Shown piece after piece: positions 1-64,000 of a stretch of 64,000 bases of DNA; positions within the stretch are counted from its first letter, which is position 1, and each line of letters begins with the position of its first letter. Under the pieces are notes generated by a model. That model did not search any database. It saw only the letters and a list, made by a program, of their open reading frames with translations, and had not been told where the DNA came from. Both the position numbers and the translations under genes were made by a program. Origin of the DNA: a virus; IMG/VR virus record IMGVR_UViG_3300034096_001618, positions 1 to 64,000 of that record, one strand, 5' to 3'.

Positions 1-261
1 ATGAATCAACAATTTAACAGGCCTAAATCTGATGAAAAAAAATCTGATATACTTAAGCAACTTTCATCTATGGAGCCTATATGCAGGAAAATAGATGATT
101 GGATAAAAGAATATGGTCAGTTGGTGATAGCATCGACAAATGAAAAATTGACTGATAAGTGGATGAAAAATTTATCTATAGCATCAAGGTGGTTGGGCAT
201 TGAAATTAATTCAAAGGTGATAAATTTCCATGGTCATCAGTTGCATGTTCTGAAAAAATAA
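1..261 (+). CDS. hypothetical protein (possibly 5'-truncated by window edge)
   Basis: ORF track; abuts the SD (aagga) of the next gene. Confidence 0.6.
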   Translation: MNQQFNRPKSDEKKSDILKQLSSMEPICRKIDDWIKEYGQLVIASTNEKLTDKWMKNLSIASRWLGIEINSKVINFHGHQLHVLKK

Positions 262-269
262 AGGAACAC

Positions 270-581
270 ATGAAAAGTTACCAAGAATATTTAGCCGAAA
301 ATAATTTGATTAATGAGGCTGCGGCAAAGAAAACACCTGCGGCAAAGAAAAAAGAAGCTGCTAAAAAAGACAAAAGCAGCAACAGAATTAAATGTATACA
401 AGAAATTGTTGATGAATTAAAATCAACTTTTAAAAATTACGATCTTTTCACCAGAAAATTTGTTTGGGAAAAGTTAAATTCGAGTAAAGGCAAGGATTTG
501 ATTCACAAAATGATTCAAAATCCCACATCGTATTTGAGTAAGAGTCCATTTACGCAGCTTGTGACTGGTGATGAAAAATAA
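270..581 (+). CDS. putative internal head protein with capsid-targeting sequence
   Basis: N-terminus MKSYQEYLAE is nearly identical to the T4 IP CTS MKTYQEFIAE; LINE is a candidate prohead protease site; K/A-rich. Confidence 0.7.
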   Translation: MKSYQEYLAENNLINEAAAKKTPAAKKKEAAKKDKSSNRIKCIQEIVDELKSTFKNYDLFTRKFVWEKLNSSKGKDLIHKMIQNPTSYLSKSPFTQLVTGDEK

Positions 582-583
582 TA

Positions 584-612
584 TTGACAGTTTATGTTTA
601 TTGGGATATTGT
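584..612 (+). promoter_or_regulatory. sigma70-type (early) promoter
   Basis: TTGACA-17 nt-TATTGT upstream of the gene at 652. Confidence 0.6.
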
Positions 613-651
613 AAATTAACGCACGATTTGTGTGCGTCGAGGATTTTGGTT

Positions 652-999
652 ATGAAAAAGATGCTTTTTGCTTTTGCTGTTGTTGCATTTTTTGGTCTGG
701 ATGCTCAGGCTGGTATTTTCAACAAGAAATGCCAAAATTGCAGCACTAAGCGAGTTGGTTTATTTGTGAAGAAGTGTGAATCTTGTCCTTCTTCTTGCAC
801 TTCTTGCGCTAGTTCGACGGCGACTGCTGCCAAGACTCAAGCTGCTGCTCCAAAGAAAGTTGAAGCGCCTTCTCCTGTAAAGGTTGCTGCTGCCAAGGCT
901 CAAGCTGCTGCTCCAAAGAAAGTTGAAGCGCCTTCTGCTGTAAAGGAAAAGGCTCCTGTTAAGGCGGCTAAGAAAATTGTTTCGCCTGCACAAAACTAA
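652..999 (+). CDS. secreted Cys-rich protein with Ala/Lys/Pro tail
   Basis: Start moved to ATG 652 (SD gagga); signal peptide MKKMLFAFAVVAFFGLDAQA; CxxC clusters; AAAPKK repeats. Confidence 0.75.
   Translation: MKKMLFAFAVVAFFGLDAQAGIFNKKCQNCSTKRVGLFVKKCESCPSSCTSCASSTATAAKTQAAAPKKVEAPSPVKVAAAKAQAAAPKKVEAPSAVKEKAPVKAAKKIVSPAQN
825..946 (+). repeat. 63-bp near-perfect coding tandem duplication
   Basis: AAK(T/A)QAAAPKKVEAPS(P/A)VK occurs twice. Confidence 0.85.
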
Positions 1000-1012
1000 G
1001 TTTATTTTTAGT

Positions 1013-1369
1013 TTAATTTGAACCCAAGGAATTTTTTTCTTTGGGTTCTTTTTTAAATCTTTCTATTTTATTTTTTTTATCAGAAGAGCCGAGCAGATGT
1101 CCTTGTCTATATTCTTTACTTAGTGTCCATTTGATTGGTCCTAGCCATTTTCCTTTATATCCGTCCCAGTATCCACGCATAAATTGTTTTGATTTTTCAT
1201 CTTCTTTTGATTCTGGGTTAGTTGGTTTATTTATATTTTCTTTTTCAATAATTTCAATTTGTTCTTCTGTGGGTTCAAAATCAGCAGTTGGAACGTCATC
1301 AAATTTTGCTAATATGATTGCTCCGATTAAAAACAATAGTAATAAAATAGCTAGAAAATATTTATTCAT
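1013..1369 (-). CDS. membrane-anchored hypothetical protein
   Basis: N-terminal hydrophobic helix; TAAATA 4 nt upstream of ATG. Confidence 0.7.
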   Translation of the reverse strand: MNKYFLAILLLLFLIGAIILAKFDDVPTADFEPTEEQIEIIEKENINKPTNPESKEDEKSKQFMRGYWDGYKGKWLGPIKWTLSKEYRQGHLLGSSDKKNKIERFKKEPKEKNSLGSN

Positions 1370-1398
1370 AATTTATTTATGCTTCAATATATAAAATA

Positions 1399-1650
1399 AT
1401 GAATTTTAAAAAATGGCTTTATAATCTAGAAGAAATGTGGTCAGCCAAAGGCAAGGGACATGCTTTTTCGCCAAACACCACTAGTAAACCTGCTGCTAAA
1501 CCGCATCCATCTCCCAAAGATCCTACGCCGAGGTCATTGGCGGGAGAGTTAAAGAAATGTGGTCAAGGTGGTGGACCGGGACCGTGTGATGGTGGAGGTG
1601 GAGGTGGAACAGCACCGGCAGCGGCACCAGCAGCAGCGCCAGCAGGTTGA
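1399..1650 (+). CDS. small CTS-bearing low-complexity protein
   Basis: MNFKKWLYNLEE N-terminus; G/P/A-rich tail; TATATA 5 nt upstream of ATG. Confidence 0.7.
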   Translation: MNFKKWLYNLEEMWSAKGKGHAFSPNTTSKPAAKPHPSPKDPTPRSLAGELKKCGQGGGPGPCDGGGGGGTAPAAAPAAAPAG

Positions 1651-1652
1651 TG

Positions 1653-2000
1653 TTAATTTATCCAATCATCAAAATCAGAAAAAGGGCCGTTAAAAACCAA
1701 TAATAAATTATCATTGTTGATTTTCTTTTCGATGCTTGTGATGAAAAAATCATAAATCAAGGTGGTATTTTTTTTATCTTGTTTTAAAATTACGCAAAGT
1801 TGAGAGTTATATTTTTCAAGTTTTGCATATTCCGATATTGCAAAAAACATATTATTTATAATTTTACCTGTCTTACGGCACATTGTTTGATCTATTTGGA
1901 AATCGAATGTTTTTATTTGTGGTAAGATTAATTGCCAAGTGAGTGAGCATCTGAGTTCAATCGTGCTTTCAAACAGTTCTTTTTGCAATGGAATATTCAT
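1653..2000 (-). CDS. hypothetical protein
   Basis: ORF fills the gap, co-oriented with its neighbour. Confidence 0.55.
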   Translation of the reverse strand: MNIPLQKELFESTIELRCSLTWQLILPQIKTFDFQIDQTMCRKTGKIINNMFFAISEYAKLEKYNSQLCVILKQDKKNTTLIYDFFITSIEKKINNDNLLLVFNGPFSDFDDWIN

Positions 2001-2017
2001 TCAAATTGAATATCATA

Positions 2018-2590
2018 TTAGTCAAAAAATTGCAACATGCAATTTGGAATTTTTGGTGCAACATATTTTAGCAATTTAAATGCGCCTTTGTTGTTGAAAA
2101 TAATTTCATGCCGATTTCTGCATTGATGTGCGGTGCAATCGCAATCTAAAGAGTTGAAATATTCTGCTATAATTTTAGTACCTTCTTCGCCAAATTTATG
2201 TGTTCTAAGGTAAGCTTTTCTTTTACTTTTTCTGCCAGCGTCTAAGAACCAAGTCATCCAAGCTTCATCGGTTAATATTTCTAAAATTTCACGAGTAACA
2301 ATTTTTTCACCTTCTTTATAAAATTGTTTATAAATTTGATTAAAAACTGGATATGCTATGCTGTAGCATCTATGGGTATTTTTATCTTGTTTTATTGTGC
2401 TGTCGTCTAATTTAAAAAATTCAGAAAAAATTTCCACTTTATATTTTAGCCAAATTTTATTGCTGTCACGCATTGCCAGATAGCAATTTTTGCCTCTTTC
2501 TGGTTTTATGATAGAAGATCCTCCTAAAATTGTTCCATATAAAGTTTGTTTTTGTTGTTCTTTTAGGATTGGTCCATTTTGATAAGTCAT
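2018..2590 (-). CDS. LAGLIDADG-family (LAGLIDADG_2-like) protein, catalytic motifs degenerate
   Basis: LYGTILGGSS and WMTWFLDAG correspond to G.LLGDG and W.MDDG; FYKEGEK.V and L.T..F motifs. Confidence 0.7.
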   Translation of the reverse strand: MTYQNGPILKEQQKQTLYGTILGGSSIIKPERGKNCYLAMRDSNKIWLKYKVEIFSEFFKLDDSTIKQDKNTHRCYSIAYPVFNQIYKQFYKEGEKIVTREILEILTDEAWMTWFLDAGRKSKRKAYLRTHKFGEEGTKIIAEYFNSLDCDCTAHQCRNRHEIIFNNKGAFKLLKYVAPKIPNCMLQFFD

Positions 2591-2702
2591 GATTACACCT
2601 TAAGGTATATATTATTTTCGCAATATTTTTCCCAGAAATTAACAAGACAATAATTTTAAAAGTATATATATATTTGTTTATTATTCAACAGGAGAAAAAA
2701 AT

Positions 2703-3266
2703 ATGGGCGCATCTACTTCACAGGGAACCGGTCCCGGTTCCGCTTCAAATATCAAACCATTGATTATCAATGGTACTGTAAAAACATTAAATATTGAGCC
2801 TAACGCTGTTACCGCAGCTGGTCTTGACAACAATGCGTTATCAAAGGCTCCAGTCGTTCTTGACACAGCAGCACAAACTATTGATTCCAGTTATGCTAAC
2901 AAGCCTTTGGTTTTCACCAGAGCAGCGGGTGTTGTCGTGACTCTTCCAGCAGCAACTGGTACTGGTGATATCTATAAGTTTTTTGTAAACACCACTGTAA
3001 CTAGCAATAGTTACAAAGTTCAGGTTGCAAATGCAACTGATGTTATTTGCGGTCTTGCATTTGGCGATGACGGCGATGGTGAACCAGCTAATGCTTGGGC
3101 ATCAGGCGCTAGTTCTGACACCATCACAATGGATGGTAGCACACAGGGTGGTCTTAAAGGTGACAGCATTGAAATTATCGACGTAGCGACTGGTCTTTTC
3201 TCATGCAAAGTATTCATTACTCAGACTGGCACTGAAGCTACTCCTTTCAGCGCAGCAGTTTCTTAA
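2703..3266 (+). CDS. virion structural/decoration-like beta-rich protein
   Basis: T/G/A-rich; VTLPAATG motif; SD ggag; TATATA upstream. Confidence 0.6.
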   Translation: MGASTSQGTGPGSASNIKPLIINGTVKTLNIEPNAVTAAGLDNNALSKAPVVLDTAAQTIDSSYANKPLVFTRAAGVVVTLPAATGTGDIYKFFVNTTVTSNSYKVQVANATDVICGLAFGDDGDGEPANAWASGASSDTITMDGSTQGGLKGDSIEIIDVATGLFSCKVFITQTGTEATPFSAAVS

Positions 3267-3317
3267 CTATAATTCCTTGGTATTTGTTATCAAGACATTT
3301 TTATTTTGGAGTTATTG

Positions 3318-3650
3318 ATGGGTGCTACAACCACTCAAGGTACAGGGCCGGGATCGGCTACTGAAAAAACTAAAAAAACTGAGTACCATAGTCTTGGGGT
3401 CAACAAACTTGTTGGCCCCAAGATCGTTTTTTGTAGTCAAGTATTGTTAGAAGGGAAAACAGGATTGGTTTATATTCCATCTCAGTGTGGACAAGTTTCT
3501 GATTATTGTATTTTTTTGACGAATAACAGTTCAAATCACGCATTCATTTCTAGTCCTCTCACATCAATTCCAAACTCAGAAGAATGGAGATTTGGTGTCA
3601 CTGCTGGGGACAATGATATCGTTAATTTTATGATTAGTAAAATAGGCTAG
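3318..3650 (+). CDS. structural-like protein sharing the MGAxTxQGTGPGSA N-terminus with the upstream gene
   Basis: Start moved to ATG 3318 (SD ggag); shared 14-aa motif. Confidence 0.65.
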   Translation: MGATTTQGTGPGSATEKTKKTEYHSLGVNKLVGPKIVFCSQVLLEGKTGLVYIPSQCGQVSDYCIFLTNNSSNHAFISSPLTSIPNSEEWRFGVTAGDNDIVNFMISKIG

Positions 3651-4210
3651 TCTTCATCTTTTGGCTTAAAAAACTTAATGTTTTTATCTGCCCATTCGAT
3701 TGCCATATGTGAACCCCTGCTTAGCAATCCGACTAATTGAGTTGGATTACCACTTCCTTCTATGGCGATATTGTCTCTTTCTGCGTTTTCGATCCAGACA
3801 AGAGCGAATACAAGACCTGTTCTTTGTTTTAGTTCAGATGCCATTTGACGAATTGTTAAAAGAGAAAGATCTGGCAGGCCCATTTCTTTGTGTTTAGCTT
3901 TTTTTAAATCACCATTATTTTCTAAAATGTTAGCAAGTTTTTTTTGAAGCATTTTAATTGTTTCTTCTTTTTTTAAAAATTCAATTACCAATTGATATGA
4001 ATAATCTTTTGGATCTTTTTGATTAGCTAAAACCAAAATATTGCAAGGATAATATTCTTTTATTTCAGATATTTGATTAGAAATAACATTTAAGGTTGAC
4101 TCATTATTGAGTTTGAAGTGAATCCAAGACTGATCTGCACTTGTGTCTATTAGATTGAAACCCTCAAATTTATTGAGAGTTTTAACAAGACTATCGAATT
4201 CCTTTTCCAT
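3647..4210 (-). CDS. hypothetical protein
   Basis: ORF translationally coupled (TAATG) to the upstream gene; SD ggagg. Confidence 0.7.
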   Translation of the reverse strand: MEKEFDSLVKTLNKFEGFNLIDTSADQSWIHFKLNNESTLNVISNQISEIKEYYPCNILVLANQKDPKDYSYQLVIEFLKKEETIKMLQKKLANILENNGDLKKAKHKEMGLPDLSLLTIRQMASELKQRTGLVFALVWIENAERDNIAIEGSGNPTQLVGLLSRGSHMAIEWADKNIKFFKPKDED

Positions 4211-4743
4211 TACTCCTCCAAAATACCATTATGGTGAAGAGAATTTACAAGTTTTATAAGATGTTTGCACATTCCGGGCATTTCTAATGGATTAGAAGAA
4301 CCCGGATTTATCTTCGCTTCATATTTCTTTCTTACTCTACCGTATAAAGACCTGTCCCTATGGTCTTCAAAGTTAAAACGCCATTTGAAGTCATTGCACT
4401 CGCAACGAAGGACAACCTCTTTTTTAAGATTTAATTTTTCAAAGAAAAACTTTTGACCATTGCTTGCAATCATTTCTGCCCAATTTTCGTTTTTTGAATT
4501 GTGATAAATCACATTCTTAAACAATATCATTGGACGATATTCAGTCTCGTTTTGTTCATTTTTAGCTAATCCTTTTATGAATAAAGTTCTTACGCCTTGA
4601 AAAGGAGTAGCAGAAATATATGCAATTTTTATTTCATCAATTGCATATTGACGCTTCCTAGTTTTAGGAAAAGCAAGAACAGTACTTGTGTAAAGTCCAT
4701 TTAAATTTGACTCATTAATATTGAGCCAATCGTAGAATTTCAT
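4210..4743 (-). CDS. SWIM-type zinc-finger protein with CTS-like N-terminus
   Basis: CECNDF...MCKHL; MKFYDWLNINES. Confidence 0.7.
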   Translation of the reverse strand: MKFYDWLNINESNLNGLYTSTVLAFPKTRKRQYAIDEIKIAYISATPFQGVRTLFIKGLAKNEQNETEYRPMILFKNVIYHNSKNENWAEMIASNGQKFFFEKLNLKKEVVLRCECNDFKWRFNFEDHRDRSLYGRVRKKYEAKINPGSSNPLEMPGMCKHLIKLVNSLHHNGILEE

Positions 4744-4824
4744 GAATATATTTATGTGTTGAATTTTTTTTTTATTTAAACAAAGTACTCTATTATCTTT
4801 GTATTCGGTAATATTTGGTAATTT

Positions 4825-5130
4825 ATGAGTGAATCAAAAGAAAATAAAGATTTAATAAATCCAGAAGATCTTGGTCTTAAGCGATTTGAAGTAAAAACTC
4901 GTGTCGCTAAAGGTGGAGGTTTGGAAAATGCCATTTTTATTGGTGGCGAGCTTCTTGATTGGACTATTGATTTAAATAGTTTGATGGAAGCGTATAAACT
5001 TGGTCCTCATTTTGTTCGTGAAGTTCAAAAAGATATTGAAAAGCATTTTTCAGAATCTGTGTCCGATTTTATTGGTAGGAAAGTTACTACCGAGGACATT
5101 CAGAGAGCCACCAAATTAGGGTGGATTTAA
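4825..5130 (+). CDS. hypothetical protein
   Basis: ORF track, protein-like composition. Confidence 0.7.
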   Translation: MSESKENKDLINPEDLGLKRFEVKTRVAKGGGLENAIFIGGELLDWTIDLNSLMEAYKLGPHFVREVQKDIEKHFSESVSDFIGRKVTTEDIQRATKLGWI

Positions 5131-5137
5131 TTTTCTA

Positions 5138-5179
5138 GTGTCATAGCCCTGATGGGAGGTGATATCAGTTTAATGACAC
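5138..5179 (+). ncRNA. candidate structured RNA: hairpin with GGAGGUGA loop
   Basis: Stems gtgtcat/atgacac and ctgatg/tatcag enclose ggaggtga; followed by a terminator. Confidence 0.4.
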
Positions 5180-5191
5180 AAAAGGAAATGA

Positions 5192-5232
5192 AAGAGGGCT
5201 GATTGGTTTGTGCCAATCAGCCCTCTTTTTTT
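5192..5232. terminator. bidirectional intrinsic terminator
   Basis: aagagggctgattgg / ccaatcagccctctt stem with T-tract, between convergent genes. Confidence 0.85.
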
Positions 5233-6910
5233 AGTTAAGCCAAGTTTTCTTTTTGTCTGAATATCTTCCTAAGATTGATTCTAAGAACTTGTCATTTTCT
5301 TTTTTTGATTCATTCATTGCTTTATTACTGCGGCGTGATTCTTTAAAATCTTGTTCAGTATGACCAAACTCTCTGAGAAATCTAGCAAATTTAAGATGAT
5401 CCGCAGGTTTTCCTGAAAAGTTAGCCATAAAAAATTCTTTGGCCTTTTCTGGTTCTTTGAATTTTTTGAAATCTCCATCAGAACCATTTCCTGATTGACC
5501 ATAAACTTCTTTTTGAATTCTATCGTTCGCTTTTTTTTCTACTGGCCTATTATATTTTTCATCATTATTTTGAACTGGTGCTGGTTGTTGTTCACCTGCT
5601 GGTGCTGCTGGTTTTTCACCTGCTTGTGCTGGCTTTTGTTCTGGGGTTGCTGGTGCTGCTGGTGCTGCTGGTGCTGGAAGTGGTTCTATACCCAAATGTT
5701 TTTGTAGATCTTTCATATAATTTAAAAATTCAGCATCAAAAGTTTGGCCACTGTCTTTGAAAAATTTATTTAAAATATCGATTTTATTTTTAACTTTAGC
5801 AATTAAAGCCGCATCTTCTTGTTGGCTTTTAATCATTACTTGTTGATTTCCTGCACCCCATTGGCCAGTTCTCATCCAGCCACCGATATTGCCAGCTTGT
5901 CTGCCTATAAATCCTGAAATGCTTGATAAAAAGTTTTCATCAAATCTTTCTTTAAGATAAATATCAAAAACATATTCTGGATTAATGCCATGATTGGCCA
6001 TTTCTTGTAAGCATTTGCGAATTTCTTTATAATTTGTTATTTTATTTTTTATTTGAAATTCATTGTAAATGTATGGGTTCATACCATTTGCATTAGATTC
6101 GACACGATTAAAAGTAATGCCAGATGGTAATTTTGAATCAACTGGCAATGCTGGAGTTGTTGCGTTTTTATTTGGCCTAGGCCCTGTCGGAAGTTTAGGA
6201 GGAGCAGGTGCGGCAGCAGGTGTAGGTGCAGCAGCAGGAGCAGCAGGAGCAGCAGGAGCGGTATTTTTACTTGAAGGGACTGCGTGAAGATCTTTCCAAA
6301 AGTCTGCGCCCTCAGGATCAGTCGTATATGATTTATTTTTAAGCATTGATATTACATGCATGAGTGTTTGGCTGAATTTTGGGTCGCCAATTTGCTGTTG
6401 CAGGCTTTGTGATGACTGATGTCTCTTAGAAAGTTCTTCTAAGGCTTGTTGTAATTCTAAAACTGATTTATGAGCATTATTGGCTTGAGCATTATTAGTT
6501 TGATCGGGATATTGGGCTTTAAGTGCATCATATTTTTTCTTAATTGAATCTAATCCACCAGAAATCCCATCTTTATGAGCCATAGCGCCGCCTAATCCGC
6601 CTAAGATAGCACCTGCACCAGCAGTTAATGGTCCTCCTAATGCGCCAACTGCTGCTCCAGCTAGACCGCCACCAATTGCACCAGTTCCAACTGCTGGCCA
6701 AAAACTCATTTCATTTATTCTTACTTCTTTTTTAATCCAATTTTCAGCTTCACTTATCAAGTACCCATGATGCTGATGAATGATTCCATCTTCACAATAC
6801 CATTCTACAAATTTAACAGGACTTATTCCGTTTAAAATCATTAATTTAAATGCTTCTTCAGCAAGTTTCATATTTTTCGTTATTGTTAAACTTTGAGAAA
6901 ATGTTCTCAT
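5231..6910 (-). CDS. putative internal/ejection protein with glycine zipper and Pro/Ala linkers
   Basis: GAIGGGLAGAAVGALGG glycine zipper after an INE site; PAAP repeats; repeated M..GI.P...Y unit. Confidence 0.65.
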   Translation of the reverse strand: MRTFSQSLTITKNMKLAEEAFKLMILNGISPVKFVEWYCEDGIIHQHHGYLISEAENWIKKEVRINEMSFWPAVGTGAIGGGLAGAAVGALGGPLTAGAGAILGGLGGAMAHKDGISGGLDSIKKKYDALKAQYPDQTNNAQANNAHKSVLELQQALEELSKRHQSSQSLQQQIGDPKFSQTLMHVISMLKNKSYTTDPEGADFWKDLHAVPSSKNTAPAAPAAPAAAPTPAAAPAPPKLPTGPRPNKNATTPALPVDSKLPSGITFNRVESNANGMNPYIYNEFQIKNKITNYKEIRKCLQEMANHGINPEYVFDIYLKERFDENFLSSISGFIGRQAGNIGGWMRTGQWGAGNQQVMIKSQQEDAALIAKVKNKIDILNKFFKDSGQTFDAEFLNYMKDLQKHLGIEPLPAPAAPAAPATPEQKPAQAGEKPAAPAGEQQPAPVQNNDEKYNRPVEKKANDRIQKEVYGQSGNGSDGDFKKFKEPEKAKEFFMANFSGKPADHLKFARFLREFGHTEQDFKESRRSNKAMNESKKENDKFLESILGRYSDKKKTWLN

Positions 6911-6927
6911 TATTACTCATTCCTCTT

Positions 6928-7713
6928 TTAATCTGGTAATTTATACTTATAATTCTGTAATTCTATTTTTACAAAAGGAATAACAGGTAAGGATCGCTTT
7001 TCTGTATATATTGGCTCTAAAGCATTATCTAACTCATCATTCCATTTTTTAAGCATTTTTATGTCAGTAAAATAAGATTGATGGTTCATCAACTGATCTT
7101 TGTGCTTTCTAATGGCCCTACATACGCCTATAACCTTAAAATCATTAACTTGGCACAAAGGCCCACCACTGTCTCCAATCATCGAATAGGCGTTAGTTCT
7201 GATCAAATCTTTGAATATTTCAGGTTTACTTGTTTTGGTCTGAGTTATTTGTCCATAATCAATCCTTGCATCATCCATCATTCCAAATCCCACATGAAAA
7301 ATATTGGTTCCCATCATTGTCTTGTGATTAAAATCTAATTCCATAACAGGCATTTTTTCATCTGATTCAAAAACTCCAATTGCTAAATCTAGATTTTCTT
7401 CTAGAGCATAAATGAACATAGGCATTGTTTTTTCTGAGTCAACTTCAGAGATATTCTTGTATTTGAATTGTTTCACCAAGAAAGGACCATTTCCTTCAAC
7501 TGTGTGTTGGGCAGTTATAAGTGCATTCCTATATTTCTGACCATGTTTTGTAGAACGAACTATAAATCCAGTTCCTCCAGTTTGATTTATTGAATCAATA
7601 ATCATAACTGTAGGATAAAGACATGATTCAAAAATCTTAAGATTTGGTTTTTCTTGAGAATAAGAAAAAAGAAGAAATAAGAAAAGACATAGAAGAGAAA
7701 TTATTTTTTTCAT
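6928..7713 (-). CDS. secreted trypsin-like serine protease (S1)
   Basis: Signal peptide; ITAQH, DLAI and GDSGGP catalytic triad motifs. Confidence 0.85.
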   Translation of the reverse strand: MKKIISLLCLFLFLLFSYSQEKPNLKIFESCLYPTVMIIDSINQTGGTGFIVRSTKHGQKYRNALITAQHTVEGNGPFLVKQFKYKNISEVDSEKTMPMFIYALEENLDLAIGVFESDEKMPVMELDFNHKTMMGTNIFHVGFGMMDDARIDYGQITQTKTSKPEIFKDLIRTNAYSMIGDSGGPLCQVNDFKVIGVCRAIRKHKDQLMNHQSYFTDIKMLKKWNDELDNALEPIYTEKRSLPVIPFVKIELQNYKYKLPD

Positions 7714-7743
7714 GCGCCCTCACTTTTTATTTAGTAGGGGCAT

Positions 7744-7778
7744 AAAAAAATCGCCCAGAATGATCTGAGCGACTTTTT
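7744..7778 (-). terminator. intrinsic terminator
   Basis: tcgcccaga/tctgagcga stem flanked by A and T tracts. Confidence 0.6.
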
Positions 7779-7796
7779 GAAAGATTTTATTTATTA

Positions 7797-8030
7797 TCAG
7801 CCATTAATCCAAGTACCACCAGAACCGTTGGTGTAGTCATCAATTTCCTGAGGAACATCGGTGAAAACTTCGCCATCGATAAGTTGAAGAACTTTGTGAT
7901 TACCAGAATCAACAGTTTCAATATAACCAGTACGCTGGAGTGAAACGCCATTGAGGATTGATGTGTCGAGTGAACCTTCGGTTCCAAGGTTAATTAATGT
8001 CGGAGTGAGAGCAAGAGTGTATGTTGCCAT
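7797..8030 (-). CDS. small putative virion protein
   Basis: Own TATATA motif, SD and terminator; codon use like the sheath gene. Confidence 0.65.
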   Translation of the reverse strand: MATYTLALTPTLINLGTEGSLDTSILNGVSLQRTGYIETVDSGNHKVLQLIDGEVFTDVPQEIDDYTNGSGGTWING

Positions 8031-8090
8031 ATTTATCCCTTTATAAAAGAGGTTTACGAATTATATATGCTGCAAAGGGCAAATTATTTA

Positions 8091-8423
8091 TCAAGTTAAA
8101 GGTTGTAAAGTAAAATTAAACCTGATTTTGCCAGAAATCGCAGAAATGTCTACGCAAACATTTCTGCTTGATCCATCAAACGAAACAATCGTCCAATTAG
8201 GATTAGTTAACAGCATTCTCCTTGGGAGTAATAATTCGTAATACACCCAAGTACGATTATTTATGTTCTTATTTATAATATTTTCAGAAACATTGGAAAG
8301 GATTATAACTTCGCCTGTTTCTACGACGATAGCCTTACTATCATCTGCTTTACTATTCAACATTGCTAAAAGGGTTGCTTTAGGCAATGTTTGTAAATTT
8401 GTACATGGTTGTGAAATAATCAT
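8091..8423 (-). CDS. hypothetical protein
   Basis: ATG 8423 with SD gag; divergent from 8452. Confidence 0.55.
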   Translation of the reverse strand: MIISQPCTNLQTLPKATLLAMLNSKADDSKAIVVETGEVIILSNVSENIINKNINNRTWVYYELLLPRRMLLTNPNWTIVSFDGSSRNVCVDISAISGKIRFNFTLQPLT

Positions 8424-8451
8424 AGTTTTTTCTCTATTACCAAAGGTATTT

Positions 8452-8661
8452 ATGAGCAATGATCAACAAAAAGAAGATTGTTATTTTTACACAGACAGTT
8501 CCTTGCCGAAAAATGAGCAGGAAATCAATATTATGTGCATGAATTGTCATAGAAAAAATCAAACAATTGGCTGGTTTTGGGAAGGATCAAAATTGGGTTA
8601 TGGTCCTTACGATTTTATTTGCAAGAAATGTGGCCATGAAGTCCATAAAAAAAGAGGTTGA
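8452..8661 (+). CDS. small zinc-ribbon protein
   Basis: Start moved to ATG 8452; CMNC...CKKC. Confidence 0.65.
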   Translation: MSNDQQKEDCYFYTDSSLPKNEQEINIMCMNCHRKNQTIGWFWEGSKLGYGPYDFICKKCGHEVHKKRG

Positions 8662-8662
8662 A

Positions 8663-9421
8663 ATGAAAATTATTCGTCCTTTGCTGAAACTATCTAATGA
8701 AAAGTGGTCTGTGAGAGAATGGATTTTATCTAATTTCCCTGAAAATTACGAAAACATGACTTACATAGAGCCTTATGGTGGTGGAGTCAATATGCTTTTC
8801 CACAAAGAAAAATCAAAATTTGAAATAATTAATGATCAAAACATAGAATTAGTGAATATTTTTAGAGCTATTCGTGATGAACCAGAAGAATTTATTCGTA
8901 AAATCAATCTTTACAAATGTACGCAAGAAATATTTGAAAAATCTGAAAACCGTAAGAACTTTGAAGATTATTTAGATCAAGCTGTCAATGATATGTTTCT
9001 CAGAAAAACTAGCAAAAGTGAATTGAAGCAAAAATTTCAAAAGCCAACAAACTTACAATCTTGGAAAAAGAATATATTAGAAATAGACAACTATAACAAA
9101 AGAATTAAAGATATTTTTATATTAAACAAACCAGCATTGGAAATCATCAAATCTTTCGACACTGAAGATTCATTTTTATATTGTGATCCGCCATATTTAC
9201 ATGAAAACAAAGTTTCCAAAATGGTTTACAGCAGTGAAATGACAACAGAATGCCACATGGATTTATATCGTTCTTTAAATAATTTTAATGGAAAAGTAGT
9301 TTTAAGTGGATGTATGTCGCCTCTTTACAATCGTCTTTATAAAAATTGGAATATATCGAAGAAAAGAATAAATAAAACAGAAAAAGAAAAGGCAACTGAA
9401 GTAATTTGGAAAAATTTTTAG
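8663..9421 (+). CDS. DNA N6-adenine methyltransferase (Dam/D12 class)
   Basis: YIEPYGGG motif I, IND, DPPY motif IV, C-terminal EVIW.N; SD gagg. Confidence 0.85.
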   Translation: MKIIRPLLKLSNEKWSVREWILSNFPENYENMTYIEPYGGGVNMLFHKEKSKFEIINDQNIELVNIFRAIRDEPEEFIRKINLYKCTQEIFEKSENRKNFEDYLDQAVNDMFLRKTSKSELKQKFQKPTNLQSWKKNILEIDNYNKRIKDIFILNKPALEIIKSFDTEDSFLYCDPPYLHENKVSKMVYSSEMTTECHMDLYRSLNNFNGKVVLSGCMSPLYNRLYKNWNISKKRINKTEKEKATEVIWKNF

Positions 9422-9429
9422 GATAAACC

Positions 9430-9663
9430 ATGAAGTGCGAAATTCCGAATTGTTCAAACGAAAGCATTAAAAAAATTTCAAAAACTGGTATTTTTTATGG
9501 TGTTTATGTAGATGAAGAAGATATTTTTGTTTGTGATAAGCACAACATAAATGAAATCAATGATTGCATTAACAAAATTTGTACTGAAAAGGCAATTGCC
9601 AATCAAGTTGTCAATCCATTTGCAGAAATTGAAAATTTTAAGAAAAAAACAAATTTTAGATAA
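9430..9663 (+). CDS. small Cys/His (zinc-binding?) protein
   Basis: CEIPNC...CDKH. Confidence 0.6.
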   Translation: MKCEIPNCSNESIKKISKTGIFYGVYVDEEDIFVCDKHNINEINDCINKICTEKAIANQVVNPFAEIENFKKKTNFR

Positions 9664-9671
9664 ATAATGCT

Positions 9672-9869
9672 ATGAAATTAAGTTTTAAAGAATTCATGTC
9701 ATCATCTTTATCCAAAGAGCAACCACAAGGGACAAGTGATTTACGTTCAGATCAATTGGGCGTAGAAATTAGCGGTGAAGATTCAAAAAATAAACCTCCA
9801 GTGAAACCAAATAATATTTCAAGATTTAATCCTGATAAGATATATGGAAAAAAGGGAAAGAAAAGATGA
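9672..9869 (+). CDS. small CTS-bearing protein
   Basis: MKLSFKEFM; TAAATA 5 nt upstream. Confidence 0.65.
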   Translation: MKLSFKEFMSSSLSKEQPQGTSDLRSDQLGVEISGEDSKNKPPVKPNNISRFNPDKIYGKKGKKR

Positions 9870-10186
9870 ACTTTCAAAGGCTTTGGGAAAACATAAAAAA
9901 TAATCATCGATATGGTGAAGAAGTTGACGATCAAGAAATTGATGATCAATCTATATCGGCAATTAAAACTGGTATAGGAATTAATGATACATTTTGGGAT
10001 GATTTTATACAATTGTTAAATAATTCAGAAGGTCTTTCTTCTTTGCTTGATATATCTATAAATGACATTACTTCTTGGCGGAAGAAAATAGAATCTGCCT
10101 TGAAAAAAGTTCAATTAGAAGATGGTGAGGTTGAAACCAAGAAAAATAAAAAGTTGATCAAAACAGGTCAAACAGATGGTGATTGA
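9866..10186 (+). CDS. hypothetical protein
   Basis: ATGA overlap with the upstream gene. Confidence 0.7.
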   Translation: MNFQRLWENIKNNHRYGEEVDDQEIDDQSISAIKTGIGINDTFWDDFIQLLNNSEGLSSLLDISINDITSWRKKIESALKKVQLEDGEVETKKNKKLIKTGQTDGD

Positions 10187-10196
10187 AAGGTGAACA

Positions 10197-10580
10197 ATGA
10201 AAAGTTTTTTGCAATATTTGAAGTTTCGTGAAAATGATGGAGAAGTGCAGAAAGTTGCTTCTCCCGGTGAAATGCCAATGGCAAAAGCTTCTGGCGATGA
10301 TGCTGAACCAATTGTTCCCGGTGATGGAAGCAATCAAAGAGTATTAGAAATGTTGAAAAATTCATTCAATAAATTCTTAGACGAGAAACTACTCAAAGCT
10401 GTAGAAAGAAAAAAAATTACCAAAGAAGACGCTTTGAGTTTACTAAATACAGAAATTTCAAGATTTTCTAACACTATTGGAATAGATGCCAATAGTGTTT
10501 CTCCTACTAATAATAATGCAATGACAACTAACTCAGAACCAATGTCGCCCGTTCCCAATCAACCCAAGGCATCAGGATAA
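10197..10580 (+). CDS. CTS-bearing hypothetical protein
   Basis: MKSFLQYLKFRE; SD aggtga. Confidence 0.7.
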   Translation: MKSFLQYLKFRENDGEVQKVASPGEMPMAKASGDDAEPIVPGDGSNQRVLEMLKNSFNKFLDEKLLKAVERKKITKEDALSLLNTEISRFSNTIGIDANSVSPTNNNAMTTNSEPMSPVPNQPKASG

Positions 10581-10582
10581 CC

Positions 10583-11683
10583 GTGAATAACAGAAAAATA
10601 ATCTCTAGCGACTTAACTAGAAAAAAAGTCCAAGAAGCTTTAAAAAATAAAAATCCAATTAACAAAAATTCATTAACAGCGCATCAGATTCATAGTGAGC
10701 GTCAAAATATAAAATCAGCCAATAGAAATGTAGTTAAAAGTAAAATCGAAAGACCTAGAGTAAATCAAGGTAATAAAAGACCATCTTCTCAATATCTTGC
10801 AAAAATAAAATCAAAAACATTAAAACTGAATTTACCTCAAAGCGGAAGTTTTAATGGATCAATATTAAACATAGGAGAAAAATTTCTTTGTGTCTACAGA
10901 CCAAATGAAAGTGAAATAATTGCTTGTTTTTTGAATTATGATTATTCAATAATACCCAAATTATATTACAAATTTAATTTACTTCTTGTTTCGGACCCAC
11001 GAATAATTATAACTCCTGACAATAAAGTGTTAATGTCTTATTCAAAATATTACACAAATAATGATTCTAATGAATATATTGATGGCAATATCATTATGGA
11101 TTTAAATGAATCCAAAAATAAAATATTTCAAGGAGAAACTATAAGGATTAGTCCTGAACATCTGAAAGATAGGCAGAAAAATTGGATGCCATTTGTCCAT
11201 GAAGATAAACTTTATTTTATTGCCAATGTGTGTCCACATCAAATTTATGAAGTGGATTGGACTGGTCAAAAAAAATCAAATTTAATTTATGAGACTTTTT
11301 GGGAAAATCCTTGGTTTGTAAAGGAAAATTTAAGAGGTAATACGAATGCGGTTATGTTGCCAGATGGTAACTATCTTGGGACATTTCACACAGTTACTAG
11401 AAAAAATATCTTACATTATTATGATAATGGTTTTTATATTTTTGAAGGCAAACCTCCATTTACAGTAACGCACATATCTAAACAAACATATTTAAGAGCA
11501 GAAGATGCCATAGAGCCTTACTTTAGAAAGGCTGGTATTATACTTTGTACATTTCCAGTGGGAATGGTTTTGGAAAAAGATAAAATAATTATAAGTTATG
11601 GCGACAATGATTCTTGCGTAAAAATACTCGAAGTATCTTTGAATGATGTTATGGATATTATGGTCAATGTGAAAGAAAAATAG
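10583..11683 (+). CDS. beta-propeller glycosidase/phosphorylase-like protein (GH130/GH43-like)
   Basis: FNGSI, DPR, QKNWMPF, LRG, FP.G and ISYGDND motifs. Confidence 0.7.
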   Translation: MNNRKIISSDLTRKKVQEALKNKNPINKNSLTAHQIHSERQNIKSANRNVVKSKIERPRVNQGNKRPSSQYLAKIKSKTLKLNLPQSGSFNGSILNIGEKFLCVYRPNESEIIACFLNYDYSIIPKLYYKFNLLLVSDPRIIITPDNKVLMSYSKYYTNNDSNEYIDGNIIMDLNESKNKIFQGETIRISPEHLKDRQKNWMPFVHEDKLYFIANVCPHQIYEVDWTGQKKSNLIYETFWENPWFVKENLRGNTNAVMLPDGNYLGTFHTVTRKNILHYYDNGFYIFEGKPPFTVTHISKQTYLRAEDAIEPYFRKAGIILCTFPVGMVLEKDKIIISYGDNDSCVKILEVSLNDVMDIMVNVKEK

Positions 11684-11768
11684 ATTCAATTTTAAAGCTA
11701 TGACCTTCCCAACTAGCACCATAAAAGACTCTTTCTGGTGAGTTTTGATCCAAGTTGACAAGGATATA

Positions 11769-12839
11769 ATGATAAATGTAAATAAACCACATCTTCCAAA
11801 TATAGAAAAATATATAGATAAAATAAAAACTATTTGGAATACAAACCATTTGACCAACTATGGTCCATTACATAAAGAACTTGAAGAAAAATTATGTAAA
11901 TACTTAGACATTAAAGACTTATGTTTAATCAACAGTTGTAGCAATGGTTTGTTAATGTGTTTAAATGAGTTTGATGCTGGTGATGAGATTATAACAACGC
12001 CATTTTCTTTTATTGCTACGACATCTTCAATCGTTTGGTCAAAATTGAAACCTGTTTTTTGCGATATAGATCCAGAATATTTGTTTATTGATATAAACAA
12101 GATAGAAAGTTTAATTACACCTAGAACAAAAGCTGTCCTAACGACTCATGTTTATGGCAATACAGGAGACTTAGAAGAACTAGAAGCAATCTGCAAAGAA
12201 AATAATATTAAATTAATTTTTGATGCAGCTCATGCATTTGGTATCAAATACAAAGAAAAATCAATATTAAAATATGGTGATATGTCTATACTTAGCTTCC
12301 ATGCTACAAAAGTTTATCACACTATTGAAGGTGGAGCAATCTATGTAAAAGATGAAACAAAAATAACAGAAATGATAACAAAAGGAAACTTTGGATATAA
12401 AAATTATCAAATAGAATTATTGGGTATAAATTCTAAAATGTCTGAATTCAATGCAGCTATGGGTTTGTGTTTATTAGATGAAATTGATGATATTATAAAT
12501 GACAGAAAAAAATCATGTGAATATTATGATAAGTTATTGTATAATTCATACAAAATAAATTACATCAGGAAGCCAACAAAAAATTTAAATATAAAAGAAA
12601 ATTATTCTTATTATCCAATTATTTTTAACAATGAAAATGATTTGTTAATTTGTGTAGAAAAATTAAATTCTAAGAATATTTTTCCAAGAAGATATTTTTA
12701 TCCTTCATTGAATACAGTTAACTATTTGCAAAATGTAGAAATGCCTATATCTGAAAGCATTTCAAAAAGAATACTTTGTTTGCCTTTATACATGGGAATA
12801 AGCAAAGCTGATATAGAAACTGTAACAGAGCAAATATAA
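11769..12839 (+). CDS. DegT/DnrJ/EryC1/StrS sugar aminotransferase (VioA-like)
   Basis: TPFSFIAT, HVYG, DAAHAFG, SFHATK (PLP lysine), EGGA, RRYFYP. Confidence 0.92.
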   Translation: MINVNKPHLPNIEKYIDKIKTIWNTNHLTNYGPLHKELEEKLCKYLDIKDLCLINSCSNGLLMCLNEFDAGDEIITTPFSFIATTSSIVWSKLKPVFCDIDPEYLFIDINKIESLITPRTKAVLTTHVYGNTGDLEELEAICKENNIKLIFDAAHAFGIKYKEKSILKYGDMSILSFHATKVYHTIEGGAIYVKDETKITEMITKGNFGYKNYQIELLGINSKMSEFNAAMGLCLLDEIDDIINDRKKSCEYYDKLLYNSYKINYIRKPTKNLNIKENYSYYPIIFNNENDLLICVEKLNSKNIFPRRYFYPSLNTVNYLQNVEMPISESISKRILCLPLYMGISKADIETVTEQI

Positions 12840-13472
12840 TTACTTTTTCATAATTGCTTTTCTGTAGTTATCAAGTTTCACTTCACAATAATCTGCAAAA
12901 ACTTCAATAAAATAATCAATAGCCATTTGAGGTCTTAATTTTTTGTCAAGATCAGGCATCCATAAATAATCATCAAAAATCAATATGCCATTCTTTTTTA
13001 ATAGATTCCAACAAAATACAGCATCCATCATTACAAATAAAGAAACATGATTTCCATCTATAAAAATAAAATCATATTTTTTCTTTTCCACAAGAAGTTT
13101 GGGAAGAACATTTGTTGATAAGTCATGATGAATTATTACCTGCTTACTTTTGCCAGACAATTCGATATTTTTATCAAAAATTTCCTTAATTTTTAGTGTG
13201 CCAAACTTCCACTGAGCATCAACAGCACCGTAGGAATTTAAACTATTCTCATTTTGAGAATAGTCAAGCCAAGGATCTATACATGTAATAGTTGAATTAA
13301 TATTGTGTAAATAATTTTCTATAAACCAAACAGTACTTCTACCTTCATAAGATCCAATTTCTAAAATATTTATTTCATTGGCTGGGTCTAAATTTATAGT
13401 TTTAATTAAATCATCTTGTGATTCGGTATCACCAAACCAATCTGCTGCAAATTGATATTTCATTTTTATCAT
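12840..13472 (-). CDS. class I SAM-dependent methyltransferase (Methyltransf_24-like)
   Basis: LEIGSYEGRS, YDFIFIDGNH, GILIFDDY. Confidence 0.88.
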   Translation of the reverse strand: MIKMKYQFAADWFGDTESQDDLIKTINLDPANEINILEIGSYEGRSTVWFIENYLHNINSTITCIDPWLDYSQNENSLNSYGAVDAQWKFGTLKIKEIFDKNIELSGKSKQVIIHHDLSTNVLPKLLVEKKKYDFIFIDGNHVSLFVMMDAVFCWNLLKKNGILIFDDYLWMPDLDKKLRPQMAIDYFIEVFADYCEVKLDNYRKAIMKK

Positions 13473-13477
13473 TTCTC

Positions 13478-14665
13478 CTAAAAGCTATTTAATATATTTA
13501 CTTTTTGTTCAAATGTTTTATTTTTCATCAAAACATTAAGATGATTTAAATCTCTGCCCAATTTATGTTTGCCGATTCCAATATTAGTTAAAGATTGTAT
13601 TCTTGCATTAGGAGATTTTTCATACCAATGAGGAGTTTCTCCTATCAATCCACATTTTAAACACTGAAATCCTATGGTTGCATGATTCTTATCAAGGGCA
13701 TAATTATTATTGCTCCTTACAAAATCTTCTGAATATTTTGTTTCATAAAGTTTTACATATTCTTTTTTATCAATTTTGCTAACAACGTATTCCACAAAAG
13801 CTTTATCATTCATCATTCCTGTGTTTACAAAACAACAATTTTTATGATCTTCATTAATTTTAAAATCTAAAGGAATATTAGATCCTCCAAAATATTGACC
13901 TTTATCGTGCATCATCCTTACCATCACATTTTTTATCATTGGTATTTCAATGACAAGTTTTTTGACTCTAAAATATTCTTGTAATCTTGTATTCAAATCT
14001 AAATCTGCATAGTGTCTTGTGTTTGTCGCAACTTCATCTATGCCGTTTACTGCAAGCCACAAATCTTTATTTATACAATAATGACCCCAACAAGAATTAT
14101 GAAAAGTATTAACACGAGTTGATTCCCAAGGCAAATCATTAAATTTTCCATCTCTATACAAAACATTAGCATCTTCAATTGAAATAGGAATTGTGCTTTT
14201 GCTATGTTCATTTGATTTAATAGGATTCATTCTTCTTGGTTCAAGACCTAAACAATCATCTTTATATAAAACTTGCCAATTAAAGCCAACAAATTTAAAA
14301 TTATCAACCATTTTTAAAATCTTGATAATTCTTGGATGACAAAATCTCCAATCCTGAAATGTAATAATTTTATTTGTAGACGACATCAAAACTGCATTAT
14401 TGAATAAACCATAATCAAATGTCTTAGGCACATTTGGATTAACTATATAAGGGAAATGGACAATATTGTACTGAAGTGTTTTGACAAATTCTGATAACCA
14501 TGCCCTTTTAGGGTAATGCGGATCTGGAATAACAACTTCAAAAGACTTATCTGTTTGATAATTCAAATTCAATAATTGTGATTTTAGTAGCTCATCATCA
14601 CCAATAAGATAAAAAGGAGCCATGACAAAACTGTAATGAGGATTACATAATTTATAATTTATCAT
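13478..14665 (-). CDS. putative GT-A (GT2-like) glycosyltransferase
   Basis: L.YQTDKSFEVVIPD, N.A....S, FQD, VNGIDE, D.DL..RL. Confidence 0.65.
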   Translation of the reverse strand: MINYKLCNPHYSFVMAPFYLIGDDELLKSQLLNLNYQTDKSFEVVIPDPHYPKRAWLSEFVKTLQYNIVHFPYIVNPNVPKTFDYGLFNNAVLMSSTNKIITFQDWRFCHPRIIKILKMVDNFKFVGFNWQVLYKDDCLGLEPRRMNPIKSNEHSKSTIPISIEDANVLYRDGKFNDLPWESTRVNTFHNSCWGHYCINKDLWLAVNGIDEVATNTRHYADLDLNTRLQEYFRVKKLVIEIPMIKNVMVRMMHDKGQYFGGSNIPLDFKINEDHKNCCFVNTGMMNDKAFVEYVVSKIDKKEYVKLYETKYSEDFVRSNNNYALDKNHATIGFQCLKCGLIGETPHWYEKSPNARIQSLTNIGIGKHKLGRDLNHLNVLMKNKTFEQKVNILNSF

Positions 14666-15234
14666 TTTATTTTCACCGATGGCGTTCCAACGTATGTGCC
14701 AGATTCTTTAATATTAGTAACAACACCAGAATTTAAACCAATTATCAAATTATCACACACTTGAATCTTTTCTTTAAAAGAAGAATTTGTTCCAATGTAA
14801 ACGCATTCTCCAATGCTATTGTTTCCAGATATTACTGATCCCGGCATCATACTTAAAAAATCTTTGCAAACAACATCATGACCAATACTGTTAAATCTAC
14901 TAATAATACTGTGTTTGCCTATTTTAACATTAGTGGTTATTATGCAATGTGGCCCTACATAAGAACCTTCTCCGATTTTTACATCATTTCCAATAATTGC
15001 TGTTGGATGAATAAATGTAAAATATTTAATGCCATTTATCTTTTCACATATTGATTTCCTTATAACTGGATCAGCTATCGCAATCATTATTTCATATTCA
15101 TCTTTTTCTATAGAAGAAATAGGACGTGCAAGATCATTTGCAAATTCATCACTTACAAAAAATGTCACATCTTCTTGCATCAAAAATGCTACTTCTCTAG
15201 CGTGACCACCATAGCCATATAATGCTTTTTTCAT
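14662..15234 (-). CDS. NeuD/PglD-like hexapeptide sugar acyltransferase
   Basis: YGYGGHAREV, IHPTA, IGHD, hexapeptide repeats, YVGTP. Confidence 0.9.
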   Translation of the reverse strand: MKKALYGYGGHAREVAFLMQEDVTFFVSDEFANDLARPISSIEKDEYEIMIAIADPVIRKSICEKINGIKYFTFIHPTAIIGNDVKIGEGSYVGPHCIITTNVKIGKHSIISRFNSIGHDVVCKDFLSMMPGSVISGNNSIGECVYIGTNSSFKEKIQVCDNLIIGLNSGVVTNIKESGTYVGTPSVKIK

Positions 15235-15239
15235 GATAT

Positions 15240-15262
15240 TATATATTAGAAATAACTAAATA
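15240..15262. promoter_or_regulatory. back-to-back late-type promoters (TATATA minus, TAAATA plus)
   Basis: Each lies exactly 5 nt from its ATG (15234 and 15268). Confidence 0.55.
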
Positions 15263-15267
15263 ACATC

Positions 15268-16038
15268 ATGTCGAAAATATTATCTCTATTCTCATTGACT
15301 CCAGAAAATGTTGGCGACATGGCGTGCAGTTGGGGCAACCAATACGAAAATTTCAAGATTTCAAATTTCGGAGAAGATCCACACAATTTGTATGGAATAA
15401 CTACAAAAAATGTAGTTTTTGGTCATATAAACGACCATAGAAGTGATTATGATCAATTTGATTTAATTGTAGTTGGAGGCGGCGGAATAATCAATAAATC
15501 ACACGAAGAAGGCATATGGCGAATAATCAATCAATCAAAAAAATGTATGATACGTTCTGTTGGTGTTAAAGACTGGGATTTTGCTCATAAGATAAGAGAC
15601 ATAATTGGTGACAATTTTACAATAAGACATGTAGTAGACGGTTTCACATATGAAGCTTGTCCTTCTTTAGTTTTTGTAGATAGATACAAAACAGTCCATG
15701 GAGTTAATAAGAAAATTAAAAAGACAGATGATATCCTTTTTGCAGTCCATCAAAATCATAAAAAAGAAATAGAAATTCTGCAAGAAAAAGGATTTAATTA
15801 TATTGTGAACAATTGTGAATTAGAATATGCCTTGCAAAAAATATCTTGCTGTAAAAAAATAGTAACATCTTCATACCATTTCTTATTATGGGCAAATGAA
15901 TTTAATTGTGATATTGAATTGTTTCAAAAAGATTCTGACAAACCTGTTTCAGAATTAGACAAAGACTCTGATATGCTGAAGTTTATAAACATTCCAATAA
16001 AATTTGAAATCATTGATATAAAAAAATATTTAAACTGA
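15268..16038 (+). CDS. polysaccharide pyruvyl transferase-like protein
   Basis: NVGD, VVGGGGI, SVG, IR, CPSL, VTSSYH. Confidence 0.7.
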   Translation: MSKILSLFSLTPENVGDMACSWGNQYENFKISNFGEDPHNLYGITTKNVVFGHINDHRSDYDQFDLIVVGGGGIINKSHEEGIWRIINQSKKCMIRSVGVKDWDFAHKIRDIIGDNFTIRHVVDGFTYEACPSLVFVDRYKTVHGVNKKIKKTDDILFAVHQNHKKEIEILQEKGFNYIVNNCELEYALQKISCCKKIVTSSYHFLLWANEFNCDIELFQKDSDKPVSELDKDSDMLKFINIPIKFEIIDIKKYLN

Positions 16039-16188
16039 AACCATGGTGTTGAGTAAATCTTGTAATTTATATTCAGCAATCTTCACTAATGAATCATTGT
16101 CTCCATGACTTATTATAATTTTATCTTTTTTATCACCATTCCAATAAGTAAAATACAAGCAATTTCATTTTGTTTTCTAAAATATCTT
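16030..16188 (-). pseudogene. frameshifted 3' fragment of a paralog of the 10583 glycosidase-like gene
   Basis: Reads RYFRK...C...GMV / KDKIIISHGDNDSLVKIAE..L.D...MV versus YFRK...C...GMVLEKDKIIISYGDNDSCVKILE. Confidence 0.8.
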
Positions 16189-16223
16189 GCCTGAAAACAA
16201 TAAATACAAGACAGGAGGCAGTG

Positions 16224-16658
16224 GTGAAAAAGAATCTCACATCAATTGAAATTCAAGATGATTTAATCAAATTGAACACATTTCTCGAAGAAACTAAACA
16301 AAAATGGGATGTAGAAAATCCACAGCCGAAATCATGGTTTGACAGAAATAAAGTTTATTTGGTTAAAACAACAACATTTCTTATTTCCTGTACTGATAAA
16401 TTAATTAATTTGGCTCAAACTTTTGCAGCAGCTGGGCCAAATAAAAAGATTGCTGTTTTAGCTATTACGGCGCAAATATTTGATTACATAGTTGCCAAAG
16501 CTTTTCCTATTTGGATTTCTCCATTTGTGCCAATGATTAAACAAATAGTCATTACGATTATCATTAGCAATCTGATTGAATTCATTGTTTCTAAATACAA
16601 AGATGGGTCATGGAATATGGAGAAAAAAAATGAGCCAACTGAACCAACAACAATCTGA
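16224..16658 (+). CDS. membrane protein, possible holin-like
   Basis: GTG start after aggagg; G..KK..V motif followed by hydrophobic helices. Confidence 0.5.
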   Translation: MKKNLTSIEIQDDLIKLNTFLEETKQKWDVENPQPKSWFDRNKVYLVKTTTFLISCTDKLINLAQTFAAAGPNKKIAVLAITAQIFDYIVAKAFPIWISPFVPMIKQIVITIIISNLIEFIVSKYKDGSWNMEKKNEPTEPTTI

Positions 16659-17592
16659 TACAATTAGTCTTTTACCTTTTGTTCGTGAAGACATTGCAAC
16701 CATTCAAGATGTGAATCAAAAATCGGGATGGGAGATAACTGCATTTGATCTTCCTAAAGCATGGCAATACACACAAGGAGAAGGTGTGATTGTTGCTGTT
16801 TTAGATACTGGTTGTGATTTAGACCATGATGATCTTAAAGAAAATCTTCTTAAAGGTAAAAATTTTGTAAATCCTTCATTGCCCCCAGAAGATGACAATT
16901 CACATGGAAGCCATTGTACTGGAACAATATGTGCTTTGAATAATAATCATGGTATTGTTGGAGTTGCTCCAAAGACTAAGGTTATACCAGTCAAAGTTCT
17001 TGATGGTTCTGGATCTGGAAATCTTGAAGTAGTTGCAGAAGGCATTAGATGGGCTGCGGATCAAGGTGTTGATTTTATAGTTATGTCATTAGGCTCTCCA
17101 ACTCCAACGCCAGTAATTCATGAAGCAGTTAAATATGCTGCTGCAAAAGGTGTGATCACTTGGTGTGCTGCTGGCAATGCAGGTAAAACACGACAAGTTT
17201 TTTATCCAGCTGCATATCCAGAATGCATTGGTATTGGTGCAATAGATCAAAATTTGAATAGAGCAAATTTTAGTTGCACTGGTCCTGATTTAGACTTTAT
17301 GGCCCCGGGAGTAAAGATACTTAGCACTGTTCCAGATAATTGGTATGCATTTCTTTCTGGGACAAGTATGAGCAATCCTTTTGCTGTTGGAGTGGCGTGT
17401 CTTTTACTTTCGCACAAAAGAAAATATAACTTGCCTATAAATCTCAGAAATGCTCAAGATTATATAGACATGCTTAGAAACTATACCATTCCAACTAATG
17501 ATCCTAAATTCGCTGGTGAAAGGTTTTTAGAGGGATTTGGAATTATCGATCCACGCAAAGTCAATGAGTGGTTATCTCAACAAAATTCTTAA
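16630..17592 (+). CDS. subtilisin-like serine protease (S8), no signal/propeptide
   Basis: VLDTG, HGSHCTG, AAGN, SGTSMS; start ATG 16630 with SD ggag. Confidence 0.93.
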   Translation: MSQLNQQQSDTISLLPFVREDIATIQDVNQKSGWEITAFDLPKAWQYTQGEGVIVAVLDTGCDLDHDDLKENLLKGKNFVNPSLPPEDDNSHGSHCTGTICALNNNHGIVGVAPKTKVIPVKVLDGSGSGNLEVVAEGIRWAADQGVDFIVMSLGSPTPTPVIHEAVKYAAAKGVITWCAAGNAGKTRQVFYPAAYPECIGIGAIDQNLNRANFSCTGPDLDFMAPGVKILSTVPDNWYAFLSGTSMSNPFAVGVACLLLSHKRKYNLPINLRNAQDYIDMLRNYTIPTNDPKFAGERFLEGFGIIDPRKVNEWLSQQNS

Positions 17593-17629
17593 CATTTTCT
17601 GTTACAAAAATTAAAAGCACAATAAGGTT

Positions 17630-18112
17630 TCAAATTTTATTTTTGATCAAATTAATCTTTTCTTTTAAGCAAGCTGCTTTTTCGTAGTCTTCAATTTTAA
17701 TTGCTTCTTGTAATTCAATATTTAAATTTTCAATTTCAGATGCATCGCTTAATTTGAAATTTTTAGGTTTCTTGCCAATATGTTTAAGTGAAATTTGGCA
17801 TCTAAGCAATAGATTTAATATTGTGTCTTTGAATGTATCGTAACATTTATCACATCCCAATCTCGACTTTTCAATTAAATCATCAAATGACGCATTACAT
17901 TGTTGACATTTTTTTGATTCCGTATGTTTTAAAGTTATATCTTCAATTATACTCATTAAAACATCAATATTGTATTCACTAGTTTTTTTTAATGCAGAAA
18001 AAGCACATTTGTCGCAAACATTAATTTGAGCGTAAACTCCATTATGTGCTGTGTTCACTTCATAACACTTTGAATTTGAACATGGTATATTCGTCAAAGG
18101 GCAGCGATCCAC
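17630..18112 (-). CDS. McsA-like protein (CxxC motifs plus UvrB/C coiled coil)
   Basis: CDKC, CQQC, RLGCDKCY, H.GK.P, AIKIEDYEKAA.L. Confidence 0.85.
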   Translation of the reverse strand: MDRCPLTNIPCSNSKCYEVNTAHNGVYAQINVCDKCAFSALKKTSEYNIDVLMSIIEDITLKHTESKKCQQCNASFDDLIEKSRLGCDKCYDTFKDTILNLLLRCQISLKHIGKKPKNFKLSDASEIENLNIELQEAIKIEDYEKAACLKEKINLIKNKI

Positions 18113-18116
18113 AGCC

Positions 18117-18650
18117 TCACTCCTTTTTTCTATTGATTAATCCTAAACTATCATGAAACTCTTTAATTTTTCTAACTAATATTTTTTTCTCATCATTGGT
18201 AATTTCACTGCTAAATTCTACCAACATTTTATCAATAAAATCTTCATATTTCAAGGCAAAATTTTTCCTTATTTTCAACAATTCATTGTAATACGCTTCT
18301 ACATCTTCTTTTTTGGTAAGATTCTCGTCTTTACTTTTATATTCTTGATTATTGAATTTATTTATTTCTTCTTGCCAAATAGATTGCAGTCTTAATGATT
18401 CATGACTTAATTGATTTGAAAAAGATAAAATAAATACTTTTTTTTCAATTTCTGTAAGCAAAGAAAAACTTTTAGATTCCTTTGTCTTCTTGTCATAAAT
18501 TATAATTTTCCCCCAATATTCTTTATCAAATAAAGATTCTGCGTGCTTCTTATGAAAAATAATTGATTTTTTATAAGTTTCATGAGACTTTGGTTTTTCT
18601 GGTTCATTAAAAAATGAAAAAATCAATAAAACACCAAATAAGAATTTCAT
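18117..18650 (-). CDS. hypothetical protein with N-terminal signal/anchor
   Basis: MKFLFGVLLIFSFF. Confidence 0.65.
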   Translation of the reverse strand: MKFLFGVLLIFSFFNEPEKPKSHETYKKSIIFHKKHAESLFDKEYWGKIIIYDKKTKESKSFSLLTEIEKKVFILSFSNQLSHESLRLQSIWQEEINKFNNQEYKSKDENLTKKEDVEAYYNELLKIRKNFALKYEDFIDKMLVEFSSEITNDEKKILVRKIKEFHDSLGLINRKKE

Positions 18651-18657
18651 GGCACCC

Positions 18658-19491
18658 TTATGGAGAAATGGCTTGGCCTCGCATTCTCACAGTAAAACCA
18701 TCAATCTCTATAGGAATGGAATTTTTAGGAACAATTCTTTTTATCCATACAGGAATAACATCTAATGCCCTAAAGGTTCCAAGAGAGTAGCTACTGTTAG
18801 AAAAAACAACATTGGCTGGAGGAGTGGTTTCAAAATCAATTAATTCTGCTTCACGGTTTATTGGTCCGCCATTAACACTTTTAATGAAAGAAATTAATGG
18901 TACTCCTCCAGTATATGTTAAATTATTTACATTTAAAGAAATTGTTTCATGATATCTACTGCTTGCATCGCCAACGAAGTTAATTTCAAAGGTTAATATG
19001 TCTGTTCCAGAGTCATATGTCGCAGAAACTGTGACATCTTCAAGATAAGTAATTGCTCTAATGGCAGTTTGAAAATTACTTGCAAAAGTTGCAACGGAAG
19101 AATTATAATTAAATGTAAAATTGTGAACACTTGTATCTTCGTATGCAAATGTTATTGACCCGCCAGTACAGGTATTGAAATTTGTAATATTTATATATTG
19201 CCTATCATTTTGCACTTGGTATCCAAGATAAGCATAAACATTACTTTCAATATTTGTAGTGGAAATATAAATAGATGTACTATAAAGATTTTCAGTTGAA
19301 CTATCATTTGATATATAAATGCATCTATAATCAGTCATTCCATTAATTGATTGTTCGCTGGTGACTGTGTCGAATAATTGATTGTTCAAAATTTGATGAA
19401 CAGATGGACTACCTCCTAATGATAAGTCAGGAATGAGATTAGCTGCTCCACCTGAGTATAGATATGTTATATCACCGTAGCCTATTGTCAT
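18658..19491 (-). CDS. putative tail/baseplate structural protein
   Basis: SLGG, LFD.V, YRCIYI.N and VWIKR.V motifs seen in phage structural proteins; TATATA upstream. Confidence 0.55.
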   Translation of the reverse strand: MTIGYGDITYLYSGGAANLIPDLSLGGSPSVHQILNNQLFDTVTSEQSINGMTDYRCIYISNDSSTENLYSTSIYISTTNIESNVYAYLGYQVQNDRQYINITNFNTCTGGSITFAYEDTSVHNFTFNYNSSVATFASNFQTAIRAITYLEDVTVSATYDSGTDILTFEINFVGDASSRYHETISLNVNNLTYTGGVPLISFIKSVNGGPINREAELIDFETTPPANVVFSNSSYSLGTFRALDVIPVWIKRIVPKNSIPIEIDGFTVRMRGQAISP

Positions 19492-19689
19492 CTATCCCTC
19501 ACTTTGAGTATTGTCTGTTTTTATATATGCTTTAATCCAGAAAACCCCGACTTTTTCAGGGTTATGATAAAGTGAAATCATATTAGCTCAGTTAGATTAG
19601 AGAAAAAAATATTTTTTAATCAAAAGTGGTTGTTTTGTTTTGAATATATGCTTAAAATTTCTTGCCACATAAAATGGAAATTATTTTAT

Positions 19690-20517
19690 ATGCAGGCCGA
19701 CAACAACAATTTGCCCAGAGTTGATTCGCAAAAATCCAAGCGAATCAATAAGAAGCGTGTTGTTTGGCAAGATGTGAGCAACAAAACAAAAATCCTTCAA
19801 GTTTATAATAAAGGATTGGAATATTGTTTACTTTCAAGTAATTACGAGCAATGTCATCAGTTTGTTTGGTGCAAAGATTTTTTGCATGATGTTGTCCAGT
19901 CTTCTCTTCATAATAAAAAGTTTGAAATTTATAAATTCAATTATGATCCAACGCATGATCCAAATCCGTGTATAAGGGAAATTAGAATTGCTGTTGCCAA
20001 TAGTTGTGATGCTAAACTTGGCAAAAAGATTTTATCTTGTGTTGATTTTATTAATCAAATTGAATTAAAATTGAATATTCCACTGACCAAAGTACGCATT
20101 TGTTTGAATCCATTAGAATGTTATAAAAAATCAGGGGTTTTTATATTTCAAGGCAATAAAAGGTGGATTAATTCACCACCGATGTTGTCTCTTTTCAGCT
20201 TGCTTATTAGAGTTGGTTTTTCACATTCAAAAGGACAAGAATATCAAAAAACTATTCGCTCTTTAAAAAATGGTTTTTTCAAACCATATCAAAAAAAAGA
20301 TGCTCGTTGGATTAATGAAATTGAACCAGCTTTACATAAAATAATCAGAATCGGTGATCGCAAAATATTTTATAAGGACATTAAACTTAATTATCCAGCT
20401 TCCATTAACATTGACGCAATGCATAATAGAATGGGAATCGTTGGTTTCGCCTGTGATCTTATAGCTAAGAATGCTGGTCAATCAGTAACGATGCCTTATT
20501 GGCACTTGATCAAGTAA
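19690..20517 (+). CDS. hypothetical protein associated with the amidoligase gene
   Basis: CKDFLHD and W..SPP.LSL..LLIRVG; directly upstream of the ligase; start uncertain. Confidence 0.65.
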   Translation: MQADNNNLPRVDSQKSKRINKKRVVWQDVSNKTKILQVYNKGLEYCLLSSNYEQCHQFVWCKDFLHDVVQSSLHNKKFEIYKFNYDPTHDPNPCIREIRIAVANSCDAKLGKKILSCVDFINQIELKLNIPLTKVRICLNPLECYKKSGVFIFQGNKRWINSPPMLSLFSLLIRVGFSHSKGQEYQKTIRSLKNGFFKPYQKKDARWINEIEPALHKIIRIGDRKIFYKDIKLNYPASINIDAMHNRMGIVGFACDLIAKNAGQSVTMPYWHLIK

Positions 20518-20535
20518 TTTTTCTATGGAGGCTCT

Positions 20536-21453
20536 ATGAATTTTACATTTGGCAGCGATCCTGAATTCATGATTTCTCGTTGGGACGAATTGCAAAGTGC
20601 TATTCCCTTGCTTCCTAAAAAAGAACAAGCACTTATTAGAAATGGCAGTAAATTTTATTACGACAATGTTCTTGCTGAAATTGCTGTTAAGCCAGCATCT
20701 TCAAAAGAAGATCTTCAGAAAAATATAGAAAACTCTTTGCAACAACTTTGTAAATTAATTAAGCCAGCAAGATTCATTATTCAAGCTTCTGCCAAATATC
20801 CATCTAAGCAACTAAATGATAAAGATGCTAAAATTGCTGGATGTAATCCAGAATGGAACGCTTATACTTTGCGTTGTGTATTGCCACCTGAAGAAATAAT
20901 TTCAAAAACCCCTTTCCGAACAGCAGGTGGACATATTCATATAGGTGCAGAAGGTCTCAACGACCCAATTAAAGCATTTGATGTCATTAGAATGATGGAT
21001 CTTTTTATAGGCATACCTTCTATATTCTTGGATACTGACGAAACATCAAAAGAACGAAGAAAAATATATGGTCATGCTGGAAGCCATCGGATGACTGATT
21101 ATGGTTTTGAATATCGTTCGTTGGGTAATTTTTGGTATGGATCTCCAGAATATGTTTCGTTAATCTATGATCTTACGAATTTCGTTCTTGAATTCGTCTC
21201 TGCCGACAACCACAAGAAGTTTTGGACAATCAATGAAAAGCTTCTACAAAGTAGTGATCCGAGCCGTGCTTACAATTGCATTGGATATGATGCTAAATCA
21301 CTTTGCAAGACGATTGATTCTTGCGACAAGAAACAAGCTTCCAAATTCATGATGTTCATTACAAATTATTTACCTAAAAACCTAGTAGAAAAGATTGAGC
21401 AACTATCTGACAAACCTTTGCCAGATCCATATGATGCTTGGAACCTTGCATGA
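20536..21453 (+). CDS. phiEco32-like COOH-NH2 ligase type 2
   Basis: GSDPEF, DNVLAE, GCNPE.NAY, RTAGGHIHIG, RR..YG.AG, YGFEYR.L.NFW. Confidence 0.9.
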   Translation: MNFTFGSDPEFMISRWDELQSAIPLLPKKEQALIRNGSKFYYDNVLAEIAVKPASSKEDLQKNIENSLQQLCKLIKPARFIIQASAKYPSKQLNDKDAKIAGCNPEWNAYTLRCVLPPEEIISKTPFRTAGGHIHIGAEGLNDPIKAFDVIRMMDLFIGIPSIFLDTDETSKERRKIYGHAGSHRMTDYGFEYRSLGNFWYGSPEYVSLIYDLTNFVLEFVSADNHKKFWTINEKLLQSSDPSRAYNCIGYDAKSLCKTIDSCDKKQASKFMMFITNYLPKNLVEKIEQLSDKPLPDPYDAWNLA

Positions 21454-22082
21454 TGTTTGACTATAATTGTATAATAAGTCATTCTAAATTGACTAAAGAT
21501 AAGCCAACACATGCAGTGATTTTATTAGCTGGCAGAGGATTTTCTAACAAATATATGTTTGACATTTTCAATAGTCTTCATGATATTTGTAATGTCATCA
21601 TATTTTCAATAGAACCAGAAAATGAATGGTATCCAATTCCAAACGGCTTTTCTGATCAAGAAAACGCCGTTGTTGGGTTGAAACAAAATATCCCAATTTT
21701 GCGTGAATATGTCAAAAATCTACTCGATGAAAATAAGATAGAATTAAATAATACTATTTTAGTGGGATTTTCAGCAGGTGCAGTTGTGGCGCTAGAATTA
21801 GCAACACGATTTCAAGATAATTATAATCTTGTTGTATGTCACAGCGGAGCGATTCTTTGTCCTGATAAATTAACAAAATGCACGATATCAACAAATATTT
21901 TATTGTTTCATAACGAAGATGATGTTTGCTTTAGTTGGAATGAAAGGTATTTACCAATGCGTGATGCGTTGATTGCCAATAAATACAATGTCATTACCGA
22001 AGAAAAATCATTAGGTGGACATTTGATGTGCAAAAATGAAATTGATCTTGTGGTTAAAATTATTCACCAAGTTGTCGCCTGA
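21450..22082 (+). CDS. alpha/beta hydrolase (phospholipase/carboxylesterase-like)
   Basis: GFSAG nucleophile elbow, D and GH triad motifs; ATGA overlap. Confidence 0.85.
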   Translation: MMFDYNCIISHSKLTKDKPTHAVILLAGRGFSNKYMFDIFNSLHDICNVIIFSIEPENEWYPIPNGFSDQENAVVGLKQNIPILREYVKNLLDENKIELNNTILVGFSAGAVVALELATRFQDNYNLVVCHSGAILCPDKLTKCTISTNILLFHNEDDVCFSWNERYLPMRDALIANKYNVITEEKSLGGHLMCKNEIDLVVKIIHQVVA

Positions 22083-22764
22083 TTCTGCGGCAATCTTCTC
22101 GTATGTCAATTTTTCTACAATTGCGACACATCCATAAAAAACCATGTTCACGAAACGCATTGACTTCTAAAATAAGTCTTGTTCTATTAATTGAATAACG
22201 ACAATTACACTTTTTGCATATTGTTTTTATAATCCCCTTTATTTTTTTAGGCTTAGGAACTTTACCTTTAACTTTATGAACTTTCCTAGAAAATTTGTTT
22301 TTAAAATAGAATGTTTTTAATTCTTCTGGCATTGGAGGGATTGGAAATTGACTGCCTTTAATCCATTGATATTTAGTTCCATCTAGATGCGTACTTGGCG
22401 GAACAACAGATTGATGCAAATTACCACGAAATTCAATTCCATCAAAAACGAATCTCGTTAATTCTGGATCAGGGCTTAGGAAAAGATTATGAATTGATTT
22501 TGCACTACGAAACATTGGTCTGGGAAATCCATCAATCATTCTTTCCAATAAATCATTGGCCTGTTCAGAATCTCCTTCAACATCAACAATCTCACCCAGA
22601 AGTATTCCCATGTTGTATTCTTCTGTTAAAAAACAAGACCTCCATCTTTCCACGCTCCAATCTTTATTCCAATTACTGGATATTGGACACTTACTGTTTA
22701 AGTGTACAGCTATGGGCTTGAAACCAATTTTTACATACCCATCGAAATATTGAATTAGTTTCAT
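22060..22764 (-). CDS. bifunctional DNA primase/polymerase (Prim-Pol) domain with C-terminal Zn ribbon
   Basis: K.P, NMGILLG, VDVE, H..F, EFRG, VVPPSTH..G..Y.W; CKKC/CRNC. Confidence 0.82.
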   Translation of the reverse strand: MKLIQYFDGYVKIGFKPIAVHLNSKCPISSNWNKDWSVERWRSCFLTEEYNMGILLGEIVDVEGDSEQANDLLERMIDGFPRPMFRSAKSIHNLFLSPDPELTRFVFDGIEFRGNLHQSVVPPSTHLDGTKYQWIKGSQFPIPPMPEELKTFYFKNKFSRKVHKVKGKVPKPKKIKGIIKTICKKCNCRYSINRTRLILEVNAFREHGFLWMCRNCRKIDIREDCRRIRRQLGE

Positions 22765-22904
22765 GTGTAAAGCTCTTGTAGTGCCTGAACCATGTCCTTA
22801 AAAGTCATACGTTCGACAGTTGTTTCATTCTTGCGTGCCCATTCTATTAACCTTATAAGCAGTTCTTGTCTGCTTTTTACTATACTGGAATTAAGAGGAA
22901 CCAA
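22761..22904 (-). CDS. small unannotated ORF (47 aa) or gene remnant
   Basis: TTG start; ...LLIRLIEWARKNETTVERMTFKDMVQALQELYT; TGA overlaps the Prim-Pol ATG. Confidence 0.4.
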   Translation of the reverse strand: MVPLNSSIVKSRQELLIRLIEWARKNETTVERMTFKDMVQALQELYT

Positions 22905-22906
22905 CA

Positions 22907-23812
22907 ATGAAGACTGTAGCATTAGTCACCGGAGGAACAGGTTTTATTGGATATCACTTATGTAAATGGCTATACGAAAACGATTATCATGTCATAGCAA
23001 CTGGAATTAATGGAGAAAATAAACCTTTATGTCATGATTTACATTTGTTGCCATTGAATCAACTGCCATTTGACAAAATGCCTAATGTTGATATATGTTT
23101 TCATCAAGCTGCAAACAATGATACAACTGAAAGCAACTATGAAAAAATGTATGAAACAAATGTCATACATTCATCTACACTATTTCGTAAACTTTCGCAA
23201 GAAAATAATTGTAAGAATTTTGTCTATGCTTCTAGCTGTTCAATCTATGGAGACAGACCAATTCCTTTCAATGAAATTGAAACTGAGCCAAAGCCATTAA
23301 ATCCATATGCAGTTTCAAAGTTAGAGTTTGAAAATTTCGCAAAAGATTTCGCAGCACTAAACGGAGTAAAAACAATTGGCCTGCGATACACAAATGTTTA
23401 TGGTCCTTTTGAAGTTCATAAAGGCAAAAGAGCCAGCATGATAAGTCAGTTATTATTTCAAATCGAACAAGGAGAAAATCCTATTCTTTTCAAGAATGGC
23501 GAACAAATGCGTGATTGGATTTATGTTGCAGATGTAGTAAGAGCAAATGTTCTTGCGAGTAAGGCCAATACACAAGGCATATACAATGTTGGCTACAGCA
23601 TACCATATTCATTTAATTCATTGGTCAGAATGATATGTGAAAAGTTAAACAAAAAAGTTGAAATTCAGTATGTTGATTGTCCATTCTTGGACAAATATCA
23701 GTCTCATACTTCCGTAGACATATCTAGGTCCAGAATAGATTTAGGATTTATGCCTAGATGGTCAATAAGAGAAGTATTGCCAGAAATGATTCAACAAAAA
23801 AACCGCTCCTAG
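22907..23812 (+). CDS. NAD-dependent epimerase/dehydratase (extended SDR, RfaD-like)
   Basis: TGGTGFIG, ASSC..YG, YAVSK, LRY.NVYGP, RDWIYV.D. Confidence 0.92.
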   Translation: MKTVALVTGGTGFIGYHLCKWLYENDYHVIATGINGENKPLCHDLHLLPLNQLPFDKMPNVDICFHQAANNDTTESNYEKMYETNVIHSSTLFRKLSQENNCKNFVYASSCSIYGDRPIPFNEIETEPKPLNPYAVSKLEFENFAKDFAALNGVKTIGLRYTNVYGPFEVHKGKRASMISQLLFQIEQGENPILFKNGEQMRDWIYVADVVRANVLASKANTQGIYNVGYSIPYSFNSLVRMICEKLNKKVEIQYVDCPFLDKYQSHTSVDISRSRIDLGFMPRWSIREVLPEMIQQKNRS

Positions 23813-23826
23813 TGGAACGGTTTTTT
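23796..23826. terminator. bidirectional terminator
   Basis: aaaaaaccg...cggtttttt between convergent genes. Confidence 0.7.
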
Positions 23827-23852
23827 AAAATTTTTCAAAAAATTACTTTTAT

Positions 23853-25217
23853 TTATGATTCACTTCTTAATGCCTGATAGAGATTATTGGTATCAATCGT
23901 CTTGAACAATGATTCACAACCAGTACTGTATTTTGAAGCTGGGTCTCCTTCTCCGATCATGCTGTTGACGCTCTTCCACCAAGACGATTCTTCCTTGGTG
24001 ACTTTTTCATTTTCGCCATGATGTTTCTTTTTAGATTTTAAATTTCTAAGTTTTTCAAAGTCGTGATGTGTAATCTTGCCATCTGGTTTGCTTTCTGGCC
24101 CCGATACATCTAACTTTTTCTGCCCACCTTTTAACATTTTCTTCATAGAACCCATAGAACTCTTAACAGCATCTTCGCCGTCTTCTTTACCACAGCCCAT
24201 TTTCTTTTTGCCATGTTTCATATACTTCATGCCTTCGTCGTCTTCTTTACCACAGCCCATTTTCTTTTTGCCATGTTTCATATACTTCATGCCTTCGTCG
24301 TCTTCTTTACCACAGCCCATTTTCTTTTTGCCATGTTTCATATACTTCATGTTTTTTTTGCTATGTTTGACAGATTCTGTTTTATTGTGACCCATTTCTT
24401 CATCATCATGTCTAGAATGCATATCACTCATGTCATCACTCATGTCATCACTCATGTCATCGCTCATGTCATCGCTCATGTCATCACCCATGTCTTCATC
24501 TTCATCTTCATGGCGACGATGGCGCATATCACCCATGTCTTCATCTTCATCTTCATGGCGACGATGGCGACGATGGCGCATATCACCCATGTCTTCGTCA
24601 TCATCTTCGTCATCATCTTCGTCATCATGGTGCATATCGCCCATTTCTTCGTCTTCGTCTTCGTCTTCGTCATCATCTTCGTCATCATGGTGCATATCAC
24701 CCATTTCATCGTCATCATGATCCATGTCGCTCATTTCATCGTCATCATGATCCATGTCATCATGATCCATGTCATCATGATCCATGTCATCATGATCCAT
24801 GTCGCTCATTTCATCGTCATCATGATCATCTCTAGGAAGATCTTCATCTTCAAAGAATCTGAAGGTATTTTCGTTTTTAAGTTCTTCGTTCTTACACATT
24901 TTGCATTTTGATTTTTTCTTTTTAGAACTTGTACTATGCATAGCGCCACATTCGGGGCAAACAGACATCTTTATTTTTTTGCCTTTGTGTTTTTTATGGC
25001 CAACTTTAATTGATGGCATGTCTTTTATTTCTGCTGGCTCAACAAGGCTTGCGTCACCATACATTTTCTTGACTTTTTTCTTCATTGACTTTCCAACTTT
25101 GGCTTCCTCGAAGCCAAATTGTGATTGTATGCCAAGATTAGAAGGTTTTCCAAAACCAAGGTTAAAACTTGGAAGCACCGATTCGTTGACCATCTTCCAC
25201 TGTTTGTATGACAGCAT
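23853..25217 (-). CDS. CTS-bearing, intrinsically disordered D/H/M-rich internal (core/scaffold-like) protein
   Basis: MLSYKQWKMVNES; DMDHD repeats; KKLD...DGKI...DFEKLR motif. Confidence 0.75.
   Translation of the reverse strand: MLSYKQWKMVNESVLPSFNLGFGKPSNLGIQSQFGFEEAKVGKSMKKKVKKMYGDASLVEPAEIKDMPSIKVGHKKHKGKKIKMSVCPECGAMHSTSSKKKKSKCKMCKNEELKNENTFRFFEDEDLPRDDHDDDEMSDMDHDDMDHDDMDHDDMDHDDDEMSDMDHDDDEMGDMHHDDEDDDEDEDEDEEMGDMHHDDEDDDEDDDEDMGDMRHRRHRRHEDEDEDMGDMRHRRHEDEDEDMGDDMSDDMSDDMSDDMSDDMSDMHSRHDDEEMGHNKTESVKHSKKNMKYMKHGKKKMGCGKEDDEGMKYMKHGKKKMGCGKEDDEGMKYMKHGKKKMGCGKEDGEDAVKSSMGSMKKMLKGGQKKLDVSGPESKPDGKITHHDFEKLRNLKSKKKHHGENEKVTKEESSWWKSVNSMIGEGDPASKYSTGCESLFKTIDTNNLYQALRSES
24181..24351 (-). 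repeat. 60-bp perfect coding tandem repeat (about 2.85 copies)
   Basis: Encodes MKYMKHGKKKMGCGKEDDEG. Confidence 0.95.
24420..24830 (-). repeat. nested low-complexity coding repeats (12-bp DDMS, 15-bp DDMDH units)
   Basis: ctcatgtcatca and catgatccatgtcat arrays. Confidence 0.9.
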
Positions 25218-25298
25218 GGCATTCCTCTTTCATTAAAATAGAACACGACTCATAAAACTATATATGTGGAGCATTTATATTTTCATTAAGGATTTACC

Positions 25299-26093
25299 AT
25301 GAGAAAACTGTTAATTTCGACAGTAATTCTTTTTGGATTTTTCATTATGTTCTTAATATTGAAAAATAATCATAATAATATACCAGAAATTGATGTTTTA
25401 AATCCAAATTTAATTGAAATTCCAGTTAGTAAAAACGAAATAGTAAATAGAATAAACAACAAAAATAAAAAAATTAATTCTATTTTAATTAAAAATATGC
25501 CAATAAAAGCAAAAAATGGTAGAATGACATTTAAACTTACTGGTGATTTGGCTCATAGTAAAGATAAATTTTTTCGTTTCATTGTTACCAGTAAAATTAC
25601 TGGCAAAGAAATGGATATCGGATCAAACAATGATATATTTTGGTTTTGGTCTAAAAGAATAAGTCCGCCAGCACTTTATTTTAGCAAACACGAAGACTTA
25701 TGGAAGACAAATTTAAAAACGCCATTAAATCCAGCTTGGATGATTGAGTCTCTTAACATTAATTTAATTGATCAAAATAATATTTCATCAATTTCAGAAG
25801 ATGGTGTTTACTTGTATTTACGAGAAAAAAGAAAAACAGCCGCAGGAGATGATTGTGTATTCATAACTGTTATTCATAAAAAATCTGAAACTGTATGGGC
25901 TAGAAAGCTTATTGATTTAAATGGCAATGGAATAGTTAGTACATTTTACAGTGGTGAAAATATAATTATTGACTGGAAAGATGAAAATGCCAGCATGGAA
26001 TGGGACACAACAAATAAAGAATTAAATGTCAATTTGTCTAATTCCATGTGGCAACTACCAAAATATAAAAACAAAATAAATATGGGTGAATAA
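25299..26093 (+). CDS. membrane-anchored periplasmic protein resembling a Planctomycete conserved family
   Basis: N-terminal TM; DIGSNNDIFWFWSKRISPPALYF motif (family recalled from memory, unverified). Confidence 0.6.
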   Translation: MRKLLISTVILFGFFIMFLILKNNHNNIPEIDVLNPNLIEIPVSKNEIVNRINNKNKKINSILIKNMPIKAKNGRMTFKLTGDLAHSKDKFFRFIVTSKITGKEMDIGSNNDIFWFWSKRISPPALYFSKHEDLWKTNLKTPLNPAWMIESLNINLIDQNNISSISEDGVYLYLREKRKTAAGDDCVFITVIHKKSETVWARKLIDLNGNGIVSTFYSGENIIIDWKDENASMEWDTTNKELNVNLSNSMWQLPKYKNKINMGE

Positions 26094-26094
26094 T

Positions 26095-26328
26095 TTATTT
26101 GTTTAGTGATTTTCTAATTGCGTCTCTTCTCAATGCTTGAGTTTTACGCTTTTCCGCATTGATTCCACCTGAATTTAAAGGTTGTACAGGTGTCATTGAT
26201 TGATTTCTAACTTCTGTTGGCGCTCTAGTTGCGGCAATTCCTCCAGTTGCTGACCTTGCAGAAGTTATCGGTCTAATAATTGGAGTTTTGCTTCTATTAG
26301 ATATACCTTTATTACAACCACATGCCAT
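26095..26328 (-). CDS. small basic CGC-motif protein
   Basis: MACGCNKG; SD ggagg. Confidence 0.7.
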   Translation of the reverse strand: MACGCNKGISNRSKTPIIRPITSARSATGGIAATRAPTEVRNQSMTPVQPLNSGGINAEKRKTQALRRDAIRKSLNK

Positions 26329-26344
26329 TTTACCTCCATATCAC

Positions 26345-26521
26345 TTACAACGGATGTTGAAAGCGTGTTTTTGATATTTTACTCTTTCTTTTATGAACGG
26401 ATTTAATCAATTCAGCCAATTCCATTTGACTATTGCTTAAAGACCGTTGTTTAAATACAATATCATTAGGTGATTTTGAGTCACCATTGCAACCACAGCC
26501 TTTTTTTTGTTCTGGTTCCAT
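26345..26521 (-). CDS. small CGC-motif protein (58 aa, below the ORF-track cutoff)
   Basis: MEPEQKKGCGCNGDSK...FQHPL; TAAATA 4 nt upstream of ATG. Confidence 0.6.
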   Translation of the reverse strand: MEPEQKKGCGCNGDSKSPNDIVFKQRSLSNSQMELAELIKSVHKRKSKISKTRFQHPL

Positions 26522-26549
26522 ACTCTATTTATACTGCTGGGTCATAATT

Positions 26550-28055
26550 ATGAACAAAGAAGAAGAAGTAAAACAGCTTATAAAGCAAGCCTATGAAAAG
26601 GCTTATGAAAAATTTCAAGAAAAAAAATATGAAATTGTTTGTGTTATAGCGGAGCAAATTTTAAAAGTAAGTCCCAATGAATGGCAGGCCATGCAAATTC
26701 TTGGTTTGTCTTATAGTGCGTTAAATCGTTTCGATGATTCTATCATCATATTGAAAAGATGTTTAGAATTAAATTCTGACAATGCAGAAACACTTAATGA
26801 TTTGGCTTTGGCTTATTCTGGTAAATATGATTATGATAATTCTATAAAATATTTAGAAAAAGCGATTGATGTGAAGCCAGACATGGCAGTTTTTCACAGC
26901 AACCTTGGTCTTCAATATCGGCACAAGAAAAATAATGACAAGGCAATAGAATCTTTTAAAAAATCTATTTCCTTGTCAGAAAAACCTGAAACATTGGCTA
27001 TGCTTGGCGGATGTTATGGTGAAAAAAAACAACTTGACGAAGCTGAGAAATATATTTTAAAAGCATTAGAGTTAAATCCTAACTTTGCTGCTGCTCATGT
27101 TGATTTGTCCTCTATTCTTAAATTGCAAGGAAAATGGAAAGAAGGCTTCTCTGAATATGAATGGCGATCTGATGTTTATGATCAATTGCAAATATGGAAA
27201 AAGATATACAATCCTGCTAAAAAATGGCGTGGAGAAGACATTAGCGGCAAAAGAATTGTCATCCATACTGAACAAGGGCATGGTGATGCAATTCAATTTA
27301 TTAGGTATTTAAAACCATTAAAAAATAAAGGCGCATATATCATATTGCATTGCGCTGAATCTCTCAAATCAATATTTTTTAATCTTGCTGATGAATTTTA
27401 TACAACTGAACCAAATACTGTTGCAAATTGGGATGTAGGAAACAACATACCAGAACATGACTATCATTGTTCTGTTATGAGTTTACCTAATATATTACAG
27501 TCAATTTTTACATATTATTCATATATTAAAGTTGATCGAAATTTTGATTTAAGCAATTATAAAAACAATAAAAAAATTGGAATTGTTTGGGCAGGTAATC
27601 CACAACATCCCAATGACAGAGAAAGATCTTGTAGATTAGAATTATTTAGAAAAATATCTAAAATAGACGGCGTTAAGCTTTTTAGTTTAATGAAAGACAC
27701 TCGACCCAGAGCGTATAAAGACAATGGTATATCTGTTGATTTAACAATAGGATCAGAAGATATAAAAGTTGTTGATCTTTGCGAATACATCAATGACTTC
27801 GAGGACACTGCCTCTATAATAAATTCTTTAGACTTAATAATTAGCGTTGATTCATCCGTAATTCATTTGGCAGGGGCCATGGGGAAACCTTGTTTTGGTT
27901 TGATTTCATGGAATCCTGATTGGAGATGGGAAGTAGAAGGCGATTGCACAGTTTGGTATCCAAGCGTTTCATTGGTTAGGCAAAAAGAACGTGGAAATTG
28001 GGATTCTGTTTTTGAAGAAGTTGAAATTTTAGTTGAAAAGTTTTTCAATGAATGA
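26550..28055 (+). CDS. TPR-repeat glycosyltransferase (GT9-like C-terminus)
   Basis: TPRs; EYEWR, EQGHGDAIQF, IGIVWAG, DFEDTA, VDSSVIHLAGAMG, DWRW, WYPS. Confidence 0.9.
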   Translation: MNKEEEVKQLIKQAYEKAYEKFQEKKYEIVCVIAEQILKVSPNEWQAMQILGLSYSALNRFDDSIIILKRCLELNSDNAETLNDLALAYSGKYDYDNSIKYLEKAIDVKPDMAVFHSNLGLQYRHKKNNDKAIESFKKSISLSEKPETLAMLGGCYGEKKQLDEAEKYILKALELNPNFAAAHVDLSSILKLQGKWKEGFSEYEWRSDVYDQLQIWKKIYNPAKKWRGEDISGKRIVIHTEQGHGDAIQFIRYLKPLKNKGAYIILHCAESLKSIFFNLADEFYTTEPNTVANWDVGNNIPEHDYHCSVMSLPNILQSIFTYYSYIKVDRNFDLSNYKNNKKIGIVWAGNPQHPNDRERSCRLELFRKISKIDGVKLFSLMKDTRPRAYKDNGISVDLTIGSEDIKVVDLCEYINDFEDTASIINSLDLIISVDSSVIHLAGAMGKPCFGLISWNPDWRWEVEGDCTVWYPSVSLVRQKERGNWDSVFEEVEILVEKFFNE

Positions 28056-28093
28056 AAAAGCGTGTCGTATTAACGACACGCCTTATTTTTTTT
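28056..28093. terminator. bidirectional terminator
   Basis: gcgtgtcgt/acgacacgc stem between convergent genes. Confidence 0.8.
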
Positions 28094-28106
28094 TAAATCA
28101 ATTATA

Positions 28107-28487
28107 TTAGCGGCTGGCGGTTGGACGACTAATCGTTGTACCATTGCTAGCTTGCGTTGATGGAGGAGTTGCAGGACGAGCAGTAGCCTTAGAAGCAACT
28201 GAAGACTTCTTAGCCGCCTTCTTGGTGGCAGTTGCCTTTGCAGCAACCTTTGTTGTCTTAGCAGCTGTTGTGTTGTCAGAAACTTCTACATCGCTGAAGC
28301 CTAGAGCCTTGGCAACATTCCGTGCAGTCCCAAGTACTGCCGAACGGGTAGGGAACTGTGTGCTGTTGTCAGCACGACGACGAAGCTTGGTTGGCACCAA
28401 ATTAGCGGAAATGGTAACAGTGCCTTCAAAGATTTCGCCATCGGCGGTCTTGCGGCTAACTAGGCGGACAGGTAGGGTATTGCTCAT
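28107..28487 (-). CDS. basic early protein with H1-like K/A/T tail
   Basis: Strong sigma70 promoter upstream; higher GC than flanks; AAKK tail. Confidence 0.75.
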   Translation of the reverse strand: MSNTLPVRLVSRKTADGEIFEGTVTISANLVPTKLRRRADNSTQFPTRSAVLGTARNVAKALGFSDVEVSDNTTAAKTTKVAAKATATKKAAKKSSVASKATARPATPPSTQASNGTTISRPTASR

Positions 28488-28565
28488 AAGAAACTTTTCC
28501 TTTCATTACCGTCAACTAATGACGGTTTACAAGTTGCGGCACAATCAATCGATGCGCCGATATAA

Positions 28566-28594
28566 ATTATAAAAATAAGTAAGTAAAAAGTCAA
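28566..28594 (-). promoter_or_regulatory. near-consensus sigma70 promoter
   Basis: TTGACT-17 nt-TATAAT on the minus strand. Confidence 0.75.
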
Positions 28595-29277
28595 GAATAT
28601 TTCTTACATTCCATGTTAATAAAACTAAAATTTTTCAATTTTTCCGTAGAAATCTTGAAATCACCATCAAAACAATCATTGAATGTAGGGTCAAGTATCA
28701 TCTTACCATTAGGAATTTCTTTGATTTTGTAAAATTTATCAATACACTTTTTATATTTTGAAATAAATTTACCAACATTTAATGACTTTACATTTTTTTC
28801 TAAATCAAATACAGACAAAATTTCTACAACTGTTTTTTTAATTTCAGAAAAATTAATTTTATTGCCATCAACTCCAATTCGATTGAAATCAATAAACCAA
28901 AGCATTGTTTGCTCATCGTAAACAAACAAAGGATTTTTCAACCCAACAAATTTATGTTTTTCAATATAATCAATAATATCATGAAACCACATCTTTGAAC
29001 CATAATTACTCAAATAATTTTGATAATAATACCAAGCAATTATTGTCTTGAAAGTTAAAATCAAAATATTATTCTTTTTTCGTCTTTGAAAATTATTACG
29101 CAAACAAAATTCACAAAAATGAACATCATCTCCACTTAATTTTTTGCAAATATTATAGTTTTGATCTTCATTTGAACATTTTTTAAAACAAAATTCACAA
29201 AAATGAATAAATATTTCAGATAACTCTCCTGAAGATGGACTCGACAGGCTTTGTATCTGAATTTTATTTACATTCAT
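28591..29277 (-). CDS. zinc-finger hypothetical protein
   Basis: CEFC twice; start uncertain. Confidence 0.6.
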   Translation of the reverse strand: MNVNKIQIQSLSSPSSGELSEIFIHFCEFCFKKCSNEDQNYNICKKLSGDDVHFCEFCLRNNFQRRKKNNILILTFKTIIAWYYYQNYLSNYGSKMWFHDIIDYIEKHKFVGLKNPLFVYDEQTMLWFIDFNRIGVDGNKINFSEIKKTVVEILSVFDLEKNVKSLNVGKFISKYKKCIDKFYKIKEIPNGKMILDPTFNDCFDGDFKISTEKLKNFSFINMECKKYS

Positions 29278-29361
29278 ATTTTGCTGTTTCTTAATTAAAT
29301 TATACGGAACTGCATAGATAATACTAAGTGAGTCAGACCAACTCAAGTACAAGAGGAAATT

Positions 29362-29580
29362 ATGAATACATTTGTGAAATGGGCAGAAAAAACCAAGAAG
29401 GAGCTTCCAATTTACAGAACCGAAGAAGCTGGATCACAGAGAAGAGCAGGAATTGCATATTGGGCGTATCCTGATGCTTATGTTCGCAATCAATATCCAG
29501 ACGCATATTTCACTCCTTATGCTGCTGATGCACTATTTAAATTGGGTTATGGTAAGGGCGGACCAAAGGCAGGAAAATAA
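29362..29580 (+). CDS. CTS-bearing aromatic micro-protein A
   Basis: MNTFVKWAE; GIAYWAYPDAY...YPDAYF core; SD gagga. Confidence 0.8.
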   Translation: MNTFVKWAEKTKKELPIYRTEEAGSQRRAGIAYWAYPDAYVRNQYPDAYFTPYAADALFKLGYGKGGPKAGK

Positions 29581-29582
29581 TA

Positions 29583-29813
29583 ATGAAAAGCTTTATTCAA
29601 TGGGCTGGTGACAATAAGGCAGAATTACCAGTTTATAAACAAGATGAAGGTGGCAGTATCGTAAGGAACGGTATTGCCTATTGGGCTTATCCTGATGGAT
29701 ACATAAGAAGCCATTATCCTGACGCATACTTTATGAGTCGTGCTGCTGATGCACTATGGAAGATGTCACCCGGACCTCCTATTACAAAGCACAAGCATCA
29801 TGTTAGTCACTAA
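29583..29813 (+). CDS. CTS-bearing aromatic micro-protein B (paralog of A)
   Basis: MKSFIQWA; GIAYWAYPDGY...YPDAYF core. Confidence 0.8.
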   Translation: MKSFIQWAGDNKAELPVYKQDEGGSIVRNGIAYWAYPDGYIRSHYPDAYFMSRAADALWKMSPGPPITKHKHHVSH

Positions 29814-29896
29814 ACTCCACCTGATTATGCACTTGGGACTAATGGCGAACTAGAGTATGAAAAGGGAAAAGACTACGAGACAGATTGAAAAATTAA

Positions 29897-29946
29897 TTTT
29901 TCTAGTTCAAGTCGATATCAACAAAGACTTGAACTAGAAATTTTTA
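29897..29946. terminator. bidirectional terminator
   Basis: tttctagttcaagtc/gacttgaactagaaa inverted repeat. Confidence 0.8.
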
Positions 29947-29948
29947 TA

Positions 29949-30269
29949 TCATTTCGCTTTTTTGACTCTATTTTTATGATCTTCTTCGTTTATGCTTTGA
30001 ACATCGTTTGGAACCATTTGCGGCACTCTTTCCCAATAAGCCCATTGATCTTCATTTTGAGGATTCTGGAAAATCATACCTTTTTTCCAGTACTTATTGA
30101 GCAGTTCTTCAACTCTTTCTTTTGAAAGTCCTGATTCTTTAGCAATTGCAGCTACACTTCGCCATTGCCATTTAGGATTACGGCCAAGAGCAATAAAAAA
30201 TTCTTGTTCTTCATCGCCAGCTTTACATCCTTGTGGATAGACATCCGTCCATTTTGGAAGTTTTTTCAT
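29949..30269 (-). CDS. helix-turn-helix DNA-binding protein
   Basis: WRSVAAIAKESGLSKERVEELL winged-HTH pattern. Confidence 0.7.
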   Translation of the reverse strand: MKKLPKWTDVYPQGCKAGDEEQEFFIALGRNPKWQWRSVAAIAKESGLSKERVEELLNKYWKKGMIFQNPQNEDQWAYWERVPQMVPNDVQSINEEDHKNRVKKAK

Positions 30270-30365
30270 AAGTTCTCCTAAAAAACTATAAGTACAACAT
30301 ACTATAATATCAAGAAGTTTAGATAAATTCTAAATTTTCTAAACATAGCACGAACCGAGGAAAAA

Positions 30366-30854
30366 ATGAAATATGCACCAAGAGCCAATCGATACGAACG
30401 CCGTCAGATGCACGCAGCTAAACTTGCTAGCGACATGGGCGGAACTGGTATTTACGTTTTTGAAAATAACACCGATGGCGACCTGAAGCTTCCTAAAGCA
30501 ACAGTAGGGGGACTCAAAACAATAGGTCCAAGGAAAAGATTTCAAGGTGACAGTTATTTTCTTAAATGGGTTGGGTCACCGATGAATCTTTTACGTTTAA
30601 TTGAGGAAATTAAACCTAAAATGACCACCCAAGAAATTGCAGATAAAATTTCTCAAGAACAAGGAACAGTCATGACGGAACAGAAACTTATTCTCGATCA
30701 GCCCGATACCATTACAAATAAAGGCAAAATAGAACATGTGGTTGCTAATGATCAGCCACTACAGTCTCTTAATGATGCTTGTGCAGCAAAACCAAACAAA
30801 GACATTTTGATCAGCGAAAATCCTCTTGATGGCATCGCTATCATTAAAGGATAA
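30366..30854 (+). CDS. hypothetical protein
   Basis: SD gagga; own terminator. Confidence 0.75.
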   Translation: MKYAPRANRYERRQMHAAKLASDMGGTGIYVFENNTDGDLKLPKATVGGLKTIGPRKRFQGDSYFLKWVGSPMNLLRLIEEIKPKMTTQEIADKISQEQGTVMTEQKLILDQPDTITNKGKIEHVVANDQPLQSLNDACAAKPNKDILISENPLDGIAIIKG

Positions 30855-30871
30855 AATTTATTGTAAGAACA

Positions 30872-30911
30872 AATAATCCTAGTTGAATTTTAGCTTAACT
30901 AGGATTATTTA
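30872..30911. terminator. bidirectional terminator
   Basis: aaataatcctagtt/aactaggattattt. Confidence 0.8.
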
Positions 30912-30923
30912 ATTTTATAAAAA

Positions 30924-31517
30924 TCAACGCTTTGGCCCACGTTTAAGAGGTACGGGCTTAAGCTTATCCTGATGCTTATCAGGCTGAGATTTTAGATTAT
31001 GCATAATATTGATCAATTCTTTTGATATTTCAGATGCAGAATTTCCATTACATTTTTCTGATTTAACAATTGAAATTGTGCCTCTGTCTCTATTGTAATT
31101 GCCCTTGCTCAATACAAAGCATTTATGTCCTGCGTGCCAAGTGATGCAGCCGACCCATTCTCCATTATCCCAATTTCTCGATGAAACCAATAACCTTAAA
31201 GGTGTTTCTGTATAAACATGTTTCGTGTGATAACCAGCATTTTTAAGAGCAGCACTAACATAACCCAAACAAATTTTAGCAAAACCATCAAGCGCCTCAT
31301 CGCTGTTTGTTCTATAATTTACTTCAATAGAATATCTTGATCTTTCAGATGCTTCGGTCAAATTTTGCTGCTTGTGTTCTCTAAATGTCTTCATGTTTCC
31401 ACATAAAGTGGCACCAAAATATTCAAGACAAACATCGAGAAATTCAGCCTTGCTCAAAGAAACAAGTTGAGTTCCATCTAAATTTTGTTGTCTGCGCCAA
31501 TCATCAAATTTTTTCAT
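30924..31517 (-). CDS. CTS-bearing hypothetical protein
   Basis: MKKFDDW N-terminus and an internal second CTS-like MKTFREH...LTE. Confidence 0.7.
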   Translation of the reverse strand: MKKFDDWRRQQNLDGTQLVSLSKAEFLDVCLEYFGATLCGNMKTFREHKQQNLTEASERSRYSIEVNYRTNSDEALDGFAKICLGYVSAALKNAGYHTKHVYTETPLRLLVSSRNWDNGEWVGCITWHAGHKCFVLSKGNYNRDRGTISIVKSEKCNGNSASEISKELINIMHNLKSQPDKHQDKLKPVPLKRGPKR

Positions 31518-31540
31518 GTGACCTCATGCTTATATAGTAC

Positions 31541-32188
31541 ATGATACGACTAGATTTCTCAAAATGGCTAATGGCATTAGAATCTTCTACAGTTGGAACA
31601 GAAGAAGTTAATGCTCAACAAGTAATTAGTATTTATAATAGAGTTAAAGATAGTATAGAAATTGTTAGAATGTATGATCAAACACTTCCAGATGATAGAA
31701 AATTATTGAAAAATATATCAACAATTGTAAATTTATCTTCTGGCGCAGCATTTGGTATGTTTATAAACACTGATAATAACAATGTTATTGGTCAAGATGT
31801 TATGCAAAAAATTCAGTCCATTTATCCTAACGACCCAATTATTGGCAAAAAGGTGCAGAAGCTGTCTAGAAAAGAAATTTTGGATCATTTGCCAGAAGAC
31901 TTAAAAAAACAAATAGATCCACGCAAAATTCAGCCAAGCGATGTCATTAAAATAAATGTACGAGGACATCTTCAGAAATATGGCGACAGTCCAGCAGCTA
32001 TAATAGAAATTGCTAGCACTATTGTTCATGAGTCAACACATGTTATAGAATATGTTGAAAAAGGTGAAACATTTGATGGCCCCGGAACTATGGTTGAAAA
32101 AGCTGAAGATGCTTTTAAATCATGGGCTAAACAAAACTGGCCAATCATTTCCAAAAAATTTAATTTACAAGGATCATTCCCTTTTTAA
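31541..32188 (+). CDS. CTS-bearing HEXXH zinc metalloprotease-like protein
   Basis: ASTIVHESTH plus downstream E..AE; LDFSKWLMALE. Confidence 0.72.
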   Translation: MIRLDFSKWLMALESSTVGTEEVNAQQVISIYNRVKDSIEIVRMYDQTLPDDRKLLKNISTIVNLSSGAAFGMFINTDNNNVIGQDVMQKIQSIYPNDPIIGKKVQKLSRKEILDHLPEDLKKQIDPRKIQPSDVIKINVRGHLQKYGDSPAAIIEIASTIVHESTHVIEYVEKGETFDGPGTMVEKAEDAFKSWAKQNWPIISKKFNLQGSFPF

Positions 32189-32230
32189 TTTTCACTTTAC
32201 AAGAAACATTTTCCAATATACTTTGAAAGT

Positions 32231-32818
32231 ATGAAAAACACAAATTTTGAAGCTTGGCGTGCTCGTCTCAACTGGTTCAAAGACGAGTTCCCTTTTGGCC
32301 CAATTCAACGCTTCAGGAATGAAGACGGACGGCTACATCGTGATGATGGGCCAGCACTCATTAGCCCAACTCGTATCACATACTACCAGAACGGTAGGAA
32401 ACACGGAATTGATGCCGATAAATTCGGCTCGATCAACTTTTATTACGAAAACATCAGGATTCCACCTCATTTTCATCACAAGCCTGAAAGCTTGACTATT
32501 GATGAGGTTTTTTCTCATAGCAATGCCGAAGTTCGGTATGTGGGAATGAAAATAATTGGTTTTGATAAGGTCATGGAAGACTCAAGAACCAAAATCATTG
32601 ATCAGTGCGATGACACAGGAATGGTTCTTTTCCAAATCAGTGGTATTTTTGATGAACCAATAAGTTATCTTAAAGTTATAAATAGCACACAGGAACCAGA
32701 CGGTAGTTATAAAAATTACTATCTATGCATTCCTCCTGAAGCAAAAAAATGCAAAGAAGCTGTTGCATGGACATTCGGAATGAGTGCAGATGAATATCAG
32801 CCAGAACAAGAAACTTAA
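32231..32818 (+). CDS. DUF6745-like protein
   Basis: GRLHRDDGPA, NAEVR, V.NST.EPDG..K.Y.L..P, AVAWTFG. Confidence 0.8.
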   Translation: MKNTNFEAWRARLNWFKDEFPFGPIQRFRNEDGRLHRDDGPALISPTRITYYQNGRKHGIDADKFGSINFYYENIRIPPHFHHKPESLTIDEVFSHSNAEVRYVGMKIIGFDKVMEDSRTKIIDQCDDTGMVLFQISGIFDEPISYLKVINSTQEPDGSYKNYYLCIPPEAKKCKEAVAWTFGMSADEYQPEQET

Positions 32819-32848
32819 GATATTTGAATATATATCGCAAGGAGAATC

Positions 32849-33613
32849 ATGAAAAAATTAAACGAAATGAGATATTTGGCTGGAATACTTGATCAAAACC
32901 ATTATTATGGCGAAAGCTATGATAAGGCATCAATTAAAAAAATTACTCGTAGAATTAACAGAATTATTGAAAATATTGACAATGCAATAGAAGATGCAGC
33001 AAAATCAAAAGATCCTATTGATGATTCAAAGGAAACATCTTCTGCTGAGAGTTTTTTTCAAAAACTAAAAAAAGGAATCGGAACTCCAGATAAAAATAAT
33101 CTTAGTGGCGAATCACCAAGTGGAATCGAAAGAAAAGCAGACGCAGTTAGAAGCAAACTGGCTGAATTCAAAATAAAATTTGAACAAGCTAATCCAAAAG
33201 TTGCTAATCAATTGGAAGAAGAAGCATCAAAAGATGCTAGTATGCTAAAAGGAGAGCTTCCCGTCAAAGCAGAAAGCATTCTAGGAGTGCTTGGCAAAGG
33301 CGCTGCAATGATTGGGGGAACTATATTATGGGCAGCATGGAAAACAATTAAATTTGTATTGTTTCAAACAGTAAGATTAATCATAAGAATTGGTAGATCA
33401 CTTACCTCAGAAAAAGATCCTAAGAAGGTTTTAGGCTGGAACGTAGAAGGATTACCAAGCATGGCAACAGCTTGCTTTGCACTATTGTTTCCTTTCCTAA
33501 GTTTCTTCGCCTATGGAACTGGCCATATTGCACTTGGCGGTGGACTTCTCATTCCTTCTGGAATTTATTACGTTTATCTTATACTTACACAATTGTTGGA
33601 TTCTAAATATTAA
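32849..33613 (+). CDS. membrane protein with MR.LAGI motif (paralog 1)
   Basis: MRYLAGI; C-terminal TM helices; TATATA upstream. Confidence 0.7.
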   Translation: MKKLNEMRYLAGILDQNHYYGESYDKASIKKITRRINRIIENIDNAIEDAAKSKDPIDDSKETSSAESFFQKLKKGIGTPDKNNLSGESPSGIERKADAVRSKLAEFKIKFEQANPKVANQLEEEASKDASMLKGELPVKAESILGVLGKGAAMIGGTILWAAWKTIKFVLFQTVRLIIRIGRSLTSEKDPKKVLGWNVEGLPSMATACFALLFPFLSFFAYGTGHIALGGGLLIPSGIYYVYLILTQLLDSKY

Positions 33614-33623
33614 TTTGAAAAAC

Positions 33624-33661
33624 TTTTTCCTCGATTTTCTTTTAGTTAATCGAGGCAAAAA
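33624..33661. terminator. bidirectional terminator
   Basis: cctcgatt/aatcgagg stem. Confidence 0.6.
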
Positions 33662-33688
33662 TTTTTAATTTATATGAAGCGCAATTGA

Positions 33689-34543
33689 CTAAGTTTCAGG
33701 GCGAAGGAATGGCTGTCCTGAAACCTGTTCATAGATAGATTTAAGAACCTGAACAATATAGAAAAGACCAGTTGCAATTAATAACTCTGATCCTGTTGAT
33801 CCGTAAATAACACCCAAAGGGATAATAACAGCAATCATTAAGTTAATCATGAATTTTATTCCCTTCCCTTCTGGCGTGAACATTTGACGCATCGTATTAA
33901 GAACAGTTCTGATTGCAACACTCAAAACGTCAATAAGAATAAATTTAATTAGTTTGAAAACTGCCATCTTTGCAAAACTTCCGATTGCCCCGATGACTGA
34001 TTCGCCAAGTCGTGGATCTCTGTCAGTCATTAAGACTTTATCAAGGAAATTTGGCTCAGTACGGGAACTAGTATAATCATTTTTTGCAATTTGGGGGTCT
34101 CTATCAAGCATCAAGGCTTTTTCCCAAAAACTTGGCACATAAGCTTTGGCATCCATTCTTGCCATTCTTTTAATAAATTCTGCTTCTCTTTTATTGTCGG
34201 CTTCCCAATCATAAGCTTCTTCTAAAACCTTATTGACTTTATTGTTTATTTGATCTTCTCCCTTTTTGAAATATTCTGATACAGATTGCTTTATTGAGTT
34301 AATTCTATTTTTAAACCAACCAATAACACCAATAGCTTCTTTTTTTTCTTCAGGAGTAACTGATTCATCTTGTTCTATCAACCTAAGCCATTTATTTGAA
34401 TTTTTTGCTACAGATTCTTCAAAAAGGAACGCAATTTTTTCAATAACTTCTCTTTCCCCATTCAGTTCATGTACGATATATTCTTCTTCGTTGATGACGC
34501 CAGCAAGATAAAGAGAATAATTTTTATTTTTTTTACCTAACAT
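33689..34543 (-). CDS. membrane protein with YLAGV motif (paralog 2)
   Basis: YLAGVINEE; ES.IG.IG...M...IKF; C-terminal TM helices. Confidence 0.7.
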   Translation of the reverse strand: MLGKKNKNYSLYLAGVINEEEYIVHELNGEREVIEKIAFLFEESVAKNSNKWLRLIEQDESVTPEEKKEAIGVIGWFKNRINSIKQSVSEYFKKGEDQINNKVNKVLEEAYDWEADNKREAEFIKRMARMDAKAYVPSFWEKALMLDRDPQIAKNDYTSSRTEPNFLDKVLMTDRDPRLGESVIGAIGSFAKMAVFKLIKFILIDVLSVAIRTVLNTMRQMFTPEGKGIKFMINLMIAVIIPLGVIYGSTGSELLIATGLFYIVQVLKSIYEQVSGQPFLRPET

Positions 34544-34577
34544 GAAAACCTCACTTATAGGAAACCAACATATCTAC

Positions 34578-34606
34578 TTTACATTCATCAATTTTTAGTA
34601 TACCAT
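34578..34606 (+). promoter_or_regulatory. sigma70-type promoter
   Basis: TTTACA-17 nt-TACCAT. Confidence 0.45.
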
Positions 34607-34631
34607 AATTTTGTCCAAGTAATCTGTCTCC

Positions 34632-34658
34632 AAGTGACAGAAGTGACAGAACTGACAG
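34632..34658 (+). repeat. three tandem 9-mers AA(G/C)TGACAG in the 5' leader
   Basis: aagtgacag aagtgacag aactgacag. Confidence 0.8.
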
Positions 34659-34673
34659 GAAACGGAGAAACTC

Positions 34674-34994
34674 ATGCAGGCAAGACAAGGTGACATTTTT
34701 TTCAAGTCGGTAAAAGACATCCCATCCAAGACTAAACCACATGAAACCAATATCCTAGCCTACGGCGAGGTTACTGGTCATAGCCACAAAATTTCTTCTC
34801 CATCAATTAGCGAGATGGAATCTGTAGTAGACGAAAAGGGCGACATCTATGTCCGCTCACTAAAATGTGATGTTACTATCACTCACGATGAACATAATTC
34901 CATCACACTCCCAATGGGAGAATGGATCTGTATTTCCCGCCAAAAGGAATATGATCCCCTTTCGGCAAATCGTGAACGTCAAGTGGCCGATTAA
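34674..34994 (+). CDS. RQGD/His-rich small protein, usual partner of DUF6745
   Basis: RQGDI, LAYGEVTGHSH, H.EH..I.LP.G, RQ.EY. Confidence 0.8.
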   Translation: MQARQGDIFFKSVKDIPSKTKPHETNILAYGEVTGHSHKISSPSISEMESVVDEKGDIYVRSLKCDVTITHDEHNSITLPMGEWICISRQKEYDPLSANRERQVAD

Positions 34995-35027
34995 TCAATA
35001 GTTATCACCATAAAGGAAGGATCTATC

Positions 35028-35342
35028 ATGGCTGTTAAGCGAAGCTTTGCCCGTGTCTCGCCAGAAAAGTCTACAGGCAGCAATATGGCTGCAATTATGC
35101 AAGAGTACATTGGACAGCCTGTGGCTATTCTCTGCGCTCGTTTTAATTATCGGGGAATCCTGAGTAAGGTGACAGATGATTGTGTCATCCTAGCCCAAGC
35201 TAGGGCCGTAGAAAGCAGCGGCGCTAGCAACAGCGAAAAACCAAACTCAGAAGATCCAATCGGAAGCTCAGTTATCATCAGCTTAAATGCTGTAGAACTA
35301 ATTTATCAGCCTGAATGGTGTCGGTTTGAAATGGATAATTAA
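35028..35342 (+). CDS. small Sm/SH3-like beta-barrel protein
   Basis: IGQPV.ILCAR..YRG.L..V.DDCVIL..A pattern; SD aagga. Confidence 0.6.
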   Translation: MAVKRSFARVSPEKSTGSNMAAIMQEYIGQPVAILCARFNYRGILSKVTDDCVILAQARAVESSGASNSEKPNSEDPIGSSVIISLNAVELIYQPEWCRFEMDN

Positions 35343-35374
35343 TGCATCAAATAGGCTGTTAAACAAACAATCAT

Positions 35375-35407
35375 TCACCACTCGCAATAAATGTGAGTGG
35401 TTTTTTT
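35375..35407 (+). terminator. intrinsic terminator
   Basis: accactcgca/tgtgagtggt plus T-tract. Confidence 0.75.
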
Positions 35408-35430
35408 GTTGATTTAATCTATAATTAAAG

Positions 35431-35604
35431 GTGATCAATTCAGTTGCTATTTCTAATTGTTGGTTTATGCAATGTAACATTTGTCAAAACATTTCTTTCT
35501 GTTGGGAGCTAAATTGGAGTGTTTCGATGATTGGCAAAGATGATTGGAAAAGAAATAGTTTTATGAGTAGTTGTTTCAAAGGCGATAAATGTTATTTCAA
35601 ATAA
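35431..35604 (+). CDS. small W/C/S-rich ORF (57 aa)
   Basis: GTG 5 nt after TATAAT; open for 57 codons. Confidence 0.35.
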   Translation: MINSVAISNCWFMQCNICQNISFCWELNWSVSMIGKDDWKRNSFMSSCFKGDKCYFK

Positions 35605-35792
35605 TCATGAAAAAGAAATATTTCAATAAAAATTGGCCAAACACTTGGTGTCACAGTAGATCATTTTCTTTTGATGCTAATTTATCTTCTGCTATATTAG
35701 TTCGATACTCAGGAAACTTTAAGTGGGATGATGTCAGGAGCAGTGATTGGAGTATGTTGTGGTCTAGCTCAGAATGTTGGCAGAGTCATTAA
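35589..35792 (+). CDS. small W/S-rich ORF
   Basis: ORF track; W/S-rich C-terminus. Confidence 0.35.
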   Translation: MLFQIIMKKKYFNKNWPNTWCHSRSFSFDANLSSAILVRYSGNFKWDDVRSSDWSMLWSSSECWQSH

Positions 35793-36519
35793 TTTCCCAC
35801 CATAATTTATTTATTTCTGTGTCTTCACGTTTTTTCCAAGGCTTCTCAAGAGTATAGTGGATGACACAAATTTCGTTCCTTAGTTCTCTCCACTTAATTG
35901 GAGCGACATCAAAAACTCTGCGTGTGAAATTATAGATTGGTTTTAGTCTAAACCATTTTTTAAAAAAATAATGGTTTAGAAGGCCTTGGTCTGATGGATC
36001 TTTCGGTGTTTCAATTATATCTTTCATTTTGACAAGTTCTTCAAATATTTTCTTATCAGGCTTGAGAATCATCACGCCTGAATTAAAATAATCCCCTCTC
36101 CATCCTGCTCTGGTTGGTTTTCTGGTTTTTGCATCTAAAATAGTTTGAAAGCTTGCGCCTGCTGCAAAATCTGCTTCTATTTCAAAAAGATGATCGATGT
36201 TTTTAATTACTACGGTATCTGCATCAAAATAAATTATTTTATCAAAATCTTGGTTCCACAGATGAATTTTGTTGTAACAATTATTGGCAAAGTTTGGATT
36301 TTCTCTATAAGGTTGTGGCTTACAGGTTTTTGATCCAAGATATTCTGTGTCGATTATATTACAACCAACAAGCTGAAGCTTTTTTTTGTTTTCTTCAGTA
36401 ATGTTAATGCTGATTACATGAAATGGATATTGTGTTATTTTTTTCAATGACTTTGCAAGGCAGTATACTCCGGGCGTAAAGTCATCACTCGCAACAGTAA
36501 AGTATGCAAATTTCTTCAT
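35764..36519 (-). CDS. GT8 glycogenin-like glycosyltransferase
   Basis: K..LW, YFDADT, NIDHLF, FNSGV, DQGLLN, YN, IHY...KPW. Confidence 0.92.
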   Translation of the reverse strand: MKKFAYFTVASDDFTPGVYCLAKSLKKITQYPFHVISINITEENKKKLQLVGCNIIDTEYLGSKTCKPQPYRENPNFANNCYNKIHLWNQDFDKIIYFDADTVVIKNIDHLFEIEADFAAGASFQTILDAKTRKPTRAGWRGDYFNSGVMILKPDKKIFEELVKMKDIIETPKDPSDQGLLNHYFFKKWFRLKPIYNFTRRVFDVAPIKWRELRNEICVIHYTLEKPWKKREDTEINKLWWEINDSANILS

Positions 36520-36633
36520 ACTGAATTATATCATTATTTTTCAAAGAAAATGATTGTTTATGAAAACATTTAAAAGAACTATCATTTCTCATAATTCAAC
36601 ATGAGTCTAATAAGAGATAATTTTTTTAAATGA

Positions 36634-37503
36634 TTACATCATTTTCATTGGCAACAAATCTCCGTAGCGGACTAAAAGATTTGCTTCCCAATCTTTTTTG
36701 TCTTGAATTCCTTCTGCGAGTATGGTTGCTCCATCTAATTGGACACCGCCACCGGGTCCGGGTGGATTGGAAATTCTACTACGAATTCTTCCCAGAATTA
36801 TTTTAGCAAAAGCTAAAGCGCCTTCTTGCATGGCTTGAGTTACTAGTTGAAAGTCTGGTTTTCTTTGTAGATAGCGAACAATAACTGGATATGTTCTATA
36901 AGGAACTGGGTATATTTTAACGTGTCTATAGCCGCCTAAAAACTCCCATCCGCCTTGTTGTCCAGAGATGCGGTTATACATATCTTCATATTGTTTATAG
37001 AGAACCCAATCGCTCATTTTTCCCCAGACAGGTTGTTGTGGGTTGATGCCACCTGCGATTGATCCATAAGCTCCTGCTCCCATGTATTCTAGAGGAATTA
37101 CACCGCCAAGGTCAGATGCTGAGAATGCATAATTTGCAGTTTCTTTATAAGAAATTTGACGAATAAATCCCACATCAGGAGGAAGTTCATATACACTTTG
37201 GCCGGGAGAAGTAACAAATGAATAATATTGAAAATACTCAGACGGAGCATAATCTTCAAATATCTGCAAAGCAAAATCTATGCAGTTATCTAATTGCTGG
37301 TCATCTAGTTCAAGTGGGAGAACAGGCGCACCAAGCATTGTCAGAACATAATCTTTAATTTGTTCACGAACTTTTTCACGATTTTTGCGTGGTCCGATAG
37401 TAATTAATGGGTCTGTTGGCCCTAAATTATTACATCCAGATCCACAAGAAAGTTGATTATATTGATCTTTTGTTGGCCTCGGAATGTAAAGAGTATTATT
37501 CAT
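36634..37503 (-). CDS. neck protein (T4 gp13-like)
   Basis: LGAPV...ELDD.Q....ID.AL; A.AK..LG..R; PGG.V.LDG..I. Confidence 0.85.
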   Translation of the reverse strand: MNNTLYIPRPTKDQYNQLSCGSGCNNLGPTDPLITIGPRKNREKVREQIKDYVLTMLGAPVLPLELDDQQLDNCIDFALQIFEDYAPSEYFQYYSFVTSPGQSVYELPPDVGFIRQISYKETANYAFSASDLGGVIPLEYMGAGAYGSIAGGINPQQPVWGKMSDWVLYKQYEDMYNRISGQQGGWEFLGGYRHVKIYPVPYRTYPVIVRYLQRKPDFQLVTQAMQEGALAFAKIILGRIRSRISNPPGPGGGVQLDGATILAEGIQDKKDWEANLLVRYGDLLPMKMM

Positions 37504-37598
37504 GTGCCGCCCTGCTTAAAAAATGATTAGTATTATTGTTATATATTGTAAATGATAGTGTATTTATTTTTTCACTGTATTAATAAAAAGAGGAATAA

Positions 37599-40520
37599 AT
37601 GTCGAAGTCTTTTAGAGAATACTTTATTCGTAAAATTAAAAAAGAAAATCTTAGTAGATTTTTTGGTTTTCGCATTGATGAAATGGCCAAAGAACAGCAA
37701 CGTGTAAGAAAGTCTGTTCAGTTCGACAAAGATGATATTGAATTTTTGTATCAATTTCCTCATAATTTATGGTCACAAGCCATGAATAAACGCTATGATT
37801 TACTTTTTGATGAAATTGAAAAGCTTCACAAAATTAAAGATGTACGACAATTTCGTGACTTAATAAAAGCAATAGAGAATTATTTAAAAGACAGAACAAG
37901 AGAAAATGCTGAAGTCCTTAAAGACATTGAAGAACCATTTGGAATGAGAGATGATGAAATTGAAACATTAAGCAATAGCAATCCAATACAAGGCATTAGA
38001 GAATTAAGCGCCTATGAGTTAAGCGTTTTGGCAGAAAAAATTGCCAATGATCACTTTGATTCAAATAAAGAATCACTTGTAGATGTTATTAATGATCCTA
38101 AATCAGTGATCTTTACTTTTAAAAATGTCGAATATGTTGCTGGTTCTGATAAGAAAAAAGGTGGACATAGAAGTAAAGATACGATTGATATTAAAGCTAA
38201 TCCTTATTTGCTTCGTCTTTATCATAAATTAGAAAAAACTGAAGGTGAAAAGCATAATTTTCCTGAATTTTCTGGTCAGGTAGGCAAATATGGTATTGAA
38301 CTAAGAGATCCTGTCAGAAATTTAACTGGCAGTGGCCCTCATTTGACTAGAAACACACAATTCCCAACAGAAAAAAACATTAGAATTTCCATAAAAAGAT
38401 TTATGGAATTAAATGGTCATAGAATGTTTGGAAATTTCGATCCTACAGATTCGACCATAAGATGGATGAATTCAGGTTATAAAGACACTAGAACACGAGC
38501 TTTTGCTGTTAAAGAATACAAAGACAATGCAAAAGTTAATTTGTATTTACGAAGAGCACTTGAATTGGCTCCAGATGTCGATTTGAGTGAAGAAGAAGTA
38601 ACTAGTGCCTTTCAAAATGCCAATGCTTTGTCTGTTGTTAGAATATTTAACAATCTTTTCGGAAAAGATCCATTGCATAGTGCTCGTGATGTGACATCAG
38701 ACGCAATAGAAACAGAAGCAATTCGTAATCTTGTGGATGATGTGCGTAGCGGTAGGCTTGATCTTCGTGGACCACCTTCTCCAAGTCATCCTGATGGCAT
38801 TCCTGTTAAAATTCGACGTATTACTGTAAAAGGGGTAACTCGTGAAGACATTGATAATCCACCTCTTTTTCTGCCATTCAAGAAAAAAATTGTAAATGTA
38901 AATGGAGTTGATCAAGAGAAATGGATTCCTTTAGTTAATCCTGCTCATTTTTACAGAAAACTCAAAGATGGAGAAAGTGCGCCAGAAGAAATGCTTCGTG
39001 GTCATAATAAAAAATTTGTCAAATCTGATGTTTATGACCCAAGTGGGAAGTCAGTTTATAGCGATGGTGGTATTTTCTTTAATCGTAACACACCCGCACA
39101 AAGAAGACTCATTAAGGGAAGACAAGAATATACGGATGCTTATCAAAAAATAATTGAAAACCAAAGACTTGTTGGATATTCTATCGAAAAAGGCAAAGCA
39201 GTCATAAACGATGATTCTAGCCATAATATGAGAGAAGATATTTTGAGGGGTGTTTTACGTTGTGTTAATAGTCCTGACTGTGGCGGAAAAACAGATCACG
39301 AAATAGCAATAATGTTACGTCATATTCCTCTGATTTATAAATTTTGTTTTAATCTTATTTTAAACAATCTAGATAATAAATTACTTGAGAACCCAAAAAA
39401 TATTGAGAGAGAATCCTTTAAGAATGCAAGTTTACTTTCTCAAAAAAACTGGGATCAAGGGGCTGGAACCAGAAGAACAAGAGCATTTACAGATGAAACA
39501 AGGGCAGCAAGACAACAGCAGCCACTAAGACAGACTAGAACTCAAAACACAGGCACTAATACACATTTTCCTTATACTACGGATAATCTTTTGGCATTCA
39601 CCGATAGATTAAATCAAATAGAAAATAATGCAATAGAAGCAACAAGAAAAAAACAGCAAGCAAACATGAGGCGTAGTGAGACAGAATTAACAAAAGGAGA
39701 AATTTCCAATTTATTTGGAGATTTGATAAGAAGCGAATCTATGGTTTATGAAGATCTCATTATGATGTTAGCAACAATAATTAGAACTAAAAATAGAAAA
39801 GAAAAAGAAGCAAGAGAAAATGCTGAATCTATTGTAAGAAATTGGTTAGATCAAAATCTAAGCATGACTGAAATGGTTTCTGCTTTTAAGAATTTAGAAA
39901 TAGTTAAAAACTTTATGAATGCTTCAAAAGTTGCCACACCAGAAGCCACACCTATTTCAAAAAGACCAAATTTGATTATTCAAAATAAAATCGATGCGGC
40001 ATTGGCAGAACTTGATAAAGATGCTGGTCCTGAAGGCAATATGAAAAATCCAAAAATTATGGGTAAATTTACTTCAAGGTCAACAGGAGAATATAGTCCT
40101 TATGTTTCGACAATAAAATCAGATCTTGAGACAGATCCAGTTTTTTCCAATGATCCAGAAAATTTAACGATTGTATTGAATCAAGTTCAAGATGCCTTAA
40201 ATAAGAAAATAGGCATTTCAGCAACTGGTGCTGCTCCTACGGCTCCTCCTACTGCTCCTGTAACTGGTACTTCTTCTTCTCCAGATAAAATTGAAATAAT
40301 ACCAAATGCTGATTGGCGTAGTTTATTTTCTGATGTAAATCCAAAAAATTACTATAATATTGTGTTCTCCAATAATTTTAAAACTGGGGCAACAAACAAT
40401 ATTATTTTAAATGTAAAATCTAGAATTCAAAAAATGCGCCCAGAATTTAACGAAGAACAATATAAAAAAATGATGGATGAAATTTCTAAAATTCAAGAAG
40501 AAAGAAGAAAAGAGGAATAG
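37599..40520 (+). CDS. large CTS-bearing internal virion protein
   Basis: MSKSFREYF; IDE site; 973 aa, no recognisable domain. Confidence 0.7.
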   Translation: MSKSFREYFIRKIKKENLSRFFGFRIDEMAKEQQRVRKSVQFDKDDIEFLYQFPHNLWSQAMNKRYDLLFDEIEKLHKIKDVRQFRDLIKAIENYLKDRTRENAEVLKDIEEPFGMRDDEIETLSNSNPIQGIRELSAYELSVLAEKIANDHFDSNKESLVDVINDPKSVIFTFKNVEYVAGSDKKKGGHRSKDTIDIKANPYLLRLYHKLEKTEGEKHNFPEFSGQVGKYGIELRDPVRNLTGSGPHLTRNTQFPTEKNIRISIKRFMELNGHRMFGNFDPTDSTIRWMNSGYKDTRTRAFAVKEYKDNAKVNLYLRRALELAPDVDLSEEEVTSAFQNANALSVVRIFNNLFGKDPLHSARDVTSDAIETEAIRNLVDDVRSGRLDLRGPPSPSHPDGIPVKIRRITVKGVTREDIDNPPLFLPFKKKIVNVNGVDQEKWIPLVNPAHFYRKLKDGESAPEEMLRGHNKKFVKSDVYDPSGKSVYSDGGIFFNRNTPAQRRLIKGRQEYTDAYQKIIENQRLVGYSIEKGKAVINDDSSHNMREDILRGVLRCVNSPDCGGKTDHEIAIMLRHIPLIYKFCFNLILNNLDNKLLENPKNIERESFKNASLLSQKNWDQGAGTRRTRAFTDETRAARQQQPLRQTRTQNTGTNTHFPYTTDNLLAFTDRLNQIENNAIEATRKKQQANMRRSETELTKGEISNLFGDLIRSESMVYEDLIMMLATIIRTKNRKEKEARENAESIVRNWLDQNLSMTEMVSAFKNLEIVKNFMNASKVATPEATPISKRPNLIIQNKIDAALAELDKDAGPEGNMKNPKIMGKFTSRSTGEYSPYVSTIKSDLETDPVFSNDPENLTIVLNQVQDALNKKIGISATGAAPTAPPTAPVTGTSSSPDKIEIIPNADWRSLFSDVNPKNYYNIVFSNNFKTGATNNIILNVKSRIQKMRPEFNEEQYKKMMDEISKIQEERRKEE

Positions 40521-40521
40521 A

Positions 40522-40800
40522 ATGTCAAGTTGGATGGATATGTTGGTTAATCCAAAAAATAATCATATTAAAAAAGCAATGTTTCAAGTTCTCAAAGAGA
40601 GATATGCTGAAAATGAAAATATAATTGAAAGAATTGGAGCATCTCTCGTTACGGATGGAGATTCCAAGGCATTTTTCAAATTAGTTGCCGATCTTTATGA
40701 GATGGGTTATTTAAAATCAGTTAATGATCATCGTGAGCAACTTGTTAAATTAGGTTTCATTGCTACTGTTGTTCCTGAAAATAAATCAAACATCGAATGA
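40522..40800 (+). CDS. hypothetical protein
   Basis: ATG 40522 with SD gagga. Confidence 0.7.
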   Translation: MSSWMDMLVNPKNNHIKKAMFQVLKERYAENENIIERIGASLVTDGDSKAFFKLVADLYEMGYLKSVNDHREQLVKLGFIATVVPENKSNIE

Positions 40801-41385
40801 TGGTTGGAAATCTGAGGTAATTGAGTATAAAATCCAACCATTGGCTTTTTTTTCTTTATTTTTAATTCTCCACCATCTTTTAGTATTAATTTTGGGGAAA
40901 ATAACTGATCCAATTGTAATTGTGTCTGTGTCCGTCCATATTTCGCAAGATAGATCATCTTGTTTTAACATAACAGCTTCAAAGCTTGTAGGTGACCCAT
41001 ATTGAATAGTTTGATAGCTATCTCCATACAAATCATCGGTTTTTATTTTGATCGTTGCTGGCAAGCAATGAACGAATATTTTGTTTATTTCTGACTTTTT
41101 CTCTTCTTCTTTTTTTGTATCAGTTTGAACTACAGTTTTTTGTTCAAATATGTTTTCTGTTATTTTTTCTAATTCTGGTTTTGTTTGCTTTAATTCTTCT
41201 ATGAAGCTACTTTCCACTTGATTTTCTTCGATTGCATTTGAATCATTTTCATCAACAAATACTTCAACTTTCCATTTCATGTTATGGAGTAAATATTTTT
41301 CATTTGCCCACAAACTTTGGTGCTTCATAATTGGGTTTGGTTTTGCGAGAGTGTATGTACTCCCGTCCTTGTTTTTAAGAGCCAT
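40786..41385 (-). CDS. hypothetical protein (N-terminus similar to the gp14-like gene, MAL.N.DG..Y.L)
   Basis: MALKNKDGSTYTL versus MALSNLDGTPYQL. Confidence 0.65.
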   Translation of the reverse strand: MALKNKDGSTYTLAKPNPIMKHQSLWANEKYLLHNMKWKVEVFVDENDSNAIEENQVESSFIEELKQTKPELEKITENIFEQKTVVQTDTKKEEEKKSEINKIFVHCLPATIKIKTDDLYGDSYQTIQYGSPTSFEAVMLKQDDLSCEIWTDTDTITIGSVIFPKINTKRWWRIKNKEKKANGWILYSITSDFQPSFDV

Positions 41386-41460
41386 AAATTATAGTAGTGA
41401 AAAAACAATTCTATTTTTAAGAAATTACTCTATATACATCGGACGCAAAATGAGGTTTTT

Positions 41461-41889
41461 ATGGCTTTAGTAGTTCCGAATAATAGTGATGTGTTGATGT
41501 TGAAATATATTGTCAACCAACTTGCTCAGGATGGTGGTTCTGGCCCCGCTGGGGGAGAACGTATTTTGCGTTTATATACCAATAATTTAGTCCCGTCAAA
41601 AACAACAATCATATCTAATATAACTGAAACGACCATTTCTGGTTACACAGCAATTACACTTGCTGGTACTAGCTGGACAGTTTCCACTTCAACAGCGGGA
41701 ACTAATTCAGCCGTTTATAGCGAGCAGACTTTCAACTTCTCTACAGCAGTTACAATTTATGGTTACTATGTTACTACAACAGAAATGTCACCTAGTTTAT
41801 TGTGGGTGGAAAGATTTTCCTCGGCTCCGTTCATTTTACCCTCCGGTGGTGGCGAGATCGCAATAATCCCACGACTTACTCTTGATTAA
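41461..41889 (+). CDS. tail-fibre/baseplate-associated structural protein
   Basis: LRLYTNN..P, GY.AITL, Y.EQTF, IYGYYV, ERF..AP. Confidence 0.65.
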   Translation: MALVVPNNSDVLMLKYIVNQLAQDGGSGPAGGERILRLYTNNLVPSKTTIISNITETTISGYTAITLAGTSWTVSTSTAGTNSAVYSEQTFNFSTAVTIYGYYVTTTEMSPSLLWVERFSSAPFILPSGGGEIAIIPRLTLD

Positions 41890-41909
41890 AAATTTATAAA
41901 TTAATTTAA

Positions 41910-41948
41910 TGGGCTTCGATTTGCAATGAATCGAAGCCTATTTTTTTA
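41910..41948 (+). terminator. intrinsic terminator
   Basis: ggcttcgatt/aatcgaagcc plus T-tract. Confidence 0.85.
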
Positions 41949-42004
41949 AAAATATAATTTAAAAATAAAACTTATTTAGTAAATAAATATTAGAGGTAAT
42001 AAAA

Positions 42005-44908
42005 ATGGTTGTTCTAAGTTTTAAGAATTTTTTTGAATATTCAAATAAAAAAAATCACGAATTAAATGTCGTAAGATTCATGGAATCAATCTTAGGTTCA
42101 GATTCAAAAGAATTTAAAAAGATATTAAGCAAGGAAGCATTTGAAGACTTAAGAAGAAAATTTGGACCAAATTTTTTAACTCATATTAGAAAAATGCAAA
42201 AAGAATTCGGCGACAAAGACTGGCGAGATACAATTAAAAGGCTATATTTCGACAATAAAGACTGGCGAGATACAATTAAAAAGCTATATTCTCCAAAAAA
42301 AGTTGGCATAAGAACTCCATATTTAACACCATCAGAAAAAGATAGTTCTATGAAATCACAATGGCAATATGGCCATGATGATGATGATACACTTATGCCA
42401 AAATATGTTGGCCCATTCAGTGCAGATAAGGGCAAAGATAGTGCAGATGAAGACGAAATTGAAAATGAAATTGAAGATGAAATTGAAGATGAAATTGAAG
42501 ATGAAATTGAAGATGAAGATGAAACACCATCATCTCAATCTAAAGAGGAATCTCCAGAAGACACTCGTGGTTTTGCTGGACAAATAGGTGGAATGAATTC
42601 TGTTGACAGAGCAACTATTGCTAGAATGAAAAAATATTTTAATGATGACTTTGGAATTACCAGTGATCATATTGATATAGTTGACGAAATTATTACAACC
42701 ATCAAAAGCGTTAGAAAAAACAATGGCCTTCAGCAAAAAATTCCTTTAGATGAGCTTTTTGTTGACACTTTATATAAAATGCATGTTGTTGGTAATGGAG
42801 CTTTCAATAAAGAAAGTGATTATTACAAAAGAATCATTAGCCTACGAGGAACTGATGGTAAAATTTCTTCTGATAACATGAAAGAAGTAAAATATATTGT
42901 CAAATCATCCGCTGAAAGTGCTGCTATAGATTCAATAAGAGATAACAAAAGAGCCACTGGAAAAGCAGTTTCTGGCGACCAAAAAAAAGGCGAAGACGAA
43001 GGAGAGCTAAGCATATTTGACTTAGAAGGCAAGAAAAGAGATTACAGCAAGGCTAGAAAATCAGATCTTGTCGGAGCAAAAGACCGACTTGGACCAGTAG
43101 AGCCTAATATAGATTTGTATAGCCTTGTATCACAATACTTAAGAACTAAAAATGATAATGATCTCAAAAATGCTAGAATCCATTTAAGACAAGAAATACA
43201 AAACGCAAGAAGAAATGGTAAAAGATTAGCAAATGAAGAAAGTTGGGTAGAAATTATTAATCAATTAATTTCTATGAAATTTTCTTTACTTGTAAAAAAA
43301 TATATAGAAAAAAGTCCCAAACAATATAAAGATTTTTTAAATCTTGAATCAGAATTTAAAAAAGAACATGAAGAAATTTATATCGGGGGGCCAGCAGCTG
43401 CACCAGAAAAAATTGGCAAGATACTTTCCAAAATAGATAAAGGTGCCATTTTAAAGCCAAAAGAAGAACATGGATATCTACGAAACAAAAAACAATGGGA
43501 AAGTATTATAAATACATTACCAATGAAAGACGAGGAAGACAAAGAAAAAGTCAAAGAAATTCTTGATAAATTGTCTCCTCAAAGCGAACAAGATATTGAA
43601 AAATCTTTAAAAGATATTTCTCTGTTAAGACCAATTTCGTATATGAGCAATAAAGAATCAAAAATTACAAAAGAATTTATTGATAAAGTTGTTAATGAGT
43701 TAGAAATAGAAGCTGAAGCTACAACAAAGAAGGTTCCAAAAACAGCACTTTTAAGAGCAGCAGAAATAGCTAGTTTGGTATTAGACACAAACACTAAATA
43801 TAATGCGGAAAAAATTGTTCAACATTTCAAAAAACAAGGCGAAGGAAAATACGCCAGTAGAGAACCTGTGGACATAACTCCTCTTACTGCCAATAATTAC
43901 ATAAAAAAGATTTATGATATAGTTGAAGAAACGCCATTTGAAATTCGTTCTGGATTTCCACCACCAAATTATGCGGGACGTGAAGGACAAGGTCGTAGAA
44001 CTAAAAAGACTGATCCTGTATACCCCAACGCTCCATTTGAGTTGTCACTTAAAAATTATATCAAAAAACGAAAAGATATGGCGCAATCAGACAGTGAATA
44101 TGTAAAAAATGAAATAAAAAATACTATTGATAAAATCAAAAAACTTGAAGCAGAAGACGAAGCTTTAGTTAAAGCAAATGGAAAAAGAAAGTATGTTGTT
44201 TCAGATGGTAAAAATAGTACAGAAGTGACAATATCAGATGCAGAGGGATATCTTGGCGATCTAAGTCAATATACTTTACTGGAGCCTCTTAGAAGTCTAA
44301 AACTAAGACTTTTCAATCTACAAAGGCATCCTTCAGTTTCTATAGACGATGATGATTTTTTCAATTCTCGTCATGCAGCGGCAATTGCTCCAGAAACTTC
44401 ACCTGAAGAACTAAAAAAAATCTATCCAGTTCGTGAGCCACAAACTAGAACTAACATTCCTTTAGGTGATATTAAACAAAGAAATGAACCTATAAAAGCG
44501 CCAACAGATTATTCATCAATTCACCCAATTTATAGACAAAGACCTGATCAGGCCTCTTTACGAAAGGCCGCAATGAATAAATATCTTTCTGGAGACGTGG
44601 ACATTGATAAATATCTTTCTGGAGATGTGGGTACTCCTCCTCCTTCTTCAGGTCGAAGAAAACTTTTCCCTCAATTAACTTTCCCGAGCAAAGATGATTT
44701 AGAAAACTTTAAAAAGAATAGAAATGTTCCACCAAAATCAGACAATTTTGACATAGGTGATGATGCTCATGTGGCACGAACATTACGGGATCTTCCTATA
44801 TTTCCGACCTCGAAGACTAAATCACCTCCTATACCAGAACAATTTACAAGTCAAAGATTGCGAGGTTGGATTAGTTTGTCTGAGCATTTAAGCAGGATAT
44901 ATCGTTAA
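42005..44908 (+). CDS. large CTS-bearing internal virion protein
   Basis: LSFKNFFE N-terminus; highly charged; EIED repeats. Confidence 0.7.
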   Translation: MVVLSFKNFFEYSNKKNHELNVVRFMESILGSDSKEFKKILSKEAFEDLRRKFGPNFLTHIRKMQKEFGDKDWRDTIKRLYFDNKDWRDTIKKLYSPKKVGIRTPYLTPSEKDSSMKSQWQYGHDDDDTLMPKYVGPFSADKGKDSADEDEIENEIEDEIEDEIEDEIEDEDETPSSQSKEESPEDTRGFAGQIGGMNSVDRATIARMKKYFNDDFGITSDHIDIVDEIITTIKSVRKNNGLQQKIPLDELFVDTLYKMHVVGNGAFNKESDYYKRIISLRGTDGKISSDNMKEVKYIVKSSAESAAIDSIRDNKRATGKAVSGDQKKGEDEGELSIFDLEGKKRDYSKARKSDLVGAKDRLGPVEPNIDLYSLVSQYLRTKNDNDLKNARIHLRQEIQNARRNGKRLANEESWVEIINQLISMKFSLLVKKYIEKSPKQYKDFLNLESEFKKEHEEIYIGGPAAAPEKIGKILSKIDKGAILKPKEEHGYLRNKKQWESIINTLPMKDEEDKEKVKEILDKLSPQSEQDIEKSLKDISLLRPISYMSNKESKITKEFIDKVVNELEIEAEATTKKVPKTALLRAAEIASLVLDTNTKYNAEKIVQHFKKQGEGKYASREPVDITPLTANNYIKKIYDIVEETPFEIRSGFPPPNYAGREGQGRRTKKTDPVYPNAPFELSLKNYIKKRKDMAQSDSEYVKNEIKNTIDKIKKLEAEDEALVKANGKRKYVVSDGKNSTEVTISDAEGYLGDLSQYTLLEPLRSLKLRLFNLQRHPSVSIDDDDFFNSRHAAAIAPETSPEELKKIYPVREPQTRTNIPLGDIKQRNEPIKAPTDYSSIHPIYRQRPDQASLRKAAMNKYLSGDVDIDKYLSGDVGTPPPSSGRRKLFPQLTFPSKDDLENFKKNRNVPPKSDNFDIGDDAHVARTLRDLPIFPTSKTKSPPIPEQFTSQRLRGWISLSEHLSRIYR
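42215..42290 (+). repeat. 42-bp coding tandem duplication
   Basis: KDWRDTIK.LY occurs twice. Confidence 0.85.
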
Positions 44909-44931
44909 TTTATTGTAGGAAGGGAGGGATC

Positions 44932-45474
44932 TTGGCTTTATCTAATTTGGATGGAACTCCATATCAATTAAGAGGTAGTACTCAAATGTTCGATCCATTG
45001 GATCGAACACACGACCTTTTTAATTTGTGGGATCAGGAAGCGATCAAGAGAGGTGGATCTCCGATTTATTATTATGAAGTAATTATTACTAAAGATATGA
45101 TTGACCCAATTTATTTGGAAGCGAGAAATAAATTATTTTCAAATAATCCTGTTGAGTTGTGGTGTACTTATGAGCCTATACCTTCACAGAACTTATTGAA
45201 TCAGTTTGGAATTGATGCTCCAGATGAAATGAAGTTTGAACTTAATTATCGTGCTGTTTTGCAAAATGTAGGACATCCTCCTAAAATTGGTTCGAGATTG
45301 TTTACTCCACATCTTAGAGAAAACTGGGTTGTTATTCAAAGAAACTTAGGTGAATTCAAGATGTGGGGAGCTTTGAGATTGGAATTAATTTGTCAGAGAT
45401 TCCAAGAAGATGTTGTTACTGGAGAAGGTAAGGTTACAGAAAAACAACCTGATATTAAAATTAAAATTGTTTAA
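44932..45474 (+). CDS. head completion/neck protein (T4 gp14-like)
   Basis: E.I...G..I.Y, D.IY.E, FGID..DE..F, P..G..L..P; TTG start after ggagg. Confidence 0.72.
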   Translation: MALSNLDGTPYQLRGSTQMFDPLDRTHDLFNLWDQEAIKRGGSPIYYYEVIITKDMIDPIYLEARNKLFSNNPVELWCTYEPIPSQNLLNQFGIDAPDEMKFELNYRAVLQNVGHPPKIGSRLFTPHLRENWVVIQRNLGEFKMWGALRLELICQRFQEDVVTGEGKVTEKQPDIKIKIV

Positions 45475-45483
45475 GGAAATATT

Positions 45484-46128
45484 ATGAAGTCTTTCTATGA
45501 GTTTTATCTTCATATTCAAAGAGAAGCAGCGACAACAACAACCAGTTATTCTTCCTCTATCGTCACAGGAAATCCAACAAATAATCCAGATATGCAAAGA
45601 AAACTTGATATTATGAAAAGAATGGAAGACCCGAATTGGGACCCTAATAAGGAAGCACAAAGAAAAGCACCAGCAGCACAAGCACAAAGACAAGCACCAA
45701 CAACACCAACAGCGCCAGCAAAAACAGCACCAACGGGAATGGATGTTCAAAAAACATTATCTGCAAAAACAGATCAAGAATTTTGGAATGCATTGGGACC
45801 AAAAATGCAAAAATCGATAGTTGATTATACTAAGTCTGGTAGATCACAAGAAATAGAAAAAAAATGGACTGATAATTATAAAAATTATCCCAATGCAGTC
45901 GTAGTATTAAAGCGAATGTTTGCATCAGTAGCAAGAAAATATGCCCCAAACAATGCAACGAATGCAAATAATGCTTCCTCGCAACAAAAAGCACAACAAC
46001 AAGCAGCGCCACAACAACAAGCAGCGCCACAACAACAAGCAGTGCCACAACAAGCAACACCGACCAATCAAAGAAATTCATTCTTAAATCGAGCAGCGAA
46101 TATGATTGGATTAGGCAGAAAAAAATAA
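45484..46128 (+). CDS. CTS-bearing Q/A/P-rich protein
   Basis: MKSFYEFYLHIQREAAT. Confidence 0.75.
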   Translation: MKSFYEFYLHIQREAATTTTSYSSSIVTGNPTNNPDMQRKLDIMKRMEDPNWDPNKEAQRKAPAAQAQRQAPTTPTAPAKTAPTGMDVQKTLSAKTDQEFWNALGPKMQKSIVDYTKSGRSQEIEKKWTDNYKNYPNAVVVLKRMFASVARKYAPNNATNANNASSQQKAQQQAAPQQQAAPQQQAVPQQATPTNQRNSFLNRAANMIGLGRKK

Positions 46129-46214
46129 AAATTACATCAATAAATCATAATTATTAGATATGGTCAATAAGTATATGGTCAAAAACATTGGAATTGAATT
46201 TAAAGAGGTGATAT

Positions 46215-46550
46215 ATGAAATCTTTCTATGAGTTTTATCTTCAGATTCAAAGAGAAGCGGCAACGGCCCCTGCTGCCCCTGCTGCTGCTGGTGCTGCTCC
46301 TGCGGCTGCTCCTGCTGCTGGTGCCGCTCCTGCTGCTGGTGCTGCCCCTGCTGCTGGTGCGGCTCCTGCGGCTCCTGCTGCTGCTGGCACAGCGAAGCCT
46401 GTTCCTCCACAAGACCCGGGAGTTGCTGCTTTCATAACTGCTGTTGGCAAAAACACAAAGGTTTATCAGGATGCATTGTCCCAAATTAAAGATCCTAAGT
46501 TGAAGCCAGCGGCAGATGCGATATCTGCTCTTCTTAATCCTCCAAAATAA
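46215..46550 (+). CDS. CTS-bearing Ala/Pro-rich protein
   Basis: MKSFYEFYLQIQREAAT; APAAG repeats; SD gaggtga. Confidence 0.75.
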   Translation: MKSFYEFYLQIQREAATAPAAPAAAGAAPAAAPAAGAAPAAGAAPAAGAAPAAPAAAGTAKPVPPQDPGVAAFITAVGKNTKVYQDALSQIKDPKLKPAADAISALLNPPK

Positions 46551-46621
46551 AATTTTGTCTTTTGAATAAATTTGGCTTATGAATTTTTGAGAAGTAGCAA
46601 AGAGGAAATTTAGGCTTTTGA

Positions 46622-46677
46622 AAAGAAGTCACAGGTTCACCTGCGATATAGGGGATGAATCTTTGGCTTCTTTTTTT
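46622..46677. terminator. long imperfect hairpin terminator
   Basis: agaagtca...tggcttct plus T-tract between convergent genes. Confidence 0.55.
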
Positions 46678-46681
46678 AATT

Positions 46682-47521
46682 TTATATGATTTCATTTTTT
46701 GCCTTTTTGGGGAAAAATATTTTTTTCTTGGTTATTTTTTTACATTTTTCATAAACTTTTTGATTTGTTTTTTCTAAAAATTGTTTGACCCCATCGTTTC
46801 CTTTTCTGGTATAAATTTTATTAAGCACTTTATATTTATCATCAAAGTTATTTCCTTTGTGGTCATGCCAATTGTTTTCAACAAATTCTTTACAATTTTT
46901 GTTGATTGATTCTTCTGCATTAACTCGTGCAAAAATTTCAGAAGATGTCATTGGATTTATCTCATAAAAAACTTTTCTAGGCAAGATTAATATTTGTGCA
47001 TATGGTTCATCTTTTCTAAAGATATAAGTTTGTTCTGGCATTGGGTTTTTAAAAACAACAAAAAATATTTTTGGCCACATGCTGGTATTTATATGGCCGG
47101 GTATTACCAATGGCACAGTATAGGTGTGATCAGTGTAGTATTTTGGATGTGGTTCGATGCGAAGAATATAATTGTCTGGAACTTGAATATCGAGACATGA
47201 AGTCATTCCGAAGTGTCCCGGTGCAAAACTTGAAAAAGGTGGAAGAAGCACACTGGGAAAAGATTTATTTTCAATGGTAAAATCACCTAAAAAATTTACT
47301 TGATTGTTAATCATTTTCACATGGCACTCTGTATTAAAAGAATACAGAAGCTCTAATCCATATGTAGATCCTTCAACGAAAGGGACGCAATGCCAAGGTT
47401 GTGGAATATCGCCTTCTTTATGTTCATTTGGTTCGCCAGACCATCCCGGTATTTGCAAACGAATAGGTTTGGGAGGCTGTCCTTGATACCAAGACCTGTA
47501 TTTTACCAATATTTTTTCCAC
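46682..47521 (-). CDS. DUF6065-like (dUTPase-like beta fold) protein
   Basis: C.PF..G..YG.EL, PG.I.T..WP, F.KDEP.AQI. Confidence 0.55.
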   Translation of the reverse strand: MEKILVKYRSWYQGQPPKPIRLQIPGWSGEPNEHKEGDIPQPWHCVPFVEGSTYGLELLYSFNTECHVKMINNQVNFLGDFTIENKSFPSVLLPPFSSFAPGHFGMTSCLDIQVPDNYILRIEPHPKYYTDHTYTVPLVIPGHINTSMWPKIFFVVFKNPMPEQTYIFRKDEPYAQILILPRKVFYEINPMTSSEIFARVNAEESINKNCKEFVENNWHDHKGNNFDDKYKVLNKIYTRKGNDGVKQFLEKTNQKVYEKCKKITKKKIFFPKKAKNEII

Positions 47522-47560
47522 AATTTCACCTCGAATGAATAATTAGAACAGGAGTTAAAA

Positions 47561-48547
47561 ATGAATCCAGACGCAGGAAATCATCAACAAAGACCACTAG
47601 ATCAATGCAATGACGTTGGTGGTTTGCCTGATCCAAACCTTGATCAATCGCCTCCATATTGCGAACCAGATTATAGCAGCAATTTGAGAAAAATCAATGA
47701 TGACAGCATGAATTGGCTGAAAGACCAATCCATGAAAAAAACAGGTTTTGGTGCAAAATCTGATGGCGATCCTATGCAGCGTGGTAAAATTCTGAATGAT
47801 CCTGACAATCCCGACAAAACAATTTTGTATCGATATTCAAAATCTTTGCGTGGCAACGATGAAGCCATGCTTGATATGTTTAGAAACGTGGTTGTAATTG
47901 ATGAAGATGGTAAAGCTTGGCCGATTCCAATTATGCTTGGCCCTCCAGAAAAAGCTGTTGCTGCCATGATTCAAGAAAATGTTCGCAAAGATGAAACATT
48001 GGTTGTTAATAGATTACGCCTTCCAATGATGGCGCTTACACAATCAGGCATTGAGTATGATTTAAATCGTTACACATATCACAAGGCATTGAATTTATTT
48101 AGAAACGAGCTAGGAAAACCCAGCATAACAATTAGCGAAAAGTATAACAAAGACACAATTCTTGGTTTTGCTAGAGGCATACCAGTGAACATGACTTATA
48201 CATTGACTGCTTGGACAATGTACAGAGAAGATATGAATCAAATAATAGAGCAAATAATGACAAAATTTAGTCAAGTTGCATACATAACAGTGACTGGTGT
48301 ACAGTGGGAAGTAATTGTTAAGTTGGACTCAATTGCAAATAATTTAAATAATGAGCCGGGAGATCAGCAAATTAGAGTAATTAAATACGAATTTAATATG
48401 ACGGCGCAAACATATATACCGCAGCCAATTGAAAGAAAGAAGGCCGTCCTCAAAATGAAGATTGACTTTGTTGATGGTCTAAAAGAAGAAGAAATAACAG
48501 AAGTTTTGATGAGAATTGAACAGTCAGTAAAGGAACTAGAATGCTAG
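47561..48547 (+). CDS. tail terminator/sheath stabiliser (T4 gp15-like)
   Basis: PI..G..EK, RLP.MAL, PVN.TYTL..WT.Y.EDMNQI.EQI; upstream of the sheath. Confidence 0.8.
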   Translation: MNPDAGNHQQRPLDQCNDVGGLPDPNLDQSPPYCEPDYSSNLRKINDDSMNWLKDQSMKKTGFGAKSDGDPMQRGKILNDPDNPDKTILYRYSKSLRGNDEAMLDMFRNVVVIDEDGKAWPIPIMLGPPEKAVAAMIQENVRKDETLVVNRLRLPMMALTQSGIEYDLNRYTYHKALNLFRNELGKPSITISEKYNKDTILGFARGIPVNMTYTLTAWTMYREDMNQIIEQIMTKFSQVAYITVTGVQWEVIVKLDSIANNLNNEPGDQQIRVIKYEFNMTAQTYIPQPIERKKAVLKMKIDFVDGLKEEEITEVLMRIEQSVKELEC

Positions 48548-48762
48548 AAATAACGAATAGAAAAAGACACCCAGTGCAATTGATCATTAGGTCTAGGAGA
48601 GCCACTAAGTCTTTCACAACTTTGAATCTACCGGGAGTTGGTAAAGGAAAAAATATTTTAGTTTTGGAAGATGAAAGATCAACACCATATATAGATAGAG
48701 CAGAAAAAGATGGATTAATTTCCATAAGGCAAATAACAAACAAGTTACGAAAGGGAGAATAA
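48541..48762 (+). CDS. small basic protein preceding the sheath
   Basis: Overlap-coupled between the gp15-like gene and the sheath. Confidence 0.7.
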   Translation: MLEITNRKRHPVQLIIRSRRATKSFTTLNLPGVGKGKNILVLEDERSTPYIDRAEKDGLISIRQITNKLRKGE

Positions 48763-48766
48763 GACT

Positions 48767-51151
48767 ATGGCGATTCTTAAAGGTTTTCCACCATCTAATA
48801 CAATCAGCCCAAGTGTTAGAATTGCTGAAAAAGACTTGAGCTTCATCGCACCTGAACAGTCAACGCATACAGCAGGATTGGTTGGATTTGCCTCTAAAGG
48901 CCCAATCAATCTTCCTATTGCGATTGCTACTTCACGTCAGTTGCACACTATTTTCGGAAATCCACATCCAGATGTAGGTGATCCTTTCCTCATTTATGCA
49001 GCCGATCAGTATCTTCTTGTAGCTAACACTCTTTATGTAGTGCGTGTTGCAGATACCGATCCAGTAAGTGATGAGCAGGCATTGACCGCTAGCGTTGATG
49101 TTCCAGCAGCAGGTACAATAATTGAAATTCAGTCAGCGACTGCTGGCCCTTACACTTTTGACGAAGACTCATTCTTCCGTTGGAAGCTTAACGGCGAACT
49201 TTCAACTAAGACATTGGTTGTTCTTGCTGACACTTACACAACTGAGGAACTTGAAACGGCTTTGAATGATCAGTTGGATTTTCAGAATGATGGTATCGAA
49301 TTTTATACTTACACTGATTCACCCGATGATTTCATTGGAGTTAAAACCGTTTGGGCCTATGGATCTAGTTCCAGCCTTGAACTGGTTTCAATTCAAAATG
49401 CAATTTACGGTGGCGAGGTTGACGATAGTTCCGATCTGACAGATGGTGACATTCGTAACAACCCTACTGGTCTTGGCACAGGCATGACCCGTGCTATAGT
49501 AACAGGTGTTAATGATCGTTGGCCAACCAATGGTTATCAGACTGTTGGAAACTATGATTTTGCAGGTTTAGTTGATCAGTTTATTGAAATTGTTGTTGAC
49601 GGAACTGATAATGTTTTGATTGATCAAGTTGTTCAGACCATTACATTCGTGGATGGAGCTTCATACACAAGCATCGGCGATGTTGTGACTGATATTAATG
49701 ATCAGAAGACTGAAAACGGCGGAACTCTTCCCGGTGGTTGGACAGCAATTGCGCTAGGAAATCAACTTCGCTTTGTGACTAATCATCACGGTGAAGATGC
49801 TCGTCTTCGCATTAAGCCTACTAGCACCGAAGTTTTTGGCCTTACAACTCTTACCGTAACTGGCACAAGTCCTGAAGGCGTAAGTGGCGCAATTGACATT
49901 GAAACTTTTGGTTTGGTTGTTGGCGGCGCTAATACTCTTGAAGACGTATCTTTCACTATTAATGCTGATTCACCCGGTATTGATGGAAACTACACTGAAG
50001 TAAGAGTAACAAACGACATTTATACTAAGTTCTTTGATGTAGAAGTATTTACAAATGGCGTTCAGGTAGAATCTTGGGGTAATCTGACAAAAGACGCAGC
50101 AAGTCGTTTCTATGTTGAAACATATCTTGCCCTTGTTTCTGATTACATTAGAGTTACCGACAATACTTCTATTTTAGCAGGCCCTGCAAATGGGACTTAT
50201 GAATTAGCAGATGGCACTGACGGTATTCCCTCAGATCCTGACCAGCAAGATGTTCTTTTGATGGGTAGCCCTCTTGGCTACACAGGCATTTATACTCTCA
50301 GTGAACCTGAACAAGTAAACATCGATCTTATCGCAGTTCCCGGGCACAGCAGTACTGCTGTTGTTCAAGAACTACTAATGTTTTGTCGTGATTATCGTCA
50401 AGACTGCCTTGCAATTATTGATGCTCCATTCGGTTTAACCGTTAAGGAAGTTGTTGCATGGCAGAACGGTACTCATCCACTTAACAATACTAGATTTGAT
50501 AGCGATTTCGGAGCATTGTACTGGCCTTGGGTTAAGCTATATGATGCTTATAACAAGGTAGACGTATGGTGTCCACCAAGCGGATCAGTTATGGCAGTCA
50601 TTGCAAGAAGCGATTTTCTTTCTGCTCCTTGGTTTGCTCCAGCAGGTCTTAATCGTGGTGTTGTTCCAAACATAACAGATGTATACATTCGTCCAACTTT
50701 GGAAGAACGTGATACAATGTATGGCAACCGAAACTGCGTAAATCCAATTATTCAATTCGCTGATGTTCAGGGATTTGTGGTATTTGGACAAAAAACACTC
50801 CAGCGCACTCCAACCGCTCTTGACCGTGTTAATGTTCGCCGTCTGATGTTTTACATCGAGAAGGCAATTCGCTCTGCTAGCCGTGGTCTGTTGTTCGATC
50901 CTAATGATGAAACTTTCAGAAGGCAATTCATCACCTTATCAGAAAACATTCTGCGTCAAGTACAAGTTGGGCGTGGTCTTACTGCATTCATTATTAAAGC
51001 TGATGAAGAACTTAATACGCCAGATGTAATTGACCGCAATGAATTCCGTGCTAGAATTGGCGTTCAACCAACTCGTGCTGCTGAGTTCATGTTTATTGAA
51101 TTCTCTATTCACCGTACTGGCAGCTTCCAGCAAGGTGCTGAAACATTCTAA
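48767..51151 (+). CDS. contractile tail sheath protein (T4 gp18-like)
   Basis: SP.V...E.DLS, G.A.KGP, YWPW, PPSG, WFAPAGLNRG, NPI, FGQKTL, RVNVRRL. Confidence 0.97.
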   Translation: MAILKGFPPSNTISPSVRIAEKDLSFIAPEQSTHTAGLVGFASKGPINLPIAIATSRQLHTIFGNPHPDVGDPFLIYAADQYLLVANTLYVVRVADTDPVSDEQALTASVDVPAAGTIIEIQSATAGPYTFDEDSFFRWKLNGELSTKTLVVLADTYTTEELETALNDQLDFQNDGIEFYTYTDSPDDFIGVKTVWAYGSSSSLELVSIQNAIYGGEVDDSSDLTDGDIRNNPTGLGTGMTRAIVTGVNDRWPTNGYQTVGNYDFAGLVDQFIEIVVDGTDNVLIDQVVQTITFVDGASYTSIGDVVTDINDQKTENGGTLPGGWTAIALGNQLRFVTNHHGEDARLRIKPTSTEVFGLTTLTVTGTSPEGVSGAIDIETFGLVVGGANTLEDVSFTINADSPGIDGNYTEVRVTNDIYTKFFDVEVFTNGVQVESWGNLTKDAASRFYVETYLALVSDYIRVTDNTSILAGPANGTYELADGTDGIPSDPDQQDVLLMGSPLGYTGIYTLSEPEQVNIDLIAVPGHSSTAVVQELLMFCRDYRQDCLAIIDAPFGLTVKEVVAWQNGTHPLNNTRFDSDFGALYWPWVKLYDAYNKVDVWCPPSGSVMAVIARSDFLSAPWFAPAGLNRGVVPNITDVYIRPTLEERDTMYGNRNCVNPIIQFADVQGFVVFGQKTLQRTPTALDRVNVRRLMFYIEKAIRSASRGLLFDPNDETFRRQFITLSENILRQVQVGRGLTAFIIKADEELNTPDVIDRNEFRARIGVQPTRAAEFMFIEFSIHRTGSFQQGAETF

Positions 51152-51184
51152 AAATTAAAAGGAACCATATAAAAGGAGAAAACA

Positions 51185-51778
51185 ATGGCAATAGTAGGTG
51201 GTAATATGGGCTTGAGTACTCTCGGTGGATCATCCATCGTGTTCAAGCGCAAGTATAGATGGACGTTTGATGTGACTTGGAACAAACAGCAAATTCCAAG
51301 CGCATTTGTTAAGGTGGCAAACCGTCCAAGTTTAACAATTGAAGAAACTGAAATTAACTATCTACACGGAAAAATGTGGATTCCCGGTAAAGGTAGTTGG
51401 GAAACACTAAGTGTAACCTATTACGATATCGGTGGTGCTGGCGCTGCTGGTATGAAGGGTCTATGGGACTGGTTAGCTTCAGTTTACAACTTTACTGATC
51501 CGAACAGTCTTTCGCAGACTTCTCGTAGAGGTAATGATGGAAATGAGGCTGGTTGGGCAGCAGTTGGACTTCTTACCATGTATGATGGTACAGGCGCAAC
51601 TATGGAAACTTGGAAGCTTAAAAATCTTTGGCCAAGTGCTATCAACTTTGGCGATTTGGATTACGGCAACTCTGAAGAAGCCACTCTTGAATTAACCTTA
51701 AGGTTTAGCGAAGCTGAATACACGCCCTCTTGCGGTATCGGTGCTCCACAAGCAAGCAAACTTGGTTGCAACGCATAA
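51185..51778 (+). CDS. tail tube protein (T4 gp19-like)
   Basis: KRKYRW, RP.L..EE, GK..W..L.VT.YD, E.W.L...WP..I.FGDLDY. Confidence 0.9.
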   Translation: MAIVGGNMGLSTLGGSSIVFKRKYRWTFDVTWNKQQIPSAFVKVANRPSLTIEETEINYLHGKMWIPGKGSWETLSVTYYDIGGAGAAGMKGLWDWLASVYNFTDPNSLSQTSRRGNDGNEAGWAAVGLLTMYDGTGATMETWKLKNLWPSAINFGDLDYGNSEEATLELTLRFSEAEYTPSCGIGAPQASKLGCNA

Positions 51779-51802
51779 TATTAAAATTAAAATTTCAATT
51801 TT

Positions 51803-51833
51803 TGGCCTCGTATATAAAATACGAGGCTTTTTT
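51803..51833 (+). terminator. terminator with embedded TATATA
   Basis: gcctcgtat/atacgaggc plus T-tract. Confidence 0.8.
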
Positions 51834-51849
51834 ATTATCGAGGTTATAA

Positions 51850-52353
51850 ATGGCGCAGCAAATGGGATGGGGTGATAGTTTTGGTTTAGTGGATGGTTGC
51901 TTCAAAAGAAAAAATCGTTGGCTTTTAACGATTCCAGATATAAGCGCAGAGGGAATTAATTCTTTGCCTCCATCGAAAGCATCCAGACCTTCGCTTTCAT
52001 TCAAAGAACTAAGTTTGGAACATTTAAATGAAACAATTTATTTCCCCGGAAAACCAGAATGGAAGCCAATAACATTAACATTATATGACATGGCTAAACC
52101 AACTCACAAAATTTGGGAGTGGATTTATTCATATTATGATTTAGAAAATGATAAATTTAAATTTTCAGTTGGATTTAAAAAACCTGAAGCTCGGTTGACT
52201 TTATATGATGGTACTGGCTTAGAGCTTGAAACATGGTACATGAAGAATGTTTGGTGCCAAGACATTCAATTTGGCGACCTAGACATGGGAGATTCTGGTA
52301 TTGTAACAGTAGATTTAACTTTAAGATATGATAGAGCATATTTTTCATTTTAA
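51850..52353 (+). CDS. second tail tube-like protein
   Basis: KRKNRW, RPS, GK.EW.PITLTLYD, FGDLD, LTLRYD.A. Confidence 0.88.
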   Translation: MAQQMGWGDSFGLVDGCFKRKNRWLLTIPDISAEGINSLPPSKASRPSLSFKELSLEHLNETIYFPGKPEWKPITLTLYDMAKPTHKIWEWIYSYYDLENDKFKFSVGFKKPEARLTLYDGTGLELETWYMKNVWCQDIQFGDLDMGDSGIVTVDLTLRYDRAYFSF

Positions 52354-52404
52354 GAATTTCTGCTGGCATATTAGATGCTTGAATCAACCGTTACGGAATT
52401 AGAT

Positions 52405-52656
52405 TCACTCTGAATCTTCGACCTTTAATTCCTTTTTTAAAAGTTCTTGACAAGCTATAATTGCATCTTCAAGTTCTTTTGGCTTGCACTTCATTACACG
52501 GCAAGCGCCGCTTTTATTTAAGCGGCCTTTTTTTGTATAAACTTTTGTATCATTTAACAAAAAAGCATCAACCAGTCTAGAGTATCCGCTGTCAATCAAT
52601 TTTTGAATTAATTCTTGGTTTTCAATATTATCAAAAAGATTTGTTTGTTTTGTCAT
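52405..52656 (-). CDS. small HTH-like protein downstream of the late sigma
   Basis: VYTKKGRLNKSGACRVM. Confidence 0.65.
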   Translation of the reverse strand: MTKQTNLFDNIENQELIQKLIDSGYSRLVDAFLLNDTKVYTKKGRLNKSGACRVMKCKPKELEDAIIACQELLKKELKVEDSE

Positions 52657-52734
52657 TTTACCAACTTTTATAAAATTAACCTAGCAATTTATTCGACAAG
52701 GCTGTTTTAATTATAATAAATAATAAACATAATA

Positions 52735-53280
52735 TCAAGTATCGCTAACTATATTATGCCTCCTGTATAAACTTTTTGTTTTTAAAGCAGGAATTTTTTG
52801 ATCAAGTTGAATTTGGATGAAATCAAGATATTTTCTTTTTAATTCATTATAATTTCTAGCTGTTCGATAAAGTTGTCGAAAATGATTTAATATACATGTT
52901 GTCATATAATTAAAAGCTTTGCCTTTTTTTGGATCAAAGCGATCAATTTTTTCAAAACATATCATTACGCCTTCTTGAACTGCATCATCTTGATCAATCA
53001 AATTAAATTTAGCGTATCTAACTATATTTTCAGAAAGAGTATAGAAGGCTATTGCCAATTCGTCTTGTGATTCTTGAAATTGAGAAGATATAATCTTAAA
53101 TTCTTTTTCAGTAACAAGCCAAGATTCGGGTTTTTTAAATTGTCCACGCTTTAATACTCTTGCTTGTGTTTCAATAATATCATCCATGAATAATTGGTAT
53201 TTGATTTTTTCTTTTTTGGTTTGCTGGAATTGGACGATCAATGTTTCAAATGTTTTGTTATTAAGATATTCAGTTGCCAT
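52735..53280 (-). CDS. late-transcription sigma factor (T4 gp55-like, region 2 only)
   Basis: YLNNK; D..QEG...C......FDP.KG.AFNY.T....N.F. Confidence 0.85.
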   Translation of the reverse strand: MATEYLNNKTFETLIVQFQQTKKEKIKYQLFMDDIIETQARVLKRGQFKKPESWLVTEKEFKIISSQFQESQDELAIAFYTLSENIVRYAKFNLIDQDDAVQEGVMICFEKIDRFDPKKGKAFNYMTTCILNHFRQLYRTARNYNELKRKYLDFIQIQLDQKIPALKTKSLYRRHNIVSDT

Positions 53281-53310
53281 CGATCTCCTTTTGCGTGCAT
53301 ATAATTAAAT

Positions 53311-53502
53311 ATGGAAATATTACAAATTTTCGGTGCATTAATTGATAAGCCAGATGTTCCTAGGTTCTATCGTGAACTACAACATTACTATCAAAAAAAC
53401 AATATGTTGCACGAAGCATCATCAGTTAGTTTTTTAATAGAGAATAAATTTGGTAAAAATAATGAAAACCCCATTGACAATTCAACTTATAGTGAAGAAT
53501 AA
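53311..53502 (+). CDS. small hypothetical protein
   Basis: TATAAT 5 nt upstream of ATG. Confidence 0.6.
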   Translation: MEILQIFGALIDKPDVPRFYRELQHYYQKNNMLHEASSVSFLIENKFGKNNENPIDNSTYSEE

Positions 53503-54424
53503 CGAAGAAACAATTGATTTTTTTCTAGAATCAATTGCCCCATTGGGATGTAATATAATTGCAGCAGATCTTGGTTGCAAAGATGGAACTATTAAAAAAT
53601 TAGAAAATAAGAATGCGACCATAATAAAAACATTAAATTACGAAGATATGTCTAAGGTTAGGAATAAATTAATTCTTGAAATAAATTCTGAATGGATTTT
53701 GCATCTTGAGCCATATGAAACACTGATTTCTGATTCAAAAATAATTAAAGAAGCTATAAAGGGACCACCATCTTCGTTTAATTTTGGCGTATTACAAGGT
53801 GATATGCTTACCAGACAAACACGATTGTGGCATAAGTCTCTTAATTTATCTTATGTAAATCCAATATATGAAACAATTGAAAGAAAATCAAATTTTATGA
53901 ATTTTTTCATAAATGTCAATAAATTTCAACCTCAAGTTGATGTTAAATCAATAGCAAAAAATTGGCATGATAAAAATCCATTACTTGCAGATGCAACGTA
54001 TTATGTTGCCTGTAATGAGCTTATATCTAAAAATTGGGATGCCTTTATAAATTTTGCTGATCTTTATTTACATCAACAGAAAAAGCAAACAATGTCTTAT
54101 TTTATGATTCAATATTACATGGCTATGGTTCAATGTTATATAAAGAAAAATTATCAAATTGCGCTGCAAAGAATTAGCATGTGTGTTTTAAAAAATCCAA
54201 CTTTAGCTGAATTTTGGTGTTTGTTGGGTGATATTTTTTATGCAATAAAGCAATATGATAAATCATATTGCTTTTATGAAAACGCCAAAATCATAGGATC
54301 TAGAAGATTACAAGAATGTGATTGGCCTATGGAGATTTCAAAATATCATGATTATCCAACTAAAATGATGGAATCATGCAGAAAAATTTTAAATAATACC
54401 CAGACTTATTTAAGCAATCAATAA
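53462..54424 (+). CDS. GT2-like glycosyltransferase with TPRs, DxD degenerate
   Basis: IVKN.E..I...L.S, D.G..DGT, RN; LEPYE in place of LDADE; TPR C-terminus. Confidence 0.72.
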   Translation: MKTPLTIQLIVKNNEETIDFFLESIAPLGCNIIAADLGCKDGTIKKLENKNATIIKTLNYEDMSKVRNKLILEINSEWILHLEPYETLISDSKIIKEAIKGPPSSFNFGVLQGDMLTRQTRLWHKSLNLSYVNPIYETIERKSNFMNFFINVNKFQPQVDVKSIAKNWHDKNPLLADATYYVACNELISKNWDAFINFADLYLHQQKKQTMSYFMIQYYMAMVQCYIKKNYQIALQRISMCVLKNPTLAEFWCLLGDIFYAIKQYDKSYCFYENAKIIGSRRLQECDWPMEISKYHDYPTKMMESCRKILNNTQTYLSNQ

Positions 54425-54801
54425 ATAATATCAAGCTCATTAACAACAACAGTAACCATATTTTCATATCGTGCAACTGCAATTTGTTTTCTTCCGCTTG
54501 GCAATTTCATCAGTTCTTTTTCTAAGTCTTCTGCCTTGCAATTTATTACACGCCAATGGTTTTCAGCTAATTTTTTGACTTCTTCATCAAGATTTGTAAT
54601 TATGCGATTTGGAAAATATTCTTGCAATTGTTTTCTTGCATCGGTCATAATTTTTTTGTAAAGAGGAATATTGCAGGCGCAACCCGGGTTATTGAGATAT
54701 TTTTGCAAGTCTTCTCGAAAACCAATAGGCAAGCTTTCATGAAACCGACTATCTCTAAGGGCTTGTTTAACATCCATCAATCCTATAGGTCTACTCATCA
54801 T
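54418..54801 (-). CDS. hypothetical protein
   Basis: NPGCACN; part of an overlap-coupled operon. Confidence 0.7.
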   Translation of the reverse strand: MMSRPIGLMDVKQALRDSRFHESLPIGFREDLQKYLNNPGCACNIPLYKKIMTDARKQLQEYFPNRIITNLDEEVKKLAENHWRVINCKAEDLEKELMKLPSGRKQIAVARYENMVTVVVNELDIIY

Positions 54802-55060
54802 CTTCCTCCTGAATTTCTTCTGGTTTGTTATATTTAAAGGCTTTTACAGTAAATCCACATTTAGGACACCTAAAAACTTTAGTTCTTTTTTTATCAGGAA
54901 ATTTTATTGTTTTCTTTTTAATTATATCTAATTTTGGTATATTTCTGGGTATATCGCTAAGATTCAATGGCAACATATCTTCAATATCATTGCCATTTGA
55001 AAATCGCTTGAAATTGCATTTATTGCAATGTAAAACATAAATTATTTTTTCATCATCCAT
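54791..55060 (-). CDS. zinc-ribbon protein
   Basis: CNKC...CPKCG. Confidence 0.7.
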   Translation of the reverse strand: MDDEKIIYVLHCNKCNFKRFSNGNDIEDMLPLNLSDIPRNIPKLDIIKKKTIKFPDKKRTKVFRCPKCGFTVKAFKYNKPEEIQEEDDE

Positions 55061-55388
55061 TGTCATCTTCCGTTGGCAAATTGACAATGGTGGCTGATTC
55101 AATCCAATTTAAAAACACTGCTGCTAAGTTAGATAAAAAACCTCCTGCACAACCACAAGCGAAAATTTCCCAAAAATTTTGTGAAATCCACACCCATCCC
55201 ATGAAAAAACCACACCAAGTTCCGCAACAAAGGTAGCAATCAACAATGCCTCCAAGTTTAGGGACATTGATTTTTTCCGCTAAATTTTTGACTAATGTTC
55301 TGAACCAAGCAAGTATTGAGCCATCAACAATAATATGACTCATACCAATAGTGCCGACTACAAAAAGAAACAGGCTAGCAATATTCAT
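55053..55388 (-). CDS. DUF1360-like membrane protein
   Basis: I....I...FR, C..C.G.W.G and TM helices. Confidence 0.7.
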   Translation of the reverse strand: MNIASLFLFVVGTIGMSHIIVDGSILAWFRTLVKNLAEKINVPKLGGIVDCYLCCGTWCGFFMGWVWISQNFWEIFACGCAGGFLSNLAAVFLNWIESATIVNLPTEDDNG

Positions 55389-55398
55389 GTTAAATTCC

Positions 55399-55758
55399 TT
55401 ATCGCCAAAAGGTTGCTGATAATCCATCTTTATTACAAGTCAAACAAAATTCCATAAATTCTGTATATTTACAGAGCTTATCATGTTCATCTGTTGTAAA
55501 ATTATAATGTTCAACGATTCTATTATTCAATCGTTCTATAGTTACAGGTTGATTGAAATATATACTTAATTTTTCTAAATGACTTGTTTCCAAATTATTC
55601 AAAACTTCAAACAAACTTTTTTGTCCTAAAGGCCTTAGCCCGGGAACCATTTGTGACAAACGCCAAGAATCAAATTGTTGTCTAAATTCAGGCAATAATT
55701 CCTGAACTTTCTTATCAAGAAAAAAATGTTCTTCAATATTTTGGAAATTTATTTTCAT
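55399..55758 (-). CDS. hypothetical protein
   Basis: First gene of a minus-strand operon. Confidence 0.65.
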   Translation of the reverse strand: MKINFQNIEEHFFLDKKVQELLPEFRQQFDSWRLSQMVPGLRPLGQKSLFEVLNNLETSHLEKLSIYFNQPVTIERLNNRIVEHYNFTTDEHDKLCKYTEFMEFCLTCNKDGLSATFWR

Positions 55759-55838
55759 TATACTATGACAAATTTAAGTTTATATTAACTCTATTGTTTT
55801 GGCTAACAAATCATAAAGAGTAATAATAGGAGAAAAAA

Positions 55839-56984
55839 ATGTCAGACGAGACTTTTCGCCCAAGAAGACCAAATCAAACAGGCGAATCTAATACAACAAA
55901 TCAGGAGAATATTCCATTGAGCAATCCACTAGATTCAGTCAATCAGGTACGTCAACAGGTCAATGAAGGCAATAATCCTAATGATATGCCGGGTGGAGGC
56001 GCATTCAACATTCAAGGTAATGTTCCACCAGCATTTGCTGCTGCTATTCAGGCAGCAAAAAGTGGTCAGCAACCACAGAGCCAGCCACAGAGCCAGCCAA
56101 AACGGGGCCTTAACATGAGTGCTGGTGGCGAATCAACTGCCTATCAGCAGGCTCCTGCTAGTTCTTTGTCAAACGCTTCTGCCAGTGGACACCTTAAGGA
56201 ACTTCTTGAAGGTCTTCGTGGATCGACCACTATTTATGAAGAGCTTCAACTTCCATCAAAGGGAAGGTTCTATAATGGCGAAGATGGACCTATCAATGGC
56301 GTTGTTTCAATTCGACCAATGACTGGTGAAGAAGAACAAATTCTTGCCACTCCAAGATTTGTTAAGAAGGGTCAAGCGATCAACATGATTTTCCAAAAGT
56401 GCCTTAAGGAAGGCTTCCGTGCTGAAAATCTTTTGACAATTGACAGAACTTATCTTCTAATTTATCTTCGTGGTATTTCATACGGTCCAAATTATGACGT
56501 TGAAATCAAGTGTCCAGAATGCGAAACTAAGTTCAGCACAAGCATTGATCTTAACAGTCTATATGTTGAATATACTCCTGATGAATATGGACCAATTCTT
56601 CAAGATGTTTTGCCAAACACAAAGTTGCCATTCAGTTATCGCCTATCAACAGGAAAAGATGAACAAGAAATTCAGGACCATCGTGATCGACGAATCAAGG
56701 CATTCGGAGATAATGGCACAGATGACAGCCTTACCTATCGCACTGCACAACTTTTGAACGACATCGATGGAATCGATAGCAAGACTGAACTTCAGATTCT
56801 CTTGAAAAATCTTCCAATCAATGATGTTTCATATATTCGCAACTGTATTAACGAACCTCCTTTCGGCGTTGACACAAATACAGAAATTGTTTGCCCAAGC
56901 TGTTTATCAGAATTCAGTCTCGATCTGCCTCTTGAAGCAAATTTTTTCTTCCCCAGACGGAAGAAGGCAAAGACGCAAGTCTAG
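55839..56984 (+). CDS. baseplate hub subunit / tail assembly chaperone (T4 gp26-like)
   Basis: LPS.G..Y, RPMT..EE.IL, DR..LL..LR..SYG, CPEC, CPSC, terminal FF. Confidence 0.85.
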   Translation: MSDETFRPRRPNQTGESNTTNQENIPLSNPLDSVNQVRQQVNEGNNPNDMPGGGAFNIQGNVPPAFAAAIQAAKSGQQPQSQPQSQPKRGLNMSAGGESTAYQQAPASSLSNASASGHLKELLEGLRGSTTIYEELQLPSKGRFYNGEDGPINGVVSIRPMTGEEEQILATPRFVKKGQAINMIFQKCLKEGFRAENLLTIDRTYLLIYLRGISYGPNYDVEIKCPECETKFSTSIDLNSLYVEYTPDEYGPILQDVLPNTKLPFSYRLSTGKDEQEIQDHRDRRIKAFGDNGTDDSLTYRTAQLLNDIDGIDSKTELQILLKNLPINDVSYIRNCINEPPFGVDTNTEIVCPSCLSEFSLDLPLEANFFFPRRKKAKTQV

Positions 56985-57166
56985 CAATCTGGGAAGGACT
57001 AGCAGAAGAGATTTTCTTCTTCCAATATCACATGCATCTAGATATGTCGGGATCAATGAGCTTGCCTATCAATCTTAGAAAATGGATGATCGAAAGATTT
57101 ATTCAGCAAAAGGAAAGCGAAAATAAAGCAATGGATGCACAACAACGCAAGGCAAGAAAAAGGTAG
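56939..57166 (+). CDS. -1 frameshift extension (T4 gp51-like segment)
   Basis: Slippery A AAT TTT TTC; the -1 frame opens just after TGA 56933 and reads ...EEIFFFQYHMH......SLPINLRKWMIERFIQQKE.E. Confidence 0.75.
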   Translation, partial: KFFLPQTEEGKDASLAIWEGLAEEIFFFQYHMHLDMSGSMSLPINLRKWMIERFIQQKESENKAMDAQQRKARKR

Positions 57167-57172
57167 ATATAA

Positions 57173-57913
57173 ATGACTAAAGAAAGATATCAAAATCCAA
57201 ATTGCGGTGATACCATCAATCTACGACTGTTTACTTATAACAGCAACAGTCGTAGAGATGTTAAAGAAATTACCCAAGTACAAATCTTTACTATTGATCC
57301 AACTTTAAAAAGTGAATCCAATCCTGAAGGCCTAAGACTGGTAGAAACAATTTCTGGAGCCAGTGTTGTTAAATCTAATACAGGCGAATATATCTTGTCA
57401 GTTTTTCTTGACCAAGAAATTTATGGCGTAGGATCATATTATGATGTATGGAATGTAGTTTTTGAAAATGGCGATTGCCTAAGTAATAGTATAAATAATA
57501 AATTTAACATTTATGCTGATCTTTGGTTTACTACGCCAACGCCAATAATTTATGATTTTAATTTTGCATTTAGACCCAATCGAATCAGAAAAGGCACTAA
57601 ACGCTACATTCAGATTGCGGTCACACCAAATGTTCCACGAGGTGCCGATCTATTAAAGTATTACGAAAATATCGCCATAGTCTCCGATATTAAGATATCA
57701 ATGGAAATGTACTGCGGGGAATGTGTACCAGCAGAAAATGACCTAAGATTGATTATAGATCGGCACCTAGTGGACTATCGTGAAGATAGCTATGCATATT
57801 GGTTTTTAGATACAACTCAATATGATGAAGGAATTTATAACATTTGGTTTGAAACTACTTCTGGCGAAAGCACATATGTTTCAGAAAAATATGCTCTTCA
57901 AATCTACAACTAA
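57173..57913 (+). CDS. putative virion structural protein (Ig-like beta sandwich)
   Basis: G.Y and YYDVW beta patterns; TAGATA upstream. Confidence 0.55.
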   Translation: MTKERYQNPNCGDTINLRLFTYNSNSRRDVKEITQVQIFTIDPTLKSESNPEGLRLVETISGASVVKSNTGEYILSVFLDQEIYGVGSYYDVWNVVFENGDCLSNSINNKFNIYADLWFTTPTPIIYDFNFAFRPNRIRKGTKRYIQIAVTPNVPRGADLLKYYENIAIVSDIKISMEMYCGECVPAENDLRLIIDRHLVDYREDSYAYWFLDTTQYDEGIYNIWFETTSGESTYVSEKYALQIYN

Positions 57914-57990
57914 CTGATTTTTTCTTTACAAGTTTAATTTTTTCCTGTACATTTCTCCTAGATAGCATCCGATCAAAGAGAAACAATACT

Positions 57991-59610
57991 ATGTCTGTTT
58001 CGACCACAAAGCTTGATTTTTGGATCGTCAACAAAATCAATGTAATGTTTATCGGTCGCCATGGCGTTGGAAAAACAGCCATGGTAAAAGAATCTTTTGA
58101 TAGACACAAGCTCAAATGGCAATATTTTAGTGCTAGCACCATGGACCCATGGTGCGATTTCATTGGCGTTCCTCGTGAACGTACTGAAAATAAAATTTCC
58201 ACAGCCTTTGAAATCGTTCGTGATATAGCCAAAGTTGAACCAACTGCTGCTATAACCTATGTGGTGGAAAATTGGAAACTTGATGTAAATCAAGCAAAAT
58301 TAATGGTTGAACATGCTTTAAGACCTGAGGGACAAACATTTCTTGACATTGTTCGACCACAACTTTTTGCAAGTGGTGACATTGAAGCATTGTTTTTTGA
58401 TGAATTTAATCGTAGCCCTAAAAAAGTTCGTAACGCTGTAATGGAACTGATTCAATTTGGCTCAATTAATGGTCATAAATTTCCAAAACTTAGATTTGTT
58501 TGGGCCGCTATTAATCCAGATGATGATGAACAAGAAAAATATGATGTAGAAGTTCTAGACGCAGCGCACAAAGACCGTTTTCCTGTTCAAGAATATATTC
58601 CTTACAAACCAAATGCTGAATGGTTTAGGAAGAATTATGGTCAGCGTCTTGCTGATTCGGCTCTCATTTGGTGGGATGAACTCACTGATGAAGTAAAGCG
58701 TAACGTAAGTCCTCGCAGACTCCAATATGCCATGGACATGTACAAATTAAAAGGTGACGTTAGAGACGTATTACCAATCAACTGTAATGTCAACAAATTG
58801 CTAACTGCTCTAAAAACTGGCCCAATTACTGAGAAATTAGAAGAATTAATCTCTACTCGTGACGAGGCAGAAACCAGTAAGTTTCTCGAAAATGAAAATA
58901 ATTTCTCTTCAGCAATTAAACATATTATTAAATCTGAAAGCTTCTTGGAATTTTTTGTTCCTCTTATGCCTAATGAAAAAATTAGCAGCCTTATGGCTAC
59001 AGATGAAAAAATCTGCAACCATATCATCAATAATTTAGACAAGGTCCCAGCCTTTCATAAAATTAGTAAAGAAATTATGAAAGCCAATCTTGATGCCTCG
59101 CTCGTAAAAAAGCTTCGTAGATCTTTGACAGAAAACGAAAATTTAGCCAAGGCCTTCGCAAAAGATGCAATTGAATGTCCCAAAGCGCCTATCCAAATTC
59201 ATTTCAACAAAAGAAAAACTAATTGGACCAATGATTTAGTTCTGATTAAATCAATGCCAATAGATAGCGTCAACCAAAGATTTGCAGTTTACGAAAAAAT
59301 AAAAAATGGTATCCCTGAAAAAATAACACAAGAAGAATCTATTGAAACTTTAAAAATAATCAACAATATATTTTCAAATAACAATATTATAGGAACAACA
59401 CAAGAACGAGATCGTTGGCAATTTGCTTCAATTGTAGCAGATTCAGCTTTCGATAAAATTTTCGGCATCATAAATCATTGCCTGCATAATATGCACAAAG
59501 AAAGCAAACTCTCTATTGATGAGATTATTAAAAACAATGACAACAATTTTAATGAATTGTTTAAAACAATTAATCAATTGGGCCTCAATTTCAAGCTATC
59601 TGTTTCATAA
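57991..59610 (+). CDS. MoxR/dynein-related AAA+ ATPase
   Basis: GRHGVGKT, FFDEFNR, NA.MEL, AA.NP, LD.A..DRF, SPR. Confidence 0.9.
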   Translation: MSVSTTKLDFWIVNKINVMFIGRHGVGKTAMVKESFDRHKLKWQYFSASTMDPWCDFIGVPRERTENKISTAFEIVRDIAKVEPTAAITYVVENWKLDVNQAKLMVEHALRPEGQTFLDIVRPQLFASGDIEALFFDEFNRSPKKVRNAVMELIQFGSINGHKFPKLRFVWAAINPDDDEQEKYDVEVLDAAHKDRFPVQEYIPYKPNAEWFRKNYGQRLADSALIWWDELTDEVKRNVSPRRLQYAMDMYKLKGDVRDVLPINCNVNKLLTALKTGPITEKLEELISTRDEAETSKFLENENNFSSAIKHIIKSESFLEFFVPLMPNEKISSLMATDEKICNHIINNLDKVPAFHKISKEIMKANLDASLVKKLRRSLTENENLAKAFAKDAIECPKAPIQIHFNKRKTNWTNDLVLIKSMPIDSVNQRFAVYEKIKNGIPEKITQEESIETLKIINNIFSNNNIIGTTQERDRWQFASIVADSAFDKIFGIINHCLHNMHKESKLSIDEIIKNNDNNFNELFKTINQLGLNFKLSVS

Positions 59611-59646
59611 ATGAGAAAAATTAGTTGTCATCGTTGAGGAATAATT

Positions 59647-60984
59647 ATGAGTGTTCTGGATATTGCAGTATCAGAAAAAAATGATGTTAAAATAACCAAT
59701 GAAGAGTGGTTTGAAATTAGCAGCGCACTAGAGCCTCATCATGCCGTTTTCTATAAAGTCTGGCAGATGGGCAAACCAATATTCAATGAAGAAATTTCAA
59801 CCGCTGCCGTTCAATTTGACGAAGAAGGAAAATTTATATTGTTTTATTTTAATCCTAAATTTTGGAAGTCTCTAGATCTTTACAATCGTTTATTTGTCAT
59901 TTGCCATGAAGCATTGCATATTGTTCTTAATCATGGCATTAGATCAAAAGATGATAAAATTAATCGACAAGCATGTAATACTGCTATGGATATTGTTGTA
60001 AATCACACACTTATTCGTAACTTTGGATTTGAACGAAATAAAATTACAAATGGAGAAGAATACTGCTGGGTCGATACAGTATTTAAGGATCATGAAACAT
60101 TACCACCAAGCAACAATCAATTTGAATTTTATTATAATCTTTTTGAAAAATTTTATGGTGACGGCAATATGGGCGATGGTGAAGGAGGTGGACCAAAAAC
60201 TGTTGATGATCATGAATCCATGGGAGAAAAATCTGGGAATTGGAACAAATTTATCGATCAATTAAATAATGGTCTTTCAGATGAAGAAAAAGAAAGTCTA
60301 AAATCAACAGTAGATAAACATTTTCAAAAAGAACCACCAAAAAATGATAACTCAAATCTAAATTCACCCGCTGGTTCCAATACTGGCGGTCTGTGGACTT
60401 TTGCAAGTGCTAAGAAATATAAAAAAATTCTTAAATGGGAAACTGTTATCAAAAAATGGGCGCAAAAAAGAATAATAGAAAGTTATCGTGATGTTGAACA
60501 ATGGGCAAGAACCAATAGACGCATGACGCTTCTCCCTAAAGAAATGATTCTACCAAGCGAAATGGAAGTCGATGAACGTGATTATGTTGAAAATAAAATT
60601 GATGTTTGGTTTTTTCTTGATACAAGTGGATCATGCTGGACTCTAAAAGATAGATTTTTTGCTGCTGCTGAATCTTTGCCAGAAAAAAGATTCAATGTAA
60701 GACTATTTTGCTTTGATACGAATGTGCAAGAAACCAACTTAAAAGAAAGAAAGATATATGGAGGCGGAGGCACTTCTTTCAGCATCATTGAACAATATAT
60801 TCAAAGAACTATGCAAAATGAAAATGTTAAATACCCCAACGCTGTTTGGATTTTAACAGATGGTTATGGAAATCAAGTGAAACCATTGCATCCTGAAAAA
60901 TGGCATTGGTTCTTAACAGAAGGTGGAGTTAAAAATTACATTGACGAAAAATCAAATGTCTTTAGTCTTAAAGATTTTGAATAA
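59647..60984 (+). CDS. HEXXH metallopeptidase-like plus VWA domain protein (DUF2201-type)
   Basis: HEALH, N.A.D..VN, DTSGS, GGGTSF, TDG. Confidence 0.9.
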   Translation: MSVLDIAVSEKNDVKITNEEWFEISSALEPHHAVFYKVWQMGKPIFNEEISTAAVQFDEEGKFILFYFNPKFWKSLDLYNRLFVICHEALHIVLNHGIRSKDDKINRQACNTAMDIVVNHTLIRNFGFERNKITNGEEYCWVDTVFKDHETLPPSNNQFEFYYNLFEKFYGDGNMGDGEGGGPKTVDDHESMGEKSGNWNKFIDQLNNGLSDEEKESLKSTVDKHFQKEPPKNDNSNLNSPAGSNTGGLWTFASAKKYKKILKWETVIKKWAQKRIIESYRDVEQWARTNRRMTLLPKEMILPSEMEVDERDYVENKIDVWFFLDTSGSCWTLKDRFFAAAESLPEKRFNVRLFCFDTNVQETNLKERKIYGGGGTSFSIIEQYIQRTMQNENVKYPNAVWILTDGYGNQVKPLHPEKWHWFLTEGGVKNYIDEKSNVFSLKDFE

Positions 60985-60989
60985 TTGAC

Positions 60990-61562
60990 TTAATTATTTT
61001 CGTCTAATTTCAATTGTTCTTTATCAATGAAAAATGAATCATCAAGCTTAAGAAGCTGTTCAAGCGCAACTGCTGTCCACTCACGATACTTCATTGAATA
61101 ATTGAATTGATTCCCTGCTAATTCTTCTGTTAATACAAATGCCAACCAAGGCTTTCTTGTCTTTTTCCAACACATCATAGGCTTACGACCACAACGCTCA
61201 CTATCACTTGTCGCTTGCTTTAAAAAATTATCTAATTCACTATTGCCATTTATAAAAACAGAACTCATGTCAATACCATCGTATCCGCCTTTGGATTCAA
61301 TCACAAACTTGAATCCTTTCATGACTACGATATCACCAGAGAAAACCTCTCTTGCGTGAGCAGGAAGAACAGCTTGGCTCCATCTTGCCCCTGATCCAAC
61401 AGTTCTGCTAAAAGGTTGACCAAATCGTTCAGTTAAAATCTTAGTTAAGTCTAGTTCTGTGCGACTGCCTTTTTTCTTGCCATTTACTTTTTTCTTTTTC
61501 TTGTTCGCAAGAAGGCTGTCGTCTTGAACAAAATCATCATATTCTTCAAAGTCATGTTTCAT
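60990..61562 (-). CDS. Holliday junction resolvase-like PD-(D/E)XK nuclease
   Basis: KGSR.E, R..GSGA, GDI, IESK, Q...D. Confidence 0.8.
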   Translation of the reverse strand: MKHDFEEYDDFVQDDSLLANKKKKKVNGKKKGSRTELDLTKILTERFGQPFSRTVGSGARWSQAVLPAHAREVFSGDIVVMKGFKFVIESKGGYDGIDMSSVFINGNSELDNFLKQATSDSERCGRKPMMCWKKTRKPWLAFVLTEELAGNQFNYSMKYREWTAVALEQLLKLDDSFFIDKEQLKLDENN

Positions 61563-61578
61563 AATTTAATTGAGTAGA

Positions 61579-62715
61579 TCATCGATTTATAATTACACTC
61601 ATATCTTCTAATTCTTTTCTTTTACATTCTAAATCTGCTAAAAGTTCTTCAAATTCATTTTTACTAATTGAATTTTCTTGAGTCAATTGCTCACAATATT
61701 GTCTGATGTTATTGACGACATCTATAATTTCATCACACTTTTTATTCAAAAGATCTAACCTAAAATTACTCATGACTTCAATTTCCTCTACTTTTTCATA
61801 CTGTTCACATTCATTCAGTTCACTAATAATGTTAAAATTTGAAGAATATGATTTAATTTTAAAATGCTTTCCATCATATTGCCAAGGTTTCATTTCCCCT
61901 TTTTGAATTTCATATTTGTTAACTTTTCTTATATGATTTTGCTTTTCATCAGTTTGGAAACACCAAATTTGGTTTTCTGGTATTTCAATTAATTTTTGAG
62001 ATTTAGGGAATCCTTTTATTAAACCAAATTCTTTAATTGATTCTTCCCAAATATTAGGCTCTGAAATAAAGAAAATTTGTCCCAAATATTCCCGACAATC
62101 CACTATCCATAAAGGTCTATGTTGATTTCTAAAAAGCCACAACCATCTCTCGCCAATTGGACCTCGTTTTCCAACAGCGACAGCCATATGGCCTTCATTT
62201 ATCAAACTAAATGCTTCTTTAATTCCAGAAAGAATATCAGAACAATATTCCGAATCAAATATATCATCTGTGTTTTGAGAATTTTCAATTATTCTCAATA
62301 GTATTTCTGAATCACAATTTGATTTTACTTCATATTTTTGTCTGAGAGATTGATACTCACAATCATCAATTCTGCCATTGTGAATTAAACCTAAAGATTT
62401 GTCTGAACTTGTAAATGGATGATTGTTAAAATTATGAATTGGTTCGCCAACACCCTTAGAAGCGCCACGAGAATGACAAAGTAAAATATTTAAATTATAT
62501 TTTGACAGATTTTGCCAAACATCTTTTTTTACAAAATCTTTTGATCTTGTTGGTTCTTTGTGAAAAACAACATGACCTTCAATGCCTTTTTCTACACCCC
62601 AGAAACCACTTGCATCAATTCCACGAGATTCACTTTTCTCAAATAACTTAGAGATAATTTTAAAACTTATAATCGGTTTTTTGGATTCACCAATAAACCC
62701 AGCTACACCACAAAT
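61579..62715 (-). CDS. class II (Ntn) glutamine amidotransferase, AUU start
   Basis: Frame open 139 codons upstream of the track start: (ATT)CGVAGF, SRGIDASG, HSR, NNHPF, HNG.I, DSE. Confidence 0.85.
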   Translation of the reverse strand: MCGVAGFIGESKKPIISFKIISKLFEKSESRGIDASGFWGVEKGIEGHVVFHKEPTRSKDFVKKDVWQNLSKYNLNILLCHSRGASKGVGEPIHNFNNHPFTSSDKSLGLIHNGRIDDCEYQSLRQKYEVKSNCDSEILLRIIENSQNTDDIFDSEYCSDILSGIKEAFSLINEGHMAVAVGKRGPIGERWLWLFRNQHRPLWIVDCREYLGQIFFISEPNIWEESIKEFGLIKGFPKSQKLIEIPENQIWCFQTDEKQNHIRKVNKYEIQKGEMKPWQYDGKHFKIKSYSSNFNIISELNECEQYEKVEEIEVMSNFRLDLLNKKCDEIIDVVNNIRQYCEQLTQENSISKNEFEELLADLECKRKELEDMSVIINR

Positions 62716-62788
62716 ATGTCACCTGATTTACCAAACTTGTAAAAGATTGGAATGGCACCTTTCATTGCCTTTAAATAAAATTTACTTT

Positions 62789-63367
62789 TTACATTGCATC
62801 TAATTGACCTGTACTTCCGCCAAGTGGAGGTGCGGCCATGTCTTGTCCAGTTCCACCTACTGGCGGAGTACCCTGCTGCGCTTGATCCATTGTTTCTGGA
62901 GTTGGAGGTGCGCCTGCTGCTGCTGGCGATGCTGCTGGCTCAGACTGCGGTGGTTTTTCTGGTTTATTTTCTGTTGCCGCCGTAGTTTTAGTTTCTTTGT
63001 TTTGATCTTTAGGTGATTCAGTAGGCGTCAATTTGTTGATTGGCACACCCATATCTGCAACTAATTTTTCTAAAAGTGTAGAAACAGCACTTATTGTTCC
63101 GGGTAAATCGTTTTTTTCATCAATCGATTTCATTATTGCAACGCCTGCCTTTTGAAGAACCACAAGATTCTCTCGTTCATCTTTAGGCCAACTACTGTGC
63201 AATACACGACGAATCAAATTAACAATACGCATAGAATATTGAGTTAAATCTCGTGATCCCATATTCTGAGCATCATCACGCAATTCTTGCAAAGCAGCAA
63301 GAATATCTCCTACTTTTTGTGCTAAATAGGCTTGTGTTTCAAATAATAAAAAATCTTTAAATCTCAT
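62789..63367 (-). CDS. CTS-bearing protein with P/A/G tail
   Basis: MRFKDFLLFE; TAGATA 4 nt upstream. Confidence 0.75.
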   Translation of the reverse strand: MRFKDFLLFETQAYLAQKVGDILAALQELRDDAQNMGSRDLTQYSMRIVNLIRRVLHSSWPKDERENLVVLQKAGVAIMKSIDEKNDLPGTISAVSTLLEKLVADMGVPINKLTPTESPKDQNKETKTTAATENKPEKPPQSEPAASPAAAGAPPTPETMDQAQQGTPPVGGTGQDMAAPPLGGSTGQLDAM

Positions 63368-63999
63368 AGTTTATCTATAGTTGCTCCAACATTTTTATTT
63401 TTAACAGCAGCCGCTATTAATCCCTTAAAAAGAGGCGAAGCTGATAACAAACGAGACTTAAATTCAGGATGCGCCTGAGCGCCAATAAAATAAGGATGAA
63501 TAGAATTATCCATTTCCATGATTTCTACCAGCCCCGATCCTGTACTTGCTCCAGAAACATGAAATCCTTTTTTTGAATACTGCTCAATAAACTCGGGATT
63601 TACCTCATACCTGTGCCTATGACGCTCATTAATTATTTTATTTCCATACAACTCTAAAGCCAAACTTTCTTTCTTTAATTCACATTCATAAGAGCCAAGC
63701 CTCATATTAGCCGACTTCTTCTCTAATTTTTCCTGACCATCAACAAAATGAACAACAGGATATTTGGTTTCTTTGTTAAACTCTAAACTGTTGGCATCTT
63801 CCATTAAACAAACATGTCTCGCAAATTCAATAACTGCCATTTGTAAACCCAAACAAATCCCCAAGAAAGGAATTTTTCTTTCTCGAACATATTGTATAGC
63901 TTTAATTTTTCCTTCTGTACCACGGTTATCAAAGCCACCGGGAACAACTATCCCATCCAATCCTTCAAAATACTTATGAAGACCACGACTGTCTTTGTA
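63364..63999 (-). CDS. pyrG: CTP synthase, C-terminal glutaminase domain (partial)
   Basis: VPGGF..RG.EGK, GICLGLQ, MRLG, ERHRHRYE, Q.HPEFKSR. Confidence 0.95.
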   Translation of the reverse strand, partial: YKDSRGLHKYFEGLDGIVVPGGFDNRGTEGKIKAIQYVRERKIPFLGICLGLQMAVIEFARHVCLMEDANSLEFNKETKYPVVHFVDGQEKLEKKSANMRLGSYECELKKESLALELYGNKIINERHRHRYEVNPEFIEQYSKKGFHVSGASTGSGLVEIMEMDNSIHPYFIGAQAHPEFKSRLLSASPLFKGLIAAAVKNKNVGATIDKL

Positions 64000-64000
64000 T

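Follow-up and report, generated by a model that had tools for sequence, protein, structure and literature searches.

The locus belongs to an uncultured lake-water phage, a T4-like megaphage with a genome of ~430 kb, represented by a 78-kb record (about 18% of the genome); the window analyzed here, that is the whole stretch of DNA, is the first 64,000 nt of this record. Six intact enzyme genes lie at 10583-16038. Five of them had been described in an earlier note as a sugar-tailoring cassette, and all five were indeed present and intact (11769-16038), with Pfam, NCBIfam and fold assignments that fit the proposed DegT, methyltransferase, GT-A, acetyltransferase and pyruvyltransferase-like types. 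The sixth member, which that note had missed, encodes a GH130-like beta-propeller protein of 366 aa (10583-11683, + strand; PF04041, 1.2e-12, 47.8 bits, cutoff 26) whose N terminus bears a basic extension of some 100 aa, and is, from its family, a candidate for a beta-mannoside phosphorylase or transferase step. The six products are all predicted to be soluble, and purifying selection acts on each of the genes (dN/dS 0.06-0.36).

The DegT-family gene (11769-12839, + strand) encodes a full-length PLP sugar aminotransferase of 356 aa (PF01041, 4.4e-83), with an SFHATK lysine motif and a dN/dS of 0.13-0.15. Its best NCBIfam models were DesI, WecE and PseC, all under their equivalog cutoffs, and its best solved relative was DesI (2po3; 3.6e-39, 138.3 bits), followed by perosamine synthases. 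DesI yields dTDP-viosamine, and the phage enzyme is predicted to be a 4-aminotransferase acting on an NDP-4-keto-6-deoxyhexose. The acetyltransferase gene (14662-15234, - strand) encodes a 190-aa left-handed beta-helix N-acetyltransferase of the NeuD/PglD/VioB type: its Hexapep and PglD_N matches both exceeded their cutoffs, and TIGR03570 (NeuD/PglB/VioB) scored 145.5 bits (1.5e-42) against a cutoff of 160.8. Its best solved relative was VioB (7txp; 6.1e-24, 88.1 bits), followed by 4m9c and then PglD-type enzymes (3e-16 to 7e-16). These nearest solved relatives, DesI and VioB, fit the acetylated 4-amino-6-deoxy sugar proposed earlier, and C4 amination followed by N-acetylation would be the order of the bacterial dTDP-viosamine pathway (VioA/VioB and DesI). 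The likeness is nevertheless distant for both enzymes, every equivalog HMM being below cutoff, and action at C4 is a prediction from such matches.

The stop codon of the acetyltransferase gene overlaps by 4 nt the start of the next gene (13478-14665, - strand), which encodes a 395-aa GT2-like GT-A glycosyltransferase with a Cys-rich C-terminal domain. This protein had no match in Pfam, NCBIfam or PHROG; its AF2 model (pLDDT 92.1) adopted a GT-A/GT2 fold (Foldseek, 5hea, 7.9e-10), and VIA-align placed it near RmlT (Z 17.2, rmsd 2.8 Å over 201 residues), then WrtF, SpsA (Z 16.3), TarS and TarP. The solved structures of RmlT and SpsA contain dTDP ligands, which gives a hint as to the donor. Invariant residues include D48, D84, D105, D210-E211, D221, D223, C277, C335 and C338, with a single Asp (Q-D105-W) at the expected DxD position. 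The family is tiny (74 matches among 1.84 billion representatives) and was not found in 185,579 prokaryote genomes (GTDB); judged from these searches, it is a virus-restricted family. Its gene is the invariant core of the cassette. Next to it lies the gene of a 210-aa class I SAM methyltransferase (12840-13472, - strand), Methyltransf_24 or O-methyltransferase family 3-like (PF13578, 6.4e-19; PF01596, 1.6e-6), predicted to be a sugar O-methyltransferase. The two genes adjoin in six of eight loci, and in P0120, a distant relative of GT-A, a methyltransferase domain forms part of the same protein.

The last gene (15268-16038, + strand) encodes a compact GT-B-like protein of 256 aa, whose match to PF04230 (PS_pyruv_trans) was below the cutoff, at 15.8 bits. 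The same family was matched by 9 of its 11 relatives (best 3.2e-5), one of which carries a precomputed PF04230 assignment, and all 30 of its Atlas neighbors were PS_pyruv_trans clusters (at 0.95). By fold, it resembled Pvg1p (Foldseek probability 0.99; VIA Z 10.0). In related loci, a bona fide PS_pyruv_trans gene, nearest CsaB, adjoins the GT-A gene, and profile-profile comparison of the 256-aa protein with these true pyruvyltransferases was not significant. Taken with its relatives and fold, the protein is probably a divergent polysaccharide pyruvyltransferase.

Reshuffled versions of the cassette recur in seven contigs of related viruses, of which one measures 436 kb. The GT-A gene was present in all seven, with methyltransferase, acetyltransferase, DegT, GH130-like and pyruvyltransferase genes nearby in varying combinations, and with 46-93% protein identity across phages. 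L003 and L008 have a GH130-like homolog beside the cassette and L004 has two, and some relatives carry, in addition, two GT2 genes or a sulfotransferase. Synonymous divergence differed between genes, with a dS of 0.34 for the DegT and methyltransferase genes, 0.73-0.80 for GT-A and 1.4 for GH130. In L002-L004, a gene resembling the terminase large subunit (weak Terminase_6N/6C matches) is found at a distance of two genes from the cassette. In the window, 20-30 kb separate the cassette from the recognized tail genes.

The acetyltransferase and pyruvyltransferase-like genes diverge from a 33-bp intergenic region without a Shine-Dalgarno sequence. The back-to-back TANATA motifs described there (15240-15262) were confirmed, as TATATA on the - strand (15240-15245) and TAAATA on the + strand (15257-15262), each ending exactly 5 nt ahead of its ATG. 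Another TAAATA (9661-9666, + strand) has the same 5-nt spacing to a 65-aa ORF whose ATG is at 9672 (+ strand), and is likely the head of a unit (9672-12839) which, from its overlapping or tightly spaced genes, would form one operon including the GH130-like and DegT genes. Such motifs occurred at offsets 4-5 in 8 of the 88 genes of the window, for about 0.5 expected per offset from the intergenic frequency. They are kept at cassette gene heads in L002, L003, L004 and L008, and L002 has the same divergent arrangement, although its acetyltransferase is missing. We describe TANATA as a promoter-like, phage-type motif. The label "late-expressed" given to the cassette derives solely from the likeness of the motif to the T4 late box, and late timing is presumptive; the motif was absent within 70 nt of recognized structural genes (sheath, sheath stabilizer, hub), and the sole RNA library yielded short, low-depth contigs only, which do not inform on timing.

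Other genes of the window had been proposed to support the cassette. The families of TPR-GT9 (26433) and GT8 (35764) held, while the supposed GT2-TPR gene (53450-54424) was not a GT2 by Pfam or NCBIfam and gave only weak GNAT and TPR matches. The gene at 22907 is indeed an SDR, but an HldD-like one rather than a supplier to the DegT enzyme: it scored 210 bits as an ADP-heptose 6-epimerase versus 93 bits as a dTDP-glucose 4,6-dehydratase, was thus rejected as the missing dehydratase, and would belong with the TPR-GT9 gene. The 78-kb record yielded no 4,6-dehydratase, and neither it nor its relatives a nucleotidyltransferase. In the record and four relatives, one of them 95% complete (436 kb), there were no matches to PF00483, PF02397, PF00953 or PF01943, and the one hit to PF04932, at 16.7 bits, was sub-cutoff; lipid-carrier, export, initiating transferase, flippase, polymerase and ligase genes were not found, including in the 95%-complete relative.

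From a mechanistic point of view, our preferred reading, held tentatively and at slightly under an even chance, is that these soluble enzymes form a working set that makes a decorated amino-deoxy sugar and transfers it within the infected cell. The NDP-4-keto-6-deoxyhexose would come from the host and most likely be the dTDP-4-keto-6-deoxy-D-glucose of its rhamnose pathway; the DegT enzyme would aminate C4, and the VioB-like enzyme would N-acetylate the new amino group to yield a VioNAc-type NDP-4-acetamido-4,6-dideoxyhexose. The translationally coupled GT-A would then move this sugar onto an acceptor, and the methyltransferase, pyruvyltransferase-like and GH130-like proteins may tailor or lengthen the glycan. 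Since all enzymes are soluble and the lineage has no detected lipid-carrier, flippase, polymerase or ligase genes, which mildly favors glycosylation in the cytoplasm, the acceptor would most likely be a protein of the cytoplasm, and probably one of those that make up the phage particle, in the manner of Mimivirus fibrils and mycobacteriophage capsids. The virus-restricted GT-A, its overlap with the acetyltransferase gene, the GT-A-methyltransferase fusion and the nearby terminase-like gene also count for this mechanism. Against it count the undetected 4,6-dehydratase, the single Asp of GT-A at the DxD position, the sub-cutoff pyruvyltransferase match, the distance from the tail genes and the lack of a clear mucin-like acceptor protein in the window. 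The virion is a plausible candidate acceptor.

The parallel with Mimivirus drawn in the earlier note is borne out, in that the enzyme set matches the R132-L143 activities, namely the PLP 4-aminotransferase L136, the N-acetyltransferase-GT fusion L142, the class I methyltransferase R132, the pyruvyltransferase L143 and GT2-type GTs (PMC10117803). In both cases, all enzymes are soluble and virus-encoded, and the product predicted here is of the Mimivirus type, a pyruvylated glycan that includes a methylated, Vio4NAc-like sugar; the L142 fusion corresponds here to two overlapping genes in the same order. Unlike in Mimivirus, no equivalent of the R141 4,6-dehydratase was detected in the record, the host is bacterial, the virus is a tailed phage, the GT family is new, a GH130-like gene is added and the glycan is predicted from genes. 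The likeness is one of enzyme type and says nothing on common descent. Actinobacteriophage systems reportedly consist of GTs with no amino-sugar synthesis arm, and target the C-terminal tails of capsid and tail-tube subunits. By contrast, such an arm is present here, the host is a freshwater bacterium and the acceptor is only proposed; for comparison, a terminase-like gene lies near the cassette in three relatives. As far as the citing paper relates, those systems likewise use soluble phage GTs and methyltransferases, in the cytoplasm, for O-glycosylation of particle proteins (Freeman et al., 2023, as cited in PMC12619734).

Remodeling of the host surface, somewhat less probable, would mean that the soluble enzymes add the modified sugar, with its decorations, to units which the host builds on undecaprenyl for its O-antigen, capsule, S-layer glycan or teichoic acid. 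Soluble GT2 enzymes also use undecaprenyl-linked host intermediates, so the missing membrane parts leave room for such a target. If the surface were remodeled during a long infection, superinfection may be blocked or progeny kept from sticking to debris. RmlT, TarS, TarP and WrtF, the nearest structural matches of GT-A, work on wall teichoic acid or polysaccharide, CsaB, to which the pyruvyltransferase of the relatives is nearest, is a cell-wall polymer enzyme, and the mosaic, quickly swapped cassette content (dS 0.34 to 1.4) suits diversifying surface antigens. Usually, phage seroconversion relies on a Gtr-type or Oac-type membrane enzyme, and none was found here; nor were the initiating transferase, flippase, polymerase and ligase in the 95%-complete relative, and the absence of the GT-A family from the prokaryote genomes searched is unexpected if it recognizes a host glycan intermediate. 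Surface modification is also the published reading for GT-rich polysaccharide/LPS clusters of jumbo cyanophages (Iyer et al., 2021, PMC7824862), which similarly combine variable paralogous GTs with sugar-modifying enzymes in very large phages, and are sporadic and polymorphic among relatives. Those clusters include sugar kinases and nucleotidyltransferases, whereas the present cassette has no sugar-activation enzymes and is centered on a virus-restricted GT-A.

It is unlikely that the target is a host protein (flagellin, pilin, S-layer) or a small molecule, modified for takeover or competition. Islands for the glycosylation of flagellin and pilin typically combine DegT, PglD-like and methyltransferase genes, the acetyltransferase counts PglD and a pilin glycosylation enzyme of its own type among its solved relatives, and the separate TPR-GT9 and HldD-like genes suggest protein-directed heptosylation. 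No specific host-protein link and no Maf-type or OTase-type enzyme was found, however, and the several tailoring steps, to which relatives add two further GT2 genes, suggest an oligosaccharide over a single-sugar tag. It is very improbable that GT-A and its Cys-rich domain work on modified bases, as part of a glycan hypermodification system for phage DNA. Phage GTs are described as placing diverse glycans on DNA (Pyle et al., 2024, as cited in PMC12619734), a Dam-type methylase gene lies 1.2 kb upstream of the cassette, and the C-terminal domain of GT-A contains a CxxC. Against this, pyruvyl, sulfo and methyl tailoring with a GH130-like step is polysaccharide-type chemistry, and the only thymidylate-synthase-family gene near the relatives' cassettes exceeds the equivalog cutoffs for true thymidylate synthase, and is thus not a hydroxymethylase. 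Finally, recent capture of a no longer functional piece of a bacterial O-antigen locus, to which the bacterial origin of all enzyme types and the fall in GC content to 0.27-0.30 across the cassette might point, is hardly credible, since the genes are all intact, the closest bacterial DegT found (in a search limited by its peptide patterns) is 37% identical, GT-A was not found in the bacterial genomes searched, the phage-type motif is conserved, and the cassette, kept in related huge phages under purifying selection, is not the decaying fragment which the earlier note had considered.

Cassette DNA was found near-verbatim in 19 lake-water metagenome runs sampled between 2020 and 2024, so the phage is a recurrent freshwater virus; no match was obtained among deposited phage genomes searched by DNA and protein, and the lineage is known from metagenomes only. 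CheckV estimated the 78,476-bp record to be 18% complete, implying a genome of about 430 kb, and the phage carries a T4-like contractile-tail module (tail sheath, sheath stabiliser, baseplate hub and head-tail adaptor). GC content in the window ranges from 27 to 42%, with its minimum (0.27-0.30) in the cassette, and the window holds no tRNA genes. According to the ORF map, the cassette region consists of three transcription units. The first, on the plus strand, begins with three small ORFs (starts 9672, 9866 and 10197), followed by a GH130-like gene (10583-11683) and a DegT aminotransferase gene (11769-12839). The second, on the minus strand, comprises an acetyltransferase gene (15234-14662), a 395-aa GT-A glycosyltransferase gene (14665-13478) whose start overlaps the acetyltransferase stop by 4 nt, and a methyltransferase gene (13472-12840); it converges on the DegT unit without a gap, the two ends lying on adjacent bases (12839/12840) with no terminator space between them. 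The third, again on the plus strand, is a 256-aa gene (15268-16038) that diverges from the acetyltransferase gene over 33 bp. Downstream of the cassette (16170-17592) lie a 162-aa membrane protein and an S8 subtilase (PF00082, 8.8e-51).

Pfam and NCBIfam confirmed four of the six cassette products, namely DegT, the methyltransferase, the acetyltransferase and the GH130-like protein. DegT belongs to PF01041 (4.4e-83, 279.9 bits for a cutoff of 19.8, profile positions 6-359 of 360), and its translation contains SFHATK, a candidate for the S-x-H/Y-x-x-K motif that marks the PLP-binding lysine site in DegT-type aminotransferases. Its nearest solved relative is DesI (3.6e-39), the dTDP-4-amino-4,6-dideoxy-D-glucose-forming enzyme, followed by GDP-perosamine synthases, and all top matches of known chemistry are 4-aminotransferases acting on 4-keto-6-deoxyhexoses. 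DegT thus probably works as a 4-aminotransferase, with a product, carrier nucleotide and C4 stereochemistry that are not fixed by the NCBIfam equivalog models, as it scored below every cutoff (DesI, 226 vs 650 bits; WecE, 179 vs 375; PseC, 176 vs 423). The acetyltransferase fell slightly below the cutoff of TIGR03570 (NeuD/PglB/VioB; 1.5e-42, 145.5 vs 160.8 bits) and exceeded those of its domains PglD_N (26.5, cutoff 23.4) and Hexapep (41.8, cutoff 27); its nearest solved relative is VioB (6.1e-24), followed by 4m9c and then PglD-type enzymes (3e-16 to 7e-16). Taken together, DegT and the acetyltransferase, with all equivalog scores sub-cutoff, point to a putative NDP-4-acetamido-4,6-dideoxyhexose of the viosamine type. 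The methyltransferase matched Methyltransf_24 (6.4e-19), and residues 129-360 of the GH130-like protein matched PF04041 above the cutoff (1.2e-12, 47.8 vs 26 bits).

The supply of the keto-sugar precursor was also considered. No 4,6-dehydratase feeding DegT was found in the record, i.e., in the 18% of the genome in hand, and no sugar-1-phosphate nucleotidyltransferase was found in the record or in any of four relatives, among which is a 436-kb genome at 95% completeness. The window contains a single SDR, at 22907, which the earlier note had proposed as a supporting sugar gene; it turned out to be closest to ADP-glycero-manno-heptose 6-epimerase (209.7 bits), scored 93 bits against dTDP-glucose 4,6-dehydratase, and was rejected as the missing dehydratase. 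As no nucleotidyltransferase was found in these records and the sole SDR of the window is epimerase-like, the keto-sugar precursor is probably taken from the host. This SDR (22907-23812) matched TIGR02197 at 5.7e-62 (210 bits, below the cutoff of 275), and about 2.6 kb downstream of it (26433-28055) a 540-aa protein combines N-terminal TPR repeats with a C-terminal GT9 segment of the heptosyltransferase type. The two resemble a separate module, possibly one for protein-directed heptosylation.

The 395-aa protein gave nothing at threshold in Pfam, including its GT2 models, NCBIfam or PHROGs, and its 56 close homologues are all metagenomic and unnamed, some being carried by contigs of 127-522 kb. 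Its AlphaFold2 model, built with 28 sequences, nevertheless adopts a GT-A fold (pLDDT 92.1, pTM 0.91). Foldseek retrieved CgT (7.9e-10), then heparosan synthase, TarS, TarP and SpsA, and VIA-align gave as best structural match the Listeria dTDP-rhamnose transferase RmlT (Z 17.2, rmsd 2.8 Å, 201 residues), followed by WrtF and SpsA (Z 16.3) and TarS (Z 16.1). The invariant acidic residues are D48, D84, D105, D210-E211 and D221-x-D223; the last two groups, compared by eye, resemble the GT2 pattern G-x-D-E ... D-x-D-L, and the set would occupy GT2 nucleotide-, metal- and acceptor-binding places. At the DxD position a single Asp is found (D105, in F-Q-D-W-R). In the C-terminal region of about 120 residues, C277, C335 and C338 are invariant and C278 nearly so, which suggests a putative metal site. 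When 1.84 billion cluster representatives were searched with an HMMER profile, only 74 relatives were recovered, 8 of them below 1e-30; distant relatives tie the family to GT2 (P0136) and to Glyco_transf_7C (P0088), and in a metagenomic one (P0120, 559 aa) a C-terminal class I methyltransferase domain forms a "Rosetta-stone" fusion that would link the glycosyltransferase with the methylation step. No copy turned up in 185,579 prokaryote species genomes scanned by patterns plus tblastn, and the Atlas neighbours of GT-A are viral GT2-like clusters. Judged by these results, GT-A forms an unannotated branch of the GT2-like enzymes that is restricted to viruses.

The 256-aa protein likewise gave nothing at threshold in Pfam, NCBIfam or PHROGs, and PDB sequence searches with it and with GT-A, using single sequences and profiles, returned chance matches only (complement receptor, PARP14, coronavirus spike). 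It has only ten homologues, one with a precomputed PS_pyruv_trans (PF04230) assignment; nine of the 11 family members match this model weakly (best 3.2e-5). All 30 of its Atlas neighbours are PS_pyruv_trans clusters (score 0.95), and its model (pLDDT 81.8) has a compact GT-B-like fold to which the yeast pyruvyltransferase Pvg1p was matched with a Foldseek probability of 0.99 and a VIA Z of 10.0, the latter tied with other GT-B-like enzymes. A bona fide pyruvyltransferase of 350 aa (Pfam 3.6e-17, nearest CsaB in NCBIfam) adjoins the GT-A gene in four relatives; hhalign between the two families was not significant and aligned the D..IGGGG motif only. The protein is thus a probable divergent pyruvyltransferase, its PF04230 score (15.8 bits, cutoff 25.3) lying below the level of formal membership. 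Of the activities listed in the earlier note, DegT, the methyltransferase and the acetyltransferase were therefore borne out by HMM and the glycosyltransferase by predicted fold, the pyruvyltransferase staying sub-cutoff. In the genome holding the L006 region, the pyruvyltransferase gene beside GT-A (G002:C1:43377-44165) contains one in-frame TGA, which could mean that the gene is broken, that the sequence has an error or that the stop is recoded.

GT-A was found in seven related IMG/VR contigs (L002-L008) at 46-91% identity, and gene-by-gene comparison indicated that sugar genes surround it in all seven, in shuffled sets. L002 carries the pyruvyltransferase-like gene, GT-A, methyltransferase and DegT, and lacks the acetyltransferase. 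L003 has GH130-like, sulfotransferase, GT-A, methyltransferase and DegT genes; L004 has two GH130-like genes, sulfotransferase, GT-A and DegT, the methyltransferase being missing; in both, a terminase large-subunit-like gene follows two genes on. L008 combines GH130-like, acetyltransferase, GT-A, methyltransferase, DegT and pyruvyltransferase genes. L005, L006 and L007 share an 875-aa protein with a GH130-like C-terminus, a true pyruvyltransferase and GT-A; L005 and L007 add a methyltransferase, an acetyltransferase, two GT2 genes and one copy of a 209-aa protein, of which L006, with no methyltransferase match, has two. This conserved protein of 209-211 aa (L005:11820-12449, L007:11836-12465, L006:11241-11870 and 13961-14596) replaces full-length DegT; it keeps DegT profile positions of about 24-98, with about 163-247 as well in L006, and is a shortened DegT derivative. 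Some 5 kb upstream of the cassette, these three contigs encode a peptidase (phrog_4191) unrelated to the S8 subtilase of the window. PHROG annotation of the flanks in relatives gave a peptidase and unknowns only, and the one structural-gene neighbour identified was the terminase-like gene of L002-L004.

Between the window and L002-L004, dN/dS ranged from 0.06 to 0.36 for every gene. Synonymous divergence from L003/L004 was uneven (dS of about 0.34 for DegT and the methyltransferase, 0.73-0.80 for GT-A and 1.4 for GH130), which indicates likely module exchange within the cassette. The nearest bacterial DegT found in a pattern-limited search was 37% identical. Given this purifying regime, the conservation in relatives and the distance of bacterial DegT, the cassette is not the decaying bacterial fragment against which the earlier note had cautioned, and the synteny it proposed to look for was recovered, in shuffled form, in the seven contigs.

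The back-to-back TANATA motifs reported at 15240-15262 were indeed present: TATATA lies on the minus strand (15240-15245) and TAAATA on the plus strand (15257-15262), both ending 5 nt ahead of their own ATG, with no Shine-Dalgarno at either the acetyltransferase or the 256-aa gene. In 8 of 88 crude gene calls in the window, the end of a TA[N]ATA box precedes the start codon by 4 or 5 nt; the intergenic frequency of the box (0.0056 per nt per strand) predicts about 0.5 per offset, and other offsets count at most 2. TA[ATG]ATA stands 3-5 nt before the ATG, without Shine-Dalgarno, at nine genes (starts 1369(-), 1399, 4743(-), 9672, 15234(-), 15268, 31541, 57173 and 63367(-)), which are candidates for leaderless transcription. 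The sheath, stabiliser and hub genes are preceded by a Shine-Dalgarno and show no box within 70 nt. At eight cassette gene heads in L002, L003, L004 and L008, the box lies at exactly 5 nt. In L002 it still lies 5 nt before the GT-A start, and the same 33-bp divergent region (L002:470-560, compared with window 15200-15300) is kept directly ahead of GT-A. Because L002 keeps this promoter-like region in front of GT-A, the comparison indicates an apparently clean gain or loss of the acetyltransferase. In T4 late promoters, transcription starts about six bases after the box, and such a spacing would here yield leaderless mRNAs. A T4-type late promoter is defined by a TATAAATA-like box at -10 and by late timing dependent on gp55/gp33-type factors; the boxes of the cassette are candidates for this class, late expression being a prediction of the earlier note. 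The one metatranscriptome containing this phage (X20) provided contigs of 151-254 nt at depth 2-4 on DegT, GT-A and other genes, from which strand, start and timing are unreadable and which could be DNA carry-over. A large pile-up at 24645-24688 was discarded as a mapping artefact: a short low-complexity stretch within a 454-aa gene there draws hundreds of unrelated metatranscriptome contigs (word depth 160-850).

From a mechanistic point of view, the destination of the glycan has to be discussed. No membrane segment was predicted in the six cassette products or in the other glycosyltransferases of the window. In the record and four relatives, including the near-complete genome, neither phosphoglycosyl transferases (PF02397, PF00953) nor Wzx-type flippases (PF01943) exceeded cutoff, and PF04932 (Wzy/WaaL/PglL type) gave a single sub-cutoff match of 16.7 bits in the record and four relatives; the phage therefore cannot by itself both assemble and export a lipid-linked glycan. 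We tentatively prefer direct glycosylation of proteins in the cytoplasm, a reading whose probability we place just short of even, because GT-A is virus-restricted, the enzymes are all soluble, a terminase-like gene lies nearby in three relatives, and the TPR-GT9 protein of the window suggests protein-directed glycosylation. Direct cytoplasmic protein glycosylation is known from Mimivirus (PMC10117803) and, as cited in PMC12619734, from mycobacteriophages. A scan of the window for Ser/Thr/Pro-rich acceptor-like segments found no mucin-like array; short Ser/Thr/Pro linkers occur, among others in a 973-aa protein and in the 127-aa ORF directly upstream of the cassette, at its C-terminus. Alternatively, the soluble enzymes could hijack undecaprenyl-linked intermediates of the host and thereby remodel its surface, as proposed for the sugar clusters of jumbo cyanophages (PMC7824862); we regard this as possible, and as the less probable of the two by a small margin. 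Glycosylation of DNA by the cassette is unlikely, the ThyA-family gene near the cassette in relatives, which had provided the lead, being a canonical thymidylate synthase.

Comparison with Mimivirus, to which the earlier note had likened the cassette, holds in part. Its 12-gene cluster has the same activity set (PMC10117803), with aminotransferase L136, acetyltransferase-glycosyltransferase fusion L142, methyltransferase R132, pyruvyltransferase L143 and GT2-type glycosyltransferases, and the acetyltransferase-to-glycosyltransferase gene order is shared. A virus-encoded 4,6-dehydratase like that of the Mimivirus cluster was not found in the record, which covers 18% of the genome, and the likeness is one of activity set, with a predicted glycan on the phage side. 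The "moraphages" (PMC12619734) are a different lineage of up to 307 kb, for which glycosyltransferases are listed as core genes with an unresolved target. It is conceivable, if doubtful, that freshwater megaphages of about 430-520 kb coat their own particles with a methylated, pyruvylated VioNAc-type glycan, using a phage-only glycosyltransferase family and leaderless T4-late-like promoters, as a bacterial-virus counterpart of the Mimivirus fibril glycan reached by convergence or exchange. Should the virion prove to be the acceptor, environmental megaphages would be added to giant viruses and mycobacteriophages as makers of glycans for their own particles, which bears on adsorption, grazing and immune-like recognition as well as on the stability of particles in lakes; if the host surface is the target, very large lytic phages would re-dress their hosts without membrane machinery of their own. 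The new elements are the unannotated GT-A family, structurally confident and with an unusual Cys-rich domain, and the conserved leaderless-type promoter arrangement, a testable expression feature of the lineage. The cassette is moreover a compact and probably tractable means of making a rare 4-acetamido-4,6-dideoxy sugar.

Two further gene groups were observed. Between the cassette and the heptose module (20536-22764), the window encodes a phiEco32-like COOH-NH2 ligase, an alpha/beta hydrolase and a PrimPol-domain protein. In the 436-kb relative, labelled "provirus" in IMG/VR, four NAD-dependent epimerase/dehydratase genes and a GT2 cluster lie at 16-32 kb, far from the cassette, and represent either a second sugar gene island or host flank.
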